DNA of 54,866 nt from assembly GCA_031406795.1 (NCBI GenBank), contig JANOHV010000053.1, positions 1 through 54,866 on the forward strand, read 5' to 3'. Every line of letters begins with the position of its first letter. Within the stretch, counting starts at the first letter, position 1. Below the pieces are notes generated by a model, which worked only from the letters and a program-made list of their open reading frames with translations, was not told the DNA's origin and did not search any database. The position numbers and the translations under genes are program-made. The DNA is from Candidatus Rokuibacteriota bacterium. Its GTDB lineage: Bacteria; JAUVQV01; DATDCY01. Positions 1 through 54,866 of the stretch are shown here, in pieces.

Positions 1-54
1 TTCGGCGAGTTCCTGTGCTGCTAATGCGCGTCTTTGTTCGAGCGTCTCGGTCAT
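1..54 (-). CDS. 5' end of a gene running off the window (MTETLEQRRALAAQELAE...), product unknown
   Basis: ATG at 54 preceded by GGAGG-type RBS on the minus strand; open frame to the window edge; divergent from gap. Confidence 0.5.
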   Translation of the reverse strand, partial: MTETLEQRRALAAQELAE

Positions 55-157
55 GGCATCCTCCCTGTCATTTGAACTGTATGACAGACATGATGCCAGA
101 TCGCAGCCCTATGTCAACTCACACTTTCTTGTCGTGCACCCTGCGGAAATCGCGCGT

Positions 158-187
158 TTGACAGATTTCGGTAAAACCTGCTAAATT
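158..187 (+). promoter_or_regulatory. Sigma70-like promoter of gap operon
   Basis: TTGACA-18 nt-TAAATT with extended TG, about 47 nt upstream of gap ATG. Confidence 0.55.
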
Positions 188-234
188 TCAACGTTCATTT
201 CAGCCAACGCACGACGCACGGGAGGGGTACGGAC

Positions 235-1239
235 ATGGCTATTCGCATCGGTATCAACGGGTTCGGTCGCATCGGTCGTGTTTTCTTCCGCACCCTCACC
301 GGTCATCCCGAGTTCGAGGTGGTCGCGATCAACGACCTGACCGACACCGCCACGCTGGCGCACCTGTTCAAGTACGACTCCGTTCACGGCCGCTTCAACG
401 GCACCGTGTCGGCGGGCGCCGATTCGCTGGTGATCAACGGCCGGACGATCAAGGTTTTCGCCGCCAAGGATCCCGCGGAGCTGCCCTGGCAGGCCCTCGA
501 CGTGCAGTACGTGGTCGAGTCCACCGGCCATTTCACCGACCGCGCCGGCGCCGGCAAGCACCTCGCCGCGGGCGCGAAGAAGGTCATCATCTCCGCCCCG
601 GCCAAGGACCCAGATCTGACCGTGGTCCTCGGCGTCAACGAGGGGACCTACAAACCCGCGGAACACCACATCGTCTCCAACGCCTCCTGCACCACCAACT
701 GCCTCGCCCCGGTGGTCAAGGTGCTGCACGACACGTTCGTCGTGAAGCGCGGCCTGATGACCACCATCCACTCCTACACCAACGACCAGAAGATCCTGGA
801 CTTCCCGCACAAGGACCTGCGCCGGGCGCGCGCCGCCGCGCTCTCGATGATCCCGACCTCCACCGGCGCCGCCAAGGCCATCGGCCTCGTGCTGCCGGAG
901 CTCAAGGGCAAGATCGACGGCTTCTCGATGCGCGTGCCGACGCCGAACGTTTCGGTGGTGGACTTCGTCTGCGACCTCGGCACGGCGACCGACGAGAAGG
1001 CGATCAACGCCGCCCTCAAGGCCGCCGCGGCCGGCCCGATGAAGGGGATCCTCGACTACACCGAGGAGCCGCTGGTCTCCGTCGACTTCAACGGGCACGC
1101 CTGCTCTTCAGTGGTTGACGCCGGCTGCACCAAGGTCGTCGAGGGTACGATGGCCAAGGTCGTCGCCTGGTACGACAACGAGATGGGCTACAGCTGCCGG
1201 CTCCGGGATCTGATCGGGTTCATGGCCGCCAAGGCATAG
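235..1239 (+). CDS. gap: Type I glyceraldehyde-3-phosphate dehydrogenase
   Basis: [10 protein letters not shown], active site [14 protein letters not shown] motifs. Confidence 0.98.
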
Positions 1240-1247
1240 CCGATATT

Positions 1248-1368
1248 GTGCGGGCGGGAATGAATCCCGCCCCTGCGACTCGGGTTGGGAATGATGTAGG
1301 GGCGGGATTTACTCCCGCCCGGGATGGTTAACCGGTATTGTTTGGGCGGGAATGAATCCCGCCCCTAC
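1248..1368. repeat. Cluster of GTAG-type REP palindromes
   Basis: GTAGGGGCGGGATTTACTCCCGCCC and inverted GGGCGGGAATGAATCCCGCCCCTAC copies between gap and pgk. Confidence 0.8.
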
Positions 1369-1395
1369 AGACAGGGATCCTGTCGAGGGCGTACG

Positions 1396-2592
1396 ATGCA
1401 CAAGCTGACCATCGAGGACGTCTCCTTCAAGGGCAAGACGGTCTTCGTCCGCGTGGACTTCAACGTCCCGCTGGACGATGACGGCACGATCGTCTCGGAC
1501 ACCCGCATCCGCGCCGCCCTGCCGACGATCAACCACCTGATCGACGAGGGGGCGCGGATCATCATCGCCTCCCACGTCGGGCGCCCCAAGGGGATCGTCA
1601 ACCACAAGTACAGCCTCAAGCCGGTGCACAAGCGACTCGAGCGCCTGCTCGGCAAGCAGGGCGAGATCGCCTTCGCCCCGGACTGCGTCGGGCCGCAGGT
1701 GCGCGAGCTGGCCGAAAAGCTCGGCCCGGGCCAGATCCTGCTGCTGGAGAATCTGCGTTTCCACAAGGCCGAGACCGCCAACGACCCGGCGTTCGCCAAG
1801 GCGCTCGTCGAGGGGTGCGACGTCTTCGTCAACGACGCGTTCGGCACCGCGCACCGCGCCCACGCCTCCACGGCTGGCGTCGCGGCGTTCGTCCCGGTCT
1901 CGGTGGCCGGCTTCTGCATGAAGAAGGAGATCGAGTACTTCGAGCGGGTCATGGTCAGCCCGACGCGCCCGGTGGCGACGATCATGGGCGGCGCCAAGGT
2001 CTCCGACAAGATCGGCGCGATCAACAACCTGCTCGAGCGCATGGACAAGGTGATCATCGGCGGCGGGATGATGTTCACCTTCCTCAAGGCGATGGGCTAC
2101 GAGATCGGGCGCTCCATCGTCGAGGAGAACATGGTCGACACGGCGCGCGGGATCATGGAGCACGCCCGGACCAAAGGGGTGAAGTTCTATCTGCCCGTCG
2201 ACTGCGTCGTGGCCGACAAGGTCGCCCCGGACGCCGAGATCAAGATCGTCCCGGTCCAGGAGATTCCGCCGCTCTGGGCGGGGCTGGACATCGGCCCGGC
2301 CACGATGCGGCTGTTCGCCGAGGCGCTCCAGGACACCCGCACGATCCTCTGGAACGGCCCGATGGGGCTCTTCGAGATGGAACCCTTCTCGCGCGGGACC
2401 TTCTCCCTGGCTCACACGCTCGCTGATTCCTATGCGTTGACGATCATCGGCGGCGGCGACACCGACGTGGCCGTGCACCGCGCCGGGGAGGCTTCCAACA
2501 TGTCCTACACCTCGACGGGGGGCGGCGCCTTCCTCCAGCTCATGGAGGGGATACCGCTCCCCGGCATCGAAGCCCTGACGGAGAAACCATGA
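1396..2592 (+). CDS. pgk: Phosphoglycerate kinase
   Basis: RVDFNVP, NDAFGTAHRAHAS, STGGGA motifs; start moved to ATG 1396 because the upstream extension is REP sequence. Confidence 0.98.
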   Translation: MHKLTIEDVSFKGKTVFVRVDFNVPLDDDGTIVSDTRIRAALPTINHLIDEGARIIIASHVGRPKGIVNHKYSLKPVHKRLERLLGKQGEIAFAPDCVGPQVRELAEKLGPGQILLLENLRFHKAETANDPAFAKALVEGCDVFVNDAFGTAHRAHASTAGVAAFVPVSVAGFCMKKEIEYFERVMVSPTRPVATIMGGAKVSDKIGAINNLLERMDKVIIGGGMMFTFLKAMGYEIGRSIVEENMVDTARGIMEHARTKGVKFYLPVDCVVADKVAPDAEIKIVPVQEIPPLWAGLDIGPATMRLFAEALQDTRTILWNGPMGLFEMEPFSRGTFSLAHTLADSYALTIIGGGDTDVAVHRAGEASNMSYTSTGGGAFLQLMEGIPLPGIEALTEKP

Positions 2593-3350
2593 AAACGCGG
2601 ACCCCGATCCTCGCCGGCAACTGGAAGATGCACCTGACGATCGCCGAGGCGACCGCGCTCGCCCTCGAGCTTCGCGCCGGTTGCGCGGGCCTCGCGGGCC
2701 GCGAGGTGATCGTCGCCCCGGTCTTTACCGCGCTCGCCCCGGTGGCCGTCGCCCTCGCGGGCAGCCCGATCCGGGTGGCGGCCCAGGACTCCCACTGGGA
2801 GGAGAAGGGCGCGTACACCGGCGAGGTTTCCGGCAGCCTGCTCAAGGACGCCGGCTGTTCGGCGGTCATCATCGGCCACAGCGAGCGCCGCCAGCTCTTC
2901 GGCGAAACGGACGAGCAGGTCAACCGGAAGGCGCTCGCCGCGCTGCGCAACGGGTTGCTGCCGATCGTCTGCGTCGGCGAAACCCTCGCGGAGCGCGAAT
3001 CCGGCGCGGTGGAGCAGGTCATCGGCCGCCAGGTGCGCGGCGCTCTCGCCGGCATCGGTCCCGACCAGGTGGCCACGCTGGCGGTCGCCTACGAGCCGGT
3101 CTGGGCCATCGGGACGGGACGCACGGCCACCCCGGCGCAGGCGAACGAGGTGCACGGGTTCATCCGCGGCTTGCTTTCGCAGCTCAACGGCGCTACCGTA
3201 TCTGGCCGGGTCCGCATTCTCTACGGAGGCAGCGTGAAGCCCGACAACGTCGACGAACTGATGCGCGAGCCCGAGCTCGACGGCGTGCTCGTGGGGGGGG
3301 CGGCCCTTCAGGCTGCGTCTTTCCTGCGCATCGTGAACTTCCGGGCCTGA
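2589..3350 (+). CDS. tpiA: Triosephosphate isomerase
   Basis: AGNWKM, GHSERR, AYEPVWAIGTG, YGGSV; ATGA overlap with pgk. Confidence 0.98.
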   Translation: MKTRTPILAGNWKMHLTIAEATALALELRAGCAGLAGREVIVAPVFTALAPVAVALAGSPIRVAAQDSHWEEKGAYTGEVSGSLLKDAGCSAVIIGHSERRQLFGETDEQVNRKALAALRNGLLPIVCVGETLAERESGAVEQVIGRQVRGALAGIGPDQVATLAVAYEPVWAIGTGRTATPAQANEVHGFIRGLLSQLNGATVSGRVRILYGGSVKPDNVDELMREPELDGVLVGGAALQAASFLRIVNFRA

Positions 3351-3392
3351 AAACCCGGGGCAGGCAACGGAAAGGGAACGGACGGAACAAGC

Positions 3393-3746
3393 ATGTATAC
3401 CCTGATGATCATCATTCACGTGGTGGTGAGCCTCGCGCTGATCCTGATCGTGCTGCTGCAGACCGGCAAGGGCGCCGAGATGGGCGCCGGCTTCGGCGGC
3501 GGCTCCAACCAGACGATCTTCGGCAGCCGCGGCGCGGCGACGTTCCTCTCCAAGGTCACGACGGGCGCGGCGGTGATGTTCATGGTCACCTCGCTCTCGC
3601 TCGCCATCATGACGAAGAACCGGAGCAATTCGGTGATCCGCGATACGGCGCCGCGCGCCGCGGCGCCGTCCGCTCCCGCCACCGCCCCGAGTTCGCCCGC
3701 GCTGCCCGCCGCCCCGGTCGCACCGGCGGCTCCGGCCGTGAGGTAG
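3393..3746 (+). CDS. secG: Preprotein translocase subunit SecG
   Basis: Two TM helices, VLLQTGKG...FGGG..FGSRG; canonical position after tpiA. Confidence 0.95.
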   Translation: MYTLMIIIHVVVSLALILIVLLQTGKGAEMGAGFGGGSNQTIFGSRGAATFLSKVTTGAAVMFMVTSLSLAIMTKNRSNSVIRDTAPRAAAPSAPATAPSSPALPAAPVAPAAPAVR

Positions 3747-3753
3747 GCCGGCC

Positions 3754-5415
3754 GTGCGCCGGGCGTCCCGCTTCTGGATCGCGGCCCCGGCGTGGCTGGT
3801 CTGCGCCGGGCTGATCTCGCTGGCGGCGCTGCCGGCGTGCCGGCGCGAGGAATCCGCCAAGCCCGTGCCGTCGTCCCCGGGAGCCGAGTCGGCTCCGACC
3901 CCGGGCGACATGCTGGTCGCCGGCAGCATCGGCGACGCCTCCAACCTGCTGCCGGCGCTGGCCTCGGACGCATCGTCCTTCGACATCATCGGCCTGGTCT
4001 ACAACGGGCTGGTCCGCTACGACAAGGACCTGAAGATCGAGGGCGAACTGGCGTCGTCCTGGGACATCGCCGCCGACGGCCTGCAGATCCTCTTTCACCT
4101 GCGCCCCGGGGTGAAGTGGCACGACGGGGCGGACTTCACCGCGGCCGACGTCGAGTACACCTGGCGCGTCATGACCGACCCGAAGACCCCGACCGCCTAC
4201 GGGGAGGACTTCCGGCAGGTCAAGCGTTTCGAGATCATCGATCCGCTGACTTTCCGCGTCACCTACGACCAGCCCTTCGCGCCGGCCCTGATCTCGTGGG
4301 GTTTCTCGGTGATGCCGAAACACCTGCTCGAGGGCAAGGACATCACCGCCTCGCCCCTCGCCCGCGCCCCCGTCGGCACCGGCCCGTACCGCCTCAAGGA
4401 GTGGAAGACCGGCGAGAAGCTGGTCCTCGAGGCCTACGAGGGGTATTGGGAGGGGCGCCCGAACATCGATCGGTACCTCTATCGGGTCATCCCGGACAGC
4501 GCGACGATGTTCCTCGAACTCTCAGCCGGGAACCTCGACGAGATGGGGCTCGATCCGGTGCAGTACACGCGCCAGACGGACACCGAATCCTTCAAGAAGA
4601 ACTACCGCAAGTACCGCTATCTCGCGGACGCGTACAGCTACCTCGGCTTCAACCTGAAGCTCCCGCTGTTCCAGGACAAGCGGGTCCGCCAGGCGCTCTC
4701 GCACGCCGTCAACAAGCAGGAGATCATCGACATCGTGCTGCTCGGGCTCGGTCAGGAGGCCACGGGCCCGTACAAACCGGGCACCTGGGCGCACAACGCG
4801 GCGGTCAAGCGCTATCCCTTCGACCAGGCGCGGGCGCAGGCGCTGCTGGCCGAGGCGGGCTGGAAGACGAAGGGCCCGGACGGCGTCCTCGTGAACGGGG
4901 GCAAGCGCTTTGCGTTCACGCTGATGACGAACCAGGGGAACAAGACCCGGGCCAAGGCCGCGGAAGTCATCCAGAAGAATCTCAGGGCGGTGGGCATCGA
5001 CGTGTCGATCCGCATCGTCGAGTGGGCGGCGTTCCTCAAGGAGTACGTCAATCCCCGGAAATTCGACGCGGTGATCCTCGGCTGGACCATTCCGCGCGAT
5101 CCCGACGCCTACGACATCTGGCACTCCTCCAAGACCGGCCCGGCCGAGCTCAACCACGTCTCGTTCAAGAACGCCGAGGTGGACGCGCTCCTCGAGAAGG
5201 GACGGCGGACGTTCGACCAGGAAGAGCGCCGCAAGGCCTACGCGCGCTTCCAGGAAATTCTCGCCGAGGAACAGCCCTACGTCTTCCTCTACGTCCCCGA
5301 TGCGCTGCCGATCGTCTCGGCACGGTTCCGGGGCATCGTGCCGGCGCCGGCCGGGATATCGTATAATTTCATCAAGTGGTGGGTGCCGAAGGCGGAACAG
5401 AAGTACACCCGGTGA
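3754..5415 (+). CDS. Peptide/nickel ABC transporter substrate-binding lipoprotein (SBP family 5)
   Basis: Lipobox-like LPAC, VKWHDG-FTAADV, GTGPY, family-5 layout. Confidence 0.92.
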   Translation: MRRASRFWIAAPAWLVCAGLISLAALPACRREESAKPVPSSPGAESAPTPGDMLVAGSIGDASNLLPALASDASSFDIIGLVYNGLVRYDKDLKIEGELASSWDIAADGLQILFHLRPGVKWHDGADFTAADVEYTWRVMTDPKTPTAYGEDFRQVKRFEIIDPLTFRVTYDQPFAPALISWGFSVMPKHLLEGKDITASPLARAPVGTGPYRLKEWKTGEKLVLEAYEGYWEGRPNIDRYLYRVIPDSATMFLELSAGNLDEMGLDPVQYTRQTDTESFKKNYRKYRYLADAYSYLGFNLKLPLFQDKRVRQALSHAVNKQEIIDIVLLGLGQEATGPYKPGTWAHNAAVKRYPFDQARAQALLAEAGWKTKGPDGVLVNGGKRFAFTLMTNQGNKTRAKAAEVIQKNLRAVGIDVSIRIVEWAAFLKEYVNPRKFDAVILGWTIPRDPDAYDIWHSSKTGPAELNHVSFKNAEVDALLEKGRRTFDQEERRKAYARFQEILAEEQPYVFLYVPDALPIVSARFRGIVPAPAGISYNFIKWWVPKAEQKYTR

Positions 5416-5558
5416 GGACCGCCCGGGCGCCCGGTAACCAGGCGGAGACAGGACGGGTAGTACCGGTTGACGGGACGCCGCAGGCCCGTGAACGGGCCGG
5501 AGACCTGCGGCTTGCTCTTTCTACGGACAACTCATGCGACAGAGGAGGGCGAACAGAG

Positions 5559-6092
5559 ATGAAGAAGACAGTCAAGACGCTGGCGGTGGTGCTGGTCGGT
5601 GCGGGGCTCGTGGCGTTTGTCGCGGCTCCGGCGATGTGCGGCGATGATTTCTGCGCGATGGGAGGCACGCTGATCAAGGTGGAGGTCGTCAAGGATAAGG
5701 CGATCGAGTGGGGCAAGGATCGCAAGAAGGCGACCGTCGCGGGCGCGGACGGCGATACCTGGTCGGTGCTCACGCTGAGCAAGTCGGACGACGACATCGC
5801 GGTTCTCGTCGGGCCGGGGACGGTTTTCTTCGGCGTCGCCGGCAAAGGCGGGAACGAAGTGGACGCGCGCGACGCCGAGAAGGTCTTCGGTAAGGACTTC
5901 CGCAAGCTTGCCGAGGCCGTGCAGAAGGAGATGACCGAGCTCTGGAAGGCCGGCGCGGTGAAGATCCAGGGCGCCGATGTCTCGCAGCTCGCGAAGGCGG
6001 CCGCCCTCGGCACGCTGGAGAAGGGCCGGGACTGGGAGCTTACGACTCAGGACTGCAAGGGAATGGATATCGACGCGTCCGATCTGAAGTAG
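5559..6092 (+). CDS. Secreted hypothetical protein
   Basis: GGAGG RBS, N-terminal signal peptide, codon usage typical of real genes here. Confidence 0.75.
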   Translation: MKKTVKTLAVVLVGAGLVAFVAAPAMCGDDFCAMGGTLIKVEVVKDKAIEWGKDRKKATVAGADGDTWSVLTLSKSDDDIAVLVGPGTVFFGVAGKGGNEVDARDAEKVFGKDFRKLAEAVQKEMTELWKAGAVKIQGADVSQLAKAAALGTLEKGRDWELTTQDCKGMDIDASDLK

Positions 6093-6117
6093 TTTTCGCG
6101 CCCACTGGCGCGGCCGA

Positions 6118-6156
6118 CCCGGGGAGCCGCAGAAAATGCGGCCCTCCGGGTTTTTT
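6118..6156 (+). terminator. Rho-independent terminator
   Basis: CCCGGGGAGCCGCA-GAAAA-TGCGGCCCTCCGGG hairpin followed by TTTTTT. Confidence 0.7.
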
Positions 6157-6266
6157 CCGTTGCGGGTGTTGAAACAGACCTCTGCGCCTTGGGAGGGGAT
6201 GAATCCCGCCCGGCTTGCACGTCGCGGGCTGGCGGCCGGGTCCGTTTTTCTCTACAATAACCGGGC

Positions 6267-7250
6267 ATGGCCGTCTACATCGTCCGCCGGATCCTGCTGA
6301 TGATCCCGCTGCTGTTCGGGATCACGGTCATCTCGTTTCTCGTCGTGCACCTGGCGCCGGGCGAGCCGACCGACATGATGACCGATCTGAACCCCAAGGC
6401 CTCGCTCGAGGCGAAAGAGCGGCTGCGCGCCATGTACGGCCTCGACCAGCCGCTGCACGTGCAGTACTGGCAGTGGGTCGGGCGGCTCTCCCGTCTGGAT
6501 TTCGGTACCTCCTTCAGCGCCGATCGGCGGCCGGTGCTCGAGAAGACCCTGGAGCGCATGCCGGTGACCATCGGCCTCAACGTACTCTCGGAAATCTTCG
6601 TGTTCTCGATCGCGTTGCCGATCGGCATTCTCGCCGCGGTACGGCGCGGCTCGCTGTTCGACAAGATCTCGACCGTCGGCGTCTTCTTCTTCTTCTCGGT
6701 GCCGACCTTCTGGCTGGCGCTGCTGGCGATGTTGCTCTTCGGCGTGCGTCTCGGCTGGCTGCCGATCTCGGGGCTGCACTCGCTGGATTACGACCAGCTC
6801 GGCTTCTGGGGCCGCCTTGGCGACCTGGCGCGCCACCTCGTGCTGCCGGTCGTCGTCGGCAGCATCGGCGGACTCGCGGGCATCTCCCGTTTCATGCGCT
6901 CCGGGATGCTCGAGGTCATCCGCCAGGACTACGTGCGGACGGCCCGCGCCAAGGGCGTTCCCGAGGGCCAGGTCATCTGGCGCCACGCGCTGCGCAACGC
7001 CGTGCTGCCGATCATCACGATCCTCGGGCTCTCGATCCCCGGCCTGATCGCCGGATCGGTGATCTTCGAGACGATCTTCGCCATCCCGGGAATCGGCCAG
7101 CTGATGTGGCAGGCCGTCATGGCGCGCGACTATCCGATGATCCTCGGCAACCTCGTGATCTCCGGCGTGCTGACCCTGCTCGGCAATCTGATCGCGGACG
7201 TCGGCTACGTGTTCGCCGACCCGCGGATCTCCTTCGCGGGCCGGAGCTAG
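6267..7250 (+). CDS. Peptide ABC transporter permease (OppB/DppB type)
   Basis: YGLDQP, EAA-like DYVRTARAKG...HALRNA, ADPRI C-terminus. Confidence 0.93.
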   Translation: MAVYIVRRILLMIPLLFGITVISFLVVHLAPGEPTDMMTDLNPKASLEAKERLRAMYGLDQPLHVQYWQWVGRLSRLDFGTSFSADRRPVLEKTLERMPVTIGLNVLSEIFVFSIALPIGILAAVRRGSLFDKISTVGVFFFFSVPTFWLALLAMLLFGVRLGWLPISGLHSLDYDQLGFWGRLGDLARHLVLPVVVGSIGGLAGISRFMRSGMLEVIRQDYVRTARAKGVPEGQVIWRHALRNAVLPIITILGLSIPGLIAGSVIFETIFAIPGIGQLMWQAVMARDYPMILGNLVISGVLTLLGNLIADVGYVFADPRISFAGRS

Positions 7251-7258
7251 GTGCGGGC

Positions 7259-8128
7259 GTGAAACCGCCTCCGCGGGGAGCGGCGCCCCGGCGTTTCGCG
7301 CGGCTGCTCGCCGCGCGGCTGCGCGAGAACAAGCTCGCGATGGCCGGACTCGTGCTGGTCGCCGGCCTGGCCGCCGCGGCGATCGCCGCGCCCTGGATCG
7401 CGCCGCACGACCCGACGGCGATCGACGCGCGCATCATCCTCGCCGGGCCGAGCGCGGAGCACCTGTTCGGGACGGACGACCTCGGCCGCGACGTGCTCTC
7501 GCGGATGATCTACGGGGCGCGCATCTCGCTGGCGGTCGGCTTCGTCTCGGTGGGCATCGCGGTATGCATCGGCACGACGCTCGGGGCGTGCGCCGGCTTC
7601 TTTGGCGGGTTCATCGATTCGCTCGTGATGCGCTTTGTCGACATCATGCTCTGTTTCCCGAGCACCTTCCTGATCCTCACGGTGATCGCGTTCATCGGGC
7701 CGAGCATCTGGAACGTGATGTTCGTCATCGGCATCACCGGGTGGATGGGCGTCTGCCGGCTGGTGCGCGCCGAATTCCTGAGCCTGCGCGAGCGGGACTT
7801 CGTCGTCGCGGCGCGGGCGCTCGGCGCCGGGGACGCGCGGCTGATCTTCCGGCACATCCTCCCCAACGCCATGGCCCCCGTGCTCGTCGCCGCGGTGCTC
7901 GGCGTCGCCGGCGCGATCCTCACCGAAAGCGGCCTCTCGTTTCTCGGCCTGGGCGTGCAGCCGCCGACGCCTTCGTGGGGGAACATCCTGACGGCCGGCA
8001 AGGACAACATCGATGTCGCCTGGTGGCTCTCGTTCTTCCCGGGGATCGCGATCACGGTGACGATGCTCGGCTACAACATGCTCGGCGAGGGCCTCCGCGA
8101 CGCACTGGACCCCCGCCTCTCCGAGTAG
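7259..8128 (+). CDS. Peptide ABC transporter permease (OppC/DppC type)
   Basis: HLFGTDDLGRDV, AARALGA..HILPN, GEGLRDALDP; GTG start approximate. Confidence 0.92.
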   Translation: MKPPPRGAAPRRFARLLAARLRENKLAMAGLVLVAGLAAAAIAAPWIAPHDPTAIDARIILAGPSAEHLFGTDDLGRDVLSRMIYGARISLAVGFVSVGIAVCIGTTLGACAGFFGGFIDSLVMRFVDIMLCFPSTFLILTVIAFIGPSIWNVMFVIGITGWMGVCRLVRAEFLSLRERDFVVAARALGAGDARLIFRHILPNAMAPVLVAAVLGVAGAILTESGLSFLGLGVQPPTPSWGNILTAGKDNIDVAWWLSFFPGIAITVTMLGYNMLGEGLRDALDPRLSE

Positions 8129-8198
8129 GCGCGGAGCGCTTTTCACCTCGGAACGGCGGAGGGGTGGCGCGGAGGGGAGGTCCGCAGCGTCAGGACCC

Positions 8199-9728
8199 CT
8201 ACGGAGCGGTCTTCAGCTTCAGCAGCGCGGCTGAGACCTCTTCGGTCGTCCGGTAGCGCCTCGTGAGATCCTTCTCGGTGCAGCGCTCGATCAACTCGTC
8301 GAGCCAGGGCGGCACGTCCGAGAACAGTTCGCCGGCGCGCTTTGCGCCGAACTTCTCGAGCGTGCCGCCGACCAGTTCGAAGAGGATCACCCCCATCGAG
8401 TAGATGTCGGCCTGGCGGTCCGGCGGCAGGCCGGCCCGGATCTCGGGCGATCGATAGACGGGGCTGCAGGCCGCCGCCTGATCGATGCGGACGTTGTTCT
8501 CCATGTCGATGACGATCGAATCCGGGCTCAGGCAACCGAGGACTGCGTCGGCCCGGTGGCGTTCCGCGAGCGCGCGCATGATCTGCACCCAGAGGCGCAT
8601 GCTGTAACGCGGCTCCATGCGCCCGGCGTGGATCATGCTGCGCAGCGTGAAGACCCGGTGCAGGGGGTCGCCACCGTCGAGCGCGGCGGCAGTCTCGCTC
8701 AGTCGGGCCAGTTCCTCGGGCGACGGCGCCGGCTGCAGCTCCCCTGACTCGAGGATCTCGGGATCCAGATCTCCGGACTCCGCTGCGCCCTCGCCGGCGA
8801 TGGGGACCGCCACGGGGGCTCGCCGGCGGGGCGCAACGGGTTCGTTCGGCCGCTCGCCCGGGGTGCGGAGTTCGAGATCCTGCAGGCCCGAGCGCGCCCG
8901 CGGATCATCGGGCAGGGCTTCGAGCGCGCGGCGGTAGACGGCGATTGCCCGGTCCCGCTCGCCGGCGAGGCCGAGCAGGCGGGCGTAGGCGTTGAAGCGA
9001 TCGGCATTGGCGGCGGTTATCGCCTGCCCGTTCAGCAGCGGCTGGCAGGCCTCGGCCGCTTCGGCATACAACCGCTCCTGCTCGAGCAGCCGCGCGGCGT
9101 AGCCGTGATTGCCCGCGGCCGTATATTCCCGGGCCGCCGCGAGCTTGTTGCCGAAGAGTTCCAGCGCCTGGGCGGCGCGGAGGTGGTCGCCCTTGTTCCG
9201 GAAGATTTTCGCAGCCTCGATGTAGTTGTTCGTCCGCATGTAGATGCCGGCCGCGCGCAAGGCGCTTCCCGAGCGCACGTGCAGCTGGGCGGCGCGCTCC
9301 AGCTCGCCGCCGGCCTCCCAGCACTCGGCGGCGCGCGCGAAGTCCTTGAACTTCTCCCAGCACTCGGCGGCCTTGAGCTTCTCGCCGCCGGCTTCGTAGC
9401 GCTCCGCTGCGGCGCTGAAATTGCCGCGCCGCTCCTCTCCCGCCGCCGCGGCGAGCGGGTCCGCGGGGAGCGCAAGCGGCTCGCTCGCCGTCGCGGAGAA
9501 GGCCTTCCGGTAGACGATGATCGCCACCGCGACGAGGATCAGCACCACCAGCACCCCTGCGATGAGCAGGACGGAATGCAGCGCGGAATCCACCTGTTTC
9601 TGGACCGGGAGCGCCGGGGTGTCGTCGTCGGCGCGCACCAGGCCGCCGAGACTCAAAACGCACCAGAGAAAAGCGCCGCAGACGCGGGGTGACAGAAACC
9701 CGCCACCCCGGACCAACCTTGCGCTCAT
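8199..9728 (-). CDS. Membrane-anchored TPR-like repeat protein with C-terminal degenerate Ser/Thr kinase-like domain
   Basis: Signal/TM segments, AAECWE/AAxxY helical repeats, YRSPE...ADIYSMGVILFELV...C..KD..RRY kinase C-lobe motifs. Confidence 0.75.
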   Translation of the reverse strand: MSARLVRGGGFLSPRVCGAFLWCVLSLGGLVRADDDTPALPVQKQVDSALHSVLLIAGVLVVLILVAVAIIVYRKAFSATASEPLALPADPLAAAAGEERRGNFSAAAERYEAGGEKLKAAECWEKFKDFARAAECWEAGGELERAAQLHVRSGSALRAAGIYMRTNNYIEAAKIFRNKGDHLRAAQALELFGNKLAAAREYTAAGNHGYAARLLEQERLYAEAAEACQPLLNGQAITAANADRFNAYARLLGLAGERDRAIAVYRRALEALPDDPRARSGLQDLELRTPGERPNEPVAPRRRAPVAVPIAGEGAAESGDLDPEILESGELQPAPSPEELARLSETAAALDGGDPLHRVFTLRSMIHAGRMEPRYSMRLWVQIMRALAERHRADAVLGCLSPDSIVIDMENNVRIDQAAACSPVYRSPEIRAGLPPDRQADIYSMGVILFELVGGTLEKFGAKRAGELFSDVPPWLDELIERCTEKDLTRRYRTTEEVSAALLKLKTAP

Positions 9729-9782
9729 TCGCAGATTATAGACGCTCCATGATGAAAGCGACAAGAATGATGGTTGCGATTC

Positions 9783-10030
9783 CGGGCGGGGATCAACCCC
9801 GCCCCTACGAAAAAACGGAGATGCGTAGGGGAGCAGATCAACCCCCGCCCCAAGAAAAATCGGATGTGCGTATGAGCGAAGATCAACCCTCACCCCTACG
9901 AAAAAACGGAGATGCGTAGGGGAGCAGATCAACCCCCGCCCCTACGAAAAACTGAGATGCGTAAGGGAGGCGATCAACCCCGTCTCACGACGAACCGGAT
10001 AGGGGTAGGGGAGGGGTTCACCCCCTCCCG
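9783..10030. repeat. Tandem array of about 45-bp REP-derived units
   Basis: About 5 degenerate copies of GATCAACCCCGCCCCTACGAAAAAACGGAGATGCGTAGGGGAGCA, ending in a GTAGGGGAGGGGTTCACCCCCTCCC REP. Confidence 0.85.
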
Positions 10031-10059
10031 CTTAGCAGATGGGCTGTTTTAGTAGCCTG

Positions 10060-11640
10060 TCAGCGCAAATCGTGGACCGTGAGGGTGATGGCGGCGCGGT
10101 CGAAACGCCCGTCGGATCCGGCCGCCGCGCGCATCGTGCTGACCGCGCCCAGCAGGTCGATGTCGCGCGCGATGTCCGGCGCGTCCGGCCACTTGGCGGC
10201 GAGAAGTCCCGAGATCGGCGCACTCCAGCGGCGCAGCAGCGGCAGAGCCTTCTCCACCGAGACGGAGGCGACGGCGCTGACCGGCCACGGCGGATCGCCG
10301 GGGTCGCTAGCGGCGGCTTCGCCCCCGTCGTCGGCGACCGCAGCGATGAGCGCAGTATCCGTCGCGAAGACCAGTTGCGGGCCGACCGCGGCGCCCCCCA
10401 GATCGAATTCGCCGGCGAGGGGAATGGACTCGCGGGTCGCCAGCGCGGGCGTCCCGCCACCGGACGCCGTCCGGGCGGTGGGCGGGTAGAGCAGCGGCAG
10501 CGCACGGGCGGCCTCGGCCGCGCTCGGCATGCCGATCACCACGAGACCCCGCGGCACGGGGAAGAACCCGCCCCCCCCCGAGCTTTCGGTGACAACCACT
10601 GCATAGCCGCTGCCGACCTGGATCGCGTTCGCTGGCGCCGGGGCGCCGGGGTTCCGCCGGATCACGGCTTCGCGGCGGGTCTGAAGCCACTCGGCGAGAG
10701 CGCTCGGCAGGGGCTCGCGACTCGCCAGCAGCAGCAGCGGCGAGCGGCGCATCAGGGCGATTCCCGGCAGGAGCCCCGGCTTGCCGCCGGCAGCTGCCGC
10801 GGGTCGCGGCGCGTCGGCCTGGGCCACCAGGTCGAGTTCGATCGTCTTTCCGGCAAGCACCCGCGCGCCGACGCTTCCGCGACCGGTGCGGCCGTCCGGC
10901 CAGGCCGCCGGGAGCGAATACCCGTCACGCAGCCACGCGAGGATTTCGCCGCGTGCCGGCAAGGCTGCGCGGACCTCCAGAAAGGCCGGCTCGCGGGTGA
11001 CACCGAAGCCCGCATCCCCGGCGGCGCGCGCGGCACTCGAGACCAACGAACGATCGGAGCCGCCGACGAGCACTCTGCCGGCGAGAAAAAGGTGCAGCGA
11101 GCGCCCGTCGCTTGCGGGGAGGGAAAAAACCGCGCGGCCGGCGATCTCCTCGCGCGACACTGCCGCCGCGCCCAGTCCGGATATCCGGCCGAGTCTCATC
11201 ACGGTCGCGACCGCCCAGGCGCGCCAGCTCAGTCGGCCGGCGGCGACCCAGTGCATGGCGCCGGTGCCCCCGCCGGCCGGGGGATACCAGCCCACAGCGG
11301 CTTCGGCGCCGATCAGATCGAAAGCGCTGCCGCGGCCGGGCGAGACGCCGCTGATTCGCTCGACCTCGGCGAGCACGGAGTCGAAGGCCATCACCGCGTC
11401 GGTGCGCTCGAGCCACTGCCGGGTGGCGCTCCGGGCGAAAGCCGCGGCGAACCGGGTTCCCGAAAGGCGCTGGGCCAACGCCTCGGCATCGCGGATTTCC
11501 ACGACGCCCGATGCTCCCGGCGGCAACAGATCGACTGGGGTGGGGGAGCCGACCGTGGTCAACCAGAGGAAGTACGCGCCGGCGCCCAGGGCGCCGGCGA
11601 TTACCAGGCGGAAGAATACGCGCCGAACGCGCCCCGCCAT
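10060..11640 (-). CDS. Membrane-anchored hypothetical protein (DUF3352-like by general layout)
   Basis: ATG overlaps the larC stop (TGATG); N-terminal TM helix then P.DLLP motif; family assignment is weak. Confidence 0.65.
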   Translation of the reverse strand: MAGRVRRVFFRLVIAGALGAGAYFLWLTTVGSPTPVDLLPPGASGVVEIRDAEALAQRLSGTRFAAAFARSATRQWLERTDAVMAFDSVLAEVERISGVSPGRGSAFDLIGAEAAVGWYPPAGGGTGAMHWVAAGRLSWRAWAVATVMRLGRISGLGAAAVSREEIAGRAVFSLPASDGRSLHLFLAGRVLVGGSDRSLVSSAARAAGDAGFGVTREPAFLEVRAALPARGEILAWLRDGYSLPAAWPDGRTGRGSVGARVLAGKTIELDLVAQADAPRPAAAAGGKPGLLPGIALMRRSPLLLLASREPLPSALAEWLQTRREAVIRRNPGAPAPANAIQVGSGYAVVVTESSGGGGFFPVPRGLVVIGMPSAAEAARALPLLYPPTARTASGGGTPALATRESIPLAGEFDLGGAAVGPQLVFATDTALIAAVADDGGEAAASDPGDPPWPVSAVASVSVEKALPLLRRWSAPISGLLAAKWPDAPDIARDIDLLGAVSTMRAAAGSDGRFDRAAITLTVHDLR

Positions 11641-12815
11641 CAGGTCGGCTTCGACCGCGACGCCGCCTCGATGACCTCGCGCAACGGGCGGCCGGTCTTC
11701 TCGGCAATGCGGCGGCAGTCCTCGTATTCGGGGGCGTAGCGGATCTCTTCGCCGCCGAGAACGGCGGTCTTGATCCGCACCGTGCCTCCCGCGACCCCGA
11801 CCTCGAGCTGCGCGCGCTTGAGGATGACGCGGCCGGTGCGGCGCATGCGGTAGCCGAGCGTGCCGGTCTCGCGCATCAGCAAGGCGCCGAGCGCGGCCTC
11901 GCGCCCCTCGGGGACGATCGCCGTGAGCAGGTGGCCGGGGCGGCCCTTCTTCATCAGGCACGGCGTGACGAAGGCCTCGCGCGCCCCCTCTTTCAGCAGC
12001 CGCTCGAGGGTGTAGCCGATCACCTGGGGCGAGAGGTCGTCGAGGTTGGTCTCGATCTCGACGACCTGCTCGGTGAGTGTTTCTTCGGAGTCGGCCGCGG
12101 CGCCGAGCAAGATCTGCAGGCAGTTGGGGCGGCCCGGGAAATCGCGATCGCCGGCGCCGTAGCCGGTCCGTTCGATGGTGAACGGCGGTGTGGCGGCTCG
12201 CGCCTCGGTGAGGTGAGTGAGCAGCAGGGCCCCGGTGGGTGTGGTCATCTCGCCGCCGGCGTCTTCCTGAAAGATCGGGCGGCCCTCGAGCAGCCGGGCG
12301 GTGGCAGGCGCCGGTACGGGAAACAGACCATGCTCGGTCCGCACGGTCCCGCCGCCGACGTTGACCGGCCCGCAGTAGGCCCGCCCGATTCCGAGCGCGC
12401 GCCAGCCGTAGAGCGTGCCGACGACGTCGACCAGAGTGTCGGCGGAACCGAGTTCGTGGAAGTGCACGGTCCCCGGCGTCGAGCCGTGCGCGGCGGCCTC
12501 GGCGGCCGCGAGCCGCTCGAAGGCGCTTTCGGCGCCGCGCAACAAGCCGGGGTCGAGACTCGATCCGCGCAGTGCTTCCTTGACCTGGCCGAGCGTGCGA
12601 AACGTCGGCTCCTTCCCCGCGAAGATCGCGGACACCTTGCGCGCACGCAGGCCCTGGCGGGCGACTTCGCGCACCTCGAGCCGCAGCCCGGGGAGCGGGA
12701 GGCGCTTGAGGGTCGCCTCGATGTCGGCGGGGTCGATCCCCAGGTCCACGATCGCGCCGAGGAACATGTCCCCGCTGGCGCCCGAGAACGCGTTGACGCA
12801 CGCTACCCGTGTCAT
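11640..12815 (-). CDS. larC: Nickel pincer cofactor nickel insertase LarC
   Basis: FSGASGDM, VHFHELG..D, PVPAPAT, TPTGA, ETNLDD, MKKGRPG, ETGTLG, PEYEDC. Confidence 0.92.
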   Translation of the reverse strand: MTRVACVNAFSGASGDMFLGAIVDLGIDPADIEATLKRLPLPGLRLEVREVARQGLRARKVSAIFAGKEPTFRTLGQVKEALRGSSLDPGLLRGAESAFERLAAAEAAAHGSTPGTVHFHELGSADTLVDVVGTLYGWRALGIGRAYCGPVNVGGGTVRTEHGLFPVPAPATARLLEGRPIFQEDAGGEMTTPTGALLLTHLTEARAATPPFTIERTGYGAGDRDFPGRPNCLQILLGAAADSEETLTEQVVEIETNLDDLSPQVIGYTLERLLKEGAREAFVTPCLMKKGRPGHLLTAIVPEGREAALGALLMRETGTLGYRMRRTGRVILKRAQLEVGVAGGTVRIKTAVLGGEEIRYAPEYEDCRRIAEKTGRPLREVIEAASRSKPT

Positions 12816-12852
12816 AGTACCGTCCTTACGCTTTCTGAAAACCCGGTAACCG

Positions 12853-12980
12853 AGCAGGCTGCTCAAAAAGGTCCATATGCAAGGCGCGCGAGTCCTGAGG
12901 ACTGAGGCGTACAAACAGTACGCCGCAGGGACGAAGGGCGAAGCGGAACGCCGCAGATGGGCCTTTTTCAGCGGCCTGCT
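12853..12980. mobile_element. About 128-bp MITE-like element (family B)
   Basis: Terminal inverted repeats AGCAGGCTGCTCAAAAAGG / CCTTTTTCAGCGGCCTGCT, internal GGCGTAC..GTACGCC hairpin; related copy at 40636-40760. Confidence 0.7.
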
Positions 12981-13744
12981 CAGGCACGTTTGCGCTCCCC
13001 GAGGAGGTTGACGCGGTGGGCCAGCATTGCCGCTCCGAAGCCGTTGTCGATGTTCACGACGCCGATCCCGGCTGCGCACGAGTTGAGCATGGTCAGCAGC
13101 GGGGCGATGCCGCCCGCCCCGGCGCCGTAGCCGACGCTGGTCGGCACGGCGATCACCGGGCAGTTCACGAGCCCGCCGACCACGCTCGCGAGCGCCCCTT
13201 CCATCCCCGCGACGGCGACGATGACGCGCGAGCGATCCATCTGCGCGCGGTGGCTCAACACGCGGTGCAGCCCGGCAACCCCCGCGTCGTAAGCGGTCGT
13301 GACCCGGCTGCCCAGCGCGCGCAGCGTCTCCACCGCCTCTTCGGCCACCGGGATGTCGGAAGTGCCGGCCGTCATGACCAGCACCGAACCGCGCGTGATC
13401 TTCGGCGCGCGGCGGGTCACCGTAATCACGCGCCCGGCCTCGTTGTAGCGCGCCAGCGGCACGGTCGCCTGCACGGCGGTGAACACGTCGGGTGTCGCGC
13501 GGGTCGCGAGGACGTTCGCGCCCGCGTCGAGCAGCCGCTCGACGATCGTCACGACCTGCCCCGGGGTCTTGCCCTGGCAAAAAACGACTTCCGCCTGACC
13601 CTGGCGCAAGCCCCGATGGTGGTCGATCGCGGCGAAGGGGAGGTGTTCGGTCGGCCAGTGCTTGAGCCGTTCGAGCGCCCCGGCGACGCCGAGCGAACCC
13701 CGGCGCACTTCCTGGAGCAGCTTCTTCAAGTCGTCGCGTTCCAT
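12980..13744 (-). CDS. larB: Nickel pincer cofactor biosynthesis protein LarB
   Basis: AGTSDIPVAEEA, AGMEGAL, PTSVGYG, MLNSCA..VVNIDNGFGAA. Confidence 0.95.
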   Translation of the reverse strand: MERDDLKKLLQEVRRGSLGVAGALERLKHWPTEHLPFAAIDHHRGLRQGQAEVVFCQGKTPGQVVTIVERLLDAGANVLATRATPDVFTAVQATVPLARYNEAGRVITVTRRAPKITRGSVLVMTAGTSDIPVAEEAVETLRALGSRVTTAYDAGVAGLHRVLSHRAQMDRSRVIVAVAGMEGALASVVGGLVNCPVIAVPTSVGYGAGAGGIAPLLTMLNSCAAGIGVVNIDNGFGAAMLAHRVNLLGERKRA

Positions 13745-13840
13745 CCCGCCGGCGAGTATACCAGAGCGCGGCGCCGGGCCGGTGAACCGGCGGGCGCGGC
13801 CGTGTGCTATAGTCTGCCGGCGAAATCGTCGAAGAAGATT

Positions 13841-16531
13841 ATGCTCAATCGCTGGCACGCTGAAGACCGGGAGGTCGTCCTCCATCAGCTCGGCACGGAT
13901 CCCGCGCGCGGCCTCGCGCCCGCCGAGTCGAGCCGGCGGTTGCGCGAGCACGGGCGGAACGTCATCCGTGAGCCCGGACCCACGTCGGCCGCGCCGCTGC
14001 TGCTGCGGCAATTCACCGACGCGCTGCTGCTGACGTTGCTGCTGGCGGCGGCAATCGCGGGGTATCTGGGGAATTGGGCGGATTGCGTCACGATCGGCCT
14101 GCTCGCGCTGCTCAACGGGTTCCTCGGCATCTTTCAGGAGTTTCGCTCCGAGCGCGCGCTGGCGGCTCTCTGCCGGCTGAGCGCCCCCTCGGCGCGCATC
14201 GTGCGGGGCGGCAAGTCGTTCCTGGTCCCCTCGGGCGAACTGGTCCCGGGGGATCTGGCGGAACTCGCCGCGGGGGATCGGGTCGCCGCCGACATGCGCC
14301 TGTACGCCGCGCAGCGACTCTTCGCGGACGAGTCCGCGCTCACCGGCGAATCGCTTCCGGTCGGCAAGGACCCCTCGCTCGTGCTGCCCGAGGGCACTGC
14401 GCTTGCCGATCGCGCCAACATGCTGTTCGCCGGCACGGTGGTCACCGGGGGGAGCGGGACGGCGATCGTCACGGCGACCGGGATGCGCACTGAGGTCGGC
14501 AGGATCGCCCGTTTGCTCGAGGAGGTCGCCCCCGAACCGACGCCGCTGCGCAAGCGGCTGGCGGAACTCGGCCAGACGCTGGTTCTCGGCGGGCTAGCCG
14601 TCTGCGCCGCCGCCGCCATCGCGGGCCGCCTCCACGGGGCGTCGGTCGCGGCGCAACTGCAGGCCCTGGTCGGCCTGATCGTGGCGATCGTTCCGGCGGG
14701 GCTGCCGGCGATCGCGACCGTGGTGCTCGCGATCGGCGTGCGCCGGCTCGCGCGGCGGGGTATCGCCGTGAGCGCTCTCCCGGCTGCGGAGACGCTGGGG
14801 GCGATCACCATCATCGGGACCGACAAGACCGGGACGATGACGCGCAACGAGCTGGTCGTGCGCGAATTGTTCCTGGAGGGTGAAACGCTCGAGATCACCG
14901 GCTGCGGGTACGCGCCGGAGGGCGCGATCTTGCGCGCCGGGTGTCCCGCGGACCCCGGGGACTGGGAGACCCTTGGCGCGGCGCTGCGGATCGGCGCACT
15001 CTGCTCGAGCACCCGACTGGAACAGCGCGAGGGCGGCGCCTGGCGGATCGTCGGCGATCCGACCGAAGGGGCGCTGCTGGCGCTCGCCGCCAAGGGCGGG
15101 GTCTGGCGCGACGAAATCGCGGGCGAACACCGGCCGATCGCCGAATTTCCCTTCACCGCGGAACGACGCCGCATGACCGTGGTCGTCACCGGGCGCGGCG
15201 CCCGCCCGCTGGCGCTCACGAAGGGCTCCCCGGACATCGTCCTCGCGCACTGTCTGCACCAGCGCACGCCGGCCGGGGTGCGGCCGCTCTCCCCCGTCGA
15301 CCGGGAGCGCATCCTGCGGCACGGCGAGGAGATGGCCGGCCGGGCGCTGCGCGTGCTCGGCCTGGCCTACCGCGAGGATGCGCTCGGCGCCGACAGCCGC
15401 GCCGTGGAGCGGGCGATGGTCTGGGTCGGTCTCGTCGGCATGCTCGATCCGCCGCGGCCCGAGGTCGTCGCCGCCATTGCCGAGTGCCGCGCGGCGGGCA
15501 TCAGCCCCGTGATCATCACCGGCGACCACAAGCTGGCGGCGCTCGCCGTGGCGCGCGAGGTCGGCGCGCTTCGACCGGGGGACGAGGCGATCAGCGGCGA
15601 GGAGCTCGACCTGCTGACCCCCGAGGCCCTCGGCGCCTGTGTGGAGCGCTATCGCGTGTACGCGCGCGTCACCGCAGAGCACAAGTTGCGCATCATCAGG
15701 ACCTGGAAGCGGCGCGGTCACCTCGTCGCGATGACCGGAGACGGCATTAACGACGCCCCGGCGCTGCGCGAGGCGGACATTGGCATCGCGATGGGGCGGG
15801 GCGGGTCCGAAGTCACGCGCGAGGCCGCCGGCGTCGTGATCGCCGACGACAGCTTCGTCTCGATCGTCGCCGCCGTGGCCGAAGGGCGGGGCGTTTACGA
15901 AAGCATCCGGCGGTTCGTCGCCTACCTGCTCGCGGGCAACGCGGCGGCCACGCTGGTGTTGCTGGCCGCCGCGATCGCCGGGGTGCCCCCGCCGCTTCTG
16001 CCGATCCAGGTGCTCTGGATCACGCTGGTTGTCGCCGCCCTGCCGGCGCTTGCGTTGGGGACCGAACCATTCGACCCCGCGCTGATGAAGGAGGGACCGC
16101 GCAGCCCCCGGGAGAGGATACTCGGCGGCGCCGCGGCGGCGCGCCTGGTTTTGGAGGGGTCGGTGCTCGGCGCAGTGGCCCTGGCGGCCTTCCTGCTCGC
16201 CTGGCGCAACGGCGCGGCGGATCTGACGCTCGCCCGCACCCAGGCCTGCGCCGTTCTTGCGGCGGCCCTGGTGGTGCACTCCTTCAGCTGCCGGCACCGG
16301 CTCCGCTCGGCCTTTTCACCCGGGACGCTCGCCAATCCCCGGCTCTTCGGGGCGGCGGCGCTCGCGGGCCTGCTGCTCGCGGCGGTTGTCCAGATGCCCG
16401 TGCTCGGGCAGCTCTTCAGCACCGTGCCGCTGGCGCGAGAGGAGTGGCTGCGGGTCGCCGCGCTGGCCCTGGTGCCGCTGCCGATGATGGAGATCTTGAA
16501 AGCGCTGCTCCGGAACCGCGACCAACGGTGA
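13841..16531 (+). CDS. P2A (SERCA-like) P-type ATPase with atypical membrane ion-binding site
   Basis: DESALTGES, DKTGT, GDPTEGAL, KGSP, DPPRPEV, TGDH, MTGDGINDAPAL; but TM4 reads VPAGLP and TM6 reads WITLVVAA. Confidence 0.9.
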   Translation: MLNRWHAEDREVVLHQLGTDPARGLAPAESSRRLREHGRNVIREPGPTSAAPLLLRQFTDALLLTLLLAAAIAGYLGNWADCVTIGLLALLNGFLGIFQEFRSERALAALCRLSAPSARIVRGGKSFLVPSGELVPGDLAELAAGDRVAADMRLYAAQRLFADESALTGESLPVGKDPSLVLPEGTALADRANMLFAGTVVTGGSGTAIVTATGMRTEVGRIARLLEEVAPEPTPLRKRLAELGQTLVLGGLAVCAAAAIAGRLHGASVAAQLQALVGLIVAIVPAGLPAIATVVLAIGVRRLARRGIAVSALPAAETLGAITIIGTDKTGTMTRNELVVRELFLEGETLEITGCGYAPEGAILRAGCPADPGDWETLGAALRIGALCSSTRLEQREGGAWRIVGDPTEGALLALAAKGGVWRDEIAGEHRPIAEFPFTAERRRMTVVVTGRGARPLALTKGSPDIVLAHCLHQRTPAGVRPLSPVDRERILRHGEEMAGRALRVLGLAYREDALGADSRAVERAMVWVGLVGMLDPPRPEVVAAIAECRAAGISPVIITGDHKLAALAVAREVGALRPGDEAISGEELDLLTPEALGACVERYRVYARVTAEHKLRIIRTWKRRGHLVAMTGDGINDAPALREADIGIAMGRGGSEVTREAAGVVIADDSFVSIVAAVAEGRGVYESIRRFVAYLLAGNAAATLVLLAAAIAGVPPPLLPIQVLWITLVVAALPALALGTEPFDPALMKEGPRSPRERILGGAAAARLVLEGSVLGAVALAAFLLAWRNGAADLTLARTQACAVLAAALVVHSFSCRHRLRSAFSPGTLANPRLFGAAALAGLLLAAVVQMPVLGQLFSTVPLAREEWLRVAALALVPLPMMEILKALLRNRDQR

Positions 16532-16586
16532 AGAGGGCTCGGGGCGGCGGGGGCGGGGTTGATCCCCGCCCGGCAGCCACCGGTTG

Positions 16587-17228
16587 CTAGCGGCGACGGA
16601 CGCGGCAGCGCTCGGCGATGACGATCGCGCGGAGGGCCTCCACGGCCTTCTCGATCCGGTCGTTCACCACGAGATAGTCGTATCGCTCCGCCTGCGCCAG
16701 TTCCGCGCGGGCGATGCCGAGACGCCGCTCCAGGTCGAGGGGATCGGCGCCCGAGTCGCGTCCGCGCAGCCGCCGCTCGAGCTCTTCCGTCGACGGCGGG
16801 ACGATGAAGATCAGCACCGCTTCCGCCGCCTGCGAGCGCACCTGGAGCGCCCCCTGGACGTCGATTTTGAGGAGCACGTCGTTGCCGCCGGCGAGTTCGG
16901 CCTCGACCCACCAGCACGGCGTGCCGTAGTGACGGCCGGCATACGAGGCGTGCTCGAGGAAGAAGCCCTCGCCGATGCGCTGCAGGAAATCCTCGCCCGA
17001 GAGGAAGAAGTAGTCGACCCCCTCGATTTCTCCGGGGCGTGGCGCGCGGGTGGTGGCCGTGATACAGCGGCGCAGGCGCGGCGGGCAGGTCTCCGCGCTG
17101 AAGAGCGGCGCGAGCACGGCGTCTTTGCCGGCGCCGCTCGGGCCGGAGAGCACGAACAGCTTGCCGCGCGCCGGCGCCGGGTCTTCCTGCAGGTCGGGTT
17201 CGCTTGCGACGCTCGTCACGGTTGTCAC
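16587..17228 (-). CDS. gmk: Guanylate kinase
   Basis: SGPSGAGK, TTRAPRPGE.EGVDYFF, IDVQGA. Confidence 0.93.
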   Translation of the reverse strand: MTTVTSVASEPDLQEDPAPARGKLFVLSGPSGAGKDAVLAPLFSAETCPPRLRRCITATTRAPRPGEIEGVDYFFLSGEDFLQRIGEGFFLEHASYAGRHYGTPCWWVEAELAGGNDVLLKIDVQGALQVRSQAAEAVLIFIVPPSTEELERRLRGRDSGADPLDLERRLGIARAELAQAERYDYLVVNDRIEKAVEALRAIVIAERCRVRRR

Positions 17229-17258
17229 CCGAGGAATTATCGCATACCATGCCGCACC

Positions 17259-18359
17259 ATGAAACTAGCATTGATCGGACTGGCCAACAGCGGCCGCACC
17301 ACGCTTCTCAACGCGCTCGCCGGGCTCTCGCTCGAAACGCAGCCCTACCCGAACACGGAGGGCGAGCCGCACCGCGCGGTCGTCAAGGTGCCCGACGCCC
17401 GGATCGACGAACTCGCGCGCATCTACACCCCGAAGAAGACCACCTACGCCACCGTGGATTACGTCGATTTCCTCGGTTTGATCAAGGGCGAGCCCGAGCA
17501 GAATCGCCGGGTCTTCGATTTCTTCAAAGACGCCGACGCGCTGGTGCACGTCGTGCGCGCCTTCGGGGACGAGGGCGTCCTGCACCCGCTCGAGACGGTG
17601 GACGCGCTGCGCGATTTCAACACGGTCGAGGAGGAGCTGATCCTCGCCGACCTCGAGCTGGTGGAGAAGCGCCTCGAGCGCATGGAGGAGGGGCGCAAGC
17701 GCGGCAAGCCTCCCGACGAGGGCGAACGGCGGATCCTGCAGCGGTTCAAGGAAATCCTCGAGAGCGAGCAGCCGCTGCGTCACACCGTCTTCAGCGCCGA
17801 GGAGCTCAAGGCGACGGCGCACCTGCAGTTCGTCTCGGCCAAGCCGCTGCTGCCGGTCGTGAACGTCGCCGAGGACGATCTCTCGGGCCCGCGCCGCGCG
17901 GCCCTCGAGGCGGCGTTCGCCGAGCGCCTCGCGCGCTACCCCGAATACAACCGCCCGGCCGTGCTGTTCTGTTCCGCGAAGATCGAGATGGAGATCGCGC
18001 AGCTCCCGCTCGAGGAGGCCGCGGCCTTTCTCGCAGATCTCGGGATCGCCGAGTCGGCGCGCGTGGCCGTGATCCGCGCCTCCTACGCCCTGCTCGGGCT
18101 GATCTCGTTTCTGACGGCCGGCGAGGACGAAGTGCGCGCCTGGACGATCCCGCGCGGGCTCTCGGCGCAGAAGGCCGCCGGCAAGATCCACTCGGATATC
18201 GAGCGCGGGTTCATCCGCGCGGAGACGGTCTCCTACGACGATTTCATCAAGGCCGGCGGCAGCATGAACGCGGTGAAAGCCGCCGGTGCGGCCCGCCTCG
18301 AGGGCAAGACCTACGAAGTGCGCGACGGGGACATCATCAATTTCAAGTTCAACGTCTAG
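17259..18359 (+). CDS. ychF: YchF/OBG-family P-loop NTPase (YchF-like)
   Basis: VKVPDARID, D..GLIKG, ELILADL, AAGKIHSDIERGFIRAE, RLEGK.Y.V.DGD. Confidence 0.85.
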   Translation: MKLALIGLANSGRTTLLNALAGLSLETQPYPNTEGEPHRAVVKVPDARIDELARIYTPKKTTYATVDYVDFLGLIKGEPEQNRRVFDFFKDADALVHVVRAFGDEGVLHPLETVDALRDFNTVEEELILADLELVEKRLERMEEGRKRGKPPDEGERRILQRFKEILESEQPLRHTVFSAEELKATAHLQFVSAKPLLPVVNVAEDDLSGPRRAALEAAFAERLARYPEYNRPAVLFCSAKIEMEIAQLPLEEAAAFLADLGIAESARVAVIRASYALLGLISFLTAGEDEVRAWTIPRGLSAQKAAGKIHSDIERGFIRAETVSYDDFIKAGGSMNAVKAAGAARLEGKTYEVRDGDIINFKFNV

Positions 18360-18375
18360 GTCCAATGGGGAGGAA

Positions 18376-18753
18376 ATGAACATGAGTAGATCGGCACGCG
18401 TAACGATTCTGTCGGCCGGACTGCTGCTGCCGCTTCTTTTCGCGCACCGCAGCGTCGCCGGCCAGTTCGAGGACGCCGTCGCCCGGGGCGAAAAGCTTTT
18501 CGCCGACGCCAGCCTGGGCACGAACGGCAAGAGCTGCAACAGTTGCCACACCGATTCGGGCAAGGGGGACAGCGCGCTCACCGGCCGGTCGCCCTTCCCC
18601 AAAGTCTTCTCGATGGCGAAGCAGATGCGGACCCTCGACCAGACCATCCAGGGCTGCATCATGGGCGCCCTGAAAGGCCAGCCGCTGCCCTGGGACGACG
18701 CGCGCCTCACCGATCTCGCGACATATGTGAACTCGCTGTACCTGAAGAAATAG
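18376..18753 (+). CDS. Periplasmic monoheme cytochrome c (SoxA/TsdA-like fold)
   Basis: Signal peptide, CNSCH, downstream LDQTIQGC..GQPL motif. Confidence 0.8.
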   Translation: MNMSRSARVTILSAGLLLPLLFAHRSVAGQFEDAVARGEKLFADASLGTNGKSCNSCHTDSGKGDSALTGRSPFPKVFSMAKQMRTLDQTIQGCIMGALKGQPLPWDDARLTDLATYVNSLYLKK

Positions 18754-18772
18754 CCTGCTCGCCACGCGACCC

Positions 18773-19750
18773 GTGCGCAGGATCCTCGCCGCGGACATCG
18801 GCGGCACGAACAGTCGATTCGGCTACTTCGAGACCGGCGGCGACGGCGGGCTTTCGCGGCGCGCCACGAAATGGCTGCGCACCCGGGAGGCGCGCTCCTT
18901 CGGCCACTTGCTCGAGATGCTGCGGGCCACGGACTTCCCGCTCGCCCCGGAGGAGGCCGACGTCGCCGTCGTCGCGATCGCCGGCCCGGTGCTCGGCGGC
19001 GTGCGCAGCGCACCCCCATTCATCCCCTGGGCCGTTGATTTCTCGCGCGCCGCCGGCGAATTCGGTCTCCGTCGCTCGCTGCTGATCAACGACTTTGCCG
19101 CGCAGGCCTTCGCCACGCGATCAGCGGCGGTGGCGACCGCGCGGCCGATCATGCCGGGTCGGGCGGTGGATGGCGCCGGCGTTGGCGTCCTTGGCGCGGG
19201 CACCGGTCTCGGGCAGGCGGCCCTCCTGCCCGACGGCAGCGGCGGGTACGTCGCGATCCCCTCGGAAGGCGGCCACGCGGAATTCCCGCTGGTGGGCCGG
19301 GAGGAGTTCGCTCTCGGGGAGTTCCTGCGCAAGGAACTGGGCGTGGCGCGGCTGACGAGCACCATGGTCGTCTCCGGGGCGGGGTTGAGCAACATTCACT
19401 GGCATCTCACCGGACGCCGCCTGCGGCCGGAGGAGGTCACCGCCGAGTTCTCCCCCGGATCGTCGACCCTGGCCTGGGCCGCGCGTTTCTATGGCCGTGT
19501 CTGCAAGCTATTCGCCCTGCAGGCGGCGGCCTTCGGCGGCATGTACGTCGCCGGTGGCGTCGCCGCCCACGCCCCGGAGCTGCTCACGCACGCAGCGTTC
19601 GCGGAGGAGTTCCGCACCTCGGTCAACATGGCGGAACTGCTGCGGGAGATCCCGGTGTCGCTGATCACGGACCAGGAGAGCGGCCTCTGGGGAGCGGCAT
19701 TCCTCGGGGCTCAGGAACTGCAGGATCGCCCCGACAAGCGCGGGGAATGA
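18773..19750 (+). CDS. glk: Glucokinase
   Basis: LAADIGGTNSR, INDFAAQA, GAGTGLG, SEGGH. Confidence 0.9.
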   Translation: MRRILAADIGGTNSRFGYFETGGDGGLSRRATKWLRTREARSFGHLLEMLRATDFPLAPEEADVAVVAIAGPVLGGVRSAPPFIPWAVDFSRAAGEFGLRRSLLINDFAAQAFATRSAAVATARPIMPGRAVDGAGVGVLGAGTGLGQAALLPDGSGGYVAIPSEGGHAEFPLVGREEFALGEFLRKELGVARLTSTMVVSGAGLSNIHWHLTGRRLRPEEVTAEFSPGSSTLAWAARFYGRVCKLFALQAAAFGGMYVAGGVAAHAPELLTHAAFAEEFRTSVNMAELLREIPVSLITDQESGLWGAAFLGAQELQDRPDKRGE

Positions 19751-19778
19751 GCGTCCCCGCGGCGCTCGCCCGCGCCCG

Positions 19779-20318
19779 CTACCAGCGGCGCGGGCGGCCG
19801 ACGTCCAGGTGGACGAAACCCGTGCGCGGGTAGTAGCCGACCCCGCCGACGGACAGCGAGAGGGCCGCGTCGCGGACCTGGCGCAGCGGGCGGTTCTCGA
19901 AGCAGATGTCCACGGCTTCCCCGGTGAGATGCAGGCTGCGCTCGGCCACCTGTCCGGGGCTCTCCTCGCGCAGCATCGCGTTAGTTGCGGCTGAGCGGAA
20001 GCCGGAGATCACCTGCACCGGAGCGGGGCCATTCAGGGACACGGTCACCGCGAAGACCAGGTCGATGAGCCGCGGGTCTATCCGCCGGCTCTCCCCCGTG
20101 CGGTGGTCGCGAAGCAGGCTGTCGATCTGCTCGAGCGCCGCGGGGACGTACGCCCCGCGTTCCCAGTAACACGCGTCGAGCCGCTCGTCCGTGTGCAGGT
20201 TGTGGAAGGCGACCCTGCGGAACTCCCGCTTCGGCGCGCGCGTGGCTCCCGCCAAGCCGGGGAAGAGGAACGAAGCGGTCCCCCACGCGGCAAGGGCAAG
20301 AAAACGGCGGCGGCTCAC
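19779..20318 (-). CDS. YcbK/MepK-like (DUF882, peptidase M15) Tat-exported endopeptidase
   Basis: SRRRFL Tat motif, NLHT.E, LRDHR, ISGFRS, SLH..G.AVD, GGVGYYP..GFVHLDVG. Confidence 0.88.
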   Translation of the reverse strand: MSRRRFLALAAWGTASFLFPGLAGATRAPKREFRRVAFHNLHTDERLDACYWERGAYVPAALEQIDSLLRDHRTGESRRIDPRLIDLVFAVTVSLNGPAPVQVISGFRSAATNAMLREESPGQVAERSLHLTGEAVDICFENRPLRQVRDAALSLSVGGVGYYPRTGFVHLDVGRPRRW

Positions 20319-20503
20319 GGGCGCCACCCGCGCGGGGCATCGCCCCGTCGAACCGTGCTGCGGCGAACGGTATCCCGATCCATGGTGGTGCAATATACGC
20401 CCCCTGCGGCGTTCCGGCCACCGTTTTTCGGCAGGTTGCACCGGGAAGTCCCGGCGCAACGGCGAAGTCTCACGCCGCAGGTGCGTTTTGCTGCGGAGTC
20501 TGC

Positions 20504-22174
20504 CTACCGGATCGCGAGCGGTTGCGCAAGCGACTCGAGCAGCGCGGCATCCCGCCCGTAGAGGTCTTCGCGCAGTTGCAGCGCGCCGTCGCGATCGACC
20601 CAGGCCGTCCAGGAGAGCAGGTAGACCGGCAGCGGCTCGGGGAGCCGGAGGTTGACGGGTGATCCGGCCGCGATCGTCTCCTCGATCCGCGCGCGCGGCC
20701 ACGCCGGGTCGGCGGCGAGGAGCCGCTCGGCGAGGTCGAGTGCCCGTTCGACACGGATGCATCCGGAACTGAAGGCCCGCTCGGCGCGTGCGAAGAGCCC
20801 GTGCGACGGCGTGTCGTGCAGGTAGATGTCGTGCCGGTTCGGGCTCTGGAACTTGATGCGGCCGAGGGCGTTGTTCGGCCCGGGGTCCTGGCGCAGCCGG
20901 TACGGGAAGTGGGACTTGGAGAGGCGCGTCCAATCGACGTCGGCGGGATCGATCTCGCGCCACTCCTCTCCCGAGGCGGCGAAGACCTTGAAGCCGTGGT
21001 CCTCGAGGAAGTAAGGGTCATCGAGGATCAGCGGCAGCTTGTCCTCGATTGCGATCTTCAACGGGACCGTCCAGGTGGGGTTGATCAGGATGCCCGTGAT
21101 CTCGCCGGTGAAGAAAGGGGTGCGCCGCGCCAGGCGTCCGGCGATGACGCGCATCTCGAGCGCCGGCGCCTGCGGTTCGGTCAGCGCGAGGCTGAAATCG
21201 GCGATGTTCACCACCAGGTGGCGCGGGCCGAGGTCCCGGGGGAGCCAGCGCAGCCGTTCGAGATTGGCCTCGATCTGGCGTGCGCGCTGGAGCGCCGGAG
21301 TATTCAGCTGCGCCAGCGATTGCCGCCCGGCGATCCCATCGGGTTCCAGGCCGTGCCGCGTTTGAAATCGCCGGAGCGCGTCCGCGAGCGGGCCGTCGAA
21401 GAGTTCGCCGCGCGCATCGACGCCGGGAGCGAGTTCGCCGGTGGCGGCGAGGCGCCGGCGCAGCGCCGCCACCCGGGGGCTGCGGTCGCCTTCACGCATC
21501 GTCGGTCCCCCGGGGATGAGCGGCCAACCTCCCGCGGCGGCGATTGCCCGCTGGGAGGCGAGCGCCTCACGCAGACGGCGGTAGTCGGCGCGCACCGGCG
21601 GCAGGGCGCCGAGTGTGGCGGCGAGGTGGCCCTGCTCGAGCGCGGTGGTGAGCAGGAAGACCAGGTCGCGCCCCCGGCCGGTGATGTTCCACTCGGGTTC
21701 GACGGCCTCCGGGCGCGTGCGCCCCGATGTCTGGTGCGCGGCGTAGAGGAAGAAGGCGTCCGTGAGGAGCAGGTCGAGGTCGAACGCATCGCCGCTGACT
21801 GCGAAGTCCGCCGCGGCGCTGCCCCCGTCGTTTGCCGGCCGGAGCCGCGCGAGCAGGGTTTCGATTGCCGCGAGATGGTAATCGGCGGGGCGAAGCCCCT
21901 CGCGATCGGCGGTTCGCAGCGCGGACAACAAGGCCTCGACCTGGGGCGAGAGCGTTGCCGCGTCGCTCCAGACCGGACGCTGCCCGCGACCGCCATAGAA
22001 TCGACGAAGATCCTCGCGGCTCAGGAGAGGCTCGCCGGCAGCGGTACCCGACGCAAGCCGTGCCGCGATCCCCGGGGACTCCGGGCCGGGCGGCGCGTGG
22101 AACTCGGCCTGCGCCGCAGCGGCCGCGACGAAGAGGTAGACCGCGAATCCGAGCCGAAACAGGATCGACGCCAT
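20504..22174 (-). CDS. L,D-transpeptidase YcbB/LdtD family
   Basis: FQ.RHGL..DG PG-binding domain, NLERLRW, NALGRIKF, IYLHDTP, AFSSGCIRV. Confidence 0.92.
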   Translation of the reverse strand: MASILFRLGFAVYLFVAAAAAQAEFHAPPGPESPGIAARLASGTAAGEPLLSREDLRRFYGGRGQRPVWSDAATLSPQVEALLSALRTADREGLRPADYHLAAIETLLARLRPANDGGSAAADFAVSGDAFDLDLLLTDAFFLYAAHQTSGRTRPEAVEPEWNITGRGRDLVFLLTTALEQGHLAATLGALPPVRADYRRLREALASQRAIAAAGGWPLIPGGPTMREGDRSPRVAALRRRLAATGELAPGVDARGELFDGPLADALRRFQTRHGLEPDGIAGRQSLAQLNTPALQRARQIEANLERLRWLPRDLGPRHLVVNIADFSLALTEPQAPALEMRVIAGRLARRTPFFTGEITGILINPTWTVPLKIAIEDKLPLILDDPYFLEDHGFKVFAASGEEWREIDPADVDWTRLSKSHFPYRLRQDPGPNNALGRIKFQSPNRHDIYLHDTPSHGLFARAERAFSSGCIRVERALDLAERLLAADPAWPRARIEETIAAGSPVNLRLPEPLPVYLLSWTAWVDRDGALQLREDLYGRDAALLESLAQPLAIR

Positions 22175-22232
22175 ATACCGAGATGGTGGTGGTTCGAAAA
22201 GGCGATGTCAATGAAGGATCTCATGCGGGGGG

Positions 22233-22390
22233 CAATCCTTCAGTGAGGGGTAGCGAAATCAGTACCGTTCGCCCTGAGCTTGTCGAAGGGAGCTTGTGGA
22301 TAGGACAAATTTCCGTTCATGGTTCGACCGTTCGTCAAGCTCACGGCTCACCACGAACGGAAAGAGTTTCCGCGCTTCACTGAAGGATTA
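22233..22390 (+). mobile_element. About 158-bp MITE (family A), copy 1
   Basis: TIRs AATCCTTCAGTGA / TCACTGAAGGATT; near-identical copies at 38900 and 45087. Confidence 0.85.
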
Positions 22391-22599
22391 CTGCGGGTGC
22401 CCTCTGCGTCGGCCGCTGCGCTGGCCGGGGGCCAGCGGCTCGTTGACATTCACGGAGCATCATCGGAGAATTGGCGCCAGGTATCGTCAAACTGCATAGC
22501 GCAAGGCTCTTCGGGCGCTGCTTGCCGGGCAACGCGAGCGAAGGATTTCCGGCCCGGGTTGCCTCATTGCGAGCGTTGGGAGATTGCGCCTGATCGGCA

Positions 22600-24888
22600 G
22601 TGACGTCCAATGAGCAAAGCGCGCGAAGTCCCGAGGTGGTCGTGAGCGGGGGACGTCACCCGCGGTTTTTCCCGGCGGCCGCCGTCGTCGGGCTTCTGGG
22701 CCTGGTCGGCTTTGTCTGCGACCTCGCCCCGCCGGTCCGCCGTCTGGAGGAATCCGTCGGCCTCGGCCTGCTCTTCAGGGCGCGGGGTTTGCGCCGACCC
22801 CCGCCCGACGTGGTGGTCATCGGTATCGACGCTGCCGCCGCCCGGCGCCTGAACCAGTCGGAACGACCGGACAAGTGGCCGCGCGAGCTGCACGCGCGTC
22901 TGCTCGAGCGCCTTGCGGAAGCGGGAGCGGCGGCCGTCGCTTTCGATCTGACTTTCGATCAGCCGCAGCCGGGGGAGTCGGACCGGATCTTCGCGGACGC
23001 GATCCGGAAGTCCGGAAACGTCGTGATCTGCGAAAATCTGCGCCAGCAGAATCTGTCGTTCGCGCTCGCGGGCGGTGCGAGCGTCGTGCGCATTGAAACC
23101 GCGACTCCCCCGATCCCGCCCCTGGCCGAGGTCGCGGCGACCGCCCCTTTCCCTTTGCCCAAGTCTCCGTCCCGCGTGAGCCGGTACTGGAAGTTCAAGA
23201 GCGGCGCCGGCGACCAGCCCACGTTGCCCGTGGTGCTCTTCGCTCTTCATGCGCGGCCGGTTCGTGCCGGCTTCCTCGCCCTGCTGGAGGAAGTCGACCC
23301 CGAGGCGGCGTCCCGCCTTGCCGCAGCGTCCGGGGACGCCTCGACAGCCCCGGGCGTCGCACGCAGCGTCCGGGCGATGCGCAACTTGGCGCTTGGCGAC
23401 CCGTCCCTCCCGCGCAGGATGATCGCGCGATTGCAACGCAATGGCCGCGGTCTGCCGGAGCGGGAGCAACTGCTGCTGGGATCTCTGGTGAAACTCTATC
23501 TCGACGACGACGCTCCCTATCTCGATTTCTTCGGCCCCGCGGGGACGCTGACCACGGTCCCTTACGACGCCGTCCTCGCTGGCACTGCCGGGGCCGGGGG
23601 CGAGTTCCGCGGCAAGGCGGTTTTCGTCGGCCTCTCGGAGATGGCCCGCGTGGAACAGCGCGACAGCTTCGTAACCGTGTTCTCGCGGGCGGACGGCATC
23701 GATCTCAACGGCGTGGAGATCGCCGCGACGGCTTTCGCCAACCTGCTGGAAGATCGTCCGGTTCGCCAACTCGACCAGCGGCTGCGGCTGACTGTGCTGT
23801 TCGTCTGGGCAGGGGTCGCCGGGGCGATCTGCAGCTTTCTGTCGCCGACAGCCGCCGCGGGCCTGGTCGCGGCGCTGTCCGCGGCCTGGTTTGCCCTCGC
23901 CGCCGCGTGGTTCGGCTCCGCCGCCGTCTGGGTTCCGCTGGTCGTGCCCCTGCTCATTCAGTCGCCCCTCGCCTGGCTCGGCACCTTGTCGTGGCGCTAC
24001 ATCGAGGAGAAGCGCGGCCGCCGCGCGCTCGAGCGGGCGTTCGGCTACTACCTTCCCGCCCCGGTTGTCGCGCGGCTCGCGGCGCAGATCCGCGAGCCGG
24101 GTGGCGATAGCAGCACCGTCTACAGCGTTTGCCTCTTCACCGACGTCGCCCGGTACACCGGGCTCGCGGAGACGATGGAGCCGGACCGGCTGCGCGATCT
24201 CATGAACGATTACTTCGGAATCCTCTCCGCGAAAGTCGCGGAGCACGGCGGCAGAATCTCCGACCTCGTCGGCGACTCGATGCTCGCAGTCTGGGTCTCG
24301 CCCCACGCGGACGCCGCGCTCACCGCGAACGCCTGCCGGGCGGCCGCGGCCATCGACGCCGCGGTCAACCGCGCCGGGCCGTCCGCGCCGCGCCCCGCGC
24401 TCGCGACCCGCATCGGCGTCCACGCCGGCTACGTCTCGCTCGGGGATGTTGGCGCGGGCGGGCACTTCGAGTACACTCCCATCGGGGACATCGTGAACAC
24501 GGCTTCACGGGTCGAAGGCTTGAACAAGAAGCTCGGCACCAGCGTCCTGGTTTCCGCCGAGTTGAAAAATGGGTGCGAGGGGTTCCTGACCCGGGAACTC
24601 GGCTCGTTCCTTCTGTCCGGCAAGAGCAGGCCCGTGGAGGTTTTCGAGTTGCTCGGTCCCCGGGGCGAGGGCACTGCCAGCCGGCAGTTGCTCTGCACCG
24701 CCTTCGAGGCAGGCTTGCCGGCCTTTCGCCGCGCACAGTGGAGCGCGGCCGCTGGGTACTTCCGGCGCTGTCTCGAGATCGACGGTGAGGACGGCGCCTC
24801 CCGGCTCTACCTCGCGCTCTGCGACGAGTACCTGCTCAAGCCGCCGGCGGGCGGCTGGAAAGGCACGGTGCGTATCGATGAGAAATAG
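22600..24888 (+). CDS. CHASE2-domain class III nucleotidyl cyclase with C-terminal TPR-like tail
   Basis: DVVVIGID, WPR..HA.L, AFDL.F CHASE2 motifs; 3 TMs; LFTDV, GDS, RIGVHAG, GDIVNTASRVEG; start approximate. Confidence 0.9.
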   Translation: MTSNEQSARSPEVVVSGGRHPRFFPAAAVVGLLGLVGFVCDLAPPVRRLEESVGLGLLFRARGLRRPPPDVVVIGIDAAAARRLNQSERPDKWPRELHARLLERLAEAGAAAVAFDLTFDQPQPGESDRIFADAIRKSGNVVICENLRQQNLSFALAGGASVVRIETATPPIPPLAEVAATAPFPLPKSPSRVSRYWKFKSGAGDQPTLPVVLFALHARPVRAGFLALLEEVDPEAASRLAAASGDASTAPGVARSVRAMRNLALGDPSLPRRMIARLQRNGRGLPEREQLLLGSLVKLYLDDDAPYLDFFGPAGTLTTVPYDAVLAGTAGAGGEFRGKAVFVGLSEMARVEQRDSFVTVFSRADGIDLNGVEIAATAFANLLEDRPVRQLDQRLRLTVLFVWAGVAGAICSFLSPTAAAGLVAALSAAWFALAAAWFGSAAVWVPLVVPLLIQSPLAWLGTLSWRYIEEKRGRRALERAFGYYLPAPVVARLAAQIREPGGDSSTVYSVCLFTDVARYTGLAETMEPDRLRDLMNDYFGILSAKVAEHGGRISDLVGDSMLAVWVSPHADAALTANACRAAAAIDAAVNRAGPSAPRPALATRIGVHAGYVSLGDVGAGGHFEYTPIGDIVNTASRVEGLNKKLGTSVLVSAELKNGCEGFLTRELGSFLLSGKSRPVEVFELLGPRGEGTASRQLLCTAFEAGLPAFRRAQWSAAAGYFRRCLEIDGEDGASRLYLALCDEYLLKPPAGGWKGTVRIDEK

Positions 24889-27800
24889 GCGACCATTATC
24901 GGGAGGCGCCGGGGCTGCGTCGCTGCTCTGCACGGCGGTGCTTGCCGCCACCCTGTTCGCGGGGGCGCCGCAGGCCGCTGCCGCCGCGACGGCTTGGGTG
25001 GCACGCCTGGCTTCCGCGGAGGGGACGGTCGAGGTTCGGCGCGGGGACGCTGCGCCGTGGACGGCCGTGCAGGCCGGCGACCTCGTCTTCGCGGAAGACG
25101 TCGTGCGGGTCGGCGAGACCGGCCGGGCGGCGCTGCTGCTCCCCGACGGCAACGTGCTGCGCATCGACCGGAAGTCCGCGGTGCGCTTCTCGGCCCCCGC
25201 AGACCGGAAGCGTTCGCTTCTCGGCCTGCTCAACGGCGTCGTCTACTTCCTGTCCAACATCCCCCGGAGCCTGACCGTCGTCACGCCGTTCGTGAACGCC
25301 TCGGTCGAAGGCACGGAGTTCCTGGTCCGCGTCGGCGACGAGGAGACCGCGCTCACGGTCTTCGAAGGCCGCGTGGTCGCCGCGAACGAGAGCGGCTCCG
25401 TCGGGCTCACCGCAGGCCAGTCGGCGCGGGCGATGCGGGGCGCGGCGCCTCAGCCGGTGATCGTGGTCCGACCTCGCGACGCGGTGCAGTGGGCGCTGTA
25501 CTACCCCCCGCTGGTCGGTCACGGCCCCGAAGAACTGGCCACCGTCGAGCATCCGACGTGGGGACCTGCCGTGCGCGCATCCCGCGAGGCCTTCGCCCGC
25601 GGCGACTCCGTCGCGGCGTTTGCCGCTTTGGCCGATCTGCCGGCGGCCCTGCCCGACGCCGGCCTTCGGACCTACCGCGGCGGTCTGCTTCTCGCGACGG
25701 GGAGGGTCGAGGAGGCCCGCCGCGAGCTGGCGTCGGCGCTGGACCTCGCACCCGGCTTCAGTCCTGCCCTCTCGTTGCAGGCGGTGATCGCCGTCGCGAC
25801 CAACGAACCGGCCGAAGCGCTTCGCCTTGCCCGGGCCGCCACCGCGGGCGCTCCCGGCGCGGCGGTCCCGCTCATTGCCCTCTCGTACGCCAGACAGGCT
25901 GTATTCGATCTGCAGGGGGCCGCGGAGAGCCTCGAGCACGCCGTCGCCGCGAGCCCCCGGAACGCACTCGCCTGGGCGCGGCTCGCCGAACTCCGGCTCT
26001 TCCTCGGGGAGCGCGAACGTGCGCTTGCCGCCGCCCAGACAGCCACGGGCCTGGCCGCCGACCTCGAGCGGACCTGGTCCGTACTCGGGTTCGTCCACCT
26101 CGCGGGGCTGGACCTGCGCCGGGCGCGGGAGGCGTTCACGCGCGCCGCCGGCCTCGACGAGGGGGCGCCGCTTCCCCGTCTGGGCCTCGCGCTGACGGCT
26201 TTCCGGCGGGGCCGGCGCGCGGAGGGACTCGAGGGACTCTCCATCGCCGTCGCCCTCGACCCGAACTCCTCGCTGCTCCGCAGCTATCTCGGCAAAGCCT
26301 TCTTCGACAACAAGCGCAGCCTCCAGGCCGGGCGTCAGTTCGACGCGGCGCGCGCGCTCGACCCCCTGGACCCGACGCCCTGGTTCTACGATGCCATCCT
26401 CAAGGAGACGCTGAACCGGCCCGTGCAGGCGCTCGAAGCGTTGCAGCGCTCGCTCGAACTGAACGACAACCGCGCTGTCCACCGCTCGCGGCTGCTCCTC
26501 GACGAAGACCTCGCCGCGCGCAGTTCCGGGCTGGGCCGGATCTATCGAGATCTCGGCTTCGGTCATCTGGCGCTCGCCGAGGGGTGGCGCTCCCTGGCCT
26601 TCGACCCCGCCGACTTCACCGCCCACCGCCTCCTTGCCGACACCTACGGCGCCCTGCCGCGCCACGAGACCACCCGCTTGAGCGAGCTGCTCCAGTCGCA
26701 ACTCCTCTCCCCGGAGAGCGTCACGCCGGTGCAGCCCCGGCTGGCCGAGGGGGATCTCGCCGTCCTCGAAGGGACCGGGCCGTCCGGGATCGGCGCGAGC
26801 GAGTTCAATCCCCTTTTCAACGGGGACCGCATCGCCCTGCAGCTCAGCGGGGTGGCGGGGGGCAACGACACCGCCGGCGCCGAGGCGGTCCTCGGTGGCC
26901 TGCGGGGGGATCTCTCCTTCAGCGGCGGCGCGTACCGCCACCGCACCGATGGTTATCGCGAGAACAACGACATCGACGAGAGCATCGGCAACCTGTTCCT
27001 GCAGTATCGACTCACCCCGGACACGAGCGTGCAAGCGGAGGGGCGGATCTTCACGACGGAGAAGGGGGACCGGCCTTTGCGCTTCAACCAGGGGGATTAC
27101 GCCCCGGAGCTTCGGCAGCAGACGCGAAGCGAGACGCTGCGTTTCGGGCTTCACCATGCCGCGTCGCCCCGGAACGACACGGTGGTCTCGCTCGTGCTGC
27201 GCCGCGAGCGCGATGAGATCTCCTTCTCTCCCGCACCCGCCGACTCGGCCGACTCGGCGATGGACGGCTACCTCGTCGAGGTCCAGCAGATCTTCCGCGC
27301 CCCCGCGCTGAACCTCGTCGCAGGGGCGGGGTACGCGGGCGCGGATCGCGAAGAAGGCTTTGCCGGTGGCGAGCCGACCGCCGACGCGATCAGTCATTTC
27401 AACGCCTATCTCTATCCCACGCTCCAGCTGCGCCGGGAGCTCTTCCTGACCGCCGGCCTCGCCCTGGACGCGATCCAGGGCGCGATCGCCGACCGCACCG
27501 TCGTCAGCCCGAAGATCGGCCTGGTCTGGAGTCCCGCGCCGGGCACCTCGCTGCGGGCCGCTGCGTTCCGGGTCCTGAACCGGACGCTGCTCTCGAACCA
27601 GACGGTCGAACCGACCGGCGTCGCCGGGTTCAGCCAGTTCCGCGACGAGAGCGAAGGCACCGACGCCTGGCGCGTCGGCGTCGGCGCCGACCACCACTTC
27701 GGCAGGTCGGTCTTCGTCGGGGCCGAAGGCTCCCGGCGCCAACTGGAGGTCCCCTGGTTCAGTCTTGATGAAACCGGCACCGTCGAGTGGAGCGAGGACT

Positions 27801-28231
27801 CCGCCCGGGCCTACCTGTACTGGGCGGCGCATCCATGGCTTTCGTTGAGCGCGGAGTGGTTCTTCGAGCGGCTCGAGCGGGGGAGCGAGTTCGTCGGCGA
27901 GGAGATGCTGACCGATCTGCGGACGTCCCGGGTGCCTCTCGGCCTCCACCTGGCGCATCCCGGCGGCCCGCGCCTCGGCGTCACCGCGACCTACGTCGAT
28001 CAGACGGGAAATTTCGGCGACCCGGTGGGCGGCCTCGTCACCGAAGGCGGCGACTCCTTCTGGGTCGTCGACGCGAGCGTCGGTTACCGGCTCCCGCGGC
28101 GGTTAGGTTTCGCGTCGGTCGCGGTGAACAATCTATTCGACGCGGGGTTTCGCTACCAGGAGACCGATCCGGGTTCGTCGCACGTCGCGCCGGAGCGGGT
28201 GTTCAGCATCAGGCTCACGCTGACGTTCTGA
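24878..28231 (+). CDS. FecR + TPR + beta-barrel (TonB-dependent receptor-like) outer-membrane protein
   Basis: FecR motif VVTPFVNASVEGTEF, TPR repeats, amphipathic beta strands, C-terminal Phe (RLTLTF). Confidence 0.85.
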   Translation: MRNRRPLSGGAGAASLLCTAVLAATLFAGAPQAAAAATAWVARLASAEGTVEVRRGDAAPWTAVQAGDLVFAEDVVRVGETGRAALLLPDGNVLRIDRKSAVRFSAPADRKRSLLGLLNGVVYFLSNIPRSLTVVTPFVNASVEGTEFLVRVGDEETALTVFEGRVVAANESGSVGLTAGQSARAMRGAAPQPVIVVRPRDAVQWALYYPPLVGHGPEELATVEHPTWGPAVRASREAFARGDSVAAFAALADLPAALPDAGLRTYRGGLLLATGRVEEARRELASALDLAPGFSPALSLQAVIAVATNEPAEALRLARAATAGAPGAAVPLIALSYARQAVFDLQGAAESLEHAVAASPRNALAWARLAELRLFLGERERALAAAQTATGLAADLERTWSVLGFVHLAGLDLRRAREAFTRAAGLDEGAPLPRLGLALTAFRRGRRAEGLEGLSIAVALDPNSSLLRSYLGKAFFDNKRSLQAGRQFDAARALDPLDPTPWFYDAILKETLNRPVQALEALQRSLELNDNRAVHRSRLLLDEDLAARSSGLGRIYRDLGFGHLALAEGWRSLAFDPADFTAHRLLADTYGALPRHETTRLSELLQSQLLSPESVTPVQPRLAEGDLAVLEGTGPSGIGASEFNPLFNGDRIALQLSGVAGGNDTAGAEAVLGGLRGDLSFSGGAYRHRTDGYRENNDIDESIGNLFLQYRLTPDTSVQAEGRIFTTEKGDRPLRFNQGDYAPELRQQTRSETLRFGLHHAASPRNDTVVSLVLRRERDEISFSPAPADSADSAMDGYLVEVQQIFRAPALNLVAGAGYAGADREEGFAGGEPTADAISHFNAYLYPTLQLRRELFLTAGLALDAIQGAIADRTVVSPKIGLVWSPAPGTSLRAAAFRVLNRTLLSNQTVEPTGVAGFSQFRDESEGTDAWRVGVGADHHFGRSVFVGAEGSRRQLEVPWFSLDETGTVEWSEDSARAYLYWAAHPWLSLSAEWFFERLERGSEFVGEEMLTDLRTSRVPLGLHLAHPGGPRLGVTATYVDQTGNFGDPVGGLVTEGGDSFWVVDASVGYRLPRRLGFASVAVNNLFDAGFRYQETDPGSSHVAPERVFSIRLTLTF

Positions 28232-28356
28232 CGCAGCGTATCGCCGGGCGGGGAGGTGATGCCGAGGGGAGAACGGACGGCGGCGCGGCGGCCGGCAGTC
28301 CTGGGACGCCGGGCCGGGGCAGACGGATGCAATCACGTCACGAGGGGGGAACAGTC

Positions 28357-28590
28357 ATGTCGGTGAAGATTCAGATCCACCTCGAGTATTCCGAAGAAGG
28401 TGTCATGAAGGCCGTCGTCAAGGACGGGGAGGGCAAACCGCTTCGTCCCATGGATGCCGCCGGTTTTCCGGCCGCGATCAGCGGCAAGAAAGTTGTCAGC
28501 ATCGAAAACTGGCTGATCGCCTTCGCCCACGCCAGCCCGGGGTGTATCTACTTTAGAATGGGCGGGAAGTATTATCGGCAGTGCTCCTGA
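28357..28590 (+). CDS. Small hypothetical protein (77 aa) with C-terminal SPGC-x12-C motif
   Basis: GAGGGGGG RBS 7 nt before ATG; follows the receptor gene. Confidence 0.65.
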   Translation: MSVKIQIHLEYSEEGVMKAVVKDGEGKPLRPMDAAGFPAAISGKKVVSIENWLIAFAHASPGCIYFRMGGKYYRQCS

Positions 28591-28790
28591 TCGCGCCGTG
28601 ATCGGGCGGCGGCACCTGGATGGCATCTCGCTCTTCCGGGGCAGGCCCGCGCGGTGTCTGGCGGAGATTCGCGAGAAAGCGACGCACTCCAGGCACCCCG
28701 CGGGCGCCGTTGTTGACAGTCACGCGACGCTGGTCGAAGATCGCAGGCGGGAGTTGCGACAGTCGACAACCAACGAGGAGGAGGAGCGAC

Positions 28791-29327
28791 ATGATACCGA
28801 AGCGGGTGCGCGACGAGATGAACGAGCAGATCAAGCATGAACTTGAGTCGTATTACATCTACCTCTCGATGGTCGCCTGGTTCCACACGCACAATCTGGA
28901 CGGCATGGCCCACTGGATGCGCGCGCAGGCCCACGAGGAGATGATCCACGCGATGAAGTTCTTCGACCACATCATCGAACGCGGCGGAACCGTTGAACTG
29001 CTGCCGTTGAAGCAGCTCAAGACGGCGTGGAATTCCCCGCTGGAGGCCTGGAAGGACGCGTACGCCCACGAGCAGTTCGTCTCGGATCGCATCCGGACAA
29101 TCACGAAAGTGGTGCGCGAGGAGATGGACTACACCGCCGAGCCGCTGTGCGCCTGGTTCAACAACGAGCAGATCGAGGAGGAGTCGAACACCGCGAAGGG
29201 GGTCGCCGGCTTGGAAATGGTCGGGGAAAACCGGCAAGGCCTGCTGATGCTCGATCGCGAGATGGGGGCGCGCGTCTTCCCGCCGGGGTCGCCGCTGGAC
29301 CCGGCCGCCTACAACGTCGCGACCTGA
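28791..29327 (+). CDS. ftn: Non-heme ferritin
   Basis: NEQIKHELES.YIYLSM, QA.EE..HA.K, WF..EQIEEE ferroxidase motifs; GGAGG RBS. Confidence 0.92.
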   Translation: MIPKRVRDEMNEQIKHELESYYIYLSMVAWFHTHNLDGMAHWMRAQAHEEMIHAMKFFDHIIERGGTVELLPLKQLKTAWNSPLEAWKDAYAHEQFVSDRIRTITKVVREEMDYTAEPLCAWFNNEQIEEESNTAKGVAGLEMVGENRQGLLMLDREMGARVFPPGSPLDPAAYNVAT

Positions 29328-29395
29328 ACGCGTCCCGGACGATATCTGAAGGGGCAGCATGCAGGAAGGGTTCGTTCCCGCGCCGGCCGACTCAT

Positions 29396-29551
29396 GGGTG
29401 AGCGTAGGGGAGGGGTTCATCCCCGGGTGTGGGCGTAGGGGAGGAGTTCATCCCCAGGTGTGGGCGTAGGGGAGGGTTCATCCCCAGGTGTGAGCGTAGA
29501 GGAGGGGTTCATCCTCGGGTGTGAGCGTAGGGGAGGGGTTCATCCCCTCCC
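29396..29551. repeat. Tandem array of five about 31-bp REP-derived units
   Basis: GGTGTGRGCGTAGGGGAGGGGTTCATCCCCR repeated head to tail. Confidence 0.88.
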
Positions 29552-29571
29552 GTGCCGCAGATGAGCCCTTT

Positions 29572-30795
29572 TCAGCGGCCGTCACGAACCCGGCGCAGCA
29601 GGGGCGCGAGGCCGAGGAGCGCGGCGACGGCGCCGAGGGCGGTGACCAGTCCGCCGGCGCCGGCGATGCCGCCCAGCAGGCGCACCCCGGCCGCGCCTGC
29701 GAACGGGCCGAGCAGGATCCCGAGGCCGATGACCCACTCGTGCAGGCCGCCGCCTTCCCCGGCGCCGCCCTCGCGGTCGAGCGAGGCGTGCAGGGAGGCC
29801 GAATAGGCGAGGCCGGACAGTGCGCCGAGCACGACCAGGGCGCCGAAGGCCGCCAGGGGTGATCGGATGAACATGACCGCGGCGAACGCGGCCGGCGGCA
29901 CGAGGAGCGCCGCGGCGAGCCAGCCGCGGGAGTACTCCCAGCCCTCCCAGCGCCAGAAGAGGATGAAGGAAGCGCTGCGGGCGAGGAGGTAGGCGCTCAC
30001 GAGCCAGATTGCGAGACGCAGTTCGAGGCCGAGGCGCTCGCCGAGAGTGGGGGCGAGGGCGGCGAAGGCCCCGAAGAGGAAGTAGGAGAGGCCGTTGGCG
30101 ATCCAGGCCGACTTCAAAAACAATGCCCGGGCCCCCGCTTCGCGCCGCCCCTCCGCCGTCAATGGGTGCGGGACAGGCATCCCCGTCTTCGGTGCAAGAC
30201 CGAGGTGTGCCGGCCTCGTTGTCCGAAGAGCTTCGCTCCTGACCGCGAACCAGAGGATCTGGATGATGTGGGCCGCCAGCGGCAACCAGAAGACGGCGTC
30301 CGGGTCGTTAGCGAAGATCGCGCCCCCCGCCAGAAAACCCGTCGAACCGACGAACGACCAGGTGACGTTGTAGAGTCCGGCGCGGCGCGCGAGGGGGACG
30401 CGGCCGGGGGCGCGGGCGATCGCCGCCTCGAGGGCCGGCCAGGTGAGCGCCGTCGATGTGCTGTAGAGGGCGACGGCGGCAAACAGGGGCAAGTCCTGGG
30501 TCGATTGCCAGCCGAACACCAGCGCCAGAGACATGCCGGCTAGACCGATCGGGATGGAGCGGTTAGGCCCGACCCGGTCCGCGAAGCGCCCGCCCGCGCG
30601 CGCGGCGAGCACATAAGCCCCTCCCTGCGTCGCGGCGAGCAGCAGGTTTGCCGTGTCGCTGAAGCCGTGCTGGAGGCGGGCATGGAAGTAGATGCCGAGG
30701 AAGAAGATCGTGGTGCCGAACGCGTTGAGTCCCTCGAGGAAGTAGTAATCGGCCAGGCGAAACTGCCCGGTATCCTGCCGCACGGCGGGTTTCAA
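29572..30795 (-). CDS. MFS transporter
   Basis: About 12 TM segments, GRFADRVG motif A; start overlaps the hypE stop. Confidence 0.85.
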   Translation of the reverse strand: MKPAVRQDTGQFRLADYYFLEGLNAFGTTIFFLGIYFHARLQHGFSDTANLLLAATQGGAYVLAARAGGRFADRVGPNRSIPIGLAGMSLALVFGWQSTQDLPLFAAVALYSTSTALTWPALEAAIARAPGRVPLARRAGLYNVTWSFVGSTGFLAGGAIFANDPDAVFWLPLAAHIIQILWFAVRSEALRTTRPAHLGLAPKTGMPVPHPLTAEGRREAGARALFLKSAWIANGLSYFLFGAFAALAPTLGERLGLELRLAIWLVSAYLLARSASFILFWRWEGWEYSRGWLAAALLVPPAAFAAVMFIRSPLAAFGALVVLGALSGLAYSASLHASLDREGGAGEGGGLHEWVIGLGILLGPFAGAAGVRLLGGIAGAGGLVTALGAVAALLGLAPLLRRVRDGR

Positions 30796-31793
30796 CAGAT
30801 TCTGGGGAGCTGTTCCCCGGCGAGCATGTCGAGGATGCGGGTGCCCGCCGCCGCCGTCTGAAGCAGGACCTTCGCGTCCTCCTCGGCGCCGATTTCGCCG
30901 ACGATTGCCGCGTGCCGGCCCCGCGGGTGAGCGCGCATCGCCGCGAGCAGCCGGCCGGCGTCCGCCGGTGCGGCGACCGCGATCAGCAGTCCTTCATTGG
31001 CCACGGAGAGCGGGTCGAGGCCGAGCAGGTCGCACGCGCCGCGCACCCCCGGCAGCACCGGGATGTCGGCCTCGCGCACCAGAATCCGCCGCCCGGATTC
31101 CAGCGCGAACTCCTTGAGCGTCGTCGCGAGTCCGCCGCGGGTCGGGTCGCGCATCGCGCGAATCGCCGCCCCCGTTGCGAACATCGCCTCCGTGAGGCCG
31201 TTGAGCGCCGCCGTGTCGCTGACAAGCGGCGGTTCGAAGGAGAGACCGTTGCGCTCGGCCATCACCGCCATCCCGTGGCTCCCGGTGTGGCCGCTGACCA
31301 GCACGATGTCTCCGGCCCGCAGCGAGCGGGGAGAGAGTTCGCGCCCCTCGGGAACGAGGCCGATGCCGGCCGTGGTGATGAAGCAGCCGTCGCACTTGCC
31401 GCGCTCGACCACCTTGGTGTCCCCGGCGACGATCGGGACCCCGGCCGCGCGAGCCGCGGCGGCCATGGAGTCGACGATGCGCCGCAGGTCGGCGAGCGGG
31501 AGCCCCTCCTCGAGAATGAACCCGGCGCTCAGGGCCAGGGGCCGCGCCCCGCTCACCGCCAGGTCGTTGACGGTGCCGTTGACGGCCAGTTCGCCGATGG
31601 TGCCGCCGGGGAAGAAGATCGGCGAGACTACGTAGCCGTCGGTCGTGAAGGCGAGTCGCCCCGGGCCGGCGGCCGCGAGAATCGCCGAGTCGCCGAAACC
31701 GCTGACGGAGAAGGCCGGCGCCATGACCTCGTGAATGAGACGGTGCATCATGCGCCCGCCGCTGCCGTGACCGAGGAGGATCCGCTCTTCCAT
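30792..31793 (-). CDS. hypE: Hydrogenase maturation carbamoyl dehydratase HypE
   Basis: LGHGSGG, GTVNDLA, GDTKVV, RDPTRGG, C-terminal LPRIC. Confidence 0.96.
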   Translation of the reverse strand: MEERILLGHGSGGRMMHRLIHEVMAPAFSVSGFGDSAILAAAGPGRLAFTTDGYVVSPIFFPGGTIGELAVNGTVNDLAVSGARPLALSAGFILEEGLPLADLRRIVDSMAAAARAAGVPIVAGDTKVVERGKCDGCFITTAGIGLVPEGRELSPRSLRAGDIVLVSGHTGSHGMAVMAERNGLSFEPPLVSDTAALNGLTEAMFATGAAIRAMRDPTRGGLATTLKEFALESGRRILVREADIPVLPGVRGACDLLGLDPLSVANEGLLIAVAAPADAGRLLAAMRAHPRGRHAAIVGEIGAEEDAKVLLQTAAAGTRILDMLAGEQLPRIC

Positions 31794-31798
31794 CGGCC

Positions 31799-32875
31799 TC
31801 AGCCGTTCGCCTCGTACTTGTAGTAGGCGGCGCAGCTGCCTTCGCTGCTGACCATGCAGGCGCCGATCGGCCGCTCGGGGGTGCAGGCCTTCCCGAAGAG
31901 TTTGCAGTCGGGCGGGGACTTGATGCCCTTGAGGACGGCGCCGCACTGGCAGGCCGCGGGGTCGGGGACCGCTGGCCGCTCGAGGCCGAACTTGCGCACG
32001 GCGTCGCGGTGCGCGAAAGCCGCTCGCAACTCCAGTCCGCTGCCCGGGATCGTGCCGATGCCCCGCCAGTGCGCGTCCGCCGGCTCGAAGAACCGGCCGA
32101 GGATTTCGCGCGCCCGCGGGTTCCCCTCCGGTCGCACGACCCTCGTGTACTGGATTTCGACGCGCGGCCGGCCGGCGGCCAGTTGCGCGAGCAGCATCGC
32201 GATGCCCGAGAGGATGTCCCCGGCGTCGAAGCCCGTGACGACGGCGGCCTTGCCGAACTGCGCGGGCAGAAAGTCGTAGGGCGCCACTCCGGTCACCGTG
32301 CAGACGTGTCCCGGCAGGATGAAGCCGTCCACCTGCACCTCGCCCGAGCCGAGCAGGGCCGAAAGCGCGGGCGGGACGGTCTTGTGGACCGAGAAGATCG
32401 AGAAGTTGGCGACGCCGCGGCGTTCGGCCTCCCAGAGCGTGCCCGCGACCAGCGGCGAAGTCGTCTCGAACCCGGTGGCGAAGAAGACGACTTCGCGGGA
32501 CGGATCCTTCGCTGCGAGCGCCAGCGCGTCCAGCGGCGAGTAGACGATGCGGACATCGGCGCCGTCGGCGCGGGCTTCGGCGAGCGATTCGCTCCTTCCC
32601 GGCACGCGCATCATGTCGCCGAAGGTCGCCAGCGTTGCGTTGCCGCCTCTGGCGAGCAGTATCGCGGCCTCGACGTCGGCCGCCGCCGTGACGCAGACCG
32701 GGCACCCCGGGCCGGAGAGCAGCCGGATGGTGTCGGGCAGCAGCGCCCGGATGCCGTGGCGGAAGATCGCGACGGTATGAGTGCCGCAGACCTCCATCAG
32801 CCGCACGGGGCGGTCGATCGCCCGGGCGAGCGCGGCGATGCCGTGCGAGAGCTCCTCGATGGTCGGATTGGGCAT
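31799..32875 (-). CDS. hypD: Hydrogenase maturation factor HypD
   Basis: MEVCGTHT, GPGCPVCV, GFETT, PGHV, CMVSSEGSCAAYY. Confidence 0.97.
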   Translation of the reverse strand: MPNPTIEELSHGIAALARAIDRPVRLMEVCGTHTVAIFRHGIRALLPDTIRLLSGPGCPVCVTAAADVEAAILLARGGNATLATFGDMMRVPGRSESLAEARADGADVRIVYSPLDALALAAKDPSREVVFFATGFETTSPLVAGTLWEAERRGVANFSIFSVHKTVPPALSALLGSGEVQVDGFILPGHVCTVTGVAPYDFLPAQFGKAAVVTGFDAGDILSGIAMLLAQLAAGRPRVEIQYTRVVRPEGNPRAREILGRFFEPADAHWRGIGTIPGSGLELRAAFAHRDAVRKFGLERPAVPDPAACQCGAVLKGIKSPPDCKLFGKACTPERPIGACMVSSEGSCAAYYKYEANG

Positions 32876-32942
32876 TGGGACCGGATTATAGTACGAAGAT
32901 CGGCAAAAGCCACACGCCTGTCGAGGAGCTTTGAAATTTATA

Positions 32943-32972
32943 TTGACAGCATTGCTATTGGCTTAATAGATT
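32943..32972 (+). promoter_or_regulatory. Sigma70-like promoter with overlapping CTATT-N5-AATAG palindrome
   Basis: TTGACA-18 nt-TAGATT in an AT-rich island upstream of the cytochrome/FeS/NrfD operon. Confidence 0.45.
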
Positions 32973-32991
32973 ATAGCCTGCTAGGGTATGG

Positions 32992-33279
32992 ATGACAAAG
33001 GAGGCGGCGATGGCAGGTGGCTCTTCGGGGCGGTTCGCAGAGATGATGAGGGTTATCGTGCAGTCCGAGCGCCTCGATGAACTTCCCGAGCCGCCGCTCG
33101 ATCCCAACCGTGTTTCGTTCTTTTCCAGACTTCTGAAGTCCGAGTGCCTCCCGTATGACGAGTGCCCCGAGCCGCAAGGCGGGCGCACTCCGTTCATCGC
33201 CAGACTGTTTTCGCGGGAGACGCTTCCCTTCGACCCCGCTCCGACACCCGGGCGCACCGGCCGCAAGCCCCGGCATTGA
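32992..33279 (+). CDS. Small hypothetical protein with internal F..L...E.LP.D repeats
   Basis: RBS GAGG before ATG 33010 (alternative start); three similar segments. Confidence 0.55.
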   Translation: MTKEAAMAGGSSGRFAEMMRVIVQSERLDELPEPPLDPNRVSFFSRLLKSECLPYDECPEPQGGRTPFIARLFSRETLPFDPAPTPGRTGRKPRH

Positions 33280-33373
33280 ACAATGGCAGCTAACACGAAC
33301 GGTTCCTGCCTCGCGGGCCCGTCGACGAGAGGGCGCGCGACAGGGCGCGCAACAACCACCAGGGGAAGGGACC

Positions 33374-33853
33374 ATGGCCATAGAGCATAAGAAGCACGTC
33401 TTCCGGATCTTCCTCCTCCTCGGGGCGGTTATCGTCGCGGCCCTCATCGCCCGCATCTTCGCCGTTCCCGAGACGTTCGGGAGGTACGGCCACTATCGGG
33501 CCTCCAACCTGCCTGAACATGCCGCCCGGGAGGTGCGCCACGGCGGCAACGAGTCCTGCGCGAAATGTCACGCCGACAAGAAGACCGAGCATGACGGGGG
33601 CGGGCACGTCGCCGTCCCGTGCGAGGACTGCCACGACGCGCTCGCCGCGCACGTCAAGGACGGGAAGAAGACCGCCGACATGCCGCGGGTCAAGAGCGTG
33701 ACTCGCCTTTGCGGCCGCTGCCATCGCGACCTCATCGCCCGGCGGGACGACTTCCCGAAGATCAACATCGAGAAACATGTGAAGGACCAGGGGGCGGAAC
33801 TCTCCGACCAGGTCTGCTTCGACTGTCACAACCCGCACAATCCCGCGCCGTAG
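33374..33853 (+). CDS. Membrane-anchored tetraheme cytochrome c
   Basis: One TM; CAKCH, CEDCH, CGRCH, CFDCH. Confidence 0.92.
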   Translation: MAIEHKKHVFRIFLLLGAVIVAALIARIFAVPETFGRYGHYRASNLPEHAAREVRHGGNESCAKCHADKKTEHDGGGHVAVPCEDCHDALAAHVKDGKKTADMPRVKSVTRLCGRCHRDLIARRDDFPKINIEKHVKDQGAELSDQVCFDCHNPHNPAP

Positions 33854-33866
33854 GAGGGGAGCACGG

Positions 33867-34658
33867 ATGGACAACGTCTCTCGCAGGGAATTCATCAGGA
33901 AGGCCGCGCTGGCCTCCGGCGGCTGCGCCGTGTTCTTGTTGCTCGGGCCCGGCGGCAAGGGCAATGCCGCGCAACCGGGCGCCGAAGGCGGATCGCCGCT
34001 CGGAGACTACGACTGGGAACAGCACCAGTACGCTTACCTCATCGACACCGTGAAGTGCATCGGGTGCGGGATGTGCGTCAAGGCCTGCAAGGCCGAGAAC
34101 AACGTCCCGGACGGTTTCTTCCGCACCTGGATCGAGCGCTACGAGATCTCCGAGGACGGGGAGGCCGAGGTGGACTCGCCGAACGGCGGGCTCGACGGCT
34201 TCGAGGAGAACGTCAGCCACGTCAAGATCGCGAAGGCCTTCTTCGTCCCGAAGATGTGCAACCACTGCGCCGCCTCCCCCTGCGTGCAGGTCTGCCCCGT
34301 CGGCGCCAGCTACCGGACCAAAGACGGCGTCGTCCTCGTCGACCAGGAGCACTGCGTCGGCTGCGGCTACTGCGTCCAGGCCTGCCCCTACGGCTCGCGG
34401 TTCATTCCCCACGATGAGAACACGCCGTATGCGCGCACCGCGCACAAGTGCACGCTCTGCTACCACCGCATCACCAAGGGGCTGAAGCCGGCCTGCGTGG
34501 CGGCCTGCCCGGTCGGGGCGCGCCAGCTCGCGGACATGAAGGACCAGTTCGACCCGGTGCGCAAGCGCATCATCACCGAGCGCGTCGCGGTGCTGCAGCC
34601 CGAGCTGCTCACGGAGCCCTCGTGCTACTACAGCGCGCTCGACAAGGAGGTCCGATGA
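33867..34658 (+). CDS. Tat-exported 4x[4Fe-4S] protein (NrfC/PsrB-like)
   Basis: SRREFI Tat motif; CIGCGMC, CNHC...CP, CVGCGYC, CTLC..C..CP. Confidence 0.93.
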   Translation: MDNVSRREFIRKAALASGGCAVFLLLGPGGKGNAAQPGAEGGSPLGDYDWEQHQYAYLIDTVKCIGCGMCVKACKAENNVPDGFFRTWIERYEISEDGEAEVDSPNGGLDGFEENVSHVKIAKAFFVPKMCNHCAASPCVQVCPVGASYRTKDGVVLVDQEHCVGCGYCVQACPYGSRFIPHDENTPYARTAHKCTLCYHRITKGLKPACVAACPVGARQLADMKDQFDPVRKRIITERVAVLQPELLTEPSCYYSALDKEVR

Positions 34659-35878
34659 TCCCCGAACTGCAGGGCTTTCTGTTTCCGAACGACATCCACA
34701 TCCTGTGGTCGCTGATGATCGTGCTCTACCCCTACGTCACCGGCCTGGTCGCGGGGGCCTTCATCGTCTCCTCGCTCTACCACGTCTTCGGTCGCAAGGA
34801 GCTCTGGCCGATCGGCCGCTTTTCGCTCGTGGCTTCCTTCGCCTTCATGGCCGTGGCGACGCTGCCGCTGGTCAACCACCTTGGCCACCCCGAGCGGGCC
34901 TTCAACATCATGGTCACCCCGAACTCCTCCTCGGCGATGGCCGGCTTCGGCCTGGTCTACAACTGGTACCTGATGATCCTGATCCTCGAGATCTGGTTCG
35001 TCTTCCGCAAGGACATCGTCATGACCGCGCGACAGAGCCGGGGCTTCAAGCGGTTCGTCTTCTCGATGCTCGCGCTGCGGACCTACGACATCTCCGAGGC
35101 GGCGCTCAAGACCGACCACAAGATCGTCACGGTGCTGACCGCGATCGGCATCCCCTCGGCCTGCTTCCTGCACGGCTATGTCGGCTTCCTCTTCGGCGCG
35201 CTCAAGGCCAACCCCTGGTGGTCGACGCCGCTGATGCCGGTCATCTTCCTGTTCTCCGCGGTGGTCTCGGGGATCGCGGCGATGATCCTGATGTACATGG
35301 CGGCGATGGCGCTCAAGGGCCTGCCGATCCTGCGCAAGACCGTGGCCACGATGGCCAGCTGGCTCTGGCTTTTCATGATCCTCACCGTGACGCTCGAACT
35401 GCTGGAGATCATCACGCTGGCCTACGAGAGCTCGGAGGAGTGGGTGATCATCCGCCAGCTGCTCACGACGCGGCTCTCGTTCAGCTTCATCTCGATGCAG
35501 CTGATCATCGGCTCGCTGATCCCGTTCATCCTGCTGCTGATCGTCGTGCTGCTGGGCAGCCAGATGAAGGCGCGCGTGCAGAACATTCTCGCCGGGACGG
35601 CATCGTGCATCCTGCTGGTCCAGGTCTTCTCGATGCGCTGGAACGTCGTCATCGGCGGCCAGCTCTTTTCGAAGAGCCTGCGCGGGCTGCGCAGCATGTA
35701 CGAGCCGGGCTTCTTCGAGAAGGAGGGGATCCTGCCGGCGCTGCTGATCATCTCGCTGCCGTTCGTGATCCTCGTGGTCTTCGAGAAGTTCTTGCCGATG
35801 TTCCGGTCGGTCGAGGAAGCCTACGCCGCGGGCGAGATCGCCATGGAGGATGGCGAACCGGCGGAGGCGGACCACTAG
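34655..35878 (+). CDS. NrfD/PsrC-family quinol-interacting membrane subunit
   Basis: W..MIV.YPY.TGLVAGA, HLG.P.R, multiple TMs; ATGA overlap. Confidence 0.9.
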   Translation: MIPELQGFLFPNDIHILWSLMIVLYPYVTGLVAGAFIVSSLYHVFGRKELWPIGRFSLVASFAFMAVATLPLVNHLGHPERAFNIMVTPNSSSAMAGFGLVYNWYLMILILEIWFVFRKDIVMTARQSRGFKRFVFSMLALRTYDISEAALKTDHKIVTVLTAIGIPSACFLHGYVGFLFGALKANPWWSTPLMPVIFLFSAVVSGIAAMILMYMAAMALKGLPILRKTVATMASWLWLFMILTVTLELLEIITLAYESSEEWVIIRQLLTTRLSFSFISMQLIIGSLIPFILLLIVVLLGSQMKARVQNILAGTASCILLVQVFSMRWNVVIGGQLFSKSLRGLRSMYEPGFFEKEGILPALLIISLPFVILVVFEKFLPMFRSVEEAYAAGEIAMEDGEPAEADH

Positions 35879-35920
35879 ATTCGTGCGGTTCTTCAGCAGC
35901 CTGGGCGGGGAGGGCGCGCG

Positions 35921-37750
35921 ATGGGGAGCACAATAGGGATCGAGGGACGGATCGCGGAACTGGAGTCGCAACTCGGGGCGTTGCGCCTGAGACTGGAGCG
36001 GGTCGAGGGCGCCGCCGGCGGACCGCGGAGTGACCTTCAGCCGGCGGCCGCGGCCGCGGCGGCGGTGAGCGCTGACGCCAAGCTGCCAAGCGGCACCACA
36101 ACGCCGATCGCGACGCCGCTGCCTGCGCCCGCGCCCGCGCCGGGCGGGGAGGGGGCGATCGCGCGCTGGGCGGGCGCCTCGGCGCTGCTGCCGCGCGTCT
36201 CCACGGTGTCGTTCCTGCTGGTGGCAGCGCTTCTGCTGCGCACCCTCACCGACAGCGGCGTCGTCGGTTCGCGGGCCGGCGCCTTCGCGGGGGTGGCTTA
36301 CGCGGCAGCGCTGATGTTCGCCGGCTGGGTGCTTATTTCCCGGCGCAGCGTTCTGGCCCCCGTGTTCGCCGTCTGCGGTGCGGTTCTGCTCTGCTCGATC
36401 GTCGTCGAGACGCACACTCGCTTCGCGTCGCTGAGCACGGCAGCGGCATTCGGGGCGCTGGGGGCGACCTGCCTGTTCATGACGCTGCTCGGCGAACGCA
36501 GCAAGATGGCGCTCCCGGGGGTGATCGGGGTGCTCGGCGTCGCGATCGCCGGCGTCGCTCTGACGATCCCGCGGCCGCAATTCGCGCCGCTCGCCGCGCT
36601 GCTGCTCGGCGCGAGTTTCCTCGGGATTTTCGTCTCGCGGCGTCTCAAGGGCGACTGGGTCGGCTGGGCGCTCTTCGCGCTCTCGTCCCTGACGTTGTTC
36701 ATCTGGAGCGTGCGCATCAAGGTCTCGCTGGCGCCGGACTGCCCCCCGGGGGAGATCGCGGGCACCGCCTGGTTCCCTTATCTCGTGAACGGATTCGCGC
36801 TGCTCTGGGTCGGCCAGGCTCTCGCCGGACTGCTGCGTCCGCCGCGACTGCGGCCTTCGGTGCTGTCGCTGGTTCTGCCGCTCCTCGGCTGCACGGTTGC
36901 CTACGTCGCGACGCTCCAGGTTGCCACGGCGAACGGAACGGTCCGCAGTCTCGGCGTCACGGGGCTGCTCGTGGCCGCCGGGCTCGTCGCGATGGCGGCC
37001 TGGTCGGGCCTGCGGGGCGGCGGCGGCGCCTACGCGCTGAACGCCTTCGCCGTCGCCGCCGTGGCGCTCTTCGCGCTCGGGTTCTCGTCGGCCACGGGCT
37101 CCCTCCTCGGGGCCCTGCCGCTGCTGTCGTTAACCGCTTTCGGTCTGGCACTGCTTTCGGCGCGCTGGCACAGCGGGGGGACCCGGGCCATCTCCTACCT
37201 GCTGCAGGTCGCCGTCGCCGTCGCACTCACGCTGCTGCTGGTGGCGGGAGGGCGGACCGCGGCCAGCCCCGGGATCGCGGCGCTTGCCGCCGGGACGCTC
37301 GCCCTCGCAGGTCTGCTGCACTACCGCTGGTGTCGCCGTCACGCCCCGCCGGAGGGTTCGCTGACCTTCGCGTTCATCGGCGTCGGCGATCGCTGCGCTG
37401 TGGCGCTGCTGACCGCGTCGCTGGCGGGCGGTTTCTTCCTGGTGCGCACCGGTGCCTTCCTGCTCCTGAGTTCCCGCCTGGCGGATCCCCGCAATGCCTT
37501 CGGCGGCGTCCAGTCCGTCGTCATCACCGTCGCCGCCATGGCGCTGTTCGCGCTGGCCTTTTCGCGCCGCAGCACCGAGCTGCGCAGCGTCGCGATCCTG
37601 GTGACGCTGGTCGGGGCGGCGAAGGTCTTCTTCTACGATCTGGTGGCGCTCCAGGGAGTCGCCCGCGTCGCCAGCCTCTTCTCCTTCGGGTTGCTCGCGG
37701 CGGTGGCCTCCGTGGTCCTCGGTCGCTGGCAGCGCCGGGATCCCCCGTGA
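35921..37750 (+). CDS. Polytopic membrane protein (DUF2339-like)
   Basis: N-terminal coiled coil, many TMs, KVFFYDL...RV.S C-terminus. Confidence 0.75.
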   Translation: MGSTIGIEGRIAELESQLGALRLRLERVEGAAGGPRSDLQPAAAAAAAVSADAKLPSGTTTPIATPLPAPAPAPGGEGAIARWAGASALLPRVSTVSFLLVAALLLRTLTDSGVVGSRAGAFAGVAYAAALMFAGWVLISRRSVLAPVFAVCGAVLLCSIVVETHTRFASLSTAAAFGALGATCLFMTLLGERSKMALPGVIGVLGVAIAGVALTIPRPQFAPLAALLLGASFLGIFVSRRLKGDWVGWALFALSSLTLFIWSVRIKVSLAPDCPPGEIAGTAWFPYLVNGFALLWVGQALAGLLRPPRLRPSVLSLVLPLLGCTVAYVATLQVATANGTVRSLGVTGLLVAAGLVAMAAWSGLRGGGGAYALNAFAVAAVALFALGFSSATGSLLGALPLLSLTAFGLALLSARWHSGGTRAISYLLQVAVAVALTLLLVAGGRTAASPGIAALAAGTLALAGLLHYRWCRRHAPPEGSLTFAFIGVGDRCAVALLTASLAGGFFLVRTGAFLLLSSRLADPRNAFGGVQSVVITVAAMALFALAFSRRSTELRSVAILVTLVGAAKVFFYDLVALQGVARVASLFSFGLLAAVASVVLGRWQRRDPP

Positions 37751-38841
37751 GGCGGGGCGCAGCGGCCGCGGCGCTTCTGTCGCTGCTCGGCGTCATCGCG
37801 GCGTTGCCGCCGGGGGGCGCTGCAGCCTTCAAGCACGTCGAGCTCGGCCAGCCGCTCCCCGCGTTCGCGTCGAAGGATCTCGATGGCCGCAGCTGGGAGT
37901 CCGGCGCGCTGATCGGCGACGTCACGGTGGTGGTGATCTGGGCGACCTGGAGCCCGCGCTCCCGCGAGATCCTCGAGGACCTCGAGAAGCTCCGCTCCGA
38001 ACTGGCTCCGCAGCGGCTGCAGCTGGTTGCCGTCAATGCCGAGCACCTCGCCATCTCCGCGGCCGACCGGGAGGCGATCCGCGCCATCGTGGCGCAGACG
38101 CACTCGACGGCGAAGGTGCTCCTCGACGAGGGCCTCGTCGCCTTCAACGCGCTCGGGACGATGGCCGTCCCCTCGAGCCTGGTGCTCGATGCGGCCGGCC
38201 GCGTCGTCTTCACGCTGGCGGGCTATCCGACGACGATGCGTTCGGATCTCGCCGACGCGGTCCGCAAGGCGCTCGGGCTGCCCACCTCCGAGGAGTTGCG
38301 CCCGGTTCGCGAGTACGTTCCGAAGAATCACGGGTTGATGTACTACAATTTCGGCCGCCTGCTCCTCGAGAAGGGGCAGGAGGAAAAGGCGGTCGCACAG
38401 TTCCTGATGGCCGTCGAGCGCGACCCCGCCTTCAAGAAGCCGCACCGGGAACTCGGGCTGCATCACCTGCGCAACGGCCGGGTCGAGGAGGCGCGGGCGG
38501 CGTTCATGAAGGTGCGCGAGATCGACCCCCACGATGCCGAGGCAACGTACCAGGCCGCGGCCGCCAGCCTTCGCGCGGACCGCCTCGCGGAAGCGGCGGC
38601 TCTCTTCGGCGAGCTTGCGGCCGAGTTCCCCGACCACGGGGGGTACGCGCTCGCGCTCGCGCTGACGCAGAAGTTCCTCGGCCGGGAGGAGGAATACCGC
38701 GCGAGCGAGGCCAGTGCCGCGGGGCTGCGCCCCGCCGAGCCGCGGCTGCTCTACGACCTCGGGGCCGTCGCGGAGCGCCGCGGCGCACTGCCAATCGCCG
38801 CCGATCTCTACCGGCGGGCTCTGGAGGCGTCGCTGCGCTGA
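37747..38841 (+). CDS. Exported TlpA/redoxin-fold + TPR protein lacking CXXC
   Basis: G..LP.F...DLDG, WATWSPRS, cis-Pro VP motif, C-terminal TPRs; GTGA overlap. Confidence 0.8.
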   Translation: MRRGAAAAALLSLLGVIAALPPGGAAAFKHVELGQPLPAFASKDLDGRSWESGALIGDVTVVVIWATWSPRSREILEDLEKLRSELAPQRLQLVAVNAEHLAISAADREAIRAIVAQTHSTAKVLLDEGLVAFNALGTMAVPSSLVLDAAGRVVFTLAGYPTTMRSDLADAVRKALGLPTSEELRPVREYVPKNHGLMYYNFGRLLLEKGQEEKAVAQFLMAVERDPAFKKPHRELGLHHLRNGRVEEARAAFMKVREIDPHDAEATYQAAAASLRADRLAEAAALFGELAAEFPDHGGYALALALTQKFLGREEEYRASEASAAGLRPAEPRLLYDLGAVAERRGALPIAADLYRRALEASLR

Positions 38842-38899
38842 GGCGATCCGGCGGCTCGCTGCGATGCACTCGCCGCCGGGGGTGGCCGTGTTCCGTCGG

Positions 38900-39057
38900 T
38901 AATCCTTCAGTGAAGCGCGGAAACTCTTTCCGATCGTGGTGAGCCGTGAGCTTGACGAACGGTCGAACCATGAACGGAAATTTGCCCTATCCACAAGCGC
39001 CCTTCGACAGACTCAGGGCGAACGGTACTGATTTTGCTACCCCTCACTGAAGGGTTA
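38900..39057 (-). mobile_element. MITE family A, copy 2
   Basis: Reverse complement of 22233-22390 with a few substitutions. Confidence 0.85.
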
Positions 39058-39078
39058 CTTCCGTCGGCCTCGCGATAC

Positions 39079-39107
39079 TTGACAGGGATTCCCGGTGAAA
39101 GTATGCT
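39079..39107 (+). promoter_or_regulatory. Sigma70 promoter for ImcH-like cytochrome
   Basis: TTGACA-17 nt-TATGCT. Confidence 0.65.
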
Positions 39108-39167
39108 TCCGGATTCGTACGAGTCGGACACGGGATTGAGCATCGCGAGTGGGGCAGGGGGGACGGC

Positions 39168-40631
39168 ATGGACGCGGAGCAATTGAAATCGTTGGATATG
39201 CGGGGGCGTTTCTTCAACTACGCCAACAACACGATCACCATCGCGGGCGCGGTGCTCGCGGTTCTCTCGGCGGTGCTGCTGATCACCGTGGTCTCCATCA
39301 ACATGATGGGCGGCCACCTCGGCCCGTACTCGGGGATCATGGCCTTCATGATCCTGCCCGGCGTTTTCGTCGGCGGCCTGATCACCATGCCCGTCGGCAT
39401 CTGGCTGCGCCGCCGCAAGCTGCTCGCCGCGCACGTCAGCGACGAGGAGATGAACCGTTTCCCGAAGCTGGATTTCAACGACGCGCACCTGCGCAAGGGG
39501 GTGCTGATCTTCCTCGGCCTGACCTTCGCGAACGCGGTCATTTTCGCGACGGTCACCTACCTCGGCGTCGAGTTCATGGAGTCGCCCCGCTTCTGCGGCA
39601 CCGTCTGCCACACCGTAATGTCACCCGAATACACGGCGTACCAGGGCTCGCCGCACTCGCGCGTCATGTGCGTGCAGTGCCACATCGGCCCGGGCGCCTC
39701 CTGGTTCGTGAAGGCCAAGGTCGACGGGCTGCGCCAGGTCATATCGACGACATTGAACACCTTCAGCCGCCCGATCCATTCCCCGATCGCCCACCTGCGT
39801 CCGGCGCGGGAGACCTGCGAGCAGTGCCACTGGCCCTCCAAACACATCGGCGACAAACTCCACGCGTTCGTGCGCTACGCCGACGACGAGCCGAACACCG
39901 CAAGCTACAACGCGATGCTCATCAAGACCGGCGGCGGCGATCTCGACAGCGGGCGCCACGGCGGCATCCACTGGTGGCACATCTACTCCGACAACAAGAT
40001 CCGGTACATCGAGAGCGACCCGCGGCGGCTCGGGATCTCCTGGGTGGAGTTGACGACATCGAGCGGCGAGGTGCGCACGTACACGCGCAAGGGCGACAAG
40101 GTTCTCACCGCCGCCGAGCTGGCGCAGGCCCGGACGATGGACTGCATCGACTGCCACAACCGGCCGACGCACCTCTTCCAGTTCCCGAACCGGGCCGTCG
40201 ACGAGGCCATCGAGAGCCACCCGGACCTCGCGAAGCTCCCCTTCTTCAAGCGCGAGGCGATGAAGGCCGTCCAGGCCAAGTACCCGACCCACGATGGCGG
40301 CATGCAGGAAGTCAAGAAGTCGGTCCAGTCCTTCTACGCTGCCGGCTACCCGGCCGCGCCGAAAGATCTCGTCGAGCGGGGCGCCCAGGCGGCCGCTGAC
40401 ATTTACGGACGCATCGTCTTCCCGGAGATGAACACGAACTGGGAGACCCATCCGAACCACATCGGGCATCCCGACCCGAGCACCGACGAGGGCTTCGCCG
40501 GCTGCTGGCGCTGCCACGACGACAAGCTGACTACCGCCGACGGGAAGTACACGATTCCGCAGGACTGCGATAACTGTCACACGTTCCTGGTCGAGGACAG
40601 CCCGACCCCGCCGGAGTTCGCAAGCAAGTAG
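39168..40631 (+). CDS. NapC/NirT-domain inner-membrane multiheme cytochrome c (ImcH-like)
   Basis: 3 TMs; CGTVCH, CVQCH, CEQCH, CIDCH, CWRCH, CDNCH; RPARETC. Confidence 0.88.
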   Translation: MDAEQLKSLDMRGRFFNYANNTITIAGAVLAVLSAVLLITVVSINMMGGHLGPYSGIMAFMILPGVFVGGLITMPVGIWLRRRKLLAAHVSDEEMNRFPKLDFNDAHLRKGVLIFLGLTFANAVIFATVTYLGVEFMESPRFCGTVCHTVMSPEYTAYQGSPHSRVMCVQCHIGPGASWFVKAKVDGLRQVISTTLNTFSRPIHSPIAHLRPARETCEQCHWPSKHIGDKLHAFVRYADDEPNTASYNAMLIKTGGGDLDSGRHGGIHWWHIYSDNKIRYIESDPRRLGISWVELTTSSGEVRTYTRKGDKVLTAAELAQARTMDCIDCHNRPTHLFQFPNRAVDEAIESHPDLAKLPFFKREAMKAVQAKYPTHDGGMQEVKKSVQSFYAAGYPAAPKDLVERGAQAAADIYGRIVFPEMNTNWETHPNHIGHPDPSTDEGFAGCWRCHDDKLTTADGKYTIPQDCDNCHTFLVEDSPTPPEFASK

Positions 40632-40635
40632 CAGT

Positions 40636-40797
40636 TACGGCCGCTGAAAACGGCCCATCTGCCGCGTTGGGCTCCATCCGGCTCCCTGCGGCGGGCACCA
40701 GCCCGCCTCAGTCGCCGGATTGGAGCCCGCCTTGCATCTGGACACTTTTGATCAGCCTCTCCGCGATCGTTACGGCCGCTGAAAACGGCCCATCTGC
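40636..40797. mobile_element. MITE family B copy plus duplicated end
   Basis: TACGGCCGCTGAAAACGGCCCATCTGC occurs twice; body is a diverged reverse complement of 12853-12980. Confidence 0.65.
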
Positions 40798-40802
40798 GAT
40801 GC

Positions 40803-40872
40803 GGGAGGGGGTGTGAACCCCTCCCCTACACCAGCAATGGTTCGCCGTAGGGGCGGGGTTGACCCCCGCCCG
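40803..40872. repeat. Pair of GTAG-type REP palindromes
   Basis: GGGAGGGGGTGTGAACCCCTCCCCTAC and GTAGGGGCGGGGTTGACCCCCGCCC. Confidence 0.75.
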
Positions 40873-41062
40873 AACGCGACATACCCGACATCACGATGCC
40901 CTTGTCAACCGAGCACGTGCTGCCCGAGTCGGCAGGGAGCGGATTTTTGCGTCCCGGCAAGGCAGCGGGGACGGGTGCGCGGAGGTGTGCTCGTGCACAC
41001 CGCACAAGCAGCCCGACCCGCAACGCCGCCGGGGCGGAAAAAGCCCTCGCTGCCGACCCGGG

Positions 41063-43378
41063 CTAACGGAGACGCTCGCGCAGCAGGAAGGCCTGGCCGA
41101 GGCTGATGCCGCCGTCGTTGGCGGGGACACGGGAGTTGGCGTGCACGCGCAGCCCCAACGTCTGGACGCCGCGTGTGATCGCCCCGAGCAGCAGACGGTT
41201 CTGGAACACGCCGCCGCTGAGCGCCACGTCACACAGGCCGGTCGCGCGGTGCAGGCGATCGACCTGCTCGACGACGGCGGCGGCGACCGTCGCGTGGAAT
41301 CGCCCGGCGATGAGCCGGACGTCGGTGCCACGCTCCAGGTCATCGAGGAGCGCGAGAAACGCCGGCGAGAAGTCGATTCGCGGCAGGCCGTCATCAGTCA
41401 ACGTGAATTCGTACGGCTCCCCGATCTGTCCGCCCGCCGCGGCCTCGAACCGCATCGCCGCCTCGCCCTCGAAGCTGTTGTGGTCGCAGAGGCCGGCGAG
41501 GGCGGCAGCGGCCTCGAACAGCCGGCCCGCGCCGGAGCTGAGCGGCGAGAGGGACCTGTTGGAGAGGACCCGGAGCACATTCTCGGCGTCGGACTCGCCG
41601 ACCCGGGCGCGAAGCATCCGCACCGCGGCCCGATCGGGGATGACCCCCCCCCCAGCCGCCGCGAGATAGCTCAGCGCCATGCGCCAGGGGTGCCGGATCG
41701 CCCCCTCGCCCCCGGGCAGCGGGACGGGCTTGAACGAGGCGGCGCGCTCGAAGGAGCGCCCGTCCGCGATCAGGAACTCTCCGCCCCAGACCGTGCCGTC
41801 GGGCCCGTAGCCGGAACCATCGAGGGCGACGCCGATGACGGGGCCGGCGAGCCCCGTTTCCGCGAGCACCGAGGCGACGTGGGCCCAGTGGTGTTGCACA
41901 CCCCAGAGCTCGACGCCCGGCTGCTCGAGCGCCCAGCGGGTCGAGAAGTAGCCCGGATGCAGGTCGTGCGCGATCGCGACGAGGGAGACGCGGTAGACGG
42001 ACTTCAGGTTCTCCAGCGTCTCCAGAAAGAATTGAAGCGTCTCGTGGTTTTCCAGGTCGCCGATGTGCTGGCTGACGACGGCCGCGCCCGGGGTGGTCAG
42101 CGTGAAGGTGTTCTTGACCTCGGCGCCGCACCCGAGCACGGGCGGACCGGACCCGGGCAGCGGGATCGCCGCGGGAACGTAGCCGCGCGCCCGGCGGATG
42201 AACTGCGTCCGCCCGTCGCGGCGGCGCACGACGGAGTCGTCAACGCGCATGAAGATCCCGCGGTCGTGGTCGAGAAAACCTTCGGCGAACGGAGCCAGCA
42301 CGCGGTGGGCCGCCTCGGCGTCCTTGACGATCGGCTCGTCGGCGACGTTGCCGCTGGTCATCACCAGCGCTGAGAAGTTCGAGCCGCCCCGGGAGCGGCG
42401 GCGGCCAGAGGCTCGGAGTCTGTCCCGGTCGGCAGGCTGCGCCGGGAGGCGCGTGTGGAAGAGCAGCCAGTGCAGCGGCGTGTTCGGGAGCATGAACCCG
42501 AGCTCGGCTGCGGCGGGCGCAACCGCATCGGGGATGCCGATCCCGAACCTGCGCGTGAGAAGGACAATCGGCCGTTCGGGCGACACGAGCAGCGCCTCCT
42601 CCTCCGCGGAGAGCTCGGCGAAGGTGCGCACGGCGTCGAGGTCCGGCGCCATCAGCGCGAACGCCTTGTTGCTGCGGCGCTTGCGCTCGCGCAGCTTCTC
42701 CACCGCAGCCGCGTCGAGGGCATCGCAGGCCAGCTGGTAGCCGCCCAGGCCCTTGAGGGCGAGGATGCCCCCGCCGCGCAACAACTCGACCGCAACGCGG
42801 ACGGCATCGGCGCCCCGAAGGGTCCCGGCGTTTCCGCCGTCGCTGAACGTGACCGCAGGCCCGCAGTCCGCGCAGGCGTTCGGCTGCGCGTGGAAGCGCC
42901 GGTCGCGCGGGTCGTGGTACTCGCGCGCGCACGCCGGGCAGAGCGCGAACGGCGCCATCGTCGTGTTCGGGCGGTCGTACGGCACCCCCCGGGTGATCGA
43001 GTAGCGCGGCCCGCAATTGGTGCAGTTCGTGAAAGGGTAGCCGAAGCGCCGGTCCGCCGGGTCGGCCAACTCGCGCAGGCAATCGCCGCAGGTGGCGATG
43101 TCGGGCGAGAGCTCGGTCGACGCGCCCGCCTCGCGGCTCGGCAGGATCACGAAGCCGGCGGCGCCTTGCTCGGGGACCTCACGTTTTTCGATGCTGGTGA
43201 TCCGGGCGAGGGGAGGGGGAGCCGCCCGCAGCGCCTCTTCGAACTCCCCCGCGCGATCCCCTTCGACTTCGATCTCGACGCCGGCCGACGAGTTGCGCAC
43301 GAAGCCGGTGACGCCCAGTTCGCGGGCCAGTCGCCAGACGGTCGGCCGGAACCCGACGCCCTGCACGACCCCGGTCAC
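41063..43378 (-). CDS. hypF: Carbamoyltransferase HypF
   Basis: GVVQGVGFRP, CxxC zinc fingers, RRFHAQPNAC, KGLGG, HDLHP, QHH.AH, PANDGGISLGQ; start uncertain. Confidence 0.96.
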   Translation of the reverse strand: MTGVVQGVGFRPTVWRLARELGVTGFVRNSSAGVEIEVEGDRAGEFEEALRAAPPPLARITSIEKREVPEQGAAGFVILPSREAGASTELSPDIATCGDCLRELADPADRRFGYPFTNCTNCGPRYSITRGVPYDRPNTTMAPFALCPACAREYHDPRDRRFHAQPNACADCGPAVTFSDGGNAGTLRGADAVRVAVELLRGGGILALKGLGGYQLACDALDAAAVEKLRERKRRSNKAFALMAPDLDAVRTFAELSAEEEALLVSPERPIVLLTRRFGIGIPDAVAPAAAELGFMLPNTPLHWLLFHTRLPAQPADRDRLRASGRRRSRGGSNFSALVMTSGNVADEPIVKDAEAAHRVLAPFAEGFLDHDRGIFMRVDDSVVRRRDGRTQFIRRARGYVPAAIPLPGSGPPVLGCGAEVKNTFTLTTPGAAVVSQHIGDLENHETLQFFLETLENLKSVYRVSLVAIAHDLHPGYFSTRWALEQPGVELWGVQHHWAHVASVLAETGLAGPVIGVALDGSGYGPDGTVWGGEFLIADGRSFERAASFKPVPLPGGEGAIRHPWRMALSYLAAAGGGVIPDRAAVRMLRARVGESDAENVLRVLSNRSLSPLSSGAGRLFEAAAALAGLCDHNSFEGEAAMRFEAAAGGQIGEPYEFTLTDDGLPRIDFSPAFLALLDDLERGTDVRLIAGRFHATVAAAVVEQVDRLHRATGLCDVALSGGVFQNRLLLGAITRGVQTLGLRVHANSRVPANDGGISLGQAFLLRERLR

Positions 43379-43379
43379 C

Positions 43380-44039
43380 TCAATGCGCCAACGAATGTTG
43401 CAGTTTCCCTTCCAACCACGCGTACCAGGTCTCCAGCCCCTGTCCGCTGCGCGCCGACACCTCGAACACCCGCAGTGCAGGATTCAGGCCGAGCGCATCG
43501 GCGCTGATCTTCTCGAGGCTCACCTCAAGGTGCGCCGCCAGATCGACCTTGTTCACGAGCAGCGCCTCGCATTCGCGGAACATCCGCGGGTACTTCAGCG
43601 GCTTGTCGTCGCCCTCCGTGATCGAAAGCAGCATCACCTTGGCGTCCTCGCCGAGGTCGAACTCCGCCGGGCAGACGAGATTGCCGACGTTTTCGATGAC
43701 CAGCAGGTCGATCGCCTCCAGCGGCAACTCCGGCAGCACCGACTGCACCATGTTCGCGTCGAGGTGGCACCCGCCCGCGGTGTTGATCTGGATGACCGGC
43801 ACGCCGAGCGCCGCGATCACCTCGGCGTCGTGCGTCCCTTGAATGTCCCCCTCGATGACGCCGAAGCGGATCTTCGCGCCCAGGTCGCGGATCGTGCGCG
43901 CCAGCAGCGTCGTCTTGCCGGCGCCGGGCGAGGACATCAGGTTGATGGTGGTGATCCCGCGTTCGCGCAGCATCCGCCGGTTCTCCTCGGCGATGCGGGT
44001 GTTGGCCTTGAGGATGTTCGTGACGACCTTGACCTTCAT
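43380..44039 (-). CDS. hypB: Hydrogenase nickel incorporation GTPase HypB
   Basis: SSPGAGKTT, CHLDA, ENVGNLVCPA, NKVD. Confidence 0.97.
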   Translation of the reverse strand: MKVKVVTNILKANTRIAEENRRMLRERGITTINLMSSPGAGKTTLLARTIRDLGAKIRFGVIEGDIQGTHDAEVIAALGVPVIQINTAGGCHLDANMVQSVLPELPLEAIDLLVIENVGNLVCPAEFDLGEDAKVMLLSITEGDDKPLKYPRMFRECEALLVNKVDLAAHLEVSLEKISADALGLNPALRVFEVSARSGQGLETWYAWLEGKLQHSLAH

Positions 44040-44177
44040 GGTATTCCTCCGAAACATTTGCTCTATCCGCGAGAAGGTTTTGCCTTCCGCGATAGACGGC
44101 CCTGTTGTCTAGTTGACAATAATTCCTCGGTGTCATCAGGCAGAAGCCTCCATAGTCTTGCGGGCAAAAAGCCCGCG

Positions 44178-44525
44178 CTATGGCTCCCCCTCCAGATCCA
44201 GCACGTGGAGTTCGTCCCCGGCGGTGACCCGGAAGGACGTCCCGCCGCAGAGCGGGCAGGCGAGAACGTACGGCTCCGGGGTGGTGAAATCCCGATCGCA
44301 GACGGCACAGTGGCCGCCGACGGGGACCTCGTCGATTTCGAGCACCGCCGCTGCGGCGGGAGTGTCGACCTTGGAGCAGTCGAATGCGAAGCGCAGCGAG
44401 TCGGGCTGCACGCCGCTGGCGCGGCCGACGCGCAGGCGCACCACGGTGACGCTGGCGAGGCCCGATTCGGCGGCGGCGGTGCGCACGATGTCGAGAACGG
44501 AAAGTGCGATCGAAAGCTCGTGCAC
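44178..44525 (-). CDS. hypA: Hydrogenase nickel metallochaperone HypA
   Basis: (M)HELSIA, CAVC...CPLC, G.EL. Confidence 0.95.
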   Translation of the reverse strand: MHELSIALSVLDIVRTAAAESGLASVTVVRLRVGRASGVQPDSLRFAFDCSKVDTPAAAAVLEIDEVPVGGHCAVCDRDFTTPEPYVLACPLCGGTSFRVTAGDELHVLDLEGEP

Positions 44526-44548
44526 GAGGAATCGGGGTAGGCGGCGCT

Positions 44549-44872
44549 CTAGCCGGTCGGCTTCGCGGGGTCGTCGCCCCAGGCGATGTCGCCCTTCGCG
44601 AACAGTTCGCGGAATTCCTCGGGGACTTCGTCGGCGCTCTCGCCGGAAGCTTCGGCGGCGGCGACGAGGCTGCGGAAGAACTTCAACGACTCCTCCGCGG
44701 TGTCGCGGTCGACCACCTGCATCGCGAAGCCGGCGTGCACGAGCACGAAGTCGCCGGGGGCGACCTCCTCCGGCATCAGCATCAGATTGGCCTCGCGGCG
44801 CGCGCCGCAGACGTCGACGACGGCGGTGAAACCGTCGGTGGAGACGATCCGCGAGGGGATGGCGAGGCACAT
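44549..44872 (-). CDS. hypC: Hydrogenase assembly chaperone HypC
   Basis: MCLAIP, GDFVLVHAGFA; acidic C-terminal extension. Confidence 0.95.
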   Translation of the reverse strand: MCLAIPSRIVSTDGFTAVVDVCGARREANLMLMPEEVAPGDFVLVHAGFAMQVVDRDTAEESLKFFRSLVAAAEASGESADEVPEEFRELFAKGDIAWGDDPAKPTG

Positions 44873-45086
44873 GATGGAATTATAAACGATGAAGACGCGG
44901 ATGCCTAGGTTTCGAACCGCCAGCAGGTTTCGAACCGCCAACCAGTCGTCGTGCGCGAGTCGGCGGGTACTTCCCTTCGGTCGTGCGTCTACGCCGCCGG
45001 CCCGGGCTTCTCGGCGGCTCCGCGCATCTTCCCTCAGTGAAGTGCCCGCCGCCTCGCGGATGTCCATGATGATCAAGGGAGCAATG

Positions 45087-45259
45087 CAATCCTTCAGTGA
45101 AGCGCGGAAACGCTTTCCGTTCGTGGTGAGCCGTGAGCTTGACGAACGGTCGAACCATGAACGGAACTTTGCCCTATCCACAAGCGCCCTTCGACCGTTC
45201 GACAAGCTCACGGCTCAGGGCGAACGGTACCAATTGTGCTACCCCTCACTGAAGGATTA
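45087..45259 (-). mobile_element. MITE family A, copy 3
   Basis: Same TIRs; about 15 bp longer owing to an extra CCGTTCGACAAGCTCACGG module. Confidence 0.85.
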
Positions 45260-45270
45260 CGGAGCAATCG

Positions 45271-45789
45271 TTACGGACCGGGATTCCATTCGAGCTGGCG
45301 AGGAGCCGGATCCGGGCGCTGCTCGACGCGGTGGCCGAGACGGCGCAGTTCGTCGGCGATCGAATCGACGAGCTTGCCGAGGCTCGCCTCGGCGGTCGCC
45401 GTCAGCGCCAGGCCCATGGTCATCGTCTCCGGTTCCATGCCGAAAAGCACCATCTCGCCGGGGAGCGTGTCCGAAATCAAGGCCGTGGCGAGCACGTCGG
45501 AGAGGCCGATCTGGTGCGGGCTGATGCGGATGTGGAACATCCGGGGCACATCCTCCCCCTCGACGCGGAATACGGTGCCGGGGGGGTGACCGGCGGCCAC
45601 GGCGTCGACGATGAGGATGCGATCCTTGCCGTCGAGATACCTCAGCAACTCGATGCCGGCGGTCCCGCCGTCGAGGAATTCGACATCGTCGTCGAAGGTG
45701 AAACGCCGCTGCAGCTCCCCGAGGGCGTGAATACCGACCCCCTCGTCCTGAAGCAGGACATTTCCTATTCCCAACACGAGCGTCTTCAT
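45271..45789 (-). CDS. hybD: Hydrogenase maturation endopeptidase (HybD/HyaD type)
   Basis: VLGIGNVLLQDEGVG, DGGT, VDAV, SPHQIGL. Confidence 0.93.
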   Translation of the reverse strand: MKTLVLGIGNVLLQDEGVGIHALGELQRRFTFDDDVEFLDGGTAGIELLRYLDGKDRILIVDAVAAGHPPGTVFRVEGEDVPRMFHIRISPHQIGLSDVLATALISDTLPGEMVLFGMEPETMTMGLALTATAEASLGKLVDSIADELRRLGHRVEQRPDPAPRQLEWNPGP

Positions 45790-45872
45790 GAAACCTCCGT
45801 TGTTACCCAAATCGGGCGGGGATCAACCCCGCCCCTGCGAACGACGATGCAATCCACATGGTTTGTCATGAG

Positions 45873-45910
45873 AAAGAAAAAGCCCGGGAGGACGATTGTC
45901 CCCCCGGGCT
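45873..45910 (-). terminator. Rho-independent terminator after the large subunit
   Basis: GC stem AGCCCGGG..GAC/GTC..CCCGGGCT with U-tract on the minus strand. Confidence 0.75.
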
Positions 45911-45923
45911 GTTCACGCCGCTG

Positions 45924-47642
45924 CTACAGGACCTTGACCTTGATCGTCTTGTCCTTGTCCTTGTCCGTCAGGTGGATCGCGCAGGCCAGGCAGGGGTCGA
46001 AGGAGTGGATTGTCCGGATGATCTCCAGGGGTTTTTCCGTGTCGGCCACCGAAATCCCGATCAGCGCCTCCTCGTACGGGCCGCGCACGTCCTGGGAGTT
46101 GCGCGGGCAGGCGTTCCAGGTCGAGGGCACGACCGCCTGGTAGTTCTTGATCTTGCCGTCCTGGATCACGATCCAGTGCGAGAGAATCCCGCGCGGCGCC
46201 TCGTGGAACCCGAAGCCGCGCTGCTCGCCCTTCGGGAACGTCGGCGGGTTGAACGTGGTGGTGTCGCCCTTGACGATGTTCGCCATCAGGGCCGCAAATT
46301 GTTCCTGCAGAGTGTCGTTCAAGACCGCGCAGCGGATCGAGCGCGCGGCCACGCGGCCGAGCGTCGAGTGCAGCGCGCCGAGACCGACTTGGGTCTTCGC
46401 GACGTCACTCGCCATCTGGAGCACCGCCGTCGCGTACTTCTTGGTGGGCTCGTGCCCGGCGGCGAACATGCACAGCACGTTCGCGAGCGGGCCGACCTGC
46501 GCGGGCTTGCCCTGAAAGGTCGGGGACTTGACCCAGCTGTACTTGCTCCCCTCGGTGACGGTCTCCTTCCAGTCGGTGTACTTCGGGTCGGTCGACTCGT
46601 CCCAGGGGTGTTTGCTCCAGTCGCCGTCGTACCAGGAGTGCTTGATGCTCTCCTGGACGTTCTCCTTGAAGAACTGGGACCCGAACTCCTTGATCGGCGC
46701 GTACTTGGAAATGTCCCCGCCGGGAATGTAGCCGCCGGGCAGCATGAACTGCGTCCCCTTGGTGTCCATCGGCATGTCGGGCGCGCAGAGGTAGTTCATG
46801 TGGCTCTTGCCGACGGTGGCGATGTCGCCGGCATAGAGCGCGCCGACGGCCGCCGTGTCGGGGACCAGCACCTGCTTGACGAAATCGTTGGCCTCGTCGA
46901 GCAGCGTCTTGACGTAGTAGAGGCGCTCCATGTTCAGGACGTCGGGGGCGTTCGGGTTGATCGGGTTGGTCACGCCGCCGACGGTGATCGTCTGCACGTG
47001 CGGAGTCTTGCTGCCGAGGATGCTGACCACCATATTGATCCGGCGCTGGTAGTGCAGCGCCTGCAGGTAGTGGTGCGCGGCCAGCAGGTTGACGTCCGGC
47101 GGCAGCTTCATCGCCGGGTGGCCCCAGTAGCCGTTGCCGTAGATGCCCAGCTGCCCCGAGCCGACAAAGGCCTTGAGCCGGTCCTGCGAGGCCTTGATCT
47201 CGGCGACGGTGTTGTGCGCCCACGGCGAGAGCTTCGCGCCGATCGCTGCGGCGCCCTTCGGGTCGCCCTTGGTGATCGCCGAGACCAGGTCGACGTAGTC
47301 CAGCGCGGTCAGGTGGTAGAAGTGCACGATGTGGTCGTGCACCGCGTGCGCGCCCATCATCAGGTTGCGGATGTACTGCGCATTGAGCGGGATCTCGAGC
47401 CCAAGGGCGTTTTCGACCGAACGCACTGAAGCCAGTGCGTGGACGGTCGTTCAGACGCCGCAGAAGCGCTGCGTGAACGCCCAGGCGTCGCGCGGGTCCC
47501 TCCCCTGCAGGATGGTCTCGACGCCGCGCCACATCTGGCCCGACGACCAGGCGTTGGTGACCTTTCCGCCCTCCACCTCGCACTCGATGCGCAGGTGGCC
47601 CTCAATCCGGGTGACCGGGTCGATGACGACTCTCTTGGCCAT
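45924..47642 (-). CDS. hybC: [NiFe] hydrogenase large subunit (Hyb/Hyd-2 type), 572 aa, with in-frame TGA (putative Sec64)
   Basis: [10 protein letters not shown]1 QRFCGV-TGA-TTVH; L2 [11 protein letters not shown] plus cleavable tail; the two listed ORFs (47451-47642 and 45924-47426) are in the same frame. Confidence 0.9.
47414..47449 (-). promoter_or_regulatory. Putative bacterial SECIS element
   Basis: mRNA UGA-A-CGACCG-UCC-ACGCACUG-GCUU-CAGUGCGU-U-CGGUCG: 6-bp + 8-bp stems, loop starting with G, 18 nt after UGA. Confidence 0.75.
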
Positions 47643-47667
47643 AGTGTGTCTCTCCTTCTGCTCTCGG

Positions 47668-48804
47668 TTAGGTGTGCTCGGGTGCGGCGAGCACCGGCAG
47701 TTTCTTCACAAAGATCAGGTAGGCCATGATTTCGACCGCGACGATCGCGAGTGTGACCATGATCTCGGGGACCGAGGGGAAGTAGCGCCACCCCGGGGCC
47801 GGCTGGAAGCCGACGATGTACATGTTGAACTTCAGGACCGCGCAGCCGAGCAACAGCACGAAGGAGGCCCGGCAGAGGCTCTTCGCGCTCGTGCGCCTGG
47901 CCGCCGGCATCAGCATCGCCAGCGCGGCAACGAAGAGCAGGTTCTCGATCCAGAACATCAGGCCGGCCGTCCCGGCGAACGCGCTCCCGAGCGCGCCGCG
48001 CAGCAGCAGGTCGGCCCAGCGCACCACCAGGTAGACGATCAGCAGCCCGGGGATCACACCCGCGACCTTCGACAGAAGCGGGGTCTCGAACGGGCGCTTA
48101 AAGGCCACCGCCGAGAGGTAGGACTCGAAGATCACGATCCCGAAACCCATCAGGATCGCCGTGGTCACGTTGTAGAACGGCAGCAGGCCGGACTGCCAGA
48201 GCGGCGAGAGCTTGTCCCCGCTGATCACCATCAGCGTCCCGAGCGAGGACTGGTGCATCGTCGGCAGCAGCACGCCGATCGCGACGAGGATGAACATGAT
48301 CTTGTTGTACCCCTTTGCCGCCCCCGGCCCGCCCCTGGCCTCGATGAAGGTCGGGAAGAACTCGAGAAAGAGGATGCCGACGTACGCCGCGATGCACAGC
48401 GCGACTTCGAGCAGCACCGAGTTGAAGTTCATCAGCGAGGGTTTGAAGATGTTGAACATGTTCCAGTAGCGGCCGATGTCGACGAAGATCGACGCCGCGG
48501 CGAGGGCGTAGCCGAAGAGGCTCGTCATCACCGCGGAGCGCACGAGGGGGTGATACTCCCCCTTGTTGAAAATGTAGACCAGCAGCGCCATCGCGTACCC
48601 GCCGCAGCCGATGGCGGTGCCGACGAGCACGTCGTAGGTGATCCAGATGCCCCAGGGATAGCCGTCGCTCATGTTCGAGACCGCCCCGAGGCCGTACATG
48701 AAGCGCTGGGTGAGGAACCAGGCCCCGATGCCGGCGACGACCAGCGCGATGGCGAACACCCTCGTGAACAGAGGCCCGCCGACGGGCGTGTGTACGTGGC
48801 TCAT
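47668..48804 (-). CDS. hybB: Hydrogenase-2 integral membrane subunit HybB
   Basis: [30 protein letters not shown]. Confidence 0.93.
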
Positions 48805-49802
48805 GGCTTGTCCTCCCCCTCGTGGCCCCGGCCGCTCCTGTAGGCGGCAAAGAGCAGCCCCGCCAGGAGCACGCCCGGCGCGATCATCCCCTTGTAGAGG
48901 GTGTGCTGGATGGTTTCGGACTTCGCGGTGAACGATCTCTCGGGCAGCTTCGGCAGCCCGAGCTTGTCGGGGGACACCCCCGAGAGCATGAGGTACTGCG
49001 TGCCGCCGACTTCGTTCACCCCGTAAATATGCTTCTGGTACCGCGCGACCTTGCTGGACACGGTCTTGAACGAGTCGACGCGTTGCTGGGGGTAGTCGTA
49101 GAAGTCGCCCGGCGTCTGGGCGAGGCGCCGCTCGGCTTCCGCCCGCAGATCGGTCACCTTCCCGTAGATCGAGGCCCCGACGGGGCAGAACTCGCAGCAG
49201 GCCGCGTATTTCCCCTCTTTGAGACGATGGTTGCAGAGCTGGCACTTGCGGATCTGGGGGTAGGCCTGGTCCCACTCGAACTTCGGGATGTTGAAGGGAC
49301 AAGCGACCTGGCAGTACCGGCAGCCGATACAGGCGTCCTTGTCGTAGGTAACGATCCCCGTCTTCTTGTCCTTCGTCATCGCCGAGACCGGGCAGGCCGA
49401 GACGCACGCCGGCTCTGCGCAGTGCATGCAGTGCCGTTTCACGAACGTGTAGCCGTCGATCTCGGCGTTCTTCGTATTACCCGTCCCGTTGCGGTAGGTC
49501 AGGATGATGTTCAGGGTCCGGGAGGTGAGATCCGTCGCCATGTCCCAGTTCCTGAGTCCGGGGTTGTATTCGAAGGGGGGCCTGGTCATGCCCTCGGTCC
49601 AGAGGGCGCCCCCCGGCACGCTGTTCTCCCTCTTGCAGGCCACCATGCAGACCTTACACCCGATGCAGAGCGTGGCGTCGAACAGGATTCCGACGGCATC
49701 GGGCGACGGCCCCTTCGCTTCCGACGCGCGGGAGACGCCCGCGTCGGTGGCGAGGAGCAGCCCGCTCGCCGCGGTCAGCTTGAGAAATTCCCGCCTCTTC
49801 AT
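48801..49802 (-). CDS. hybA: Hydrogenase-2 Fe-S subunit HybA
   Basis: MKRREFL Tat motif; CIGCKVC, CMHC, CIGCRYC, CQLC; QHTLYKG C-terminal anchor. Confidence 0.93.
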   Translation of the reverse strand: MKRREFLKLTAASGLLLATDAGVSRASEAKGPSPDAVGILFDATLCIGCKVCMVACKRENSVPGGALWTEGMTRPPFEYNPGLRNWDMATDLTSRTLNIILTYRNGTGNTKNAEIDGYTFVKRHCMHCAEPACVSACPVSAMTKDKKTGIVTYDKDACIGCRYCQVACPFNIPKFEWDQAYPQIRKCQLCNHRLKEGKYAACCEFCPVGASIYGKVTDLRAEAERRLAQTPGDFYDYPQQRVDSFKTVSSKVARYQKHIYGVNEVGGTQYLMLSGVSPDKLGLPKLPERSFTAKSETIQHTLYKGMIAPGVLLAGLLFAAYRSGRGHEGEDKP

Positions 49803-49813
49803 CGCGCGTCTCC

Positions 49814-50953
49814 TTACTTCCTGACTTCCTCGGCCTGGCCCACCTTCTTGGAGGTTGCGAGGCCGGCGCCGACCACGGCGCCCACCACGCCCGCAGCGAT
49901 TGCGGCCGCGGCGGTGGTCACCCCCTTGCCCCCCCCGCCGTCGACGCCGGGGAAGAGGGCGGGCGGCGTGACGTCCAGGTTGTCGAGGCGCGCCGGGGAG
50001 TGCAGCGCCTCGGTGAAGCCCACGTTCTGCTCGGAGCAGCCGAAACAGGGTGCTCCCATGCCGACCGGCCAGGCGCTGGCGCCGACATCGCCGAAACCGA
50101 GCGTCGAGCAGTTGTTGTAGGTCTCCGGCCCCTTGCAGCCGAGCTTGTAGAGGCACCAGCCCTGCTTGTGCCCGTCATCGCCGAATTGCTCCGCGAAATT
50201 ACCGGCGTCGAAGCTCGGCCGGCGCTCGCAGTTCTCGTGGATCAGGCGTCCGTAGGCGAACTTCGGGCGGCCCTTGCCGTCAAGCTCCGGCAGCTTGCCG
50301 AATGTCACGAAATAAAGCACCGCCGAGAGGAAGTTGTAGGGGCTCGGCGGACAGCCGGGGATGTTCATGACAGGGACCTTCACGCCCTTCGCCTGCAAAA
50401 CGGCACTGGCGCTGCTGGCTCCGGTCGGGTTCGGGGAGGCGCTGGGCATCCCGCCCCACGACGAGCAGGAGCCGATCGCGATGACTGCAGCGGCAGAAGA
50501 AGCCGCCTGCGCCAGGTGGTGGACTGCGGTCAGACCGCCGATCCTGCAGTAGATGCCGTCGTCCTTGGTCGGGAAGGATCCTTCCGCGACGCAGATGTAT
50601 TGCCCTTTGTACAAGGTGATCGCATTTTCGCGGGCTTCATTGGCCTGCTGGCCGCAGCCGGCCTGGAGGGTCTCGTGATACTCGAGCGATATCAACTCGA
50701 GGATCAGGTGCTCGAGGGTCGGGTGGGTCGCGCGCAGCAGGGACTCGGTACACCCGGTGCATTCCTGTCCGGAGATCCAGATGACCGGCAGGCGCTTGGC
50801 CGCCGTCGCCGCCTCGGCGATCTGCGCGCCGACGCTCGCATCGAGACCCATATAGACCGCTGCCGCGGTGCAGACTTTCATGAAGTCGCGGCGCGACAAA
50901 CCGCTTCCGAGCGTCCCCCCCGTGTCAACTTCCCGGCATGTCGTGCACTTCAT
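49814..50953 (-). CDS. hybO: [NiFe] hydrogenase small subunit (HybO type)
   Basis: SRRDFMK Tat motif; ECTGC, IGSC, PGCPP, HENC, CLYKLGCKGP, CFGC; C-terminal TM. Confidence 0.94.
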   Translation of the reverse strand: MKCTTCREVDTGGTLGSGLSRRDFMKVCTAAAVYMGLDASVGAQIAEAATAAKRLPVIWISGQECTGCTESLLRATHPTLEHLILELISLEYHETLQAGCGQQANEARENAITLYKGQYICVAEGSFPTKDDGIYCRIGGLTAVHHLAQAASSAAAVIAIGSCSSWGGMPSASPNPTGASSASAVLQAKGVKVPVMNIPGCPPSPYNFLSAVLYFVTFGKLPELDGKGRPKFAYGRLIHENCERRPSFDAGNFAEQFGDDGHKQGWCLYKLGCKGPETYNNCSTLGFGDVGASAWPVGMGAPCFGCSEQNVGFTEALHSPARLDNLDVTPPALFPGVDGGGGKGVTTAAAAIAAGVVGAVVGAGLATSKKVGQAEEVRK

Positions 50954-50959
50954 CTGCGC

Positions 50960-51170
50960 TCCCTCCCTTGTGGAGTTGGTTGTGGCCAAACACGTCATTT
51001 CTACTCCAATCCTGACGTTAGTCAAGCGATTATTCGCGGATGTATACCTGAGCAATTAGTCGGGATAGTGCCGCATAATGCATTTCTATTTCAGTGAGTT
51101 ATACGAATGCTTATATTTTATCGGAGTGGTCGTGAATTGAGGGCACGGAGAATGAGAAAGAAGGAACAAG
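50960..51170 (-). promoter_or_regulatory. AT-rich regulatory region of the hyb operon
   Basis: Sharp GC drop; TTGACT-16 nt-TAGAAA candidate and a GCGA-ATAA-TCGC palindrome just upstream. Confidence 0.4.
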
Positions 51171-51178
51171 CCCGGGGG

Positions 51179-51475
51179 TCAGCTGCGGAGAAACGCGACG
51201 AGAGAACTCAGATCGAACCCCCTGATGCGCGGGAAAGGCGGCATGCTCGTCGCCGGGTTATGAGCTGCGGGATTGCCGATCTGGACGCCCAGCCAGGTGG
51301 CATCGCGCCGGGCGCCGACATCCGACAAGTCGGGCGCGCCCCCGCCGCCGAGTTCGCGGAAGCGATGGCAGTTGCCGCAGCCTTCGCGCAGGAATACCTC
51401 CCTGCCTCGACTCGCGCAGGCGCCGGAGGCGACGATGGCGCCGGCAACCAGGCAGATGCCCACCTTCCGTTTCAC
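51179..51475 (-). CDS. Small monoheme cytochrome c (probable lipoprotein)
   Basis: Signal with SGAC, CGNCH, APDLS.VG, MPPF axial Met. Confidence 0.8.
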   Translation of the reverse strand: MKRKVGICLVAGAIVASGACASRGREVFLREGCGNCHRFRELGGGGAPDLSDVGARRDATWLGVQIGNPAAHNPATSMPPFPRIRGFDLSSLVAFLRS

Positions 51476-51643
51476 GGAAACCGACTATACGCAGGCGCAC
51501 GCCGTTGGGAAAGGGGCGACTGACGACGGTTCGTCATTCTTACTCTGCCGACCGTTGGCCGGAGAATCGGGGCCTGGCGTGTTTTGTCACGCCTGGGTGG
51601 CGCTCGGGCGGAGGACGCGCGGCGGCGCGAAGGCGCAGAGGGC

Positions 51644-51858
51644 ATGCCTACGACTGACCCGGTGATCGTCGGCTTCCTGTGCAGCTGGTCTGGGCGGCCG
51701 CGTCCGAAGGCGCGGTGCTGGCGGCGGCAATCGACCGCATGACCGATCAGCTGCGGACGCTCGGGCCGCTGCAGTGGTGTTGGCGACACGCCATTGACAA
51801 CCCGCGCACCCGACCCGACAATCAACGCTTGGCGGCCGTTGTTCAACGCCCACGGTGA
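51644..51858 (+). pseudogene. mvhD: Internally deleted mvhD (hydrogenase delta Fe-S subunit) remnant
   Basis: MPTTDPVIVGFLCSW (MvhD N-terminus) joined out of frame to VWAAASEGAVLAAAIDRMTDQLRTLGPLQW (MvhD C-terminus). Confidence 0.75.
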
Positions 51859-53474
51859 GCGGTTCGGAAAGGGCCAGCATGACCGACAGCCCACGGCCAG
51901 CAGCCCGGGAAGGGGCTGGCGAATCCCTCGCCGGGCGTCTGCGTCGGCCCGGCTCCTTCACCGTCTGTCTCGCGCTTCGTCCCCATTACGAACTCGAGCC
52001 CGCCCCGACGGAAGCGTTGCGGCTGCGGGTCGCCGGGTGCGCAGCCGGGGGCCTGGTCCAGGGATTCTTCGTCTCCGACGGCCTCCCCGCCGCCGCGGGA
52101 CTCTCTGCGGAGGCGATCGCGGGATTGGTCCTCGAGCACGGCGGCCACCCGGTCATTTCCCTCTCGCTGGCCATGCGTGGCCGTGCGGAGGGCCTGGCGC
52201 GTGCGCGGGCCTGGGGCGCAATGGGCGTGAACAACCTCCTGGTGGTGAGCGGCGATTATCCCGCGGCAGCCCGCGAACACGACTGGTTCGACATCGACAG
52301 CGTGCAGGCCCTGATGCTGCTGCAGGCAGCCGCGGCTCGCCGTGACGGGTTTCCCGCGGACCTGAACACCGGGTGCGTGGTCACACCCTTCAAGCGTCTC
52401 GAGTCGGAGCTGATGTGGCAGTACGCCAGATTACGCCGGAAGGTCGAACTCGGCGCCGCTTTCATCGTGGCGCAGGCCGGCTTCGACCCGCGCGCGTGGG
52501 ATGAATTGGCGCGCTTCTGCCGGCTGGAGCGTCTGGAGCGGCCGGTGATCGGCACTGTGCTCGTTCCCGGGGCGGAACTGGCCCGTCGCATCGGCGCCGG
52601 CGGGCTGCCGGGCGTTTCGATCCCGCCCCGGCTGCTCGAGAAGTTCGCCTCGCCGGATGGCGGTGCGGGGCTTCGCCTCGCCGGCGCGGCCGTGGCAGTG
52701 CTCCGGGGCCTGGGGTACCAGGGTGTGCTGCTCGGCGGGCGTGCGTTGGCCCCCGATGAGGTCCGCCTGATCCTCGAGGAGGCCGAGCGGCTCGCCCCGC
52801 GGTGGGAGGAGTCGCTCGGCGAGTTCAGTGAACCTCTCCCGCGCTTCGCCTATTTCCAAAGAGACGGGAAGACCGGCCTCAACGAGGACCGCCTCGCCGA
52901 GGTGCCGGGACGCACCTGGCACCGGCCGATGTACGGGTTCAGCTACGCGATCGACCTCGTGCTGTTCGGCCCGGTTGAGCCGATCTTCCGCCTGCTCACC
53001 CGCACCTGCAGCTTCTGCGACCGGCGCCCCTTCTGGAATCGGGCGCTCTTCCTGCTGGAGTGGCTCTCGAAGGCCCCGCTGTACCGCTGCCGGATGTGCG
53101 GCGACTGCACCTTGTACGCGTGCGGCTTCTACTGCAGCGAATCAGGATGTCCCAAGCGGATGGTGAACGGGCCGTGCGGGGGCAGTCTCGACGGCAACTG
53201 CGAAGTGCCCGGCGCGGGGACCTGCCTGTGGGTCAAGGTCTACGATCGGCTCAAATCGCGGGTCGAGCGTCCGACATTCACGTCGCCCCCGATCCCGCCG
53301 AAGGATCGGCGCTTGGCGGGATCCTGCTCCTGGATAAATTTCTGCCTCGGCCGCGATCACCGGAAATTGCCGGGCACCCGGGAGGCACTCCGCCCCGGCC
53401 CAGACCCGCGCGTGCGCGCGAATCCAGCAGCGGAGGAGGCATTTCAGCCGCCGAAAAAGCAGGATTTCTTGTAG
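51855..53474 (+). CDS. Methylenetetrahydrofolate reductase-like protein with C-terminal MetV-like Cys-rich domain
   Basis: NLLVVSGDYP, FDIDSV, KVELGA.FIV.Q.GFD; CRMCGDC, CPK...NGPCGG..CEV, C.W; alternative start ATG 51879. Confidence 0.8.
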   Translation: MSGSERASMTDSPRPAAREGAGESLAGRLRRPGSFTVCLALRPHYELEPAPTEALRLRVAGCAAGGLVQGFFVSDGLPAAAGLSAEAIAGLVLEHGGHPVISLSLAMRGRAEGLARARAWGAMGVNNLLVVSGDYPAAAREHDWFDIDSVQALMLLQAAAARRDGFPADLNTGCVVTPFKRLESELMWQYARLRRKVELGAAFIVAQAGFDPRAWDELARFCRLERLERPVIGTVLVPGAELARRIGAGGLPGVSIPPRLLEKFASPDGGAGLRLAGAAVAVLRGLGYQGVLLGGRALAPDEVRLILEEAERLAPRWEESLGEFSEPLPRFAYFQRDGKTGLNEDRLAEVPGRTWHRPMYGFSYAIDLVLFGPVEPIFRLLTRTCSFCDRRPFWNRALFLLEWLSKAPLYRCRMCGDCTLYACGFYCSESGCPKRMVNGPCGGSLDGNCEVPGAGTCLWVKVYDRLKSRVERPTFTSPPIPPKDRRLAGSCSWINFCLGRDHRKLPGTREALRPGPDPRVRANPAAEEAFQPPKKQDFL

Positions 53475-53539
53475 GAAGCACGGAAGCCTGACGCTCCTGA
53501 TCCGCGCGTAACGCGCGGATTGGGGGCCGGCGGCACACG

Positions 53540-53567
53540 TTGACAGGTGCGACAGGAGGTCTACACT
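53540..53567 (+). promoter_or_regulatory. Sigma70-like promoter
   Basis: TTGACA-16 nt-TACACT upstream of 53620. Confidence 0.5.
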
Positions 53568-53619
53568 GAATACCGGCGCGTTTTCGCAGCGCGCTGATGG
53601 AGCGGGGAGGGGGAAGAGC

Positions 53620-54072
53620 ATGGACGTGCTGGCACGGACGAGGGAATTACTGAACAGCCTGGCGGATGTCACCGAATCCGGATCGATGATCGCGCGATAC
53701 AAGATCGAGGTCGCGAACATCGATCGCAAAGTCGGCGTGTTGTTGCGCCGGGTCGGGGAGCGGGCCTGGCAGATTCAGACCGAGAGCCGCACCGAAGTCC
53801 TGGGCGACCCCGACGTCCAGGCCGCCTTCGACGAGGTCCGCCGGCTGCGCGCGCGCTTGGAGGTCATCCGGCAGGACGTCGAGCGCAATCGTTCGCGCGC
53901 GGTCGATGAGGCGCGCAAGGCGGCCAAGATCGTCAAAGCCGGGGCCGGGCGCGCCTCCGCGGTCCTCCGCGAGGAGGGGGGGCGGGCGGTGGCCGCCGCC
54001 AAGCAGGCGGTCGCAACGAAATCCGCGGCGCGGAAGAAATCCCGGAAGGAAACAGCCGACCTGCAGCCTTAG
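53620..54072 (+). CDS. Hypothetical coiled-coil protein with basic tail
   Basis: GGAGG RBS, upstream promoter, heptad-like pattern. Confidence 0.65.
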   Translation: MDVLARTRELLNSLADVTESGSMIARYKIEVANIDRKVGVLLRRVGERAWQIQTESRTEVLGDPDVQAAFDEVRRLRARLEVIRQDVERNRSRAVDEARKAAKIVKAGAGRASAVLREEGGRAVAAAKQAVATKSAARKKSRKETADLQP

Positions 54073-54570
54073 AACCGGCCGGCGCGTTCGAGATTCCTGT
54101 GGAACATGCGCGCGAAGTCGCGCACCGCGGGCGCGCTTTCGAGTTCCTCGACAGTCCAGGGCATCCGCCACACCCAATTGGGCCGCTCGGTCACGGTCCC
54201 CGGCACGTTCTGCTGGTCGATCACCTTGAAGAGGTCTTCCTGCGCGAGCACGAAAAAGCGGCTCGGCGTGGCGCAGAGCAGGGCCACGACAGCATTGTGC
54301 AGCTCGCCATCGGGATCGGCGGGCTCGTCAGAGGAGCCGAGGCGCTCCGGGCCGAGGAGCCCCTGGGAGACGAGCAATTCGAGCAGGCGGCGACGCTCCC
54401 GCCGCCGGTTCGCGAGCGCCAGCTCGAACGCCTGTTCGTCCGGGAAGAGCCCGATCGCGCGGCGCGTCAGCAGGTCGTGGCCGGTCCAAAACCCGGTGAA
54501 CGTGGCCAGGTCATGGGTGGTGATCGAGACCATCGCGTCGCGGGGGTAATCCGCGGGCGCCCGGCAGGAG
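54069..54570 (-). CDS. malQ: 3' part of 4-alpha-glucanotransferase (GH77)
   Basis: TTHDLAT..GFW, QEDL....QNVPGT...PNW.WRM. Confidence 0.8.
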
Positions 54571-54866
54571 GAGCTACTCGGGATCCTCGCGCTCGAGAGC
54601 GTGCGCAACCGCACGGTGATCGTCGGCGAGGACCTCGGCGTCGTCCCCGACGGCTTTCGCGAAACCATGGCCGCCGAGGGCCTCTGTTCCTGCCGCCTGC
54701 TCTGGTTCGAGCGCCACGACGACGGCTCCTGCCGGGCGCCCGCGGATTACCCCCGCGACGCGATGGTCTCGATCACCACCCATGACCTGGCCACGGTCAC
54801 CGGGTTTTGGACCGGCCACGACCTGCTGACGCGCCGCGCGATCGGGCTCTTCCCGGACGAACAGGC
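54568..54866 (+). other. malQ: Inverted internal malQ segment (fold-back)
   Basis: Plus strand reads ELLGILALESVRNRTVIVGEDLG...THDLAT; 54726-54866 is the reverse complement of 54430-54570 (1 mismatch). Confidence 0.85.

Follow-up and report, generated by a model that had tools for sequence, protein, structure and literature searches.

The window, by which we mean the whole stretch of 54,866 nucleotides analyzed from a Candidatus Rokuibacteriota genome, carries a hydrogenase operon in the order hybO-A-B-C-D, contiguous on the minus strand, together with the maturation genes hypA-F (Table 1). Open reading frames were found for hybO, hybA, hybB, the protease gene, and every one of hypA-F, in agreement with a preliminary description in which the operon, hypA-F, and the protease looked intact. 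The start of the small subunit at 50953 was assigned from a ribosome-binding site.

Table 1. Features of the hydrogenase locus, with positions in the window
Feature	Coordinates	Strand	Remarks
Large subunit, Hyb-type (Hyd-2-like) [NiFe] hydrogenase	45924..47642	minus	572 residues, U at 64 (putative)
UGA codon 64	47451..47453	minus	From translation; Cys in homologues aligned there
SECIS-like hairpin	47414..47449	minus	Starts 4 nt after UGA
Small subunit, HybO-like, twin-arginine signal	49814..50953	minus	TIGR00391 hydA, 450.3 bits (cut-off, 179.5)
HybA-like 4Fe-4S ferredoxin-type subunit	48801..49802	minus	NF008134, 416.5 bits (cut-off, 263)
HybB-like integral membrane subunit	47668..48804	minus	NF008133, 470.4 bits (cut-off, 450)
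HyaD/HybD-family maturation endopeptidase	45271..45789	minus	TIGR00072, 145.7 bits (cut-off, 47.45)
HypC/HybG chaperone	44549..44872	minus	TIGR00074, 81.7 bits (cut-off, 48)
HypA nickel metallochaperone	44178..44525	minus	PF01155, 94.5 bits
HypB	43380..44057	minus	TIGR00073, 272.2 bits (cut-off, 121.2)
HypF carbamoyltransferase	41063..43378	minus	TIGR00143, 728.8 bits (cut-off, 466.1)
HypD	31799..32875	minus	TIGR00075, 457.3 bits (cut-off, 192.8)
HypE, start approximate	30792..31811	minus	TIGR02124, 412.6 bits (cut-off, 251.6)

Reverse-strand translation of the large-subunit gene yields 572 residues and a stop, with one internal TGA, at codon 64. The codon lies in the context Q-R-F-C61-G-V-TGA64-T-T-V-H, just as the preliminary description had read it, and is followed by 508 open codons up to the stop, where about 500 had been claimed; the positions 45924-47642 given there were also correct, but the minus strand was left unstated. 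Read with table 11, the one frame breaks into two ORFs, of 63 aa (47451..47642) and 500 aa (45924..47426). The C-terminal ligand motif is DPCLAC, all Cys as had been claimed, followed by a 15-residue extension. The ligand set comprises C61, C553, and C556 as Cys and a presumed Sec at 64; the four-Cys ligand pattern (RxCGxCxxxH plus DPCxxC) is broken by the UGA that replaces the second N-terminal Cys.

Among protein family models, the large subunit was matched best by NF007778 (hydrogenase 2 large subunit), with 810 bits over residues 1-572 against an equivalog cut-off of 969, while the small subunit scored 493 bits with NF007779 (cut-off, 659) and 19.4 versus 16.7 for a TAT signal. Because both subunits fall under the equivalog cut-offs, we regard the enzyme as a relative of Hyd-2 and not as the same protein. 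Residues 1-572 align with residues 1-567 of Escherichia coli HybC (6EN9_L; 719.8 bits, E = 2e-215); the two proteins have the layout of the N- and C-terminal ligand motifs and a C-terminal extension in common and differ at position 64, where Cys gives way to UGA. The gene set of E. coli hydrogenase-2 (HybOABC) is likewise shared, with a small subunit, HybA, HybB, a large subunit, and a HybD protease. Full-length HybC homology and this gene set uphold the earlier assignment to the Hyb type (Group 1c), membrane-linked uptake enzymes whose predicted activity is quinone-linked H2 oxidation. U64 stands opposite C64 of HybC, so the UGA does fall, as had been proposed, at the second Cys of RxCGxC, the position predicted to bridge Ni and Fe in CXXU enzymes (Takano et al. 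2026). The best matches are all to Group 1 enzymes (Hyd-2, Hyd-1, and periplasmic hydrogenases) and not to Group 4; NuoD-like models score no higher than about 40 bits, in a match confined to residues 14-108. With UGA at the second N-terminal Cys and an all-Cys C-terminal motif, the gene is of the CXXU type, and close Cys-type relatives reach 79% identity.

The canonical [NiFeSe] operon encodes a soluble HysAB enzyme, in contrast with the membrane-linked HybOABC. Canonical enzymes (Group 1a; Desulfovibrio vulgaris Hildenborough and Desulfomicrobium baculatum; PDB 5JSH and 1CC1) resemble the predicted product of the window gene in that one of four Ni ligands is a UGA-encoded Sec. In those enzymes, however, Sec takes the place of the first Cys in the C-terminal motif (DPUxxC) and acts as a terminal Ni ligand, whereas the window gene encodes DPCLAC. 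The HysA model NF045518 (cut-off, 780) gave the window large subunit 364.2 bits, and the PDB [NiFeSe] chains match the protein at residues 178-569 only, with about 280 to 289 bits. The motif and the HysA score bear out the view that this enzyme is distinct from the characterized [NiFeSe] hydrogenases.

The same codon is TGA in six of six TGA-bearing copies from five assemblies of the window's lineage, at 76 to 100% protein identity. More distant homologues have TGC or TGT at codon 64 (four of the four examined), and Cys stands opposite U64 in 115 of 115 full-length homologues among the database matches listed. A degenerate pattern search of species-representative genomes recovered at least 120 C-G-V-TGA-T-T-V-H-A stretches from several phyla, from which 80 loci were fetched. 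Of the Sec-type sequences examined, 65 of 86 extend over the full length and keep the C-terminal motif intact, and the remaining 21 have frame breaks or end at contig edges. The preliminary description had proposed a search for homologues with TGA at this codon and would have taken TGC relatives without TGA-bearing homologues as evidence against its reading; TGA-bearing homologues were found both in the lineage and beyond it.

Confirmation of the TGA in raw reads had also been proposed. Our comparison covered 4 of 21 runs, drawn from four studies and comprising one DNA run and three from RNA libraries, and used assembled contigs, not raw reads; among 40 of the 65 differences, those listed for run contigs on 47000-47700, none lies at 47451-47453. 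Synonymous differences occur at 47454 and 47457, in the two codons directly upstream of the TGA. Depth in this comparison comes from contigs and carries no information on expression level, and RNA-library contigs are no proof of transcription. Loose ends at 47452 and 47455 in the run contigs, and a single 97-base joint in run X4 (depth 2.4, one contig), resemble other hydrogenase genes (soil metagenome). Since the same codon is TGA in all six lineage copies and in many assemblies, TGA64 is neither chance nor a sequencing error.

The 63 codons upstream of the TGA are in frame and conserved at the protein level with HybC, and TGA is kept at one codon over many assemblies and phyla. Both observations make it exceedingly unlikely that UGA is an assembly error or a true stop that leaves a pseudogene, or a 63-residue peptide and an internally started protein of 500 residues, even though gene callers annotate such genes as split and 5 of the best 120 database homologues are ORFs of about 500 residues that begin just past the TGA. 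A protein without C61 and U64 would miss two of four metal ligands. No second Group 1 large subunit was found in the genome, where the codon-64 TGA gene is the only one, yet hypA-F and the protease are retained. The freezing of downstream synonymous sites into a hairpin, described below, also argues against a stop.

The hairpin consists of a 6-bp lower stem, an internal loop, and an 8-bp upper stem (ACGCACUG/CAGUGCGU), with the apical loop GCUU at +21 to +24, counted from the U of UGA. Its MFE is -23.2 kcal/mol (z = -2.69), equaled in stability by 1 of 200 shuffles, and it is unchanged across the six lineage copies except for one G-U change. An Rfam search of the hairpin returned no SECIS family and three chance matches of 14 to 16 bits, far under the gathering scores. 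Folding energy was tried as a discriminator of Sec from Cys types and rejected, as 48 nt past the codon gave means of -14.5 versus -15.6 kcal/mol with no separation.

Selection at the RNA level is evident from synonymous sites. Third-codon-position entropy among the surrounding 150 codons is lowest at codons +4 to +11, and the 8-codon segment of lowest entropy falls on the hairpin in three of three clades defined from the protein tree, independently of the hairpin motif (about 110 to 130 segments each). The minimum and median entropies were 0.08 versus 1.13 in clade A, 0.36 versus 1.19 in clade B, and 0.0 versus 0.6 in clade C. In clades B and E, every one of the 192 cells of the hairpin is paired and four of six pairs are altered on both sides, counts that are not independent inside a clade, where the sequences share descent; the covariation score was reached in 0 of 500 shuffles, and slid controls were paired in 17 to 62% of cells. 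In other clades, too, a hairpin occupies this site although its sequence differs, and compensatory changes are seen. The conserved hairpin that the preliminary description had suggested looking for beside the TGA in homologues is thus present, with both frozen synonymous sites and compensatory changes.

As a criterion for individual sequences, we used a stem-loop with G in the first two loop bases at a UGA-to-loop distance of 16 to 37 nt. The window and 73 of 73 unique Sec-type sequences have such a stem-loop, but this rule is weakly specific because 31 of 81 Cys-type controls have one too. A G in the first or second base of the apical loop is the SECIS rule given by Takano et al. 2026.

The genome encodes the machinery that Sec insertion would require. 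We detected selA (541 bits; truncated by the contig end), selD (351 bits; carrying its own TGA), and a tRNA-Sec gene (69.2 bits, 99 nt, anticodon TCA, long variable arm). The selB gene is interrupted by a break in the assembly, so that just its C-terminal part, lying where a contig begins, was found; it scored 130.5 bits, under the cut-off of 242.25. The tRNA-Sec is the sole TCA-anticodon tRNA among 45 ARAGORN finds in a genome rated 99.9% complete, and it has a G discriminator, a mark of Sec rather than ReC tRNA identity. A single tRNA-Cys(GCA) has the ordinary length of 75 nt. Further selenoprotein genes are FdhA and a second molybdoenzyme, with one in-frame TGA each. The search for selA, selB, selC, and selD had been proposed in advance, with a lack of Sec machinery named as grounds for rejecting the Sec reading, and the genome does not lack it. 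All 10 of the Sec-type genomes tested had a selA score above the cut-off; the presence of selA is nondiscriminating because one Cys-type genome (G040) has it too.

What we observed directly is the UGA codon and its conservation, constraint on the RNA, genes for Sec insertion, and homology to known hydrogenases; selenium insertion, a bridging geometry, and any catalytic consequence are what we infer. Codon 64 is very probably recoded as Sec via the hairpin, giving a full-length Hyb-type subunit with selenium at the bridging position. A bacterial SelB/tRNA-Sec system would decode UGA64 as selenocysteine, directed by the hairpin that starts 4 nt past it. The product would be a 572-residue subunit carrying Se instead of S at residue 64, where the N-terminal RxCGxC motif has its second Cys; by homology, this residue would bridge Ni and Fe while C61, C553, and C556 stay Cys. 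The rest of the enzyme would be ordinary: a periplasmic, Tat-exported uptake hydrogenase of the HybOABC type, presumably matured by HypA-F and the HybD protease.

A UGA read through as Cys, whether by a tRNA-ReC resembling selC or through near-cognate decoding, would instead give an ordinary all-Cys Hyd-2-type enzyme. Cys is the ancestral residue, with Cys forms nested in every Sec clade, and tRNA-ReC can decode UGA as Cys given a SECIS, which limits every call made from sequence only (Takano et al. 2026). The only TCA tRNA of this genome nevertheless has Sec-type length, arm, and discriminator, the lone tRNA-Cys is ordinary, and the genome also carries selA, selD, and further selenoprotein genes; we therefore consider Cys readthrough highly improbable.

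The preliminary description knew of no natural example of such an enzyme, which is at odds with the literature, where CXXU has already been reported in Group 1, Group 3/FrhA, and Group 4 sequences. Takano et al. 2026 credit Baltazar et al. 2011 with N-terminal CXXU in one Group 3 and two Group 1 sequences; a CxxU FrhA is reported from sequence (Zhang and Gladyshev 2007), and 27 of 47 Sec variants in Group 4 are CXXU (Takano et al. 2026). The finding of Baltazar et al. 2011 is rendered differently by later authors, as N-terminal CXXU (Takano et al. 2026) or as "bridging Cys C579" (Evans et al. 2021). The published CXXU types, mostly from metagenome-assembled genomes, share with the window gene a predicted Sec at the second N-terminal Cys and a SECIS hairpin with a loop G; the Group 4 cases of Takano et al. 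2026 belong to energy-converting complexes, whereas the window enzyme is a predicted Hyb-type uptake hydrogenase. The sections of the CXXU literature consulted hold no account at the present scale, and our literature searches found no bench study of a natural enzyme of the N-terminal CXXU type. Judged by its sequences, Sec at the N-terminal position of Group 1 is far more widespread than the published accounts, as far as we could consult them, indicate.

An experimental counterpart is the engineered E. coli Hyd-1 C79U, a Group 1 enzyme in which Sec likewise replaces the second N-terminal Cys ligand; its H2 oxidation rate was 13% of native and exceeded those of the other three Sec variants (Evans et al. 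2021, PMC8020662). That variant is artificial (UAG/EF-Tu-driven insertion into an O2-tolerant Group 1d enzyme), in contrast to the natural UGA/SECIS gene in the window.

Within Group 1, at least five clades contain the Sec form, intermixed with Cys forms, and at least 13 Cys/Sec switches fall in the sampled tree, which is biased because Sec forms were chosen by pattern and Cys forms as the nearest matches to one query. The preliminary description had proposed an independently evolved [NiFeSe] hydrogenase; separateness from the DPUxxC enzymes stands, but "independently" needs caution because the Sec form is spread over these mixed clades. Switching at this frequency suggests that both forms are functional. 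It would also suit a reading in which Sec is inserted chiefly as a selenium-supply gate on hydrogenase synthesis and not for Ni-Fe catalysis, as would the O2 behavior of Hyd-1 C79U, which is much like that of the native enzyme (PMC8020662). We think a gate of this kind unlikely: it would work from any position in the gene, whereas the UGA invariably coincides with a Ni ligand; the Sec form persists over whole clades; and of the 127 matches from 201 sampled genomes of a single Nitrospirota order, 100 have one or two in-frame TGAs, a share that points to some selective advantage at the active site.

Many Group 1 hydrogenase genes of one Nitrospirota order can be read as U-x-x-U, a form for which our literature searches found prior reports in Group 4 only and none in Group 1. 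There is perhaps an even chance that N-terminal Sec, CXXU and UXXU together, constitutes a large and mostly misannotated class of Group 1 that arose several times, with its own SECIS in each clade, and that prevails in some anaerobic lineages. Surveys of hydrogenases based on called proteins probably undercount or misclassify such genes, since gene callers split them at the UGA; the groups concerned are Chloroflexota, Nitrospirota, Desulfobacterota, and related uncultured groups.

How selenium affects catalysis and oxygen tolerance in [NiFe] hydrogenases is an active question, and natural enzymes have so far been examined only with Sec as a terminal Ni ligand, the other three positions having been addressed by engineering. 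A natural Hyb-type enzyme with bridging selenium would permit direct comparison with Cys-type relatives of up to 79% identity. If the wider class exists, selenium would have been selected repeatedly as a Ni-Fe bridging ligand, sometimes along with a terminal selenium, which would conflict with the review-level statement that limits [NiFeSe] hydrogenases to sulfate reducers and methanogens, and the selenium bridge would represent a coordination chemistry so far characterized in no native enzyme.

Translated from the reverse strand, the Hyb-type large-subunit gene encodes 572 residues; its only internal TGA is codon 64, flanked as Q-R-F-C-G-V-TGA-T-T-V-H, and an all-cysteine DPCLAC motif lies at the C terminus. 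Both features had been read correctly in the preliminary description, which also placed the gene at the right coordinates while omitting its strand, the minus strand. Read with the standard code, this single frame splits into ORFs of 63 and 500 residues. The protein aligns end to end with E. coli hydrogenase-2 HybC (PDB 6EN9_L, 719.8 bits) with residue 64 opposite HybC C64, the equivalence proposed beforehand, and its top NCBIfam model is "hydrogenase 2 large subunit" (810 bits, under the equivalog cut-off of 969). The surrounding Hyb-type operon, hypA-F, and protease were likewise recovered, each by profile or domain matches. No further Group 1 large-subunit gene was found genome-wide; a distant second NiFe large subunit lies on a different contig.

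Features located in the window, on genome contigs (C), and at loci (L) fetched from compared genomes (G)
Feature	Location	Strand	Remarks
Large subunit	window 45924-47642	-	
TGA codon 64	window 47453..47451	-	
Hairpin	window 47449..47414	-	begins four bases past UGA
Small subunit	window, neighbour	-	Tat signal
HybA	window, neighbour	-	416.5 bits (cut-off 263)
HybB	window, neighbour	-	470.4 bits (cut-off 450)
HybD-family protease	window, neighbour	-	
hypC, hypA, hypB, hypF	window, neighbours	-	
hypD, hypE	window	-	13 kb farther along
TtrB/DsrO-like 4Fe-4S protein	window 33867-34658	+	between hypD/E and hypF
DUF2339 membrane protein	within window 33867-40631		between hypD/E and hypF
Redoxin-TPR protein	window 37330-38841	+	between hypD/E and hypF
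NapC/NirT-type multihaem cytochrome	window 39168-40631	+	between hypD/E and hypF
ORF with methylenetetrahydrofolate-reductase domains	window 51855-53474	+	PF02219, C-terminal PF12225; opposite strand, upstream of hydrogenase operon
selA	end of C93		541 bits; gene cut there
selB, C-terminal two-thirds	start of C88, from base 4		130.5 bits, below cut-off
selD	C234 8400-9320		351 bits; own in-frame TGA
tRNA-Sec			69.2 bits; ARAGORN call tRNA-SeC(tca)
Formate dehydrogenase alpha subunit	C272 21644-24802		1377.6 bits; one in-frame TGA
Second molybdoenzyme (molybdopterin enzyme)	C42 51654-52394		one in-frame TGA
Second Sec-type copy (L033/L034)	G001, C3 86439-88155		two frames, residues 1-388 and 386-572 matching separately
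UXXU large subunit (L315)	L315 6975-8693	-	
UXXU large subunit (L316)	L316 5991-7700	+	
DmsE-family decaheme cytochrome	within G092, L316 9243-12299	+	258.7 bits
MtrB/PioB-family outer-membrane protein	within G092, L316 9243-12299	+	220.9 bits, slightly under cut-off 240

A search for selA, selB, selC, and selD, suggested at the outset, detected all four in this genome (99.9% complete by marker genes, 278 contigs), selA as a cut gene and selB as a C-terminal piece. Because one ends a contig and the other starts one, the assembly probably split a selA-selB operon. At 99 nt, the tRNA-Sec has a long variable arm, shows G preceding CCA, and carries the sole TCA anticodon among the 45 tRNAs called by ARAGORN. 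Together with the sel genes, the TGA-bearing formate dehydrogenase, second molybdoenzyme, and selD indicate that the organism decodes selenocysteine elsewhere. SelA scored above cut-off in all 10 Sec-type genomes tested (TGA at the codon 64 equivalent), each of five clades being represented, and was found in a Cys-type genome (TGC or TGT there) too.

The preliminary description had called for homologues with TGA at the same codon and a conserved hairpin, and both were found. A search of 41 related genomes produced matches at E <= 1e-50 in 11. Genomes with the in-frame TGA were G000, three members of its genus (one carrying two copies), and a member of a different family in that order (76 to 93% identity); the more distant full-length homologues in this search (46 to 60% identity) lacked it. 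The TGA position is identical in all six TGA-bearing copies, in which the stretch from TGA through hairpin is constant except for pairing-preserving changes, and nearby synonymous sites vary. The split copy in G001 reflects either a pseudogene with a frameshift or faulty assembly. A degenerate pattern, C-G-V-TGA-T-T-V-H-A, run on one-genome-per-species contigs returned at least 120 stretches, of which 80 were taken as loci; their record titles name Anaerolineae and other Chloroflexota, Nitrospirota, Thermodesulfovibrionales, Desulfobacterales, Desulfobulbales, Desulfobacca, Candidatus Rokubacteria, Spirochaetes, and Nitrospinaceae. Among the 86 sequences studied (6 plus 80), 65 span the full gene, with one TGA and the DPCx[A/G]C motif intact, and 21 have contig run-off or frame breaks, several coming from long-read assemblies.

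Among the best 120 of 8000 scored database homologues, 115 cover the full length and have Cys at position 64, including a Cys-type protein 79% identical to that of the window, and 5 are ORFs of about 500 residues that start directly past the TGA, the place where gene callers cut such genes. Contigs assembled from four studies (one DNA run, three RNA-library runs) mapped to 47000-47700 at >=88% likeness, and the codon was bridged by three contigs (X15 record 7, 47361-47700; X16 record 10, 47104-47603; X17 record 24, 47289-47671). Among the 40 of 65 differences listed, none falls at 47451-47453, and synonymous ones occur at 47454 and 47457. Being assembled and derived from relatives, these contigs document the TGA's persistence and do not bear on transcription or expression level, RNA libraries included.

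The hairpin has lower and upper stems of 6 and 8 bp, separated by an internal loop, with GCUU as its apical loop (minimum free energy -23.2 kcal/mol, z = -2.69; 1 of 200 shuffles equally stable), and an Rfam scan of it matched 0 families. All Sec-type sequences have a hairpin at a comparable distance from the UGA, in five kinds that follow the protein-tree clades. A fixed criterion (uninterrupted stem of >=6 bp; loop of 3 to 8 nt starting 16 to 37 nt from the UGA; G in loop bases 1-2) was passed by 73/73 unique Sec-type sequences versus 31/81 Cys-type controls, which were retrieved by the same pattern altered at codon 64 only; folding energy did not separate the two sets. The control result agrees with the SECIS-like folds seen in Cys-type relatives as well by Takano et al. 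(2026, Front Microbiol). One control, the TGC-bearing metagenome contig L160, has a hairpin almost identical to the window's type (9-bp stem, loop at +21), a resemblance that points to a recent return from Sec to Cys or else to a fold that pre-existed.

Entropy and covariation were stronger tests. When third-position entropy was scanned over 150 codons in 8-codon windows, the minimum fell on the hairpin in all three tree-defined clades: clade A, the window's own (18 unique sequences; codons +4 to +11, 0.08 versus a median of 1.13), clade B (30 sequences; +7 to +14, 0.36 versus 1.19), and clade C (8 sequences; +7 to +14, 0.0 versus 0.6). Across the 42 sequences of clades B and E, 32 of them distinct, the 6-bp stem is paired in 192/192 cells with two-sided changes in four of six pairs, one of which links a Ser/Cys codon change to a synonymous Ala change; the covariation score was reached by 0/500 shuffles, and slid controls paired 17 to 62% of cells.

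From these sequence comparisons, we consider it very likely that SelB with Sec-tRNA-Sec would bind the hairpin and place selenocysteine at codon 64. Hyp proteins would then build NiFe(CN)2CO on C61, U64, C553, and C556, the C-terminal extension would be cut off by the HybD protease, and Tat would export the HybO-HybC dimer, which would dock on HybA and HybB. Residue 64 is predicted to bridge Ni and Fe, by homology and the literature's assignment of the motif's second Cys. Engineered Hyd-1 C79U retained 13% of native activity, the highest of four Sec variants, with a native-like O2 response (Evans et al. 2021, PMC8020662), so Sec at such a site can work.

The degenerate pattern demanded Cys at the first motif position, which put UXXU genes out of its reach (U and C denote Sec and Cys at the two N-terminal ligand positions). 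In a sample of 201 genomes from the order containing one Nitrospirota Sec-type genome, 127 matches at E <= 1e-150 came from 124 genomes and were counted by hand as two in-frame TGAs (75), one (25), none (21), and TAA or TAG (6). The reading R-x-U-G-V-U-T-T-V-H, together with an all-Cys C-terminal motif, was found in all 25 two-TGA genes fetched; the one-TGA genes fetched were CXXU (3/3) and the zero-TGA genes CXXC (4/4). Twenty-three of the 25 (L283-L287 and L297-L314, genomes G049-G229) read R-I-U-G-V-U-T-T-V-H and share about 50% identity with the window protein. The other two, L291 (G154) and L292 (G197), belong to the window's own clade (70 to 72% identity) and carry its type of hairpin, so the first Cys changed to UGA more than once. 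In the group of 23, a single hairpin follows the second UGA, and the two UXXU genes viewed in context lie in small-subunit/large-subunit/b-type-cytochrome operons. Among the published accounts found, UXXU is reported for Group 4 only (Takano et al. 2026). In G092, a decaheme cytochrome and an outer-membrane protein follow the UXXU operon, a gene order that hints at H2 oxidation tied to extracellular electron transfer.

In a tree of 219 sequences, Sec-type proteins form at least five groups intermingled with Cys-type proteins, Cys forms are nested within Sec groups, and the Nitrospirota-order UXXU genes are nested inside a Chloroflexota-type CXXU clade; the named neighbours of the window's lineage are Candidatus Rokuibacteriota or "uncultured bacterium." With a Cys root, at least 13 Sec/Cys switches are needed, a count that holds for this sample only, because Sec forms were gathered by pattern and Cys forms as nearest matches to the window protein. 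The independent origin first proposed calls for care: the clade-specific hairpins fit several independent gains; alternatively, one old gain may have preceded turnover of the hairpins and numerous reversions.

The initial statement that no natural example was known was not supported, since CXXU sequences are in print for Groups 1, 3, and 4 and FrhA. Takano et al. (2026) describe 47 Sec variants in Group 4, every one in the N-terminal motif (27 CXXU, 4 UXXC, plus 16 UXXU, the latter two termed previously unrecognised), and credit two Group 1 and one Group 3 CXXU sequences to Baltazar et al. (2011); CxxU FrhA was reported by Zhang and Gladyshev (2007). A 2026 selenoproteome review lists [NiFeSe] large subunits as UxxC-type only and exclusive to sulfate reducers and methanogens. 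Our search of main-text literature, in which Baltazar et al. figured through citing papers, turned up neither a survey nor a bench study of naturally occurring CXXU enzymes in Group 1. The window's gene thus joins a kind already noted from sequences, and what seems to be unpublished is how common and how diverse that kind is.
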